Below, piece after piece: positions 1-59,839 of a stretch of DNA of 59,839 nucleotides. Within the stretch, counting starts at the first letter, position 1, and every line of letters starts with the position of its first letter. Below the pieces are notes generated by a model. The model was given only the letters and a program-made list of their open reading frames with translations, ran no database searches and was not told the origin of the DNA. The translations under genes and the position numbers were made by a program. The DNA is from Octopus bimaculoides (Eukaryota), in NCBI RefSeq assembly GCF_001194135.2, contig NC_068982.1, positions 120,383,138 through 120,442,976 on the forward strand, given 5' to 3'.

Positions 1-68
<68 letters not shown>

Positions 69-290
69 TATGTATGTATGTGTATCTATATATATTATAA
101 TATGCATAGATAGATAGATAGATACATACATACATACATACATACATACACACATACATATATGCATACATACATACATACATACATACATACAAACATA
201 CATACATACATACAAACATATATACATGCATACTTACATACGTACGTACATACATACGTACGTACGTACGTATGTACGTACACACATACA
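1..290. repeat. Compound microsatellite (TG)n/(TATG)n/(TAGA)n/(TACA)n
   Basis: Read directly. Similar tracts at ~3990-4110, 7900-7965, 9020-9210, 16015-16060, 16280-16355, 33231-33296, 35719-35758, 41450-42650 and 51257-51297. Confidence 0.95.
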
Positions 291-361
291 ATGTTTCTTC
301 TGAAAGTAATACAAAATAGATATAATTTTCTTATAAATGGTCATTCAAATTGCACATACTC

Positions 362-710
362 ATTTTACTCTTTTACTTGTTTCAGTCATTTGACTGCGGC
401 CATGCTTGAGCATCACCTTTAGTCGAAGAAATCGACCCCAGGACTTATTCTTTGTAAGCCTAGTACTTATTCTATCGGGTCTTTTGCCGCACCGCTAAGT
501 TACGGGGACGTAAACACACCAGCATCGGTTGTCAAGCGATGTTGGGGGACAAACACACACAGATATATATATATATGCGACGGTCTTCTTTCAGTTTCCG
601 TCTACCAAATCCACTCACAAGGCTTTGGTCGAAGCTATAGCAGAAGACACTTGCCCAAGTTGCCACGTAGTGGGACTGAACCTGGAACTATGTGGTTACT
701 CCTGCGCCAC
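362..710 (-). mobile_element. tRNA-derived SINE, family A
   Basis: Minus strand has B-box-like GGTTCAGTCCC then GGCAAGTGTCTTCTGCTATAGC...AAGCCTTGTGAGTGGATTTGGTAGACGGAAACTGAAAGAAG. Other copies at ~32866-33000(-), 33059-33180(+), 36016-36296(+), 36908-37055(-), 38952-39075(+), 42663-42830(+), 46785-47310(-) and 53366-53680(+). Confidence 0.8.
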
Positions 711-789
711 ATGTCAATAAATTTTTTTTTTTCTTATATTAAAGTATTACATAACTTTAGGCCATCATTTGAACTCAATTCTCGAATCC

Positions 790-1830
790 TCTTTGAAAAT
801 ATTCAAACGTACACTATCGTACCCACTTCTTCACAGCTGCTATTTTCTCATATGTGCTATCAAATCGGTGTCTTTGAAGGCTGTCTTTACTGGATCGAGC
901 AGTTGTAAATAGGCGTGCACCAGGTCTGTTCTGTGGCTGGAAAGCAACTTACCAGTCCCATTTCCCAATTGCCCAATTTTTGCCGTGCCGTGCAAATCGT
1001 CGTCTGCGAACGCTATTCTTCAATCGACCGAGCACGTAGGAATCGAAGTACACCAGATCCTGTCTGTTCTGTGAGTGGGTGGAGGACAACTGCCCACTCC
1101 AATTTGGCTATTGCCTAATTTTTGTCAAAGATGTGTGTGGTCACACATTGTTATAATGAATGTCAATCATTTTCAATTTTTAGTCGGTCGCTCTCTCCTA
1201 ATGGCTTCTCTTAGATTTTTGACTGTTTTAATGCACCGTTTCCCACTTATGATATAGCTATATTCCAGAAAATAAAGGAGAATGAAGCCCTTGTTTTCTC
1301 CCAAAACGGTTTCCATGACTTTCCATAACGGTCGCTTGGTCTTAAACTTCTGAGGTCTTGGAGAAGTAGTATGACGCCGTTTCATGAGGTCATAAAGACC
1401 ATCCCCTGTCATTCGATCAGAAAAAGCAAAATGTGTCTTCATTTGTTTCAAATGCTTCCAGCAGATCAGAGCAGGCTTCCATCTTTTTCTTCAAATTGAC
1501 TGTCAGCCCGTTTGCACACACTTTCCGACACCCAAAATCTTCCATCATCTTTGTTTTGCATGATGGCAACAGTCCAACTATACAGAAAAATCATGGACTA
1601 TGACTCGTCTGTCTGCGCGAATTAATTAGTACACTCGGTAGAGATTCGTGTCACAGTTGATGGTCTCCCACTGTGTGGTTTATCTTCAATATTCCTTTTC
1701 CCTTCGATAAACTTTTTCTGCGTACATTGTTTTTGTCAAAATTGCCAAATATGTCATCTGCATAATCAACCTGTAACCTGTGTTTGACGGACAGTCTGCA
1801 CCCCTAAAGCCAGTGCAATGCTCCTATTTC
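790..1830 (-). mobile_element. Degenerate mariner (IS630-Tc1-mariner) transposase remnant
   Basis: ORF 1173..1451 has RMTGDG, HTTSPRPQKFK and KGFILLYFLE...CIKTVKNLREAIRRERP. Downstream HYNNV*PHTS is a decayed HDNARPHTS and upstream LGCRKVCA is present. Boundaries are approximate. Confidence 0.7.
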
Positions 1831-2501
1831 CAGCCCGTTATTTGCCTGCAATGAAGAATAACAGGAAGGAGAATTACTACAGAGGAAGATAACTATGCAA
1901 TCTGTTTTTTCCCCCATCCTTCTCTCCTTTTTTTCTACCCTCTCTCTCTCTTTCACTTTTTCTCTTTCTTTTTGCTCACATGTGATCATCGTCCACCTTT
2001 CTTTTCCTCACGTGACCANNNNNNNNNNATGTGATCATCGACCACCTTTCTTTTCCTCACGTGACCATCGTTCTTTTCCTGCACGGACGTTCTAAGCACT
2101 GGACGTCTCCTATCTCGCTCTTCTATCTTTTCTATTTTCAAAGAAAATATTTCTCTCTGCGTTCACTATTTTCCCCTCATTCTGGTTTAACGACCCTCCA
2201 TGTTTGTTTTCGTTCGGTTTCCTTGTATGTCTCCACTGTCCTCTTTTTGTTCCCAACTTTGATCCTCCATAAAATCCAAAATTTATTTTGGAAGTTATGG
2301 GAGCAACTGTCTTTGCAGACTCATATTGTCGTTGAATGCTCGAAATGAGGAGTAGATAGACAGCTAACAATTGATGAAGAGCCGTTCTCCGTGTTACTTG
2401 TCCTGTTTTCCATTTTTTTCTCTCGCTATTTGCGTATTAAACTCATTTGTTTTCGTATTTCATGTTGTTTACTGTTGATGACGTCCTGTATCCATATATG
2501 G

Positions 2502-2653
2502 ATATAGAGTATTAAATATATAAGGACTAGCATACTTTCCTGCCTCATGGTAGTCATGGCAGTCATCAAGGTCACGTCTGACAGATGTACATTTTTGATG
2601 ACTGCCATGAGGCAGGAAAGTATACTAGTCCTTATATAGTTAATACTCTATAT
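2502..2653. repeat. Long near-perfect hairpin (59-bp stem, 25-nt loop)
   Basis: Arms 2502-2569 (with a 9-nt insertion at 2551-2559) and 2595-2653 pair at 57/59 positions. Confidence 0.9.
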
Positions 2654-2848
2654 TTAATACTCAATATTTCATATATTCAATACGACATTCAATACTTCAT
2701 TTCATTTTACTATTTATATTATATATTCCATATTTTATATCCCACATTAATTTTATAAGAATATAAATAAAGGATCTAGTTCAAAACGGGGGCACCAGTT
2801 TTCATTTATGTTTTATGTAGTGTTTTTGGTACCGAAAGACTTTCAAAC

Positions 2849-3825
2849 NNNNNNNNNNNNNNNNNNNNNNNNNNNNNNNNNNNNNNNNNNNNNNNNNNNN
2901 NNNNNNNNNNNNNNNNNNNNNNNNNNNNNNNNNNNNNNNNNNNNNNNNNNNNNNNNNNNNNNNNNNNNNNNNNNNNNNNNNNNNNNNNNNNNNNNNNNNN
3001 NNNNNNNNNNNNNNNNNNNNNNNNNNNNNNNNNNNNNNNNNNNNNNNNNNNNNNNNNNNNNNNNNNNNNNNNNNNNNNNNNNNNNNNNNNNNNNNNNNNN
3101 NNNNNNNNNNNNNNNNNNNNNNNNNNNNNNNNNNNNNNNNNNNNNNNNNNNNNNNNNNNNNNNNNNNNNNNNNNNNNNNNNNNNNNNNNNNNNNNNNNNN
3201 NNNNNNNNNNNNNNNNNNNNNNNNNNNNNNNNNNNNNNNNNNNNNNNNNNNNNNNNNNNNNNNNNNNNNNNNNNNNNNNNNNNNNNNNNNNNNNNNNNNN
3301 NNNNNNNNNNNNNNNNNNNNNNNNNNNNNNNNNNNNNNNNNNNNNNNNNNNNNNNNNNNNNNNNNNNNNNNNNNNNNNNNNNNNNNNNNNNNNNNNNNNN
3401 NNNNNNNNNNNNNNNNNNNNNNNNNNNNNNNNNNNNNNNNNNNNNNNNNNNNNNNNNNNNNNNNNNNNNNNNNNNNNNNNNNNNNNNNNNNNNNNNNNNN
3501 NNNNNNNNNNNNNNNNNNNNNNNNNNNNNNNNNNNNNNNNNNNNNNNNNNNNNNNNNNNNNNNNNNNNNNNNNNNNNNNNNNNNNNNNNNNNNNNNNNNN
3601 NNNNNNNNNNNNNNNNNNNNNNNNNNNNNNNNNNNNNNNNNNNNNNNNNNNNNNNNNNNNNNNNNNNNNNNNNNNNNNNNNNNNNNNNNNNNNNNNNNNN
3701 NNNNNNNNNNNNNNNNNNNNNNNNNNNNNNNNNNNNNNNNNNNNNNNNNNNNNNNNNNNNNNNNNNNNNNNNNNNNNNNNNNNNNNNNNNNNNNNNNNNN
3801 NNNNNNNNNNNNNNNNNNNNNNNNN
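2849..3825. other. Assembly gap (N run)
   Basis: Other gaps at 15099-15147, 18270-19087, 41487-41586 and 42163-42570; 10-N gaps at 2019, 8579, 8934, 43864 and 50056. Confidence 0.99.
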
Positions 3826-4035
3826 TATATAAGCAATGTTAATTCTCTAAATGAGGTATTAACAGTAACTGCACGATAAAGTGAAGTATATTGCCACTTA
3901 AATGTGGCTGACCCCTAGGGGTGGATGTTACTGTTGCTTTCAGCCCCAGGAGGACATCTCCTCCAGCTGGCTTATCGACACACTTCTGATATATATATTT
4001 ATTCATATATATATATATATATCATATATATACAC

Positions 4036-4075
<40 letters not shown>

Positions 4076-4974
4076 GCGCACACACATACACAATATACAT
4101 ATATATACACTAAATATCATACATTATGATACCGAGGTATATGTAATATAGTTCTTTAGATTTCAAACTTACATATTATATTCATATGTAATTTAGACTG
4201 TTAGCTATAAATCTATATGAGAAAGGAATGAAACTGTAATGTTCATGCCTTTCCCAATAGGATTTATCTGCATAAATGAAAACAATTGGCTTTAACCAGG
4301 AGATGAAACTGCTTCTAACTGTTCTTATTAAGAATGCATCTTTCTATACTTAAAACTATTTTGATACCAACCAACTTGAAAATGACCCTGGTTCAATGAT
4401 ACAATCTTTTTTGTTTAAAAGGAACCTAAATGAACCTAAATAAAAGCTCTAGAAAACTCTGGATCTAGTTCGTTTGGTTACCAGCATTTCAAAAATTAAA
4501 GTTTATCGAAGATTTTAGATTTTGGCACATTAATGTATCTTTCCAAGCTAAATTGCTGGAGTTATTGAATTTTTTCTAGAAAAGTGCTTTTAAAAAGTTA
4601 TAGCGGTTTAAAATTTGATCATTTTCACCCAGTCAAGAAACACGATTTCAAAGCTGTCATTTTGTGCGTGACTGCACCACAGAATTACGCACGACATATA
4701 ACCCCTCATAACTTTTATTAATTTTCGGAGTTTTCAGAAAATTTTTGTGAATTTGAATTCTATACGCATGACTTCATACGATTATGCAAAAAGAGCATTT
4801 GTAGTGGAGTGTGATTTAAGGCCTAGGCCTATTTGATTGCTATTTTTATCACGCATGACAACCATCTCAATGACTTCGACTAAAATATTCGATTGATAAA
4901 CAAGTCCGCTTTTTTTATTACAAAGGGACGTCTCATGCGAGTAGTCAAATCGATAAAAGTGCATCCTTATTCTA

Positions 4975-5218
4975 GGTACGCCGGTACTACTAAAGCAGAG
5001 TGGTCCCGAACGCGCACCCGTGCAGTCGCGCGGCTGCGCTAGCTAGTCGTGAGCGGTCGATCCTAACCCTAACCCTAAACACATGTATTCATTTGCACTC
5101 GTGCACTCACACATCCGCGCACGCGCACTTTTTGTAGGATCGACCACTCACGACTAGCTAGCGCGGACGCGCGGGTGCGCATTCGGGACCACTCTGCTTT
5201 AGTAGTACCAGGTACACC
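4975..5218. mobile_element. GC-rich palindromic MITE-like element with TA flanks and an internal (CCCTAA) run
   Basis: Arms 4983-5065 and 5135-5209 are near-perfect reverse complements; tcTA|ggt...acc|TAga; cctaaccctaaccctaa at 5062-5078. Confidence 0.75.
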
Positions 5219-8200
5219 TAGATATCAGTAAATGCAGACTTCATTTCAAATAAAATCATTGTCATCCACAAAATGTTCATATCGCCCACCTGTAAGTAGA
5301 AATCGCCCACTGGTGGGCGATATCGCCCACTTTGGGAAGCTATGATCTGGATTATTTTGTCTATATATCGCACCCGACAGTCGTTTACATAACCCGCATG
5401 TCAAAGGTTGTATTAAAAAAGCAACCAAACAGCAAGATGGGTGGTCTTAAGTTAGCTTCCACTGAACCGGACAAATTTCCGATTTCGGTTCACTGCTTGC
5501 AAGGTAGCAATTCCCCCGATAAGGGCATGGATGTTACAACACTCAGTTCTCCTTCACTTCCCCTGATAAATATGTAGGCCATACTCTTGAAGAAGAGATC
5601 GATAATTATCGGTTACTTAGTTTGACGGAATTGTCTGCACTACTGATGTGTTTTGGTCTTACACCGATTATTCACCTTGCTTTCAATTTTTGTTGTCCGA
5701 TAATTTTACAACTGAGCAATTGAAGAATATTTCAGGTAACTCTACTGTTTACACCAACTACACTATTCATTAATGATAATATGTTGGATTGCGTTATATA
5801 ACGTATTCATAAACAGTTTATAACAATAACTGTTTACATAATTTCTATTTGTTTACTTACCACAATGATCCTTACTTACGCATTCAAACGTTAGCTTATT
5901 TAAAGACATTTAATTTCATGTATGCAATGTAATCCAGATGGATGTGTGTATTTACAAGTACGTTTATTTGTATAAGTGTAACTTTGGATATTATTTTTCT
6001 TACAGCACCACGCTCGCTGATTTCTGTTTAATTACTAACACGAATATATGTACCTATAAAATACTTGTTCTCTTGCAACGAAGAGAGAGATTAAGCATTG
6101 TTTGTACCCGGTATTTAGTATATCACCTATATATTTATTAAAATTCCTGCCTTTAGCTTATTTAAGTTATTTCCCTTAGCCCGTATTTGTTTATAATAAA
6201 CCAACTTCTGTTTTATGGTATTTAATTGTACGAGTATGTTCGTAGAAACACATCTTACTCATGTTATGTGCGTACTTATGCAGATACAGTATATATAGAT
6301 GAGGGTAAATCTTTCAAATGTTGACACAAGGTCAGAAATTTTAGAGAAGGCAGGATTAGATGATTACATCAACTACAGTACTTTATCGACCTCAATGAAA
6401 GGAAAAGCAGAGTTAACTTCGGCGGGATCAGAGCAGATGATGTGAAAAAAACCGGTGTCAGCGACGAGATGGCAGAAAGTAGATCGAACATGAAGTATTG
6501 CATCTGATATCTTTTTTAGTTGTAGTAGTAGTAGTAGTAGAAGAAGAAGCAGCGGCAGTTGTACTACGCTAAGAAGAAGAAACAGCTTGTCGATTACACT
6601 GTGTAACACGATTTTTGTCCTTGAATAGCAACTGTTTTTTCCTATTTGTTTACCCCAAGAAAGTATGAAAAATGGCTAATATTACCCTCAATCTTTGTCC
6701 TTGTTACATTTAATCAAACCTCAAAAGAATCCCTCTCGACACATGACTATAATGCTCTCCCACTACCCTAGATCATAATCAGAGATGCACATATTGTCAG
6801 CCACTGAGGGACCTTTTCAAGTGGTTATAGTCAAGCAACTAACACTCAAATCTGTGATATTGAGCAGAATATTTGCTATAACGATATTTCTGCTTCAGCA
6901 ACTCTGTGTTGAATCTGTCTGAAATGTAATGGAAAATAGGTCAGTTTCAAAACACATATCTTCAGGTCACAAAAGCAGCTTGTAGGGAATAGTAATTTTC
7001 TTTGATTTCTAGGTAGAAACAAGTAGGAAATAACACTGACCAAAAACAAAAAGAAAATGATTTTGTTACATATTAAGATAATTATCTTATGATTAAAATA
7101 ATTACCTTAATAGTCAGGTTTAGTGGCTGAATGGATAACAGGTTTTGGGATAGGTACAGACTATGCCAAAAGTACTTGGACATTCCTTGATAGTGTTGTG
7201 AGGATTTGAACAGGGCCAGTTTTAAGCCAATTAGACAAATTTGTTCAAATTGGGTCATGTGCCAAGAGAGGTCATTGTGCACACGCTTGAACAGAGGACG
7301 CTTTCATGAATTTTTATTAAATCAAGCCCTCAACGTTTTTTTAGTCGAGACAGGCTTACTACATGAAGCATAAAACACCAGTCTTCAGCTTTTGTAGAGT
7401 AGAAGGCCCCATAGACAATTCTCTAATTGGGCCCTGCACTTCATAGTGCTGACCCTGGATTTGAACCCTTATTCTAAAGGCAACTGCTTGGGAAAATTTG
7501 TAAACTTATTTAATACAACAGTTGTATTCTTAAGAATTATTGAAGGGAATTATATTGTCAGATGGTAGAAAATCATTGTACTCTTTAGTAAATACCCCGG
7601 AAGTCAAGCTTTATGTAAAATAAAAATGGTTTTTAAAATAGGTACAAGGCCTAAAACTTGGCAGGCAGTATTTTGTTGATTAAATCCACCCCAGTACTTG
7701 ACTTGTGCTTTTATTTCATTGATTCCAAAAGGATGAATGTTAAAGTTGACATTGGCAGGATTTGAACTCAGATGATAACAGCCAGTTGAAGGACCAGTAG
7801 TTATGTCCAACTAATCAGCCCATTCATTTTCCTTGTTTGCAAAATTATTATCTTTCAGGTATTAAGTTCTCTTTCTCTTTTGTTTATAGACCAAACATCC
7901 ATACGTACGTACGTGCATACATACATACATACATACATAAATACTTACATACATATATGTATGTATGTTTGGGCACGCTTATGTTAAAAACCAATTTTAG
8001 AATGACTTTTTCTGTCAAAACAATAAAAATAACTGACTAACAAAAAAAAAACCAACCAAGATTCAATCAAATCGAAAAATTAACCCAAATACTTAGCAAT
8101 CAAAGATGAACCATCCCACTTCCATTGCATGCACACACACACACACACATTCACATACCCCTTTTACATACACACACCTATGTTCACACAGTTGAAACGC

Positions 8201-8502
8201 TGTTTGATTTATTATTTTCAGCATACAGTTTTCATCATCCCACTACTAAGTATGACATCACCTCTTCCTTTCTTAGTCATCTATCACCCCTTTCTTTCTC
8301 ATTCATAAACACAAGCGTATTATTATAGTAGATTATCTCGGTAACCATGGGAGCTATGCAAAAAATACAAAGCCCAGCATCATCACCGGATCATTCTACA
8401 TATCTGTGTAATTTTTCGCACAATTCCACCCAGCCATTTGACCGTGAATCCCAAGACAAGAAAGAATCACCCATGTCAAATTTATATGTATAGATACATA
8501 CA

Positions 8503-9037
8503 TATATCATCATAACCATCGTATAACGTCCGCTTTCCATGCTGGCATGGGTTGGACGGTTTGACTGTGGACTAGTGANNNNNNNNNNTATCATCATAAC
8601 CATCGTATAACGTCCGCTTTCCATGCTGGCATGGGTTGGACGGTTTGACTGTGGACTAGTGAGCCAGATGGCTGCACCAGGCTCCAATCTGATCTGGCAG
8701 AGTTTATACAGCTGGATGCCCTTCCTAATGCTAACCACTCCGAGAGTGTAGTGGGTGCTTTTACGTGCTGCCGGCACGAGGGCCAGTCAGGTGGTACTGG
8801 CAATGGCCACACATATATCATCATCATCATCATCATCATCGTTTAACGTCCGCTTTCCATGCTAGCATGGGTTGGACGATTTGACTGAGGACTGGTGAAA
8901 CCGGATGGCAACACCAGGCTCCAGTCTGATTTGNNNNNNNNNNGGTGTTGCCATCCGGTTTCACCAGTCCTCAGTCAAATCGTCCAACCCATGCTAGCAT
9001 GGAAAGCGGACGTTAAACGATGATGATGATGATGATG
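8503..9037. repeat. Cluster of RTE-3'UTR-family repeats, partly duplicated across two 10-N gaps
   Basis: CATCATCAT-CGTTTAACGTCCGCTTTCCATGCTAGCATGGGTTGG motif at 8510, 8590 and 8820, and inverted at 8945-9037. Further family copies at ~12000-12150(+), 15640-15915(+), 17335-17600(-), 17955-18268(-), 21290-21480(+), 27330-27680(-), 39190-39470(-), 39540-39660(+), 55690-55860(+) and 58330-58500(-). Confidence 0.8.
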
Positions 9038-9199
9038 ATATACATATATATACATACATATATATATATACACATATGTACATATATATATATATATACA
9101 TACACACACACACACATATATATATATACACACATATATACACACACACATACATATGCACACATATTTATACATATATATACACAAACACACATAATC

Positions 9200-9715
9200 A
9201 TTATCATCATTTAATGCCTATTGTCCATGCTGGCATATGTTGGATGGTTTGACCAGAGCTGACAAGCTGGGTAGGGAGGGCTGCACCAGACTCCAGTCTG
9301 ATTTGGCATGGTTTCTATGACTGGATGCCCTTCTTAATGCCAACCATTTTACAGGGTGTGCTTGATGCTTTTACCTGTCACCACACAGGTGCTTTGATGT
9401 GGCTCCATATAGGTACTTTTACATAGCATCACATGAGTGCTTTTACGTGACACTGCATGGGCACTTTTATGTGTCACCACACAGACACTTTTACATGGCA
9501 CCACCACAAGTGCTTAACACTTCTGCTGCAGGGTACAGGTCTTCTTGAGTACAGCCAGGTACCAGGTATTTCAATCTTTTGTCATCTCACCTGAAAAGTT
9601 CAGCTTCCTGAGGTCACTATTCAGTACTTCATCCCATGTCTTCCTGGGTCTCCCACGTCCACATGTTCCATTCACTTTGAGAGATCAGCACTTCTTTATG
9701 GAGCTGTTGGCATAT
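9200..9715 (-). mobile_element. RTE LINE 3' fragment
   Basis: The minus strand encodes SLKVNGTCGRGRPRKTWDEVLNSDLRKL, followed by the same 3' UTR family and a (GAT) tail near 9200. Confidence 0.7.
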
Positions 9716-9724
9716 ATATATATA

Positions 9725-10145
9725 CAGGGTTGTTCAAAAAGAATGAACTGATTTCATTACACAATATTTTAATCAAGAAAAGCAATAGAAAACACCAGTT
9801 AAGTCAAAAGTATTTACTCACAATCAACTTTTATTTCTTAGACGCATATCACGATCTACTGAGTTGATCACTTTCATTATTCAATGTTTACAGTCATCGA
9901 GGTTAGTGGGTAGCAGATCTTTTACATATCCCCAGAAGAAAAAAAATCACACATGGTGAGGTCTGGGGATTTCACAAACCAAGCAGATATGCATCTGGGA
10001 GGAATTCTCTTATCACATTGATGTTGTAAGACAAGAAATAAAAGTTGATTGTGAGTACATACTTGTGACTTAGCTGGAATTTTCTATTGCTATTCCTTAT
10101 TAAAATATTGCGTAATGAAATTGGTTCATTCTTTTTGAATAACCC

Positions 10146-10147
<2 letters not shown>
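9725..10147. mobile_element. Non-autonomous Tc1/mariner element with ~115-bp terminal inverted repeats
   Basis: TA|CAGGGTTGTTCAAAAAGAATGAAC...GTTCATTCTTTTTGAATAACCCTG|TG. The interior, read on the minus strand, gives a KSPDLTMCDF / FWGYVKD transposase C-terminal scrap. Confidence 0.8.
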
Positions 10148-10182
<35 letters not shown>

Positions 10183-10849
10183 AGCCATCTGGGTATCATT
10201 CTTAATGCAGATACATCATGAAAGGCAAATTATCTACAATATTTGTCTGGGGATAATATCCTGTTTGTACATATTGCATTTAAAAACACAAACTATATCA
10301 GTAACAGATGAGAATTATACAGCAGTGTTGGTGAAAATGCTAGGATGTACATTTCTGTCCATTGGGCTTTGTCAGTAATATACACTCCATAAAATTCAAT
10401 GATTTTTTTGTTCTTGCTTTACATTCATAACTTTATAAAAACATGAAACTTCCTTCCTGGTTGCAATCCACTAGTCTGTCTGTGAATTAATGTGATTCCT
10501 AGATTCTCTGTTGATTGACAAACATGAACAGTCTAAATTCTCACAATTATGTCTTTGTAAATGGAATGTGGCTACATTTCTTGGTTATAATCTCTTAATG
10601 GTTAAATCTACATATGTAGAGTAACAACATTCTTGGTATATATAATTTATTTTTAATAGATTTTTAGCTTTATATCATTGATTTAAACTTAGTTGATTAA
10701 GGTGTGGTCTATTTTTTTTTTTACCATGTTGACCAAGAATGTTTGAATTTCTGTTGATTTAATATAAAAAAGATACCAATTGTAATTGTTTTTATCCTCA
10801 TACTAGTGTTTTTTACTGATTATCTCACTTTCTAATTCTAGTCAACAAA

Positions 10850-11095
10850 ATGATGCAAGGTTTGGTGCCGAAGTGTCTTCGATTTCTCAGAGGTCTAAAT
10901 CGAGAGCTACAACTGAAGACAACCCGTAGCAATATTTGTACAAAAATAGATGATGTTCTAGATATGAATTATATTCCAAGGAAAGCTGTGCTCTATGTCC
11001 CTGGAAGTGACATTAAAAAGCTCAACAAAATCCCTTCTCTTAAAGCTGACTGTATTGTATTGGACTGTGAAGATGGAGTGGCTTATAATAAGAAG
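10850..11095 (+). CDS. CLYBL: CLYBL-like citramalyl-CoA lyase (HpcH/HpaI/CitE family), coding exon 1 of 6
   Basis: Encodes MMQGLVPKCLRFLRGLNRELQLKTTRS...YIPRKAVLYVPGSDIKKLNKIPSLKADCIVLDCEDGVAYNKK. The LDCEDGV motif is typical of CLYBL/CitE and the Arg-rich, acid-poor N-terminus is mitochondrial-presequence-like. Acceptor ttctag at 10836-10841, donor GTAAAT at 11096, phase 0. Confidence 0.95.
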
Positions 11096-11418
11096 GTAAA
11101 TTGCATTGGCTAATATACATCATCATCATTTACATTTACTTTCTAATGCTACAATATCTCAGTTTTGACATATTTTCTTTGGTTGGATATCCTTCCAAAT
11201 ACTAGCCATGTCACAGAATGCACTCGATGCTTCTCCTATCTTTGTAATGATTTACAATTATGTTGCTATGGCAATCAATAGATATGATGTCTTCTTGCAT
11301 TACATGATTGATTACTCAATTGACTAACCAGTACTATATATATTACAACCATGTTTGAAATTAATCATAATAAATTAACAGATCATTGACTATCTCTCAT
11401 TTTGTATATTATTCAAAG

Positions 11419-11607
11419 GAAGAAGCCCGGGTGAATATTTCCAAGATGTTGGGTGAAATTGATTTTGGTAAAGCTGATTGCACTGTACGTATAAATTCCA
11501 TCAGTACCGGAATGACTGAAAAAGATCTTCGGCAGATCCTTACTGCCTCCCGTCTCCCTCAGACATTACTTCTACCGAAAGTTGACTATGTCCAAGAAAT
11601 TGAAGAA
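11419..11607 (+). CDS. CLYBL: CLYBL coding exon 2
   Basis: caaag|GAA GAA GCC CGG; EEARVNISKMLGEIDFGKADCTVRINSISTGMTEKDLRQILTASRLPQTLLLPKVDYVQEIEE|gtaaag; 189 nt, phase 0/0; VRIN and LPKV motifs. Confidence 0.93.
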
Positions 11608-12434
11608 GTAAAGTACATTCGTATACTCCATCCATTCTATTATTGTTGTTTTTGTTTCTAGTTTTGTATTCTTTGTCATTTCTTGAAGATTGAAACAAAA
11701 TTACTGAATATTTTACTGTAATTCCCATCAAAGTAGGATTCTTGCAGTATTCCTTCCATAGACATGAACATCACTCTCACCTATTTCTTCTCTACCCTAT
11801 TGGACAAAAGCTTTTGTATAGATTTTATATTGCATTGACAGAATCGTTAATATACCGGACAACATTTTAGCAACATTTTGTCTGGCTTTATGTTCTGAGT
11901 TCAAATTCCAATGAAGTTGACTTTGTCTTTCATCCTTTAAAAACTGGCAGAATTATTAGCATGCCAGGCACAATGTTTAGTGACACTTCATTCATCTTTA
12001 GTGGTTGGCATTAGGAAGGGCATCCAACTATCGCAACCATGCCAAATCAGATTGGAACCTGGTGCAGCTCCCCAGCTTATCAGTTTTCAGTCAAACTGTC
12101 CAACCCATGCCAGCATGGAAAACAGACGTTACATGCCGATGATGATGATGAGCACTAATATAAGTACAAGGCTACAAACATGTGGAGCTGGGGTAATTAG
12201 ATCAACCTCTTGAGTGATACTTTTATTGACCTCAAGCTGTATTTGAATTATAACCTATAACTAAACAATTAAACATCACAAAACAATTTGTCCAGTGCTC
12301 TACCTATTTTCTCAATCACTACCTTAGTGATGAATATCTATTTAATCCTTAAGAAATTAAGATATTAACATCTTAATAATACTTTGTGATTACTTTTTTT
12401 TTTTTACAATATCATCTTTTTCTTCTATTTTAAG

Positions 12435-12636
12435 TTCACATCATTATTTGAAGAAATATGTATTCAGTCCAAGATAACGTCATGGAAACCAGCCTTAATC
12501 ACATCTGTAGAGACTAGTATTGGTCTGTTAAATCTTCAAGCTATCCTACAAAGATTCACAGAATTGTCTCAAACAGGGTGTCATTATTATCTAGATGGAG
12601 TATTGTTTGGATCAGATGATTTCTGTGCTGATATAG
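12435..12636 (+). CDS. CLYBL: CLYBL coding exon 3 (not in the ORF track)
   Basis: ttttaag|TTC ACA; FTSLFEEICIQSKITSWKPALITSVETSIGLLNLQAILQRFTELSQTGCHYYLDGVLFGSDDFCADI-G|gtgagt; 202 nt, phase 0/1; ET..G and FGxxDF motifs. Confidence 0.92.
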
Positions 12637-13761
12637 GTGAGTGATTTGCTATATTGATATCAGCTGCTGCTGTGGTTGTTTTTGTTGTTGTTATTTAACA
12701 TAAAATCAGCTCTGGTCTGGTAGACTTTGATTTGTAATTGAAAGCATTCAAAATGTAACCATCATATTTTGCTTGTCTTTTTCACTAATAGTATGTTTAG
12801 GACCAGATTATCTAAACCAATTTCTTAGATCTGCAAATTGGCAAAGCTGTTAGAGTGGCTCATAGTATCTGTTCCAATTCTATGCACTCTGAGTTCACCC
12901 ATCAATGTCAACTTCACTTTTCATTCTTTCCAGGCCCATAAGAAAAAGTACCAATCTAGGGTAGTCAAATGAAATAATTACTGAAGCATTGGAAGAGCTG
13001 CTTCATAGACACTGGTGTTAAGCTGTGTCAGTCATTGTGAAATACCAATTTTTTGGACAATACTGGTTGGATACAATTTTGTTATGTTGTAAGAATTGCA
13101 TGCACAGGCAACTTGCACAAAATAACCTCTTCCCATATAGATGCAGATATATGATCAACTCTGGCCAACAGAAGTCATGTAGAACTAATATCTCCTTCCT
13201 TTTTAAAAATGGTAGTGTATGACTTGAAAGGTATTTAGTTACTATTTATATCATGGAGTCTTTTTTTATGGTAAAAAATTGAAGTTTGCTAAGTTACTTA
13301 GATACTGGCCTGCTTGCTGAAAAAGTAGTAATTTCTATAATATTAGTTGTTTAATCCAAAGTTCACCTTGCTTATGTAGACTGATGATTAAAGATATTTT
13401 AGTCATGAACATCTTGTCATTTTTATCTAGAATTACATTATCCAATATATCCTTTGTTTTAAGACTGTAAAGTATATGAGAGATCCTTGGCAGCTATTTC
13501 TAGCAGGTCAAGTGACTATACAAAGATGTTATCATTTCCCCTTCTATAATACTAGCAGTGCTGCCCTTCAACTTATTTTTAGATAGTAGGGTATATATTA
13601 AGAAGATTTGGTTACTACTCCTAACAGCTTGAATAACTGCATAAAATCTCCTCAAATTTTAGAAATCTATGTTTTACTAATGATATTACAAAAAGACAAT
13701 GTGAAAGAAATTTGAACTCTAAACTGTTGCTGACACTTATTGTTAAACTTTATATTGGTAG

Positions 13762-13875
13762 GTGCTACCAGAAGTCGAGAAGGGAGTGAATTGTTGTATG
13801 CTCGACAGAAGATAGTTGCTACAGCAAAAGCCTTCCGCCTTCAAGTTATTGATATGGTTGATATTAACTTCAAAG
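13762..13875 (+). CDS. CLYBL: CLYBL coding exon 4
   Basis: ggtag|GT GCT ACC; (G)ATRSREGSELLYARQKIVATAKAFRLQVIDMVDINFK-G|gtaagt; 114 nt, phase 1/1. Confidence 0.94.
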
Positions 13876-14004
13876 GTAAGTCTTCTAGAAGCTTCTTGAC
13901 CATTTCTACTTACTCATGTGTTAATGATTCCGTGTTTAAGTGTAGATTACTTCCACTAGTAGTATTATCTTGACACACAATTGGTCTCTTGTATTTGAAA
14001 ATAT

Positions 14005-14200
14005 TAGTGACTAATCCAGATGGATATAGAATGAGAGGTAGGCCTAAGAACTCGTGGCATAGATCAACAGAAAAGGAACTAGAGAAAGGGGGACATTCAT
14101 GGCAGAGTATAAGTACAGAAGCGAGAAATTATGCAACATGGAATTCAATTATAAGTGGCCTATACTCCTCGTTGGTGGATTAAAGGCAAGAAAGAAGAAA
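14005..14200 (+). mobile_element. RTE-type LINE ORF C-terminal scrap
   Basis: NPDGYRMRGRPKNSWHRSTEKELEKGGHSWQSISTEARNYATWNSIISGLYS, followed by an A-rich tail. Confidence 0.65.
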
Positions 14201-15067
14201 AAAAAAAAGAAGTGACTAAAGTAACCTCTTGCATTTGGAAATATTAACATTAGCAAAGTCTTTGCTATATCTGACAGGAGACTCTTCTAGAAAGCTTTTT
14301 GATCATAAAAATCCTCACCCACCAAAAATTACTTGAATTAAATTTCATGTTGAAGGAACTGTTATGACTATTTGTTCTATCATATGGGCACATTTATTGC
14401 ACTCATTTTCTTCTTTTTCTACATTTATAATCAATCTAATTACTGCTATCTCTATAAAAACACACATTCTTCAGCAGATGACAACTACCACACTTACGTC
14501 ACAAAAATCTCATTTACAGGCAGCCTTACTGATCTTAGAATTCATGTATATCACATTGGTCAAACCATGTAGAAAAATTACCAGTGATCTTCAGCACTTT
14601 ATACACTGGATCTTGACACTCTAGCTTCAACTCAACAGTAACTAAATGTGAAACCATGCGTATCCCTAAAAAGTAAATTCACCGCACTGAATCTTCATTA
14701 CTAACATAAAAAATACAAATACTTTGTACTTCCTACAAAGTGTATACTTTTTTTGTATTTCTAATAACTTTGCATGATGATTTCTGAATTTTTACATAAA
14801 TAAAAACACATCACAAAATTTTTTTAGCCATTCATATGATGAGGTCCTGGATTAGATCTTACTATTTGGCATTCTGTGCAAGTATCTTTATTGTACTCTC
14901 AGGTCAAGCCAAGTTTTTTTAAGTGAAACTGAATAGATAGAAATTGTGTGGAAGCCCTTCAAATTTACTGCCCTTGTAATTCAAAGTGCTAACATTGTCA
15001 CACTGTGTTACACTGATTTGGCTTGGGAATTATGTTAAGGGTACAGAAGTCTGTAGAATACACAACC

Positions 15068-15098
<31 letters not shown>

Positions 15099-16014
15099 NN
15101 NNNNNNNNNNNNNNNNNNNNNNNNNNNNNNNNNNNNNNNNNNNNNNNACATATATATATCTCACACTGCACCACTGTATCAACTAGACTATCGGATGTTG
15201 TTATACACCACTGGTCACAATGCACTTCTTCACATTGTTGTAGCTTTCAAAGGATGTGACCCTGCTGGTTAAGCAAGCAGGCCACCATTCCCTCTAAATG
15301 GAATGTCAATCCATTGCAGGCTTACCTATTTATAGATGAGTTGACTAGAGCAACATCAAATGAAGTGTCTTGGTCAAGAATACAAAACATTGCTCAGTCC
15401 AGAAATTGAACTACAATCTTGTGATCATAAGTGCAACATACTTTAACCAATCTCTCTGGCTGGGTAATCATGTACCTCCTCTATAGCAAGACACCTTCTG
15501 GCTGAGTAACCGTGTACCTCCTCTATAGCAAGATACCTGTTTCTGGTTCTCTGTCCCTCTCTTTCACACTCTAACCTTTCATCAACACCTGCGCCCACTC
15601 TCCTTTCAAAGGATCTTTGTCTTGCAAGTTACTTAGTGACCCTGCTGGTGTCGCTTAAAAGGCATCTAGTCCACACTGTAAAGTGGTTGGCATTTGGAAG
15701 GGCATCCGGCTGTAGAGACCATGCCTGTGCTGGTGTCACATAAAAAGCACTTAGCCAACTCTGCAGAGAGGCTGGTGCTAGGAAGGGCATCCAGCTGTAA
15801 AAAAAAAAACATACCAAAACAGACACAGAAGTATGGTGCAGTCTTCTGCCTGGCCAGCTCCTGTCAAACTGTCCAATCCATGCCAGCATGGAAGGAGAAC
15901 ATTAAACAATGATGATCACACACATACACAATCATTCCCTTTACTGTGCTTCAACAGGTTGGACAGAATTTGTTGACACAGATCTTCGTCATATGCCCTT
16001 CCTGTCACCTTATT

Positions 16015-16067
<53 letters not shown>

Positions 16068-16507
16068 ATTCATCTTACATGTTTTTCCCTTGCTTCCATG
16101 AGTTATTTATTTTGAGACAGTATTTTACAGCCAGATGCTCTTTGTTACCAATCCTTACCTGTTTTACAAGGGATTCATATATATATAGAGAGAGAAAGAT
16201 ACAAAATAACACGGAACATGCCCAAGTTTCAGCACACTGGAATCAAACTCAAAACCACATAGTTGCAAAGTAAACTTTGTATATATATATGTGTATATAG
16301 ATATATGTATGTATATATATATATATGTATATATACATGTATATGTATATATGTACATCTTAACCACACAGCCGTGCCTACTTATTTCAGCTAAAACTAC
16401 AGTTCAATAACAACTTACCATAAAGTGATTAAAAACAGATAAGTTCTCTGTTTACTGCAAATTTCTCTCAGATTTTTTTCCGCAACTTCTCATCTTCATC
16501 TTTCTAG

Positions 16508-16686
16508 ACTTAGATTCACTGAAGATACTCTGTGAGGAAGGTGCCAGAATGGGATTTACTGGGAAGCAAGTTATTCATCCTTCACAGATACCAATAGTCC
16601 AAGCAGCTTTTAATCCCTCACCAGAGAAAGTAGCATGGGCTGCAGAGCTCATTAAACAGTTTGAAGAACATCAAATCCAGGGGAAG
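16508..16686 (+). CDS. CLYBL: CLYBL coding exon 5
   Basis: tttctag|AC TTA GAT; (D)LDSLKILCEEGARMGFTGKQVIHPSQIPIVQAAFNPSPEKVAWAAELIKQFEEHQIQGK|gttggt; 179 nt, phase 1/0; GFTGKQVIHP motif. Confidence 0.94.
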
Positions 16687-19523
16687 GTTGGTTTGTTTAC
16701 ATTATATTGTGAGTTTTATCCATTTATCCATGCTTGCATCAATTAAGATGGGTTATATTATAGTCAAGCATTCTCACTAGAACAAACAGATATTCTAAAA
16801 TGGCTGGAAAAATTTGAAGGTTTGCAGTGGTACAATGGTGGGACGTCTGCCGTGTTTACAGATGTGGTTTCGTCTCATGGGCAACCTTCGACTTTTCCCA
16901 TTCAAGGGATTTTTTAATCCAATATTTACATGCTATTATTTATGAGCTCCACGTTAAAAACAATTTACTTCTACTGATCATTTTGAAGTCTCTGAATTGA
17001 ATATACTTTGCTGAAGAGATTTAATAGTATCAAAACATGTTCGTTGCTTTTACCACTTTGTTTTAAAGACAATATCCACTTCTAATTGCATTGTCTTTAT
17101 TTTTCCAAAATTTTGAATTAGCTGCTACTGGAGTTATCTCCCGTGCTTAACTTTATACATACATACACACACACACACACATATATTTATATCTAATATA
17201 GGATAAAATTTTCAAAAAATTTTATCAGTGGCCAGCATATTAAAAATTACTCTTTAAGGTGAAAATTATAAACAACTTATAAATAGAATTGACGATTTAA
17301 AGTCTATTCTCAGCATAGAAATTTTCTTTTCTTTTGCCCTTAACGTCCGTCTTCCACACTGGCATGGGTTGAACAGTTTGCTGGCAAGCTGAAGATTCCA
17401 GTCTGATTGAGCTTGGTTTTTATGGCTTGATGCCCTTCCTAATGCCTACCACTTTAGTGTGTGTTGGGTGCTTTTTAACGTGGCACCAGCACAAAGGCTT
17501 TTATGTGACGCTAGCTTGAGTGTTTTTATATGGCACCAGCCCTTGACTCTAGCAAACCAATCTTCTTCACCAGGGGAAGCAGCCAGCCTTAACACTTCTG
17601 CTGTGGGGAACAGGATAATGACGATGAGCTTCTTTCAGTTTCCATCTATGAAATGCACACTCACTTAAAATACTATTAGTTATTTTTGTGTCCCAACATG
17701 TCCTTTCCAAGCCCCAACAAACAACATATGTATTGCTTTGTGAACAAATTAAATAAAAGAAGAAACATAGAATATTTATTATAGACTAAGGGTCAACATT
17801 AGTATTAGAATTACGGTTGTTACATTAAAAAAAATGAATTAAACAAACTTTCACATCACTTGAAGACTTGTGTAGATGTAAAAATAACCAATATCCTTAC
17901 AGTTCTGAATAGAGAAACTCATTACTTCAGTAGAAACATATTTTATTTAATATATATCATCATCATCATCGTTTAACGTCCGCTTTCCATGCTAGCATGG
18001 GTTGGACGATTTGACTGAGGACTGGTGCAACCGGATGGCTACACCAGGCTCCAATCTAATTTGGCAGAGTTTCTACAGCTGGATGCCCTTCCTAACGCCA
18101 ACCACTCAGAGAGTGTAGTGGGTGCTTTTACATGTCACCCGCACGAAATGGTGTCTTTTATGTGCCACCCGCACAAGAGCCAGTCCAGGGGCACTGGCAA
18201 CGATCTCGCTCGAAAACGCTACAAGACCAGTCAGGCGGTACTGGCAACGGTCACACTCAGGATGGTACANNNNNNNNNNNNNNNNNNNNNNNNNNNNNNN
18301 NNNNNNNNNNNNNNNNNNNNNNNNNNNNNNNNNNNNNNNNNNNNNNNNNNNNNNNNNNNNNNNNNNNNNNNNNNNNNNNNNNNNNNNNNNNNNNNNNNNN
18401 NNNNNNNNNNNNNNNNNNNNNNNNNNNNNNNNNNNNNNNNNNNNNNNNNNNNNNNNNNNNNNNNNNNNNNNNNNNNNNNNNNNNNNNNNNNNNNNNNNNN
18501 NNNNNNNNNNNNNNNNNNNNNNNNNNNNNNNNNNNNNNNNNNNNNNNNNNNNNNNNNNNNNNNNNNNNNNNNNNNNNNNNNNNNNNNNNNNNNNNNNNNN
18601 NNNNNNNNNNNNNNNNNNNNNNNNNNNNNNNNNNNNNNNNNNNNNNNNNNNNNNNNNNNNNNNNNNNNNNNNNNNNNNNNNNNNNNNNNNNNNNNNNNNN
18701 NNNNNNNNNNNNNNNNNNNNNNNNNNNNNNNNNNNNNNNNNNNNNNNNNNNNNNNNNNNNNNNNNNNNNNNNNNNNNNNNNNNNNNNNNNNNNNNNNNNN
18801 NNNNNNNNNNNNNNNNNNNNNNNNNNNNNNNNNNNNNNNNNNNNNNNNNNNNNNNNNNNNNNNNNNNNNNNNNNNNNNNNNNNNNNNNNNNNNNNNNNNN
18901 NNNNNNNNNNNNNNNNNNNNNNNNNNNNNNNNNNNNNNNNNNNNNNNNNNNNNNNNNNNNNNNNNNNNNNNNNNNNNNNNNNNNNNNNNNNNNNNNNNNN
19001 NNNNNNNNNNNNNNNNNNNNNNNNNNNNNNNNNNNNNNNNNNNNNNNNNNNNNNNNNNNNNNNNNNNNNNNNNNNNNNNNNNNNNNNTTATATATATATT
19101 AAACCTATTGTTTGAAAAACAATTTTATATTAATAAAATTATATTTGATAACTACTTATACTAATTTCTCCTAAAAACTGAAAACTTTTGTTTTATACAC
19201 CACAAAAATATACACTACAATTTGCATACATATATATATATATATGTAAAAAATTACTCTTTTACTTATATATATATTAAACCTATTGTTTGAAAAACAA
19301 TTTTATATTAATAAAATTATATTTGATAACTACTTATACTAATTTCTCCTAAAAACTGAAAACTTTTGTTTTATACACCACAAAAATATACACTACAATT
19401 TGCATACATATATATATATATATGCTTATGGAAGGAGGATGTTGTTGATGATACTTGACTGAAACTTTTAAATTCATCATTGGTTCTATTTCTAATTCCT
19501 TTACTTTTTCTTCTTTCTTGCAG

Positions 19524-19604
19524 GGGGCCTTCACATATCACGGCCAGATGATCGACATGCCTTTGTTATTACAAGCCAAGAATATTGTCAAAATGGCAAA
19601 TTAA
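19524..19604 (+). CDS. CLYBL: CLYBL coding exon 6 (terminal)
   Basis: ttcttgcag|GGG GCC TTC; GAFTYHGQMIDMPLLLQAKNIVKMAN-TAA. The six exons sum to 1011 nt = 336 aa plus stop. Confidence 0.94.
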   Translation, partial: GAFTYHGQMIDMPLLLQAKNIVKMAN

Positions 19605-19690
19605 CACTGACATTCACAAAAACAAAAATTATTTTTTTACTATTTATTTTTTTCTTGTTGATTAATATTGTTGTTTTAGCAACTGTGAGG

Positions 19691-19696
19691 AATAAA
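19691..19696 (+). promoter_or_regulatory. Candidate polyadenylation signal for CLYBL
   Basis: First AATAAA after the stop codon, 87 nt downstream, followed by a T-rich tract; use is unverified. Confidence 0.35.
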
Positions 19697-20559
19697 TTGT
19701 TTTAATTGTAAACTCTTACTTTTTATTCAGTTTTAAAATCCATTGTATTTGTTGTTTAGACCCTGGTCTGTTTTAGTTCTCCATTTTTTTTTTCTCATAT
19801 AACATTATTTTAAAACATTATCCATTTTCAAAAGCAGTTTAGTTGTAATTTGAGAAAGATCTAGCTGCTATTCTTTAGTACTTCGAGTAGCTACTAAGAA
19901 GCTACATCTTTGATGCATTTGCTTGTTTTTTTTTTCTTTTGTTAGTCCTCAGAAATTTCAAATAAAAAAAACAAATTAAAGTAATTATTTCATTCTTGGA
20001 ATATCCACAAGGAGAGAGCACCTCTCTGTTGAGAAACTCATTATTCAAACGATTGATGCTAAACTTAAGGCAAGTTCTTTTTACCTTTAGTTACCAATCT
20101 CCCCACCACCACCATCATTGTTATCATCATCAGTGTTTAAATACTTTCTTTGTGTCTTTGTTCATGTCAACAATTACCTGCCTAAAGCAATTTTTTACTA
20201 TGTTTTGTTCATTCCTATCGTTTGACCATAAAATTTATTAATACCTACATCACACAACTGTGTGGGTTTCTTTTTTTTTTTTCCATCAAAATGTTAGGAG
20301 CCTCAGATTTTCTTAAGATGAGTATCTATTGAAACATTTTGCAGCAATTAATGTATCAGTAGTGTTTCATAAAGAAAGTCTGAACATCATATTTGTGAAT
20401 TTAGATAAGATGACACTTGTCTTTGTTAATTGGTATGAATTTTTATTTTGGAATACCAAATATAGTCAAAGTTTTGCTTTGTTGACAGTTATACTTAAGG
20501 TATCTTTACATTTCTAGGTGTGAAACATAGGTAATGAACATGGAAAAGCAGAACAGAAA

Positions 20560-20860
20560 TGAGAATGATTTTCTAGCTAAGTGAAGTATCTCTGCAAGAG
20601 GAAAACAAACAATGAATTGCAGAAAATGATGGAAATAGAATCAGTGACAGATGTTATGAAGAGAAATGGAATGTGATGGCTTGGTCACGTGCTGAGGGAA
20701 AATGAAAGTAGCTTAGTGAGAGGAGTGATAGAAATGATTGTGGAAGGTAGTAGATGAAGAGGAAGACCTACAAAGATATGGCTGGAGATAGCTGGGAAAG
20801 AAATGAGGGTAAAATGAACAAAGTTAACTCCTGTTTTTGCTGGGAAAAATAGCCTTAAAA
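20560..20860 (+). mobile_element. Degenerate RTE ORF C-terminal fragment in the intergenic 3' region
   Basis: WLGHVLRENESSLVRGVIEMIVEGSR*RGRPTKIW. Confidence 0.6.
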
Positions 20861-21913
20861 TGTTTGTTGTATCATTGGTTTTGTATGGAGATATTTAGAC
20901 AATCTGGTTTTTACATTAGATCATCAAATTTGCTATTTTGCATACAGTAAGCTGCTCTAAAGTAGTGCTGAGTATCTGAATTTATATGTTTTGGTTCAAA
21001 GTAGTTATTTTGTTTTGTTTTTAATGGCATCATGTGTTTCATCTTTTAGAGTATTGTTCTTGGAGCTTTTATGTCAAAGATTAAAATATTTCACCTAATA
21101 TCAAAGAAAGAATATCATTACAGTTAAAACCTGCTTCAATTAGAAACGTTTTTTTTCTAGTTGATAACTGCAGTCAATTCATGCATATGCATGCTGATGT
21201 CACATAAAAACACCCATTACCAGTATCATATAAAAAGCACTCATGTCTGTGTCACATAAGCACCCATGCTGGTGTCATATATAAAGCACCAGTGCTAGTG
21301 CCACATAAAAGGCACCCAGTACACTGTGAAAAGTAGTTGGCATTAGGAAGGGCATCTGACCACCCATAGAAACCATGCCAAAACAGACAACTTGGGCCTG
21401 ATGAAACTCCCTGGTTGACCAGCACCTGTCCAACCTATGCCAACGTAGAAAATGGATGTTAAATGATGAGGACAATGAATATTTTGTTTCAACTTACTTT
21501 CATTTATGCCTTCTCTTTTGTCTCAATGGTAAGCAAGGAATTGCTCAGCATTACACACTGTGAGTTGACTGAGTCCCTAACCTACTGGCTAACAGAAGCA
21601 CTACTAAAGTCCATGCTTCTATTTAGAATATATCCAGTCCAAGTCAGTTTGTCTGAGGTAGGGAGGCATCTTTGTGTGAACTACATATGCAAGAAGAACT
21701 GCTGTCTGCACTGCTGGCTACAGCTAAAAAAAAAATAGTTATCATACTTGCAAATGGTATCTTTTTACAGCTAGGTGGACTGACACATTTAAGGGATTAA
21801 TGTCTTCACTATAGATACAATATATGCCTTTAACAGAATGTCACAGGCATATATTGACAAGAATATCTTCTCAACTGGTTCTCAATATTCTATTCATTTA
21901 ACTTGTTGCTCGA

Positions 21914-22077
21914 TAACCTGTTAACTCAGTAAATTGCTTGATACCCTGCTCTCTCAGTAGGTTGTCAGTACCCTGTTAACTTGGCTGGTTATTCTGTGCC
22001 CTGTTCACATCTGATTAGTTAGTAACCTGTTGATTTGTTTGTTGTCCAGTGTCCTGTTCACTCAGCTATCTGTGCTG
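21914..22077. repeat. Degenerate 26-28-bp minisatellite, 6 units
   Basis: Units begin at 21914, 21942, 21969, 21997, 22023 and 22050 with consensus TACCCTGTTAACTCAG-. Confidence 0.7.
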
Positions 22078-22515
22078 AGTCAGCAAGGTTATGGAAAAAT
22101 TGGTAATTTTTAAATCAATATCTCAATAAGAGGTTTCCCAGCCTTTTTATTTTGGGGGAACCCTTGAAATGCATTTCATATTTCAGAGACCCCTACATAA
22201 AAATTATTTTCATACCCTTATTAATCTTTTTCTTTCTCTTTTGTGATTACTAGAAAATATATGCAGTATTCATCACGTACATTTTTTTGTTTTTGTTTTC
22301 TATATTCTTCTGAGCCCAAATGCAACAATAATAGCATGAAATAACAGAAAATATAAGGCATTTAATGATAAAAATATATATTGTTACATATTTTTTTTAG
22401 AAGTAAACAGATATAATGAAAAGAAACTTGAAAATTGTGCAAATATAATTTCTTCTGCAATACTTAAAGCGCCCATCTTTTGACATTTTACTTGAAATAT
22501 GGTAAAAACTGAAGT

Positions 22516-22616
22516 TTAGTCTTTACCAACAATCTGTACAGATTTCTGGAGGATATTTGAACTAATTTTCCGAGCAGTATTTGGTTGTTGACCTCCAGCA
22601 TATATAATTAGTTCAC
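22516..22616 (-). CDS. GH3 exon 12 (terminal; not in the ORF track)
   Basis: ttttctag|GT GAA CTA; (G)ELIIYAGGQQPNTARKISSNILQKSVQIVGKD-TAA. The twelve exons sum to 2232 nt = 743 aa plus stop. Confidence 0.9.
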
Positions 22617-24034
22617 CTAGAAAATGAGAAATTAATCTTATTTTACTGAAGTCACAAAAATGGTTACATCACAATAACATAGCAACGTATTGCGCAGCAT
22701 TTCACCTTGACCAGATGACATCACATCCATCTTATGGTATTCCCCTTTATCATGACAATACACTAATAGATGAGTTTACAATCATTTCTACCAATCCTTA
22801 GCCCTCAAATGTCCTCACCAAATCAGTAGAATAATCATTTTCTCTTGGCCTCCTGAATATATGCAGACATTTTAAGTTTGTCCATGTTCCTGACAAGCAG
22901 CACTTTGGATAAATGTCTTCTATCACAGCCTTGGATTGACCAAAGCTTTCTTAGTGAAATTTGACAGACAGAAACTGTGTAAATCTGTTAAAGGGACAGT
23001 TTCATTTCTCCATGGTAGATATAATATGTCAACCAGTATTACACCACAGACTGGCCCTTGGTTGCATTTAACAGAGTCCACTCTTTGCAAGCAATCAAGC
23101 TTCCTAGAAACCCTGAATAAAATCATGGGTGAAACCCTCTCTCCTAGGTACATAGACAGAATGCCGAATGCACTTTTGCCAAGAGACACACTGCTGAATG
23201 GACATAAAGTCAAAAATATATACGAAAATTAAAATATTTGATATAATTGCCAAATTGGTGAATTGGTCATTAAGCTATGTAGGTAGGAATGTTTTTTAAT
23301 TTTCTTTTTTGTGTCTGTTCGGTTTCTTGTCTTTCGGTAAAAGTGCATTCGGCATCTTGCCTGCACATGCTCTCCTATGTCTGAAGCCATTAAAAGCAAG
23401 TTGTATAGAAACAACAGCTACAAACATGTTACATAACAATTATTGCATAGCAAAGATATTTACACAAGTTAGACCACCATAGCAACAACAATAAATATAT
23501 GATTACAAAAGTCCCATAGCAAAAACAAAGATATCCAAGAAAGTCAATAAGTCTGTGATTTTTTAGTATTGGAAGAAAACAGTCAGATATTATAAGAGGA
23601 AGATTCAGAACTGTCATGAGAAGTAAACTCAAACATTCAGCACAAATTCCTTGTTTAAAGGGTCTTGTCCAAATATATAGTCTGCCCTTCTAACAGCACA
23701 TTGATATACCCAACATAGGAGTTTCTACTTTATCACAAGGCCTACTGGAAATAGCAGCCTATTATTCCTCAAATCACATCCTACCATCTTGAAATAAAGG
23801 CTCTTCAATGTAACCCTAGATATTAAATAACTGAAAAAATGATTGGATGGTCACAGCTGGAATGTCTTTGGTCATACAACTACTTGATTGGGGTTAAAGA
23901 GCAACAACATACCCATCTCTTGTTAAATCAGCAGACCAAATAAACTCTTCTTGTAAGAGAGAAAAGTAGATGTAAAATTAATACATAGCCACATTATTAG
24001 TGTGATGATGTATTAAAAATCAGAATTTGCTTAC

Positions 24035-24209
24035 CTTCTTCAACAACAAATCCTCTTTTGCTGTCCCAAACTGCCATTTGATCTGGTTCAATAATGAAAT
24101 CAATTTTAATTTGTTTCTTAACTTGGATGAAATTACGACTGAATCCAGCTAATTGTAACTTTGGCATAGGTACAGATGAATTGCGCCAGGAAATATAAAT
24201 TTGGGTAAC
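24035..24209 (-). CDS. GH3 exon 11 (FnIII-like C-terminal domain; not in the ORF track)
   Basis: cttacag|VTQIYISWRNSSVPMPKLQLAGFSRNFIQVKKQIKIDFIIEPDQMAVWDSKRGFVVEE-G|gtaagc; 175 nt. Confidence 0.92.
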
Positions 24210-24796
24210 CTGTAAGAAATATTGATGAAAAGTCTGAAATTATCTATAGCGTTATTGTTATAACAATTATAATCTTCATTGTACCTCAGAAATGTTCATC
24301 TCACTTGAGTGACCCTAGATGACAGAAATAGCTACCAGATCACTAGCTCTTCTGAAAAATGTTATATGAAATAAACTAGTAGCCTGTTAGAAGGTTTATC
24401 TTACTTCTGTTCAATGCACTAATTAATTATCACTTGGGAGCCTAAAGACAAATTACCTATGTACTTTTGATCAGTATACTCTCAAATTCCTATGACATAA
24501 AATATACCATCACCTCAACTTGCCTTCCTTTTCTCATAATGTATTTGATGTATTAACTTTTTTTCTCCCTCTGCCTTTATTTTTTCTGCAGTTATCACTA
24601 TACAATTATTTAGAAAGGACATCAATCTCATCAATCTCACTGGTCCTTCAGAGACCTACAGCGGTCAAGAATACAGCTCTTTCCTCTACATCAAGCCATT
24701 AAAAAAAGACCATCTTATTCACCACCTCCCTTGCACTGAACCTTACATACAAGTTAATGTTGCACATGAAATATTGCAGAATAATAATTTACTCAC

Positions 24797-24997
24797 CTCA
24801 TCACCATCAAATGGTCCTTTGTTGCCCACAGTGACAGATAAATGGATAAGATTACCAACAGTAATTTTTTCTGGTACATTTAGCTGGGAGTAAAAAAACT
24901 CAGAATAAGAAAGACCATATCCAAAAGGATATAATGGTTTTCCATTAAAATAGCGATAAGTTCTACCATCCATGGAATAATTAATCATTGGAGGAAC
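24797..24997 (-). CDS. GH3 exon 10
   Basis: tttcag|VPPMINYSMDGRTYRYFNGKPLYPFGYGLSYSEFFYSQLNVPEKITVGNLIHLSVTVGNKGPFDGDE|gtgagt; 201 nt; GRTYRYF and PFGYGLSY motifs. Confidence 0.94.
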
Positions 24998-26384
24998 CTG
25001 AAACAGAAAAGACACAGATGTAGTATTTCTGAAGGAGAATAACGATGTATTTAATTGCAATAATTAACCCATAGTGTATTACAGGTATTTTTTTCTTTAT
25101 CAACTCAGGAGGGTTGAAAATCAAAAGTTAATGTCAATAACATCTGGATTCTGATAAACATATGAATCATTCAGTCCAGCACTACCTTTTGTTATGCCAT
25201 AACCATCTCAACCTTTTTAGGGATATCTATGACTATATTATCTAATATGCTCTTCCATTTTTTTTTAATGAGTAGATGTGATCTGAGGGAGATTTAGCAG
25301 CTATCTCTAACATACCACACAACCATATACAGGCACACTTGTTGGATCAATCGGCATTCTATTTTCACCAAAGCTTCCATTCTAAAGATAAGAAATGCAA
25401 CAACTAAAGAGTATTTCACTGTTGGTTTTGATAGTAATATTTAACACAAGTTACCAGAAAAATCTCCTAAAAAGTAGCACAAAATTTTCAGAAAGTAGTA
25501 AACTGTGTTAGAAAGTAAGCCAAAATGAAAACTTTCTAAGTAAATTAAAGTATATATTTTATTCATTTATGTGTTTTTCCATGTTAACATAGGTTAGAGA
25601 AATAATATTGTTGAAGCATCGTTTTATAGCTCAATGCACTTCCTGTTATTAATTTTCATTTGTCAAGTAAGGAATTTTTTATTCCACATGTCTTCAAAAG
25701 TGCAGACTGCAAACATCAAAGCATCATACAGTCACATGAAACTCGAATTAAATAATTTTAAAAAAGCATAATAGAATGCAAGCATGGGAAGTAGCATAAT
25801 CCTCAATGTGGCAGCCCTGCTTATAAAAGAATGTTAATGACAAATGTTGTGAAGTAAAAACATCTGGGTTATTTGAGTTGTTGATTGATGTGAATCCACC
25901 CTGGAGTTAATTCCCTTTACTAGTACGTGAATTGTTAACGTTCAAAGCAGACAGCAATGTCACACTTGTCTACAAATATTTACTTGATGAAGAATGAACT
26001 CCATCGAAGCAATTATTCCCAAAGAAGTTTTGTTTTGTCATTTAACTTGATGTCAGCTCTGATCAAATAGACCTGTGATTAAAGACATAACCATACCATC
26101 CTTGTGCTCTTTTTTTTTTAAACCAGAGGGTGTAATCTATAGGAGATCTGGCTGTTATTTCTAGCAGGTGAAGTGACAACATAAGGCATGGCTGAGGGAT
26201 CAGATGTGTGCTCAAATTTCATGTTTATTTTGCACTTTCAAGATAACACTTTAAATGTTACACTTCACTCACCTATGAAGTAAGTTCTACATTCATATCC
26301 TCAGCTTTATCACCATTATCATTGTTGTCATTATTGAAACTTTAGTAGTGTTATTGTCATCATGATCTTCATCATTGCCAATAT

Positions 26385-26745
26385 TGTTGTTGTTGTTAGC
26401 ACTCCGTCGCTTACGACGTCGAGGGTTCCAGTTGATCTGATCAACGGAACAGCCTGCTCGTGAAATTAACATGCAAGTGGCTCAGCACTCCACAGACGTA
26501 GTTCTCAGGGATATTCAGCGTGACACAGTGTGACAAGGCTGACCCTTTGAATTACAGGCACAACAGAAACAGGAAGTAAGAGTGAGAGAAAGTTGTAATG
26601 AAAGACTACAGCAGGGTTCGCCACCATCCCCTGCCAGAGCCTCGTGGAGCTTTAGGTGTTTTCGCTCAATAAACACTCACAACGCCCGGTCTGGGAATCG
26701 AAACTGCGAGTCCATTGCCCTAACCACTGGGCCATTGCGCCTCCA
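26385..26745 (-). mobile_element. CpG-rich (young-looking) tRNA-derived SINE, family D, with (AAC)n tail
   Basis: Head TGGAGGCGCAATGGCCCAGTGGTTAGGGC with A box at 26734-26724 and B box GTTTCGATTCC at 26704-26694; microsatellite tail at the far end. Confidence 0.75.
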
Positions 26746-28017
26746 ACTGTTGCCAATATCAACACTGTTATAATCATCATCATCATTGTCATAAACATTG
26801 TTTTCATCCTAATCATCATTACCATTATCAAGTGAACTTATTCAGAAGCATTTTTTTTTTTTCAAAGTCATCCTTTCCCTTTTTTAAGATGTTAGTGTAT
26901 GATATTAAGATTTACCTATTATTTCTAAAAGTTGAGCAACATATACAGGCTCCATCTCTCATTTCACATCTTGACACTCATCTTTGTCTTGCATCATCTT
27001 TTTTGTAAAGCCAAATGTCACCAAATTTAAACTTTGCTATTTTTTCTCCTTTCCAAGGAGTTGTTGTGGCATAAGAGTGCTTCACTTTCCAACATACTCC
27101 ATTTTATCACTAACAAACGTTATCTTAATACATCATATAACCAGTACAGTTGCCACTCACGCATCCATCAGCTTTGTCTCTAAGGTTCAAGTTATTATCT
27201 CACACTAGTTTATGTTACATAAAAGAGAGATTATATTAATCCAGCCTTTCATGTTTTGCAATTACGAAGCTTCACATGCTATACACATGGTTCATACAGT
27301 CTGCATGAAGAAAGAAACCATTTGTCACTAACGTCATCATCATCATTTGATGTCTCTGTTTTCCATGCTGGCATGGGTTGGATGATTTGACAGGAGCTAA
27401 TCAGTTTGACAGGAGCTGCCCAGGCTCCATGTCTATTTTGGCATGGTTTCTATGACTGGATGCCCTTTCTAACACCAATCACTTTACAGAGTGTACTGGG
27501 TGCTTTTACATGGCACTGGCACCCATGAGCTCACAAGATTAGGGACACTGAGCTGAAGAAGGATGCAGGGGACATGCTTGTAAGCAAGGACAACCAAGTA
27601 TTTACTTAGCTTGACGTGCCTTCTCAAGCACAGTAAACCACCTGATTTTCTTAACATAGTAGTCTCGTTAAAGACATGATACTTTAGTCTTATCAAGGAC
27701 ATGACAACCCCTCTATTGACAGTGCTTGATAAATACACCCAGTCTATTCTGTAAATTGGTTGGTGTAAGGAGGTGTTTTCAACTGTAGAAACTATGGCTA
27801 AAATAGAAGAAACATTGTCCTCTAGTCTGACTAGGAGGGCAGTAAATCTGGGTAAGAACTAACAGAGTTCATGACAACACATTTAAACCATACAAGCAAA
27901 TAAAATAGATATAAAATGATAAATGAACAACAGAAGAAAATAGGAGTAATAGAACTTGAACCAGAAACTCAGTTGTTGCTGTAGTCATACTGAGGATATG
28001 ATAAAAAATAAACTTAC

Positions 28018-28229
28018 TTGATGCATGGATGCAGGCCAAGTGATTGTCAGGCGTCCTGCTGGATTAGAATCTGTTCCATTATGAGTGAGTATGTTGTAAA
28101 TGGCTTGTCCACTAGTTTGTGCAGGAAAGAAACATTGAATTATGGCTGATACAAAAGGACTTTTATCAGCCCAAGAAACATCTAGGGGTCCAGCACTAAA
28201 TAGCAGCACCACAAGTTGAGAGTAGTTGG
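28018..28229 (-). CDS. GH3 exon 9
   Basis: tttgaaaaag|CC AAC TAC; (A)NYSQLVVLLFSAGPLDVSWADKSPFVSAIIQCFFPAQTSGQAIYNILTHNGTDSNPAGRLTITWPASMHQ|gtaagt; 212 nt. The 5' boundary rests on phase and the only suitable AG. Confidence 0.85.
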
Positions 28230-29774
28230 CTTTTTCAAAAGAGAAAAGAACAAATTTTTTTTATACTTTATGAAGAATTTATACAAATTCTAATGTCTAC
28301 AGAAAAGTTAATTGATTTGGTATCAAAGTGTACATTTTACAATATATTCTATATTGTTGTTATTTGTCACTTACAATGTCTTCAAATTCCAGCACAAAAG
28401 ATGCTTAACTTTATCCTGTAAGCAAATTTGGATAAATTAATATACTCTGGGAAGATGCGTCTACAGCTGGTCATAGAGAGAGAAAAAATTAATTTAAAAT
28501 ACAAGTACTCTCATCTGCCTATAGATTACAAACCTGTCCAAATTTCCTAACTTCACTAAATATCTTTGCCAACACAGACCACTACTAGTTTCCTTGAACT
28601 CTGGTGTTTCAAATGTTCTGTGAGGTCTTACTATTGTTGGAGGGTAGTCTAGAGGAGAAGGGTAGATATTAACAGTCATTATCAATACAAATGTAACAAA
28701 AGTGATATGTAACACAAGTGATTTCAAAAATTCAGTCTTTGACCAAACAACAGTACTAAGAACATTAATGATTTCTTATAGAAGCAGAATATCACTAATT
28801 TGTATGAAAGAGGTACAGCCAATTGAGTTGATTCCAGTAACATGTCTTAAACTGCTATTATCAACCACTGTATGGGTGAAATAAAATGTGATCTATGTGC
28901 TACTGCTTCTGATGAAGATAATAATTCTTTCTATTTTAGACACAAGGCCTGGAATTTTGGTGGAAGGGGGCTAGTTGACTACATCAACCTCAATGCTCAA
29001 ATTTTACTCCAAAGGATGAAAGGCAAAGTGAACATGAGAGGAATTTGAACTCAGAACATAAAGATAGGTGTTGCTAAGCATTTTGTCTGGCAAGCTAACA
29101 ATTCTACCTAAATACAAGGCCTAAAATTCAAAGCATCAAATTTAGATGGCAAAAAGTTTGAAAGTAGTTTCGTTGGTCATGGTATCATGACTGCCTGGGT
29201 TATAGCAGATACATAGCAGATAGCCTTCAACCTCTTTTCTGTTTCATCCAACAGGATTTTAACCCAATGTAATATGAATTATTACTTATAGCTGCATTTG
29301 CATTCAAGATATATTGTAAACAGAAGAGTAAGTGTTTGCCAACAGACAAATTTATTATTAAACTGTTGGCTTCTGTGTGTTCAGGTATGTCTTATTCTTT
29401 TTTTTTTTTCTTCAAATGTTTCTGTTAGTCAAAATATTTTGTTTTTCTTTTCTGTTTGTCTTTTTTTAATTGTGTAGAATTTCTTTTGAAGTGGTAAATG
29501 CTGCTTCCATCTTTGTGACAACTTCCTCCAACTGCCATGTCAGAGAATACCATACTTAGTGAATATTCTTTAATTAAAATTTGCTAACAGCACAAAAAAA
29601 AAAAAGATACAAGGTCTTTTTATCCTCTAAAAAATAAATTCACAAAACTCCATGACTTTTATACGTAATGGGTTTCCGTAAACATAACACAAAAACTATC
29701 CAGTTCATTAAGGAATTCAATGTTACTTATTGAATTAGCAACTCCAAATAATAATGATAATGGTTTCTTATGTC

Positions 29775-30215
29775 AGCACAGGGACAGAAATTTTGAGGAG
29801 TAGAGTGTAGTAAGTACTATCAGCCCTTGAAACTTGGCTGATACTTTATTTTATTAACCTCAAAAGGATAAAAGGCAAAGTTGACCTCAATAGGATTTGA
29901 ACTCAGACTGTAAAAGGTCTAAAGAAATATCACAATGCATTTACTCCAACTCTAACAATTCTGCCAACCCACTATAATAATAATAATAATAACAATAATA
30001 ATAATCCTTTCTACTAAAGGCACAAGGCCTAAAATTTGGTGGGAGAGGACTAGTTGATTACATCAACCCCAGTGTTTCACTGGTACTTAATTTATCAACC
30101 CCAAAAGAATGAAAGGCAAAGTCAACCTTGGCAGAATTTGAATTCAGAAGATAGAGATAGATGAAATGCCACTAAGCATTTGGCCCAGCGTGCAAACGAT
30201 TGGTCTAGCTCACTG

Positions 30216-30249
<34 letters not shown>

Positions 30250-30460
30250 CTTTTCTACTATAGGCACAAGACCTGAAATTTGGGAGGAGGGGTTAGTCGA
30301 TTACACTGACCCCAGTATTTCACTGGTACTCAATTTATTGGCCCTAAAGGATGAAAGGCAAAGTCAACCTTGGCGGAATTTGAACTCAGAACGTAGTGGC
30401 AGACAAAATACTCCTAAACTTTACACCTGGCATGCTAATGATTCTGCCAGCTCACCACTT
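29775..30460 (-). mobile_element. Three head-to-tail copies of SINE family B separated by (ATT)n tails
   Basis: Each unit carries TTCTGAGTTCAAAT-C-GCC-AGGTTGACTTTGCCTTTCATCCTTT..GGGTCGATAAA..AAGTACCAG. Other copies at ~6318-6500, 7690-7800, 11835-11960, 28945-29110, 49365-49620, 53995-54395 and 57585-57715. Confidence 0.8.
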
Positions 30461-31095
30461 AATAATAATAATAATGATGATGATAATAATAATTTTACAA
30501 TTAGTTTTTTTTTTCTGGTACCAATTGTTTTACAACCTGTTTTCCATACAAAAATAATCTAAATATTAATGGAGTTTCTAAGGACCAAACACAACATTTT
30601 GAAGAAATATATCATAACAGATCAGTTAAGAGGCTGATGTTGCATTTACTTGATCTTTAACCTCTAGTTAACACTTTAAAGTTTTCTTCACTAAAATGTC
30701 ATAGTGACTCCTCTAAAGAGCTAGAACAGAAACAGTCTTCAAATCAATGTAAGTAATAATGTAAAGAATAAAACAGCTGTAGCAATCTAAGATGACATAC
30801 CAACACAATGCTCTCTCAATTATTTAATTTCTAACTTGTCTAATCCCTCACTTTATAAAACATTTAATACAATGTTGGCAACATCATTTTCCAAAACCAC
30901 ATCATTTGTATATAACTTAACAAAGTTACTACAAATGTTTGAAGACATCAAGAGCCACAAAGTGCAGCCGTCGTACAAAGATGTAGTAATGTGATGCAGA
31001 TAGATATGAAAATATTCAAATGAAAGCTTGGCAAAATATAATTTAGAAATATGAAAATATTAACTGCAAAGAAAATGGTCCTTGTGGAGATTTAC

Positions 31096-31185
31096 CAAAT
31101 TTGACAGCATCTTGAAGCAACTGCAACTGTTTTCCAGGTAGATCAAGGTTTTTCCTATCAAATCCTTCTCGCTCCAGTTGTTTAC
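31096..31185 (-). CDS. GH3 exon 8, carrying the predicted acid/base Glu (EREGFDR); not in the ORF track
   Basis: gttttag|GT AAA CAA; (G)KQLEREGFDRKNLDLPGKQLQLLQDAVKF-G|gtaaat; 90 nt; matches the E.EG.DR..L.LPG.Q GH3 motif. Confidence 0.92.
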
Positions 31186-31588
31186 CTAAAACAGAAATCC
31201 AATTCTCTGAGACTAAATATTAACAATTAGGATAAGGTGATGTACTACTGACAATAAAATCATTTGTTGGGTGGAAGCTGCTGTAACAGTTGTAACCAAC
31301 CATGATGCAAGGTTTCAGTCTGCCAAGTTGAAAAAAAGAGCCACCTACAGTTTGTTGCTGAGTGGTTAACAGTTATAAGACTTTCATCTCCAACAATATT
31401 TAAATGTCTAAATTAGAAAAATCAATCTCATCTATGTTATCATAGAAAGAATGATAATCACAAAGCAGAAATAAAAAGAGAAAACAAATGCAAAACCAGG
31501 ATTTAAGCAATATCAGTTTGGAAGAAATGAAATAACTCAGATATGTTCCAGCCTCAAATCCAATGGTATACTATCTTATTCTTCCTCT

Positions 31589-31622
<34 letters not shown>

Positions 31623-32024
31623 CTTCTTCTAGTGCTATCATACTGGCTTCTACTCCTTGGAGCCTTCTGACCTCATACCACCCTGACTGAAGCACTTTCA
31701 ACTCACTTGTCTCTCTGCCTCTCTTCACACCCATGTTGTATCCAAACATTCTATCCCTGAACTAAACAGAACCTCCTAGTTCTTCCTTCTCAAAATGTCA
31801 TCTATCTTGAACACCTCCCTGCCCATATCCTTTTTGCAGGTAACAGCATGCCACATTTTAACCAGAACATTAACAGTATCTGTCTCACCAACCTCAAAGC
31901 TTACAAGGGTCACAAGCACTACCTTTTCTTTCAGGCTCAACAAGCAAAAAAAATATATAAATAAATTATGTGCAAAAACTATTTTTAAGAAAAACAAGGC
32001 CAAAAAAACTGAAATAAAACTCAC

Positions 32025-32247
32025 CAGTACCAAGACAAACAATAACCAGTTGTGAAGATGAGACTGCATGTTCAATTTCAGAAGCATTGTAGGAAGTGCA
32101 TTTATTTTCTTTACAACCAGCTGCATAGTTAACAGACTCAGCTAAAGCCTGTAAACCTTGAAGTGGAGTAGTTGTATATTTTGGATCAATTGTTGCACTA
32201 TAATCACCAAACAACTGATCTGTATTGTTAGCCATTGGACCAACAAC
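32025..32247 (-). CDS. GH3 exon 7
   Basis: ttccag|VVGPMANNTDQLFGDYSATIDPKYTTTPLQGLQALAESVNYAAGCKENKCTSYNASEIEHAVSSSQLVIVCLGT-G|gtgagt; 223 nt. Confidence 0.93.
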
Positions 32248-33019
32248 CTGGAAACATAATATGTAATAGACATAGCACAAATTTAGAGGACTGTTATAAA
32301 CTTGTAAGAATGTAATATTTATCAAAGAGAAAAAACACTTCTTTTGCATTACAACTTGTGAACAATGTCATTCGTTACAGATTATTAAATGGGACAAATA
32401 CTGGTTCATTGAAGTTCGGGTACCAGAGACACTAGAAGTGTCTGTGTAACTCAATGTTGAACAAATATCAACAGGAGATGTCTTCAAAGCAGACTGGTTT
32501 TTAGAGTTTTCTTTTTTTTTACTAATGTTTACATTCTTTACTTATATACAAAGGTAAAAGACACACATATGCACACACATATACATATACAATCATTATC
32601 ATCATTTAATATCCACTTCTCCATACTTGCATGGGTAAGATAAAATTTATTTGAGGCAGATTTTCCAAAATTGAACACCTTCCCTGTTGCCAACCCTCAC
32701 CTGTTTTCATGCAAGATAATATTTCTCCATGAATAGACAAGGCCTTGCAGAATACTGGAAATTAACAACATTAATTATATGAGTGACAACCATTTTATAA
32801 TTATTATGCTGTATCAAAACAAGGAGACACAAACACACACATGCACATATATGACAGGCTTATTTCAATTTCCATCAAATAATCTACTCACAAAGCTTTG
32901 GTTAGTCCAGGGCAATAGCAGAAGACACTTGCTCAAGATGTCATGTAGTGGGACTGAACTCAAGACCAAGTGGTTGGGAAGCAACTCTTTACCACACACA
33001 CATATATAGGACTCTGTGT

Positions 33020-33053
<34 letters not shown>

Positions 33054-33226
33054 ACAAGAAGCTTGCTTCCCATCCTCATTGTCTTAGGTTCATGGCACCT
33101 GGGGCAAGTATCCTCAACTATAGTCCCAGGCTGACCAAAGCCTTGTGAGTGAATTTGATAGGCAGAAGATCTGTTGTGTGGTATACATGTATGTAAAAAT
33201 GTTTGTGCCTCATTAGATAGATTGAA

Positions 33227-33298
<72 letters not shown>

Positions 33299-34307
33299 CT
33301 TCTGTTACTTAGGGTGATTTAATTAGCTGGTGGGTGGGGATTTTATGAAATGTAGAAGCCAGATTAAGACTAAGCTGGAGAAAGTTCTGGGAGTTATTAC
33401 TTCTGTTCATGACACACATTTTCTCTCACAGTTCAAGGCAGAGTATCTGATGTTTGTGTATAAGTTGCAACACTACACAATAAAATTAAATCTGAAAGCA
33501 TATTGCTAGGAAGCAAACTTCTCGACCACTATATACATATATATGTATATAAAGGACGGATGAACATAGAATAGGTCCATGACTATCTAGCAATAGCATA
33601 AGTCCTCAATAATTCTAGCTTGGTACCCAGCATACTGGAAGACCACTGGGAGTGAGGCATCCCTCCGTTTTTGCTAAAACATATCTCCAGAAGGTCCCTT
33701 AGATATAAAACCAGATATGCAGGGAATGGCAATAGCTGCTTAGGAAATGTTTTGCTTGTGCTTGAGATCACATTCCTGAGCCTCTAAGCCCATATAGACA
33801 CAGGATATCCTACTCTGGCATGTCTCTGGATCATGTCAATAAAATGGATGGGGGTCAGTAAGGGATTGTATTATGTATTTTCTTTATTGGACCTAAAATT
33901 AAAAAACATATACATACACACACATACACAAATATGTATCTCGTAGAAAGGCAGCTAAACACAAGGAGACTTAATGCATACACTTACACAGAATACAAAA
34001 TATAGAGTATTGAATAAACAATACAAAATAAGCAAAAGATGTTATATAATAATCTTATCTTGACAGCTTTTTACAGGCAAAACATTCTTCCTCTGACTAA
34101 GCCATTAAAAAATAATTCATTCCCTGATATTTTCTATTCTTTTACAAGTTGTAAACAAACCTTTGTATACAAGCACACACACACATGCACACACACATGC
34201 ACAAAAGCTAAGAATACTGCTTCTCCATCTCAAACTAAGCTTCTTTCTTAATTCTTTCAGTTAAAAAAATAAAGAAAATACAAAATATAAAACACTTTGT
34301 ACTCAAC

Positions 34308-34558
34308 TGCAATTTTTTTAAAGCGTCTTCTGAGAGGTAATATGTTGTATGAATTTTTTAAAAGTACAAAAGTTTGCATCGCAGCTTTCAAAGACAGACG
34401 ACGGTGTTTAGGACTTTGAATGAGGGAGAGATTTAAACTGGAATAAGGATTCGTTGATGGCGGGTCAAATTCTCCAAGCTTCATTCGAGTGTAAAAGAGA
34501 GGTTTGACTCTTTCAAGTAGAGTTTCCTTGGTAACCAATCCTTGGTTGAGAGCACCAG
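34308..34558 (-). CDS. GH3 exon 6
   Basis: ttttag|CT GGT; (A)GALNQGLVTKETLLERVKPLFYTRMKLGEFDPPSTNPY...VLLKNSYNILPLRRRFKKIA|gttgag; 251 nt; LGEFD and VLLKN motifs. Confidence 0.9.
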
Positions 34559-34699
34559 CTAAAATATAAATACAATGGTAAAATATATATTAAACAGTGT
34601 TTGATCTACATAAATTTCTTACTTTTTAACTTTTATTAAATGATATGTTAAAATGAAACCAACTAAATACCTCCTAGTGAAAACAAACCAGATCTTTCA

Positions 34700-34912
34700 T
34701 TCTTTTGACACTAACTCATCCAAGACTACCCTGGGTTCTATGATACAAACTTTTTGTTTTAAACTGATCTCAATTAAAACCATTCATTATTAAAATTTCA
34801 TATTAATTTATGTTCCAAATACCAGATTACTAATGGCAAAGTTATTTTACTCAATTATAAACAGAAATGAAAGCAGTGAATTTAAAAATTGATATGGTAA
34901 CAAAAGGGTTAA
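34700..34912. mobile_element. Second, more decayed TTAA-type MITE
   Basis: Right end GGTAACAAAAGGG|TTAA and left end a degenerate CTTTTGACAC; a related scrap lies near 4350-4420. Confidence 0.45.
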
Positions 34913-35411
34913 AAATTTTAAAAAGGAATTTAACTCAGTATATTTGTTATTGTTATCTCTGATATTCGATGTTCTATCTACATTGCCATAACCATCTATA
35001 ACACATTGATTTTCTACATATCAAATTATCCTAATCATAGAATTGTGATTTTGACTTCAATTTCACCAGCTTTGAACACTGATCTCAACAACTGCACCAA
35101 CAAATAATTTTCAGTAGATACTAACTCAGGACATTCCCTCAATCACATTAAACAACATTACTGAGAGAATATGTATAGTTCAATCAATACCAAAACTAAT
35201 GTGGCCCAATAAGGTAGAAACCATGATCCTTTGACTGCATAACTTTTATGTTTTCTGTATGTGTTATAACTTCAACATTGTTTTAGAATAAAGCTAAAAA
35301 CACTTTTTGATATGAAATAAGAATGAAATAAAAAAATGGAAGAAAGAAAAGTAAAACTAGAGAAGGGAGAAAAAATTTTAAAAATTGAAACAATTATAGT
35401 AAATTCTTTAC

Positions 35412-35638
35412 CAAGGCTATAAAAGAATGGTTGTTTTAATGCTGGTGATAACTCAAGGTTACAACCAGCATTAACACTGGCAGCAGCAATTTCCACAGCA
35501 GTTGTTTTATACATATGCCATATCAACATATATTCAATAGCACCTTCATCACTGATTACATATCCTTTGAAACCCCATTCTTTACGTAAAATATCGGTCA
35601 ACAATCTTTTGTGGGCACATGCAGGGATACCATTTACA
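35412..35638 (-). CDS. GH3 exon 5, carrying the predicted catalytic nucleophile Asp (GYVISD)
   Basis: gttgtag|T GTA AAT; (S)VNGIPACAHKRLLTDILRKEWGFKGYVISDEGAIEYMLIWHMYKTTAVEIAAASVNAGCNLELSPALKQPFFYSL-G|gtaaag; 227 nt. Confidence 0.94.
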
Positions 35639-35716
35639 CTACAACAGGAAAAAGAAGATACAAAGAGAGATTTATATAGATGATATATCATAATGTTCAA
35701 AATTTAGAAAACATAA

Positions 35717-35760
<44 letters not shown>

Positions 35761-37294
35761 GTTAGAATCTATAAATTTAATGTAAAATAAAGTTAAACAT
35801 CGAGAAATTATAATATACAGATTATATAATGGTTACAATTATTAAACTAAATTATATATCATAAATACATATCATAAATGTAACATATAATACAATATGA
35901 AACTATAGACTTATAAAATTATCAAATAATTATATTATAAATATATAGTATATATATATAATACAATATATAAAATATTCTAAATATGATACAAAATATT
36001 CAATTATAACACACAGGCATTGCTGTGTGATAAGAAGCTTCCTTCCCAACCACATGGTTTCAAGTTTAGTCCCGCTGCAATGGCACTTAGGGCAAGTATC
36101 TTCTACTATAGCACCAAGTTAATCAAAGCCTTGAGAAAGGATTTGGTACACAGAAACAGAAAGCAGACCATCATATATAGATGTGTGTATCTTTGTATTT
36201 GTACTCCTACAGCTTGACAACCATGTTGGTTTCTTCGCATACCCATAATTTAGTGTCCCAGCATGACCAGTGACTGAAACAAGTAAAAGATAAAACCATA
36301 AATTTACCAGTTGATATTTAGGGGACATTTCAGTCTGAGAAGGAAGCGGCAGTGCCCACATCCTTCAGAGGTCCACTCAGGATCTGATAACTTACAATAC
36401 AAAATTCAACTATTGATGTGTTTAGAAGACACGAACCTCACTGGATGTAAATACCATCACTCTCATTTATCAGCTGGAACTCCAGGTGGCCAGGAGTTGG
36501 GTGGGTCATATAACACCTTGCAGCTTTTTGTATCATAATAGTTCCACTATGGCTTGTAGAGTCAACATCATCTCCTTTTGTTATTTCCTGCCTCTTTTGG
36601 TTCACATGATTTTTACAGATGGATGCACTTCCAATTGCCACCCACTGCACAGCATGGACTGTGTGCATTTTATCATGCCACCAGTATCTGCAGCATTATT
36701 TAACATTCACTTTTCCATGACTGCATGGGTTAGATGAAATTGGTTGAGGCAGATTTTCTATAGCCAAGTACCCTTCCTATCACTTTTTTCCAAGCAATGG
36801 TCATATTTCCTATAGCCAAATATGATTTCCATGGGAGACTGGAAACAAACAACATCACTTGTATGATCATGATGCTTGCTAGCAACCATAAAAAGTTACA
36901 TGTAACAGACTTCTTTCAGTTACCATCTACCAAATCTGTTCACAAGGCTTTGGTCAGCCCTGGACAGTAGTAGACAACACCTGCCATAACTTCCACACAG
37001 TGTAACTGAACCCAAGACCACATGCTTGGGAATCAAGCTTTGCAACCACATAGCCACACCTGTACCGTCAAGCATATGGTAACTTGATCTGCTTAAAACA
37101 GCTGCCAAATTTCCCTCATATCACATTCATTTTTAAAAAGAAAGAACACATTAGATAATGCAGTTCTAAGTATACTGTGTCTAAAGAAGATAGGATAATC
37201 ATAGCTGGGATATTTGTGATCATAGGTCTGCCCAATCAGACTGACCTAGGGCTAAAAAAACAACAACACAGTGTTAGAGTACCAATACACTAAC

Positions 37295-37386
37295 CTGTTG
37301 TAACTACACATTATGTTATATGTTCCAGCTTCAACACACTTCTTGAAAGCAGGAAGGTAAGTAAGACGAAGATCTCGCTCTGGAAC
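37295..37386 (-). CDS. GH3 exon 4 (not in the ORF track)
   Basis: ttag|VPERDLRLTYLPAFKKCVEAGTYNIMCSYN-AG|gttagt; 92 nt; MCSYN motif. Confidence 0.92.
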
Positions 37387-37409
37387 CTAATGATAAAAAT
37401 AATAATAAT

Positions 37410-38230
37410 GGCTTCAAACTTTGGTACAGGACCAGCAGTTTTTGTGGTGAGGGAATTAGTCGATTACATCAACCCCCAGTAATTGACTAGTACTTATTTT
37501 ATCAAACTTAAAAGGGTGAAAGACAAAGTCAACCTCAGCAAAATTTGAGCTTGGAACATAAAACTGGAAGAATGCTACTAAGCATTTCGTCTGGTATGTT
37601 AACAATTCTACCTGCTCACCACCTTTTTATTGTTATTAATAATAATAATGATAATAATATGTTAATAATTCTTCCAGCTCATTCTGCATGCTAACAATTC
37701 TGCCAGCTCATTGCCTTAATAATGATGATCATCATCATAATAATAGTCCTCTCTACTATAGGCACAAGGCCTTAAGTTTTTTTTGCAGGGGTGGTTAAGT
37801 TGATTACATCAACCCCAGTGTGTAACTGGTACTTGCTTCATCGACCCCAAAAGGATGAAAGATGACCATGGCAGAATTTGAACTCAGAACATAAGGACAG
37901 ATGAATGCCGCTAAGCATTTTGCCTGACGTGCTAACAATTCTGCCAGCTCACCACCTTAATTAAAAATAGAAGTAACACTAATTACAGGAAAAAAATCTA
38001 CTTGAGCTCACTAGCAATACTGGTCTCAAATATTGGCACAAGGCCAACAATTGTGGGAGGTGGGAGTTAGTCAATTACATCGATCCCAGTGCTCAAATGG
38101 TACTTATTTCATTGACTCTGAAAGGACAAAAGTCGACCTCAGCAGAATTTGAACTCAGAACATAAAGACAGATGAAATGCTGCTAAGCATTTTCCTTGCC
38201 ATGCTAATGATTCTGCCAGCTTGCAGCCTT
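37410..38230 (-). mobile_element. Second array of family B SINEs (three long copies plus head fragments)
   Basis: Units at ~37410-37625, 37745-37960 and 38025-38230, plus extra head scraps (gctaacaattctgccagctc) at ~37665-37720, with (AAT)n spacers. Confidence 0.75.
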
Positions 38231-38242
38231 AAGAAGGAGTAG

Positions 38243-38279
<37 letters not shown>

Positions 38280-39104
38280 AGATAGCATGGTGCCAATGCA
38301 CATGCCACATGCATTTCTTTTTCTCAAACCTAGCCCTACGACTTTCACAATTCTTTTTCTTTAATGACCCTCTCCCCACAGCCTCTCTGAATCTTCATAA
38401 CCCTCATGGCTTTGCCTGTTCCTTGCTCCCTTCCTCCCACACCGTCACAATATATTCATCCTCATAACATGAGAGAGCACCTACTGAAACCAGTCCCTCT
38501 CTTTTTCTCACTAACCCCGACACTATCCACCCCCACCCCACCGTCTCTTTTATACCCACCAATCAACAATGTCTACGCTGATACTTTCTCCACTATTATA
38601 GTCATACAACTCATCATACCACCTGGAATAATTGCACGTGAAGATAAACACTTGAGTGCTTCATAAATCTTCCCACCTTCTAAGAACTCACATTCTTAAT
38701 AAGTACTTTCTGATGTCTGGCATTGACTGTTAGCTTGAAGAAAATAAAAACAACAAAAATGGAATGAAATAATAATTCTTTCTAACTTAGGCAGAAAGCC
38801 AGGATTTTTTTATGGGAAAGAGTTTAGTTGATATTATTAACCCAGAACGTGACTGGTACTTCTTTTTGTTACCATCCAAATGGATGAAAGACTATTTACT
38901 TTGTATCAAATTTTACTCCCGCCACAAACAAGTAGAAGACAAGAGTTCCACAGGCTGTGTGACTAAGAAGCTTGCTTCTTGTCCATGTGGCCTCGAGTTC
39001 AGTCCCACTGTGCAGCACCTTGGGCAAGGGCATTCTACTACAGCTTAATGAGTGGATTTCGTAGATAGACACTAAAAGAGGTTAATCACAAATGTGTATA
39101 TATC

Positions 39105-39135
<31 letters not shown>

Positions 39136-40263
39136 ATGCACCTTTGTTTTGACATGAAGTAAAGAGTGCAAATAAGCATCACCAGAATCATCATCATCAT
39201 GATCATCCTTTAACGTCCGTTTTCCATGCTGGCATGGGTTGAACAGTTTGACCAAAGCTGGCAAGCAGGAAAGCTGCACCAAGTTCCGAGCTGATTTGGC
39301 TTGGTTTCAACAGCTGGATGCCCTTCCTGATGCCAACCACTTTACAATGGGTGCTGGGTGCTTTTAACGTGGCACTGGCACAGGACTCTTGCAGATCAAT
39401 CCTTTTCTTCAGTGAGAACAGCATTAACGCTTCTGCTGTGGAGGACAGGTCTCCATGAGTACAGCTAAGCGCCATCATATAAGTGATGTTGTTCATTTCC
39501 AGCCTTCCATGAAAAATGTGTGCGGCCATGTTGAAATGTTGCCTTGCTTGGAAACAAGTGAGGGTTGGCAGCTGGAAAGGCATCCAGTTGTGGAAAACCT
39601 ACCTCAACAAATTCCATCTGATCAATGGAAGCATGAAAAAATTAACATTAAACAATGATGTTCCAGCATCTGAAAAATATATCTAAAAGCATCAAAGGGA
39701 AAATTTCAGCCAATATTTACTAAGTGTTCAGTATGTAATCATCTGTACTAACAAGTGATCATCTGACAAAGATCTAAAAAAAACACTAGAAAAGAAATTA
39801 CACTGATTGTAAAGTTAAGGTACTCTGCTCCAAGTCAATGTAACCAAAAGTTCAGATCTTGCAACAGTCATTATGTGGTATCTTAATAAGGTACCTAATA
39901 GTATTTATTCTAGTTTTCCTAACTGAACATAAAGAAACAAGTTCCAGTGTTACTTCATTGTTAAGTGTTTAGAATTAAGGAAAGCAACCAGCAGTAAAAA
40001 CAAGTGTTATATACAAAAAAGAAAAGAAAATGAATAAAAAACTCTTCATTCATGCAAAAATGAGAAAAATGGAGAAAAGTTTAAAAAGGAAAAAGTGAGG
40101 GTTATTTTAGCAATATATGTATCAGGGTACAATATACAACTGCTTCTGAAAATATACAGTAGTCAACAATGAGAAGAAGGGGGCCAAGGGAATTTTCCTA
40201 GGTAGAATCTAAGTATTTTAACTAGTATTTAGTAGAGGAAATTATTGACAATAAAGGATTTAC

Positions 40264-40434
40264 TTTAGCATTAAATCCAAGTCGAGATACAGGAACATTT
40301 TCTGGTCCAGAATAAGCATCAAAATGTTTACAACCTGAACTGGCTCTGATGTAACGTGGATGATTGCCTTGAAGACCTTGCACATAGCTGGTGGCATAAC
40401 TGCCGGTCAAGTAGGGATCTTCACCATAGGTTTC
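40264..40434 (-). CDS. GH3 exon 3
   Basis: ttacag|ETYGEDPYLTGSYATSYVQGLQGNHPRYIRASSGCKHFDAYSGPENVPVSRLGFNAK|gtaaat; 171 nt; ETYGEDP and KHF motifs. Confidence 0.94.
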
Positions 40435-40585
40435 CTGTAAAAGCAATAACACTGAAATGTAGTTAAATGTGAGCAAACAAAATAAATGTCAGGTAATATG
40501 TTGAATTAAGATGGGAAAGCCCACAAGCGTTAATCTTCAACAATACTCTTGTTTGCCTTTCAGGAAAATATTATACACACACATA

Positions 40586-41408
40586 CAAGGTTTGATCAAT
40601 AAATATCCAGACTGTTGCGATAGTAATGAAGCTAAAGCATGCAGAATGAAGCCACTTGGCAGAGATTGACCTTGAACTCTGTGCATACACACTAAGTCTT
40701 AATGTTCTAGCTCACTTCCGCTGTTTACATCAGTGCTTGGAAGGAAGGCGTGTAGTGTGTAATTGTCACATTGACCATGACAGAGAGGCCTATGCAAAGT
40801 TGCAGAAAGTGTATGGAGAGGAGTGTATGAGCTGCACACAAGTGTATAAGTGGTTCAGATGTTTCCAAGATGGCCAAAATAATATCAATATTGATGAACG
40901 TTCTGGGAGACCTGCAACCAGCAGAAGTAAGAAAACCATCACAGATGTGTGAGCAGCCGTGAGGGGAAATCATCAAATCACCAGCCATGACTTATCAGAG
41001 GATGTGCAGATTAGTTATGGTTCAGTTCAGTCCATTATCAATGAAGATTTAGGTATGAGACACGTGTCTGCCAAGTTTGTTCCAAATCAAGATCTCCTTG
41101 ATTGTGTCTAGAACAATGATAACCTGTTGAAAACTTTGCATAGGCCTCTGAGCAGGTATTGCCAAGCTTTTGGCAAAATTTGATGCAGATGCTCTGCTCA
41201 ACTTTCACTGTCATGATCAATGCAATGATCATGCATTATATATCTTCTTTCCAAGCACTGCTATAAACAGCAGAAGTGAGCTAGAATGTTAAAACTTAGT
41301 GTGCATGCACAGCAGAACTCAAGGTAAATCTATGCCAAGTGGCATTACTCTGTATGCTTTAGCTTCATTAGTATGGCAACAGTCCGGATACTTATTGATC
41401 AGACTATG
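40586..41408. mobile_element. Mariner-derived element with two opposed 5' ends (long inverted arms), TA flanked
   Basis: TA|CAAGGTTTGATCAATAAATATCCAGACTG...CAGTCCGGATACTTATTGATCAGACTATG|TA. The + strand has EAYAKLQKVYGEECMSCTQVYKWFRCFQDG...DERSGRP and LGMRHVSAKFVP; the - strand has EQSICIKFCQKLGNTCSEAYAK. Confidence 0.85.
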
Positions 41409-41451
41409 TATGATATATGAAAGAAAATGTTGCATACAGGTGCACTACAAC

Positions 41452-41486
<35 letters not shown>

Positions 41487-41738
41487 NNNNNNNNNNNNNN
41501 NNNNNNNNNNNNNNNNNNNNNNNNNNNNNNNNNNNNNNNNNNNNNNNNNNNNNNNNNNNNNNNNNNNNNNNNNNNNNNNNNNNNNNGTATATGTATGTGT
41601 ATATGTGTGTATGTGTATATATGTGTGTGTGTGTGTACACATATATATGTATACATGCACACATATATATATGGATATGTGGATATATGTATATGGGTAT
41701 GTGTATGTACGTATATATGAAAACACTTGAGTTATTTT

Positions 41739-41778
<40 letters not shown>

Positions 41779-42570
41779 ATTTGTATGTATGTGTGTGCAT
41801 GCGTGTGTGCATGTGTGTGTTTACGTATGTATACATGTATGTATATGTATATGCGTATCTGTTTATTTTATTAGTTAATATGTGTAGCTATGTGTATGTG
41901 TATGAGTCTATTTCTATTTATACATGTGTATATATAAATGGATACATATGTGTATATGGGGACATGCACACATATGTGTATATTTGTATATGCATGGGTA
42001 CGTATGTGCATATGTATAAATGTGGACGTATGAGTGTATATATATGTGTGTGTGTATATGTGTGTATGTACAAGTACACATATATATGTATATGTATATA
42101 TATATGTGTGTGTGTATCAATATGCATGTATGTGTGTGTTTGTGTATATGTATTTATGTATGNNNNNNNNNNNNNNNNNNNNNNNNNNNNNNNNNNNNNN
42201 NNNNNNNNNNNNNNNNNNNNNNNNNNNNNNNNNNNNNNNNNNNNNNNNNNNNNNNNNNNNNNNNNNNNNNNNNNNNNNNNNNNNNNNNNNNNNNNNNNNN
42301 NNNNNNNNNNNNNNNNNNNNNNNNNNNNNNNNNNNNNNNNNNNNNNNNNNNNNNNNNNNNNNNNNNNNNNNNNNNNNNNNNNNNNNNNNNNNNNNNNNNN
42401 NNNNNNNNNNNNNNNNNNNNNNNNNNNNNNNNNNNNNNNNNNNNNNNNNNNNNNNNNNNNNNNNNNNNNNNNNNNNNNNNNNNNNNNNNNNNNNNNNNNN
42501 NNNNNNNNNNNNNNNNNNNNNNNNNNNNNNNNNNNNNNNNNNNNNNNNNNNNNNNNNNNNNNNNNNNNNN

Positions 42571-42601
<31 letters not shown>

Positions 42602-42625
42602 TATATATATATATATATCATTGTC

Positions 42626-42657
<32 letters not shown>

Positions 42658-43220
42658 GAACAGGTGTGGTTATATGGTTAAGCAGTTTGCTTTCCAACCA
42701 CATGGTTTCAGATTAAATTCCACTGCATGCAGGCACCTTCAACATGTATCTTTTACTTTAGCCCCAGACCAAACAAAGCCTTGTCAGTGAATTTGGTAGA
42801 TAGAAACTTTAAAAAAGTCTGTCATATATGTATATATGGACATGTGTAGATATATATACATAAACTTTATTTTACATTTCTTGCCCACAAGAGATTATAT
42901 CTGATCTTTAGCATACTGCTGTATGTCTTCTCAAATCACAATCACAGGAAAAGTTGTTGATAAGAATTACTAACAAAATCAAAGCTGATAAATACACACA
43001 GGTGTTCCAAATTAAGTTTAATTACCAATAAACATCAGCTTGGATGACACTTTAATCAACAGACAGAGAAAGGTGACCGATCAAACTGATTATGTAAATA
43101 GAATTCTTTTCCGCCTATTCTTGTGGGAACCTTTGATACAGAGTATCGAAATTCTAATCCCTTTCACACTTATAAAATGTCAAGCATACTTAAAAATTTG
43201 TTGTTATCATTATTATCAGT

Positions 43221-43394
43221 ATGGGCAGAACTTACAAATCGTTTACTGTGAAGGAGAAATTAAGTATGGTTGAATATGCATTTGAACATGACAATAGAGT
43301 TGCAGGAAGGTATGTTAATGGTACTGAAGCCAATGTTTGAAACTGGCATAAACAGTACGACACACTTAAAAATGGGCCAAGTAATAAAAAGACT
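43221..43394 (+). mobile_element. pogo/Tigger-like N-terminal HTH (Brinker-type) remnant
   Basis: MGRTYKSFTVKEKLSMVEYAFEHDNRVAGRYVNGTEANV*NWHKQ resembles pogo DNA-binding domains; contains an in-frame stop. Confidence 0.55.
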
Positions 43395-43893
43395 AAAATA
43401 AAAACATACAATCAGGATTATCCAAATTTTTACATTTCTTTCGGTCAGGAATATCCATATCCCTACGTATGTCAATGGTGTTCCGTTGTGATAGGTAGAA
43501 ACTACAAGCAATCTAAAATATGGCCCAGACCAATATAGTTGGTCTGGGGCTATAGTAAAAGATATGGCCCAGCATGAAAGTCAGACTTCAAAAAGTAATT
43601 AACCATTTAACAGTTTTAGTAAATTTATACAGAAAAAGTAAGCATTATACCCTCCAGCATAAATAAAAGTCAACTTCATTATAATTAAGCCATTATTTTT
43701 TCTGTAAAAACATATTCTGACATTAAATGAGTCAAGTTCCAGTACGAATGTTTACGTTTTGTAAGTCTTTTTTCAAACCCCAAATTTCAAAATATTCTGG
43801 AAACAATCTACTCATGTAATTTACGCACTCACTAAAGTTTATTTTTATTTTTTCAAAAAAAAGTGTGTAAATGACATGGGTTTNNNNNNNNNN

Positions 43894-43930
<37 letters not shown>

Positions 43931-44259
43931 GAGAGCAGAAGCAAGAGAGAGAGATGGAGTGAACAACCAATTTTGAGGAAATACACACACACACATATAT
44001 ATTTCTATATTGGCTTATAAAAATTTTCCTTGCTTTTAAATCCCTCAATGCTTTCAATTAATTACCATTACATCTCATAGCATTTTAGAGTTTTCTTTGC
44101 AAAGGTGCAGAAGCACGAAGTTCGTGTCAAAATATATGAATAAGACACATATTTAAGAGATTCAACGTACATGAATTTTATTATATTCCACAAATTAAAA
44201 GTACTTATTTAGTAAGGAATTTTTTTTCAAATGTCACTGAGCAATAAATTATAGTTTGT

Positions 44260-45362
44260 AATTTTATCTTACTGATGTGGTGGACAGTTTTTCAAAATAG
44301 CCTGAAGTGCATAAGTGTAAAAAGCGAACATCTGAAGTTACATTAAGTTTTTTACATGAATTGTTTGCCAGATATGGTATTACTGATACCATTGTATCTG
44401 ATAATGGAACTCAATTTACTTCAGACAAGTTCAAATAATTTTGTAAAATGTTCATTATTAAACATGTGACCACTCTGCTGTCTCATCCGAGGTAAAATGG
44501 ACAAGCAGACTATTTTGTTGATACTTTTAAGAGAGTCTTAAAAAAGGTGAACAATGAAGTAATGGACAACCTTGCACTTCAACAATTTCTAAGAGTGTAC
44601 CGAATAACACCTAATCTGAATACGCTGCCTGGAATGTCACCTGCAGAATTGATGTTTGCTAGAAAGATCAGATTCATCTTTGATAAGCTGATACTGAGTG
44701 AAAATAGAAAAAAAGCAAACAACAACTATACTTCAAAATTCTTCCAGTTAGGTGACAAAGCTGTTTTTAAAACCTATAGATGTGGTAAAGAAAGCTGGTA
44801 GGACAGTAATTATTAAACAGATTGGAAGAATGTTATTCCTGGTAAAAGGAAAAAATGTTGAACATAAAAGACATATAAACCAACTTAAAAAAAGATTCAC
44901 AGAAGAAACAGTCATGAGAGATGAAATTCCCATGGAAGTATTGTATGACACATTTGAGGTGCCAACACCCAAACAAATTGAAACTACATGTTCAAGCACC
45001 AAAGAAAGAAGAATGGAAACACTGGAATTAAGCCCTAAGTGTAAGAGATATTAAAACTCTAAATGGAATTTAATTCCCCAAAAGGGAAGAAGTTGTGGGA
45101 GGCTAACTCTCAAAAGGGGAGATGTTGTGGCAGGATTCCTACCAACCCCATGTGACTAAAAGTGAACTGACACATTTCAATAATATAAAGAATTGTTGAG
45201 TTGACAGGAGCAATTGATTAGGAGCAACTGATTGTGAACAGTTAAGAGAGTGTTGAGCCTCATGTAACAGTGATTGTAGTGCATCATGTGAATACTTTCT
45301 TTCTCCCCACTTTGTTAAATTATTTATCCAACACCACAATATGGAACTTACTAATGTCAACA
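44260..45362 (+). mobile_element. Ty3/Gypsy 3' fragment: decayed integrase, PPT and 240-bp LTR (45123-45362)
   Basis: ELFARYGITDTIVSDNGTQFTSDKFK*F and QQFLRVYRITPN...SPAELMFARKIR; purine tract AAAAGGGGAGA directly before TGTTG...CAACA. Confidence 0.8.
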
Positions 45363-45538
45363 AGTACAATAATTATACAAGTTAATAATTATGGTAGTGA
45401 GTATACTGATATAAGTAGTCCATGAACAAAGCTGGTCTAAATTTAATAGAAAAATTTCAATAAATGGATAGTAAAACAAAACATTTTAATAAATAAACAA
45501 GAAGTTTTTTAAAAGAATTATTTGAAGTCTAATTTTAC

Positions 45539-45698
45539 CTGTGTTCTTCCCCACAGTGGGTGCCTGACAATGTTGATGACTGGACTAAAACAACTCATCC
45601 CGGTGTGTGTACCCATCTGATGTCTCCGCATGTAATCAATATGTTTGGCACGCACTTCACTGCCAACAGCTTCAGCAACATCGTAGAGCAAATGAGTG
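45539..45698 (-). CDS. GH3 exon 2 (coding frame not in the ORF track)
   Basis: cattgtag|C ACT CAT; (N)THLLYDVAEAVGSEVRAKHIDYMRRHQMGTHTGMSCFSPVINIVRHPLWGRTQ|gtaaaa; 160 nt; SPVINI.R.P.WGR motif. Confidence 0.93.
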
Positions 45699-46293
45699 CT
45701 ACAATGACAGAGATAGCAGAAAAAGAAATAGCAGAAAAACTTGATGACAAAATCATGTTAAAAGGTGAAATCAAAGAAATAGAGAAACTTGTAGGGTTCA
45801 CTGAGTGTAACAACATATTAGTTTTTGTTGTTTCAAATAAACCTTGTCTGAGCAAACCTATAATCGAAAGCATTCTAGTTACAGCCATCCTAATTTTTCA
45901 GTAGTATCTACAACTACGTAATCTAATGTGTTTTTCAGTGCTTATGACAAAGGGGTGATATATGAAGGAAAGTCTGCAGTAACTTTGAGTAAGCTAAGTA
46001 ACCACCAAGAAGAACCTTTTTGAAAATAGAAGTGTTATCATATATAAAAGAACTATTATTTTTCTACACTTCTCTGTTAGTTGTGTTATTGTTGTTGTTA
46101 TCATTGTTTCGACTCAGGTCAACGCTGATCAAAAGGACCAATAACATGTATCTAGTATTCTATTATCTGATGAGCTTTTTCTTTTTTTTAAGACAGGAAG
46201 ATGTGATTTGAGGGAGATTTGGCTACTATTTCTAACAAGTCGATTGACCATATAGGGCAGAGTATAATAGCAAGAGTGAAAATGCAGGTTTAA

Positions 46294-46513
46294 CCTTTTA
46301 GCATTAAAACCAGCCGTATCTGGCCAAAGTATTCTGCCTGTTTTACATTCAAAATGTTCATAGCCAGCCTCTCTAATCTACTCTACAATATCATACTAAA
46401 AATAAACAATCACATCATCAGAATCTCAAAGCCACAAGATAATGCATGATTATTTCAAAACAATGTGAATAAATAAGCATCAAATTTGACAGAGTAATCT
46501 GAATGCTAAAGGG
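46294..46513. mobile_element. piggyBac-like MITE, 220 bp, TTAA target duplication
   Basis: TTAA|CCTTTTAGCATT...AATGCTAAAGGG|TTAA. Confidence 0.75.
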
Positions 46514-49500
46514 TTAAGAAGGTCCTTTAATGAGGCCAAGGACATGACAACTTCCCTAGTGTTAGTGCTATGTAAAGTGGTTGATGTTAGAAAGGACGGC
46601 CAGTCAAAGAATTAGAAACCATGCCAAAATAGAAGATACAAATGAAACATGGTCCACCAACTAATGTTCCTCCTAAACTGTGTGCTTGAGCATGCACACA
46701 TGTTTTACAACTAGCACACAAGGTTTTCAAAATAAATAAGTCTTTTTTTGTCTCTTTGAAACAATTAATCATATTTTATTTTTTATCTTTTACTTGTTTC
46801 ACTCATTAGACCGCAGCCATGCTGGAGTACCACCTGGTACTCATTCTATCGATTTACTTTGTCAAATCACTAAGTTATAGGGATGTAAACACACCAGCAC
46901 CAGTTGTCAAGCAGTGGTGGGGGACAAACAGATACACACACACACACACACACAGTTCAAATATACAGAAAACAAAAGGTGAAGACAGGTGTAGGAACAA
47001 CAAGCAGGTGTATTAGTTTAATGCTCAGGAAAAATGGAAAAGTTTTTACATTTCGAGCCTATGCTCTTCAACAGACAGGATTAAGAGGAAAAAAAGGAGA
47101 GAGAGTGAAAAACATGGAGAGAGAGAAAAAAAATGTGGTGGGATTAACAGTTCAACATATATACAAATATAGGACTGGCTTCTTTCAGATTCCATCTATC
47201 AAATCCACTCACAAGGTAGGAGACACTTGCCCAAGGTGTCACACAATGGCACTGAACCCCAGACCATGTAGTTGGGAAGCAAGCTTCATACCACACAGCC
47301 ACGCCTTCTAAACAGAAATTGAATGAAACTGACAATCTATCCAACTCATGCCACATTGAAAAATGGACATAAAATAACAATGAAGACGATAAGAAGCTTT
47401 GAGGAGATTCATCTGTACTAGGTACTTCAATTTTACAAAATTACAGTTATGTAATTTGTATTAAATTATTATTGGGATGTAGAAAAACTTTCCTGTTTGT
47501 GAAGGGATTCCCCACTCCCAGTTTTCATACCCCTTCATCATCTAAACCATTGCAATTCTTTTGTATATTCAGCTATAGTCAAAGAATATCTTATTGTGAA
47601 TAAAATAGTAATTTTTCAGACTATTAATCTCATCTTTCTAGATGAAAATCACCATCATCATTATTTAAGGTCCACATTTCCATGTTTGCATGAATCACAT
47701 AGAATTTGTTCTTTCATCTTCACTATGTTTCAACTGGTTTGATTTCAAGTCTTCATCAGGTTATGTAGATAGCATCAGACTGGATTCAAACTAGAACCAT
47801 TTATTTGTAAACTAATTCTCTTATCTAGTAAACAGTTGACACACAAATTCTTTTATAGACGCATATGGTTAATAATCCAAAAACAATAATCTTATTAACC
47901 CTTTGGACTTGCCAACTCAAAGTTCTAGAAGCAATGATTTTTTTACTATGTCCTGCCAGTCTAGATTCCATTCTGCCACGTTTCTGATCACTGTTGTTAT
48001 TTACATGCACACCTGGTAGAAGGTTCACGGTTCAAAGGATTAAGAACAACTTAGACATTTAGCTAGTTTATTATGGAGATAACAAAATTCATTGAACTGT
48101 TAAAATTCTTCTTTTAGATTATAAAATACAATAAAAATTTGGAAAGCTTTTGAGAAATACTTACAATAACTATGTAAAATGTGAGAAGATAATTCTTATT
48201 AATTTAACAAATGTTTTTTTCTCACTAAGTCACAGATAGTAGAAGCAACAGAGTTAACCTTTAAGCTAAAGTGTCAACAGTTCGTATCTAATCCCCAGTA
48301 TTGTCCCAAGAATGTCTTTAAACAATCACATGCTCTACTAGAAATAGTAGCCAAGTTTTCGTCAAACAACACAAAATTTCTCTTAAAAAGACAGGGTGGT
48401 CATATATGAAATACATTCTGTCATAGATCTGCTGAATTGGAGTTAACATGGGACTAAACAATAACAGCTCATTAATACAACTCATTAACTCAATCTGACT
48501 AGCTCACCATTGTAAGCAGCTGCAGTAACATACAACCTATTTCTAATAATAGCTGAAGGCCACAAACTTTACAGGAAAGATATAGTCAATTAAATTGCAA
48601 CTAGTACTTAATTAGCACAAAGATACAAGGTAGATTTAACTAAGGCAGTATTCAAGCAATACTTCTTTATAATTACAATTAAACCTTGGGAGAGGCATTA
48701 TGCCAGTAATAAACACATGCACTGGTTCAGTCCTTTATTAATTTATAAACAGTATATAGTTTTTTGTTAAATAATTTCATTGCACTCTTGCAATCTCTTC
48801 AGTAACTTGTCTCTCCACTTCCATTTATTTTGAATGTATGATTTGGCATTGTTTTGAATTTATAATTAATTTACAATTAATTTACAAGTGTCTCATTAGC
48901 TTTCAGTTCTGAGTTCAAGTCCTTCAAGAAATGGAGAAAGATAGGCTCCACTAAGCTGACTTGGCTTCTGAATATTACATGAAGAAAAACATTTTTAAAT
49001 GCAAATAGATTATCAGATATACAGCAACAACTACTTTAATACATAATGAAACAAGTGCCAATACACTGAATGTGGAAAGCAATAAAACTTCAGTTAGTGA
49101 CGGCTATATCTGTAGTGAGGAAAAGCAAACATTGTCGAACAGGGAACTCCTTCAATCCTGGCGGATCATAGGTTTCTACAGCTGGAAAGTTCTCCTCTAA
49201 GATGCAGACCTGGGAAAGGTTTTCCCAGTGTTAACACAGCTTGGCACCGGTGCCATCAAAAGCATTACCATCAGAATACAAAGAACCAGAAAAGATACTG
49301 TAGGACAATTTATCTAAAATTTTAACAATTCTTGCCAATCGATGCCTCTGCCTCCTTGAACAGACAAAAAACAAAACTGACCTAAGTTGAATTCGAACTC
49401 AGTGTACTGAGTCGGAACAAATACAGCAAAACATTTTATCCTAAACTCTAATGACCCAGCTATTTCACTGCTTACGATCATAGTTCAAATACCGCCAAGA

Positions 49501-50209
49501 TTAGCTTTACTTTTCATCTTTCATGGATCAGTAAAATAAAATACCTAGTTGAGTGCTGAGGTCAATGTGACTGCCTATACCTCCCTAAACTTTTGAGGCC
49601 TTGCACCTCTTATAAAAATCAATATTTATTGTAATTCCTCTGTTGGCAATTGCAAATAGTGGAGATAACACTGATTATGTAGAGCCTAATCTATATTTTG
49701 TTTTTCATCTCTTAAAAGAACTAAAAAAAAGAGAACCAATAAATTGTTGCCATGAACCAATCTTAACCACTTCGGCGTCTCTTTGAGTTCATACGTCCCA
49801 CAGGATATTTTGTTTACACACACAAAAACAATATTGTTTGTTATATTTTTTAATTGAGTAACATAAGTCCACCTAACCCTGAGTAAAGCTGTCCTAAAAA
49901 TAGTTATATTGGTAGTGATAAACAACAAAGAGGATAAAGTTCTTTGGATAATAAACTGATATGACACTAATGCTTCTATACAAAAATACTAACTTCAAAT
50001 ATGAACATCTACAAACACACGCACATAGATAAATGTATACAAACGTACATACAAANNNNNNNNNNTATATATATATGTATGTATATATATATATAATTAT
50101 GTGCGTGAGTTGTCTAAGAGATCATAAGTCAGGGAAAAAGATGCACTCATATATCTGTCAGTAGAGTGGGTATATTGTCAGAATTTTATAGTATTAAATA
50201 TCCATCATG

Positions 50210-50299
50210 GCTGATCTTACCAATTGGTTTCGCGTAAAGAATACAATGGAGTGTTAAGTAACAATCTGATTATATAACTTTATGCTCATCAGAGATAGC
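50210..50299 (-). ncRNA. Type I hammerhead ribozyme (Penelope-associated minimal type, palindromic helix III)
   Basis: Minus strand reads gctatct-CTGATGA-gcataaag-[38 nt]-ctttacgc-GAAA-ccaattgg-TA-agatcagc. All core nucleotides are present, with helix II 7/8 bp, helix III A-U/C-G/C-G plus an AAUU loop, a GUA triplet and helix I of 4+3 bp with one bulge. Confidence 0.75.
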
Positions 50300-50629
50300 T
50301 TATAAGGAAGGGAATATGGAGACTGCTCTCTATTATCGGAGATGGATAAGCTGCTGCAGAAACGGTAGTGGAACAAAAATGGGCTAGGGGATTAGGTTAG
50401 GAGTTATGTCCTTGGTTGGGTATGCTGTGAAGCCGGCAAGAGTTATCCTGAATGTGGGTATTATTAATGTGGTGCTCCTGTAGGGATGGGGTGTGTGATA
50501 TGAGTAGTATTGTCATATGTGTAATTTTTTCCAGGAGTGAAGGTATATATAGCTGTGTTCGTTGGTCTGTTTTCTTTCTGTAAAGGATAAAGTCCGGGGA
50601 GGGGGGTATGTTAGCGTGTAGTATATAAT

Positions 50630-51125
50630 GTGTGTGTAAGGGGTCTGTGTATATTAGTTACATGCCAGACCCTAGCCCCCACCAAGAGAAAGCACCATTG
50701 GAAAGTACTGTGGTTCACACTGCCATTCTCTTTAAACGTTAAGACCGGAGTAGGTAAGATATTCCTTAGTTTAGTTGATAGGCACTTCCCCATATCAACA
50801 GATTCAACAAAATATTTAATAGACATACTCTGAGATTATCCTTTAGCTGTGCACCTACTATAAAAAAGATTTTAGTAGATAGGCCCAACTTGTCCACTGA
50901 ATGGCCACTGCAATATGGAGAGTTGTTTATGAGGCAGAACTAACAACAACAGGACCCATTGGACAATGGGTGTGGAAGTATGTGGGGGGCAACAGAAGGC
51001 CTCTTCAGAATTCACTTTAATAACCACTAGTCTTCCTTCAACATCCCAGAGAGGCAAGCATGTTTGGGCTTTGAAAGAAAGCGCCACAGAGTACAGTTTG
51101 GAGTGGAAGATCCTATAAAAATGCA
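50630..51125 (+). mobile_element. Penelope-like retroelement remnant (RT-linker plus GIY-YIG endonuclease), frameshifted
   Basis: Across frameshifts it reads [30 protein letters not shown] / [20 protein letters not shown] / CPLNGHC / VVYEAE...KYVG / ATEGLFRIHFNNH*SSF / HVWALKE..EYSLEWKIL, matching my recollection of PLE linker and GIY-YIG motifs. Confidence 0.8.
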
Positions 51126-51254
51126 AACTGTATTTCAATAGAAGCAGGAAGTGCCGCTGAATGACTAAAATGAGGATATTGAAGTAAAACTAAATTAACC
51201 AATTTCTAAATAACTTCTGCATTAATAACGACTTACCATGCTTTGAAAAATATC

Positions 51255-51303
<49 letters not shown>

Positions 51304-52179
51304 GGCGCGTATGTGTGTTACTAATAAAAGTAACAAAGTCTTCTAAACAGAGTGAAATATTACAAAATTCTGAGCATTTACAGCACAACATTTACATATT
51401 GTTATTATATCTATTTCTTTTTTTTTTTTTTTTTTGCAGATTCGGAATTTCCGCAGTCGAAAAAGTAGGTTTCTGAAGGAGAGAAAAAAAGTGGGGGGCG
51501 GTCGTCCATGTCCTTTACCTCCGCCGAAAGTTCTTCGGTAATTTTCTTTCATGTAAATAAATGTTTATGTTGATTTTAAAATCTGACAACGAAATCTTAT
51601 AAAATGACAATGCTCTAAAAGATGTACATTACATATTCATATGTTAAATATGAAAATAAAAAATCTTTATTAGCACTACATTATCTACTGTGTCTTGTCT
51701 TAGGGGAAAACAATAAAAAACATTTTTTTCAAAAGAAACAGGTGTTATTTGGGAGGAGATTTGACTCCGTTTTCTAGCAGGTCGAGCTTGAGGGTCCCGC
51801 CTTGTCGCCTTAGGTATGTCATGAGGATGGGAGGAGAGTGAAAGGAGAAAGCAACTTTATACTTCTAGAGACTGTTACAGTCTTTAAAGTTCGCAGTTTG
51901 AAAGTAAAATACGTCAAAAAACGAGAGTCAGCAATTCAGTAGCAAGATGTTTCCAATAAGACCTGAAAGGGTGAATAAACGGGGAGAGGGCTCTACAGCC
52001 AGTGAAAACTGTTGCTGCAATGCGGGAATATAATTCGTCAATATACCAATGTCTGAAAAGTGTTAGTAAATAAACAAATATTACTACCTAAAACCTTGTA
52101 TTATGATACAAGGAAGTAAATAGTCGTACTAGCTGTATTTTACGATATACATGAGCAATATATGTATATTTTTTTATTG

Positions 52180-52340
52180 TTTAGCTCCAGAACTGCCCAG
52201 AGGGAGCAAACCTATGTTCATCACGTCTTTTTAAGGATATCTAGAATTATATTACCCAATGTGCCTTTGTAAGATAGGACATGGTAAAATTCGCTGCTAT
52301 TTCTAGCAGGTCGTATTACCACGTAAAGGTCCTTTGTTTA
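52180..52340. repeat. Dispersed repeat family E (GGGAGATTTGGCTGCTATTTCTAGCAGGTCGA motif), unclassified and SINE-like
   Basis: The motif recurs at ~13480-13520, 23740-23790 (inverted), 25280-25310, 26140-26180, 37080-37130 (inverted), 46205-46250, 48330-48370 (inverted), 51745-51790 and here, often next to a TTGTTGTT-TAGC-CCAG end. Confidence 0.6.
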
Positions 52341-52635
52341 TATATTGATATGTGAAACAAGGTTTTAGAGCAAAATAAAATGTGCCCTTGGAATGGTCTG
52401 TATGGATAACTAGATTAATTTAATGAGGTCCTCGTAGTTTAAAGGTCAAATATCACCGAGATCAACTATCTTTTTCGATGGCGATAAATTACCAGTACGG
52501 CGCTAATAGCGAGAGAACAGATAAAACCCCTCTTACCAAACTTGTGGAAATGTTCCTATATTAAGAATGAAAGACGACGAAAACAAAATAAAAAAGAATG
52601 CAGATGCAGGAAAATATTAGATTAATGACACTTAC

Positions 52636-52964
52636 TTAAAAGCTGCGGACAGTCCAATAGCTTGAGGAAAAGAAGTAGCTGGCCCTGCGTCAGCATCACC
52701 ACGGAGACATTCTGTGTCCCATTGATATGGTTTTATTCCTAGTCTGGGAATGGCAGGAGCGGGATACACAGATCCACCCCGTGAAAGCTGTAAAATAGTT
52801 TCATTTATAGTTAAGCGACTAACTAAATCGTTCACTCGGGCAGAAAAACTCAAGGATGTGTTTTGGAATGGATATATTCCATAATGTTCCGCCAGCACAG
52901 GATATTTTCCACTGTGAGCTGACAGAAGTAGGAATACAGAAATTATAACACTTGCTGTGTGCAT
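52636..52964 (-). CDS. GH3 beta-xylosidase/alpha-arabinofuranosidase-like glycosidase, coding exon 1 of 12
   Basis: ATG at 52964; MHTASVIISVFLLLSAH (signal-peptide-like)...YPFQNTSLSFSARVNDLVSRLTINETILQL...AIPRLGIKPYQWDTECLRG...ATSFPQAIGLSAAF-AA|gtaagt; 329 nt, phase 2. Confidence 0.93.
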
Positions 52965-55900
52965 CGTTGACGCTTTCACTGTTGTGCTACATTATTTTCG
53001 ACCAAATAGAGTTATCTACCCATGTTTTGAAATTGCATACGGGAAAAAGACGTCTTTAGCATTAACAGTTTCAGTTTCAAAATTCCTTCATCCTTCTTCT
53101 TGACTCGGTTTCCGCATGACTTTTTGAGGGTTATATATTTTTTTTATGAAATAATGCAAGAGATACGTTTTCGAGTGTAGATTACGAATATGTTAGTTTT
53201 TTTCTTCTTCTTTTTGAGGAGGTTTAGATTATTCTCCCGACCTTGTTTCCTCGTTACATTCTCTAAAATTCGTATTTTAAACGACATTTTGCAGAAACCT
53301 GTTTTCCAAAATGTCGATTACATAATGTTGATGTTACAAACATAAATCGGAAAATAAGAAAAACGTGGTTAGAAGCTTGCTTCCTAACCTCATGGTTCCG
53401 GGTTCAGTCTCACTGCGTAGCCTTGAACAACACGAGCTGACCAAAGCTTTCAGGGTAGATTTGGCTGTTGGAAACTGAAAGAAGTCCGTCGTATGGGTAT
53501 GTGTGTGTGTGTTTGATTACCACCACTTGACCTCAGGTGCTAGTGTGTTTACATTCTTGTAACCTGGCGGTCCAGCAAAAGTACCAGGTTTAAAGAATCA
53601 GGCTGATTCATTTAACTAGAAATTCTTTAAGGCGGTGCTCCATCATGGCCGTAGTCTAATGACTGAAAATAGTTAAAGAAAATGCAAGATTTACTGAAAT
53701 TAGTGTTAGCAATGTTCTTGGTGGTGTGAAGAATTATCTGAAACCCCTCTCTCGACCCATGAAAGGTAACAGGTAAAGTTGACCGCATAATGCACAGAGT
53801 GCAAATAAATAGTAAAATGAATTTTGTTGATTACTAATGATTCTGCTTTTTTTTTACCATGCACACATGCATGCACACACACAGATATACTTCTATGTGT
53901 ATTGTGTAATTGATGCATTTAACATAATATGAATGAAAGACTCAAATACAGTTCATAGAATTGAAATAATATTTAATGTTAATTCTCAAAATAAGATGGC
54001 AAGTTGGCAGAATTGTTAACATGACAAACAAAATGCTTAACGGCATTTCATTTGTCTTTGTATTCTGAGTTCAACCTTGGCCGAGGCCAACTTGGCCTTT
54101 CATCCTTTTGGCAGGGTCAATAAAATAAGTACCAGTCAAGTACTGGTGTCAGTGTAATCAACTTATCCTCTCCCCCAAAATTGCTGGCCTTGTGCCAAAA
54201 TTTGAAACCAATACTAAATAGCATATTGTTAATGTGCCTGACTAAAAAGGGTAAGCAGCATTTCTCACAGTTTAACGTTCTGAGTTCAAATACTGTCAAT
54301 AAGATAAGTACTAATTGACCACTGGGGTTGATGTCATTGATTTACACCCTCCCCCACCCCGAAACTGCTGGCCTCGTGCCAAAATTTGAAACTAATATTG
54401 AATAGCACAGGAATGTGGCTGTATGAGTGTGCATATACACATATGTATGTATGTATGTATGTAAGCATGTATGAATGTATAAATATCCAGCCAACCATAG
54501 CAGTCACCTGCAAGTGAATGTAACTTAGTAGCATGTATCATGCTTTGGTCAATTGTTATAGGTGCCCATGAAATCATGAGCAGGCATAGACCCCCACCCA
54601 CTTTAGCATGACATACATTTAAACATTAATGTTCTCTCCCAGCATGATGTAATTATAAACATTAAGGTTCATCATAAACATAATAAAATTATTTGCCAAA
54701 GTTAGAGACACTAAGATGGCAGTGAATTAGACAATTTGCTCTGTTACCTGAATAACACTGATGAGCAAACATTTTGGACCACATCCAGAGTAGGGCTCAT
54801 TCTACTGATTAGCATTCAGTTTCAATTATTAAGACACACTCCAGCAGCTCCTGGCCCACAGGCTTGCTGTCTTTTTTCAGTTTCTTTTATAATGCCAGCC
54901 AATACTTTGGAGCTGGCTCCATTACTCAGGCACCACATGTCTCACCACCTCTCCTCATTTTGTTACATCTAACCCCACTCTGGCCCTACACTAACCACTA
55001 TGCCAAGTCCTTCCTTCCAAGAACATTGGTCCTCAGGAATCTCTTCCATTCTCACATCTTGTGTTGTTGTGCAACAGTTTAAATGTAACATTAACATCAA
55101 GCTCACCAGTCTTAGAGGGCTTGCAAAAATCATTGACACTGCCCCTCCTCCAAACTCAGCAAGTTTAAAAAATGAATTTCAACCATATATTTCAAGTATC
55201 AATGTATGTAGAACAACTAACACAGGAGGTGGCTCAGTCTAAATTAATACAAGGGTACCACTTTCTATTTTAAGCTTCATTTTCATATGTTACCTGGCAT
55301 GTTTAAGGCAAATTAGAAGACTAAATCTGGGAGATTATATCTAAACATTACTTTCCTCAGTATGGATATGACCTTTAAGAAACCCAAGTAAAGCTTCCAC
55401 TCCACAAAGATTAAGAAATAAATGAGGTTGGAATAACCTTTATCACTGACCACCTAGTAACCACCAACACTCCTGATATACCAGAAACCTGCCAATCACT
55501 TAAAGTGGATGAAGTTGTGGAAGAGGGAGACCCAGGAAGATATGGGGCAAAGTACTGAAGGTTGATCCCAAAGGGAGATGACAGAGGACTGAGATATGTG
55601 ATTCATTGCAGTACTCAAGAAAATGCACCCACCACAACAAAATTGATATCCTAAAACAAGTGTGCCATGTAAAAAGCAGCTAGCACATCTTTGTTAAATG
55701 TTTGGCATTAGGAAGGGCATTCAGCTATAGAAACCAAGCCAAAATAGACTATGGAACCTGGTGCAGCCCTTGGCCTGACCAGTTCCTGTCAAGCCATCCA
55801 ACCCATGCCAGCATAGAAAATGGACTGTATACGTTGATGTTGATGATGATGATGATGAGGCTAACATTTACATCAGTGCTTTCAGCTAAACTCTACTCTT

Positions 55901-56270
55901 CATTGAATTTGAATAGTTTAGACATGTTTTTCACAGATCTGGATCTCATTCTAAACCCGTGGGCAATTATAGAGTGAATTTTAGGGCTTATAAATCTAAT
56001 ATTCTCTTATCCTTCCTTAATACTGGTTTCTATATGCTATTCATATCTGCACACGGTCTGCTTAAGAAGTTGTTGTGTCCTAGCATGTATTGCTTCTTTT
56101 ATTTTTTATATTTTCCAGTGGTGTTCTCTATTATTTTAACTTCATCCCACAGGTGGAGGTGGTCTCCATTTTTCCATACATGATCAGCTACCACTTAACA
56201 ACTAGTGTTGATTTGTTTATGTCCCTGTAACTTAGCAGTTCAGCAAAAAACACAGATAGAAGAATTATCA

Positions 56271-57290
56271 TTATCATCATCATCATTTAATGTCCATTTT
56301 TCATGCAGGCATGAGTTGGACAGTTTGACAGAACTGGTAAGCTGGGGAGCTGCACCAAGTTCCAATCTGATTTGGCATGGTTTCTACAGCTAGATGCCCT
56401 TCGTAATGCCAACCACTCCAAGAATATAGTGGGTGTTTTTTACATGTCACCAGCATGTGTGCCAGTTACATGACACCAGCATCTGCCATGATTATGATCA
56501 CACTTGGCATAACAGGTCTTCTCAAGCATAGAATATCACTAAAGGTCTTGGTCACCTGTCACTGCCTCCATGAGACTCAATGTTTGAATAGTAGTTTTTA
56601 CGTGCCACCAGTACAGGTGCCGGTCACATGGCACTGACATCAGCCACGACTATGATTTCACTTGGCTTGACAAGTCTTCTCAAACACAGCATATCGCCCA
56701 ATATTCAAAGGGTGTTTTTTACATGCCAGTTAAGCAACGCTGGCATTGACCACAACTGTGATCTGACTTGGCTTCGTGAGTCTTCTCGTGCATGGCATAT
56801 TGCCAAAGGTCTGTCACTTGTCATTGCCTTTGTCAGGCCCAATATTCAATCATGCTTCACCACCTCATCTCATGTCTACCTCTACCACAGGTTCCCTCCA
56901 CCATTAGAATGTAGCACTTCCTCAGATAGCTGTCCTCGTCCATACGCATCATATGACCATACTAGCGCAGTCATCTCTCCTGTAACCACATCTGATGCCT
57001 CTTACGCTCAACTTTTCTCTCAAGGCACTTACACTCCATTGTGCATGCACACTGACATTACATATCCAGTGAAGCATACTAGCCTCATTTCTTACAAGCC
57101 TACACATGTCCTCAGTAGTCACAGCCCATGTTTCACTGCCATGTAGCATGGCGGTTCACACACAGGTATTATACAATTTGCCTTTCACTCTGGGAGAGGT
57201 CCTTTGTTACCAGCAGAGGTAGGAGCTTTCTGAACTTATTCTAGCAGCTACGAACTCAGAGCATCTACCCTCACTACTGACTTGGTTACC
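56271..57290 (-). mobile_element. RTE-clade LINE 3' fragment (RT C-terminus, long 3' UTR, (GAT)n tail)
   Basis: ORF 56949..57149 MLHGSETWAVTTEDMCRLVRNEASMLHWICNVS is an RTE-type post-RT segment. The 3' UTR has the GGCATTACGAAGGGCATCTAGCTGTAG motif and ends in a (GAT)-rich tail at ~56271-56290. Confidence 0.8.
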
Positions 57291-59839
57291 TAGGTAACAG
57301 AAGCTATTAACTACTTCTCATAGATTTGAAATCCAATATTAAGTCTGTGAGAGACTAATATCTTTAAAACCATATATATACATAATTTCTTGGCTATTCC
57401 AAACTGCAATATGACTTGCAATAGTTGATAAGAAAAGAAAGGTTCATCGCTGTTGTATTTTTCTATGGACAAACAAACTGCTGTTGTAGCCATTTTAGTA
57501 TTCTTTTATCTTTTTTTGTCTGTTTCAATCATTGAACTGCTCTACCTTCAAGGATTTAGTCACTACCTTCAAGTCAAATTTTAGCATAAGGCCAGCAATT
57601 TCAGGAGAGGGAGTAAGCCGATTACATTGACTCCAGTATCAACTGGTACTTATTTTATCAACCTTGAAAGGATGAAAGATGAGGTCAACCTCAGGGGAAT
57701 TTGAACTCAGAATCTGCAATCCTGATTAAAAACAATCAACAATGTAACAAATAAACTTGACCATAACAGCAACAAATAAAAAAGAAAGTATGCTACTCAA
57801 CAACCCCCATCCAAATATGGATGTTGTTATAACCTAGAAAAAGGTAAAAAAAAGATATATGAGAATTCCCACCTACCTGCAGAATTCTAACATTGCCAGA
57901 ATGAGGTGGACCATAAAAGCAAACATAGAATCGGCATTTCAACCATTTCTACAAAATCTGAAGTAAAAGACATTTAAGACTCATGCTCTGCTTTCACAAA
58001 TCCACTGTGCTATCAAACCTTATAGTTAATGTCCATGACATTTATGCGATCATTCAGTTAATGAAAAAATTAGCAAAATCCCCCCTCAATTAAACCCAAC
58101 CCTCTTTAAAAAAGGAAGCATCTATATACAAAGATATACAAAAAAAAAAAATGGAAATTTTGAAGTTGGAACACTTGATCATAAGTCAGTTCAATCAGAA
58201 CTAACCTTGAGTTAAATAACAACAACCATGACAATGGCATACTGCTCAATGAGAGATCCTTGGATTTTGCCAACTAGTTGAAAAATAGCAGCAGAAAATG
58301 GAGATTTTTAACTGATCAATCATTTAAATTCTGGCTTCCATGCTAGTATGGGTTGGATGGTTTGACAGGGTCTGATGAGTTGAAGGATTGCATCGTTCAC
58401 TAATTGCCCCTTCAGCACGGTTTCTATCACTGGATCCCCTTTCTAATGCCAACCACTTTACAGGATGTACCGGGTGCTTTTTTTGTAGCACCATTACTGG
58501 TGATTATTACCTCAAAGACTAAGGCCCTAAAGTGGCCCCTTAAACTGAGGGGAACTGAAGAGAGAGTGAGCAATGATCCTAGGAGAGAAACAAGAATGGC
58601 AAGGAATAGGGAGAAATAAGGGATTAATGGTAGGTTGAGAAAAAGAGAGGGATAGTGTTGAAAAGGTGATGAGGAAGATTGTGTAAAGAGGGAATCTAGA
58701 GCTATCCAGCATTTTAAAGGGTGAGTATGGACAGGTGTGAGAGAATGGGGACAGGAAAGGGTCAAGAGGAATCTTAAATCATTGAAAGAGAGATGTAAGA
58801 AGGGTCAGAGAGGGGAAAAATGAGGAGTGGGTTGGGACATTGCAGAGACAGAGAAGCTGTAGAGAACTGTGTGACAAAAAGAGGCAGAGGGAGTATGACA
58901 AGTAGATACTGAAGAGTGCTCCAGAGGTAGGAAGAAGAGAAAGAGGTGAGAGAAACAGTGGGTGGGTACAACAAGGGAAAGAAATGCTAGAGAGCATCCT
59001 AGATGTAAGAGAGGGATACTGAGATAAAGGTAAGAGATGTTGCTGGGTGGCAATAGAGGTAACTCAGGAGAATGTACTGTGAGTGATGAAGAGATGAGAT
59101 TCTTGAAGGATATGGTGACAGGCAGTAAGATGGTGTTGGAGGAGAATAGTATACAAGTATATAGATGCACACCCATACATGTGTTATGGATTCTTAATCA
59201 CTACCCTTTCCATAGGTAGATATGTCTTATGTAGCACCACCTATCACCAGTCAGTATGATTCTTTATCATCTCCTCTGTGAAATGTATCTTCAGGTCAGC
59301 CTTTACTACTTTGTCCTAAGTCTTCCTTAGTTTCACCTGTCCACAGGTTCCACTATCTTGGAGAGAGTAGAACTTATGGAAGAGAGATACCAAAGAATTT
59401 TGAAAAAGATACTTTGAACTGCTCAGAAAATACCAATCAACAAATATCAAGGTTACAAGGTTTTAATTACAAGATTCTAATTTACATATAAATATATTTT
59501 GGCAATTATTTTACATGAATGTCTCAGTTATTTGTTTTTTTTATGTCTATTCGTTGAGAATATTTTTCAGTAAGTCATCTCGGTAATATTTTTCTCTGGT
59601 ACAGATTTCTTTGTTTACCATGTCTTTTGTATGAGAATGAATTTCAGAAATTTCACAAGTGTAAAACTTTACTCCATTGTTTTGCTCATCACAATGAAAC
59701 GTTCTTTCTTAGATGCTTTAATGACAAAAGTGAATTAATTTATCAACTATAAGTTTATAATTCACAAAGATTTTTTTTTCTTAATTTTAATGGAAGGCCA
59801 TCTCACAAATACGAACACACATACAGATATACATACATA

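Follow-up and report, generated by a model that had tools for sequence, protein, structure and literature searches.

Intron 1 of the GH3 (beta-xylosidase-like) gene in the window, the whole 59,839-nucleotide stretch of Octopus bimaculoides DNA analysed here (60 kb in what follows), carries a type I hammerhead ribozyme motif on its minus strand, and the combined evidence supports a genuine hammerhead of the kind found in Penelope-like elements (PLEs), lying in sense orientation to the host gene. The motif is very probably a fossil: a solo copy left by a Hydra-clade PLE, which would cut the pre-mRNA rarely or never and would serve no host function. The call is settled by the anatomy of the flanking transposon, not by curated covariance models, and a true retroelement ribozyme is here recognizable by eye though unflagged by Rfam.

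Read directly, the minus strand from 50299 to 50210 runs GCUAUCU / CUGAUGA / GCAUAAAG-(38 nt)-CUUUACGC / GAA / ACCAAUUGGU / A / AGAUCAGC (Table 1). This reading yields the full core and the three helices that the original prediction had described. The invariant positions are complete (C3-A9, G12-A14, A15.1-U16.1 and, as the non-G residue H17, an A), and the G10.1-C11.1 pair is present (A9-G...C-G12); an unpaired nucleotide between A9 and 10.1 cannot be placed without breaking that pair. Helix I, in which the open ends lie (hence type I), consists of 4 contiguous bp, a bulged C and then 3 bp, and helix II of 7 pairs with one A.C mismatch. The 10-mer of helix III had been called self-complementary and is indeed a perfect 10-nt palindrome, which in its monomer form gives 3 bp closed by an AAUU loop. 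On rereading, the GUA triplet predicts cleavage at the same site as before, between 50218 and 50217. The earlier interpretation of helix II fared less well. Its A.C mismatch had been attributed to decay of a CpG, but the A at 10.3 may be ancestral, because the independent copy on contig L002 also reads CUGAUGAGCAU. The supposed 38-nt loop is the distal part of a structured hairpin: taken by itself, the 54-nt arm forms a single hairpin, long and imperfect (-9.4 kcal/mol, z = -3.49), an energy matched by 1 of 200 shuffles. The suggestion that a long loop may supply tertiary contacts for monomer activity is not supported, the arm being a self-contained hairpin extension.

Table 1. Features of the window and hammerheads of related elements (window coordinates, unless a locus is named)
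Feature	Position	Strand	Basis or remark
Type I hammerhead ribozyme motif	50210..50299	-	direct reading, descriptor, shuffles, custom model R3
Hammerhead, helix I 5' strand (GCUAUCU)	50299-50293	-	
Hammerhead, core CUGAUGA	50292-50286	-	
Hammerhead, helix II arm (54 nt, AU-rich imperfect hairpin)	50285-50232	-	distal part is the '38-nt loop' of the original prediction
Hammerhead, GAA	50231-50229	-	
Hammerhead, palindromic helix III ACCAAUUGGU	50228-50219	-	
Hammerhead, A17	50218	-	predicted cut between 50218 and 50217
Hammerhead, helix I 3' strand (AGAUCAGC)	50217-50210	-	
PLE copy with severe 5' truncation: 3'UTR / pseudo-LTR tail, no coding part	50111..50650	-	L002/L003 homology
Linker and C-terminal GIY-YIG endonuclease relic of a Hydra-clade PLE, decayed, frameshifted	50660..51195	+	three-frame reading, homologues, tblastn
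(TA)n-rich microsatellite adjoining the minus-strand PLE tail at its 3' end	50066..50110	.	sequence
10-N assembly gap after the (TA)n microsatellite	50056-50065		ribozyme strand, ~150 nt downstream
(GT)n/(CA)n microsatellite immediately following the plus-strand endonuclease relic	51256..51319	.	
GH3 (beta-xylosidase-like) coding exon 1, with signal peptide	52979-52638	-	ORF, homologues, tblastn
GH3 coding exon 2	45700-45539	-	tblastn, five mollusc/metagenome GH3 fragments
GH3 coding exon 3	40437-40324	-	tblastn
Relative hammerhead	L005 243-285	sense	
Relative hammerhead, UTR	L007 2672-2720	sense	
Relative hammerheads, both pLTRs	L008 15-58 and 2711-2754	sense	2696 nt apart
Relative hammerhead, UTR	L009 99-142	sense	
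Relative hammerhead, UTR	L011 2477-2517	sense	
Relative hammerhead, UTR	L012 471-510	sense	
Relative hammerhead, UTR	L013 220-264	sense	
Relative hammerhead, UTR	L014 2461-2504	sense	

A motif-descriptor search had been proposed as a check, and a structural descriptor built for this analysis matches the site 50299..50210(-) and no other on either strand of the 60-kb window. An equally good motif appeared in 3 of 2000 dinucleotide-preserving shuffles, that is, about 0.0015 times per 60-kb window; given this per-window rate, the chance that a random hammerhead-like motif would fall sense inside a 540-nt PLE tail is about 7e-6. The hammerhead did not arise by chance. For the 90-mer, RNAfold returns the hammerhead fold as centroid, with a weak overall z-score (-1.24); the minimum free energy structure is a different fold, equal in energy, that pairs CUGAU of the core with AUCAG of helix I.

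All three GH3 coding exons lie on the minus strand, hence the sense orientation of the hammerhead. The exons, delimited by ORFs and tblastn, bear out the earlier placement in a first intron of about 7 kb: intron 1, bounded by coding exons 1 and 2, extends over 52637..45701 (6.9 kb). Exon 1 has 473 homologues, the nearest named ones from gastropods and bivalves and the closest 55-71% identical, and a downstream GH3 exon matches Pfam Glyco_hydro_3 (E = 6.7e-14). Intron 2 contains a mariner-type transposon fragment, directly upstream of coding exon 3 on the gene strand, in the form of an ORF (40656-40952, plus strand) with a Mos1/mariner HTH_48 domain (Pfam E = 7.4e-07).

Around the hammerhead, two PLE fragments, a tail copy on the minus strand and an endonuclease relic on the plus strand, are joined head-to-head near 50650. 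The tail was recognized through L002 and L003, two 1-kb Logan contigs (public read assembly) carrying the protein P0122. The 3'UTR of L002 (874-968), downstream of the endonuclease ORF, matches the window minus strand at 50647-50541 (71%, including an 18-nt identical block), and L003 does likewise. The first 128 nt of both contigs match window plus strand 50282-50398, inverted relative to their own ORF. Both begin with the reverse complement of GCUAACUCUGAUGAGCAU, which covers the helix I 5' strand, the core and the first helix II bases and agrees with the 5' half of the window ribozyme at 17 of 18 positions, up to the contig end. The minus strand therefore has, in this order, the 3'UTR block (50647-50541), a pre-ribozyme block (50398-50300), the hammerhead (50299-50210), a tail of about 100 nt, the (TA)n-rich microsatellite (50110-50066) and the 10-N gap. 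Because this order is colinear with L002, the segment from about 50650 to 50111 is identified as the 3'UTR / pseudo-LTR tail of a 5'-truncated PLE copy, about 540 nt long, with the hammerhead some 100 nt from its 3' end. L002 has the same inverted layout with a different junction. It represents, with L003, the only further copy of the subfamily within reach of the searches, and this copy ends after the 5' half of the ribozyme. The homology of the tail to the L002/L003 3'UTR, together with the adjacent endonuclease relic, agrees with the origin in a PLE terminal repeat that had been claimed for the hammerhead. The (TA)n tract at 50066-50110 is the likely insertion target of the tail copy; such tracts are the target of Hydra-clade PLEs, and adjacent copies that are truncated and inverted and end in a microsatellite belong to the described anatomy of PLE insertions (Craig et al., 2021, PMC8557442).

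The plus strand between 50560 and 51200, read in three frames, contains a broken ORF made up of pieces of 27 and 20 residues followed by CPLNGHC / VVYEAEL..KYVGG / FRIHFNNH / KHVWALKE / KCR. Pfam gave no matches for these pieces among the local ORFs. Stitched together with X at the frame breaks, the relic matches P0121 (an Octopus vulgaris hypothetical protein, 43% identity), P0122 (the Logan read assembly protein, 49% identity) and P0123; the stitched query, and likewise its alignment with P0121/P0122, returned only 3 to 4 proteins. In a tblastn of 13 full-length relatives against the window, only residues ~465-675 matched, at 50660-51154 (+), which places the truncation at about residue 465-480 of a ~700-726-aa ORF. 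Since nothing upstream is matched, this copy too is 5'-truncated. It has no 3'UTR or hammerhead of its own, and neither the descriptor nor R3 found a hammerhead downstream of the relic on the plus strand. In nucleotides the relic is 67-81% identical to L001, a truncated copy from Octopus vulgaris in which no hammerhead was found. Judged from the frameshift-filled relic and from a tail only 70-80% identical to its nearest copy, the element in GH3 intron 1 is old.

Several further candidates around these copies were discarded. An RT-coding relic lying antisense under the ribozyme was rejected, as tblastn with the 13 full-length proteins matched nothing upstream of 50660. The inverted repeat 50170-50195 / 51356-51381 was considered as the tail of the plus-strand copy; its extended alignment is only about 2 sd above shuffles, and a retained tail is therefore not claimed. 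Self-BLAST of the region gave only microsatellite matches and no second copy. A metagenome scan with a ribozyme-specific pattern found nothing, and the one metagenome contig obtained in a scan with the conserved 3'UTR block has nothing beyond the 24-mer in common with it and matches by chance.

The family of the relic was explored with P0123, for which an exhaustive HMMER search returned 5084 clusters; full-length members have about 700-726 aa and weak RVT_1 and GIY-YIG Pfam matches. Among the 13 full-length relatives, the motif Y[RK]DD occurs in all 13, CxxC..E in 12, DKT in 10 and the CxCX5C linker in 6 (in P0122 it reads CPCRGNTTC), while CCHH occurs in none. The diagnostics of the Hydra clade are a C-terminal GIY-YIG domain without CCHH, the CxCX5C linker and DKT, not DKG; its elements are short (under 3 kb), insert into (TA)n and always come with hammerheads (Craig et al., 2021, PMC8557442). 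The flanking relic belongs to the Hydra clade of C-terminal-endonuclease PLEs. Together with its relatives it shares with the clade DKT, the CxCX5C linker, GIY-YIG without CCHH and CxxC near the conserved E, as well as ORFs of ~700 aa, units under 3 kb, the presence of hammerheads, (TA)n insertion, 5' truncation and an inverted adjacent copy. The window differs from the published elements in holding just two dead fragments, in a mollusc host, for which the nearest TE relative also points to a cephalopod and where few families have been reported (PMC8557442).

Twelve contigs with full-length family ORFs (L004-L015) were fetched, and 8 of these 12 loci have sense-strand type I hammerheads in their UTRs (Table 1). 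Helix III in these relatives is 8-10 nt long and near-palindromic: L005 has GAAACCGUGGUA and L013 ACUGAUUAGU, a 10-nt palindrome, compared with GAAACCAAUUGGUA in the window. The L005 hammerhead (GAAACC..GGUA) is very similar to that of the window in helix III and flanks. Helix II plus loop takes up 10-20 nt in the relatives, against the 54-nt arm in the window, and among the relatives only L014 has an unpaired nucleotide between A9 and 10.1. One of the loci, L008, is a metagenome contig with a complete PLE unit, a hammerhead in both pseudo-LTRs and an intact 723-aa ORF, and has the appearance of a Hydra-clade PLE that was active recently. The G10.1-C11.1 pair is nearly universal in hammerheads. 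In the hammerheads of L007, L008 (both), L009 and L012, a U stands opposite a U at 10.1/11.1 (A9-U[stem]U-G12), and this U/U is kept across four different Hydra-type PLEs.

Rfam searches, which had been proposed as a test, gave no match in the whole window for clan CL00010 at the gathering threshold and no hammerhead match on a 321-nt slice even at E<=10. Rfam also overlooks the majority of hammerheads in the relatives: it reports only L005 (HH9 at 20.8 bits, below gathering) and L011 (Hammerhead_1 at 28.2 bits against a gathering score of 34), while those of L008, L013 and L014 are missed entirely. The negative result for the window is uninformative for this reason. Custom covariance models were built from the family itself. 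MAFFT misaligned the relatives' cores, and the alignment was instead bootstrapped through Infernal, from the single-sequence model R1 through R2 to R3, which comprises the nine relatives' hammerheads and excludes the window sequence. R1 did not detect the site 50299..50210(-) and R2 gave it only 10.4 bits; with R3, 50297-50213(-) is the top match in the 60-kb window, at 17.5 bits (E~0.013, E-values being rough). A dubious second R3 site at 2596-2627 scores 17.3 bits (E~0.015), and the match to the ribozyme is best regarded as supportive but marginal. In the nine-sequence alignment of the relatives, which was fitted to the model, pairing reaches 93.7% and compensatory changes are found at 9 of 13 pairs, with none of 500 shuffles as good.

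The motif resembles the minimal hammerheads of PLEs in being type I, in lying in a PLE terminal repeat / UTR sense to the element, in the G10.1-C11.1 pair, in a helix II stem of 7-8 bp and a contiguous helix I of 4 bp, and in a palindromic helix III that implies dimer action; most genomic copies of these ribozymes are likewise solo motifs in truncated elements (PMC4209133). It differs in having no unpaired nucleotide at the usual place between A9 and 10.1 and in the extension of helix II to a 54-nt hairpin. Strict PLE minimal hammerheads also have no helix III hairpin, whereas the 10-nt palindrome of the window can form one of 3 bp (PMC4209133). Long spacers have already been noted in PLE hammerheads, because the core halves of 'HHR_half_core' in the 3'UTRs of Naiad PLEs are 35-50 nt apart (PMC8557442), a separation comparable to the 54 nt seen here. 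In contrast to those cases, three helices and a full core can be drawn in the window and the spacer is a well-formed hairpin; moreover, the window element is of Hydra and not of Naiad type. The amniote hammerheads HH9 and HH10 in RECK, CTCL and DTNB (De la Pena & Garcia-Robles, 2010, cited via PMC6155905) are also type I, sense and intronic, and are thought to descend from retroelement ribozymes. They are ultraconserved across species, have loop-loop tertiary contacts and match Rfam, unlike the window hammerhead, which has no Rfam match and sits in an obviously decayed transposon. The metazoan non-LTR retrozymes (Cervera and de la Pena, 2020, PMC7229834) share with it type I topology, a short palindromic helix III and a relation to PLE pLTRs, but they are tandem repeats of 170-400 nt, while the window has a single copy attached to a PLE 3'UTR. 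The window hammerhead is thus one more solo copy among the thousands that PLEs have left in invertebrate genomes, and a member of an ordinary, known class. Only the long helix II hairpin and the sense intronic position are unusual, and they would matter only if cleavage were demonstrated.

The history that best accounts for these features would begin with a Hydra-clade PLE bearing a type I hammerhead in its 3'UTR / pseudo-LTR, sense to the RT-endonuclease ORF. Following the mechanism proposed in the literature, the short palindromic helix III would let two copies, on tandem pLTR transcripts, pair as an active dimer that processes the element RNA. Two 5'-truncated copies would then have inserted head-to-head at a (TA)n tract in GH3 intron 1, the minus-strand copy retaining just its ~540-nt tail with the ribozyme and the plus-strand copy the linker and GIY-YIG endonuclease part, now ridden with frameshifts. 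By the accident of this orientation, the ribozyme would be transcribed within the GH3 pre-mRNA. Because the copy stands alone, with no partner over at least 60 kb, its helix III hairpin is marginal and another fold competes, cleavage would be very rare or absent.

The folding models are consistent with this outcome. The helix III hairpin is predicted at -0.9 kcal/mol, against -13 kcal/mol when two copies pair through the palindrome, and the hammerhead-competent fold makes up 19% of the 90-mer ensemble, a share that falls to 0.4% once 100-nt flanks are included on each side. Many metazoan type I motifs have a helix III of 1-2 bp, weaker than the 3 bp plus tetraloop present here, and some monomer activity from such a helix is possible, as is low-level cleavage by the window hammerhead. 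Neither the descriptor nor R3 found, on the plus or the minus strand of the window, a second hammerhead with which the palindromic helix III could pair. Single PLE minimal hammerheads showed no detectable cleavage in vitro, and dimers had low activity (Cervera and de la Pena, 2014, PMC4209133). The suggestion that a dimer requirement keeps the ribozyme nearly silent agrees with both the folding models and these assays. As helix III is of the dimer type and without a partner in the window, cleavage of the host pre-mRNA is probably negligible, and the hammerhead is probably a fossil from the RNA processing of a PLE and nearly silent within the GH3 pre-mRNA. The intact core is no evidence of selection, because with ~15% divergence in each lineage a core of ~13 nt would survive by chance in about 10% of decayed copies.

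Against this fossil reading, the ribozyme might be active and possibly domesticated, with the helix II arm or host factors letting a single copy cut the GH3 pre-mRNA within intron 1 and so adjust the mRNA output, a role suggested for the conserved amniote intronic hammerheads. This appears decidedly unlikely. Although the core is fully intact despite a divergence of about 25-30% between the element and its nearest known copy, cores survive by chance in the proportion just given and intact ones are preferentially noticed. The sense orientation within the intron, the significantly structured helix II arm (z = -3.49) and a helix III with 3 bp would suit an active ribozyme, and sense intronic hammerheads conserved in RECK, CTCL and DTNB offer a precedent (PMC6155905). 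However, the palindromic helix III has no partner in the window, the competent fold has a low predicted occupancy in context, PLE minimal hammerheads are inactive as monomers in vitro (PMC4209133), and the flanking element is a dead, frameshifted relic. The hammerheads of Xenopus retrozymes are moreover depleted from introns (bioRxiv 10.64898/2026.07.22.740005), which suggests selection against active intronic copies. The more specific proposal that the helix II extension enables monomeric co-transcriptional cleavage, and that the relic was co-opted to limit GH3 mRNA output, is extremely improbable; were it true, the GH3 ribozyme would be an invertebrate counterpart of the amniote intronic hammerheads.

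A partner in vivo would be at hand if the motif were one unit of a tandem array that is retrozyme-like, non-autonomous and descended from the PLE tail, the other units having collapsed into an assembly gap; small linear or circular RNAs could then be released. The 10-N gap on the ribozyme strand, ~150 nt downstream at 50056-50065, could hide such a tandem partner. Animal retrozymes have been proposed to derive from PLE pLTRs, and tandem or inverted PLE structures are known to break short-read assemblies (PMC8557442). Yet the tail reaches (TA)n, the expected insertion target, before the gap, and the window holds no second ribozyme, no repeat of 50111-50650 and no tandem signature, so that an array is very unlikely. 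Next to no credence is given to the idea that CUGAUGA, GAAA and complementary stretches simply came together in AT-rich intron DNA. The missing Rfam match, the 90-mer z-score of only -1.24 and a marginal R3 E-value equalled by a dubious second site would all be expected of a chance assembly, and a rate of 0.0015 per 60 kb amounts to tens of chance motifs in a genome of a few gigabases. These motifs would not, however, be expected sense inside a 540-nt PLE tail (~7e-6), with the 5' half of the ribozyme and its upstream flank conserved in the independent copy L002, nor with very similar helix III and flanks in relatives of the same element (L005, GAAACC..GGUA; L013, the 10-nt palindrome).

Other sites in the window show traces of hammerhead-like sequence. 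A long inverted repeat at 2500-2660 has arms on opposite strands, about 25 nt apart, each reading UUGAUGA-CUGCC-AUGA-GGCAG-GAAA-GUAUACU-A; the arms are hammerhead-like, with U instead of C3 and no helix I, and the right arm is the R3 match at 17.3 bits (E~0.015). Two readings of this repeat are possible: two PLE hammerheads, placed head-to-head and since decayed, or a foldback element with a fortuitous likeness to such a pair. At 10242-10308 (+), UUUGU-CUGGGGA-(35 nt)-CAAACUAUAUCAGU-A-ACAGA has helices I and III like those of an L008-type PLE hammerhead (UUCGU...GAAACUGUCAGUAACGAA), with a mutated core and a long helix II spacer (R2, 11.9 bits, E~0.8), and may be another decayed relic. A third site, UAUGU-CUGAAGccA-(18)-GAAACA-(13)-UGU-U-ACAUA at 23376-23435 (+), gives a weak R3 match (11.4 bits); its core is interrupted by a 2-nt insertion, and it is either a decayed hammerhead or due to chance.

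The window contains ten N runs totalling 2402 N (2849-3825, 18270-19087, 42163-42570 and seven shorter ones) and abounds in (TA)n, (CA)n and (TATG)n microsatellites, an indication that the assembly is a short-read draft, with gaps, of a mollusc genome rich in repeats. The 100-aa ORF at 44752-45054 (+) (..VEHKRHINQLKKR..), for which Pfam gave no match, resembles the C-terminal part of LTR-retrotransposon integrases. Four further ORFs, at 8391-8777 (-), 39203-39583 (-), 58427-58765 (-) and 55702-55977 (+), share VVGIRKGIQL... and a second string of 19 letters; all four belong to a single interspersed repeat, which may be a SINE and is scattered in copies through the window.
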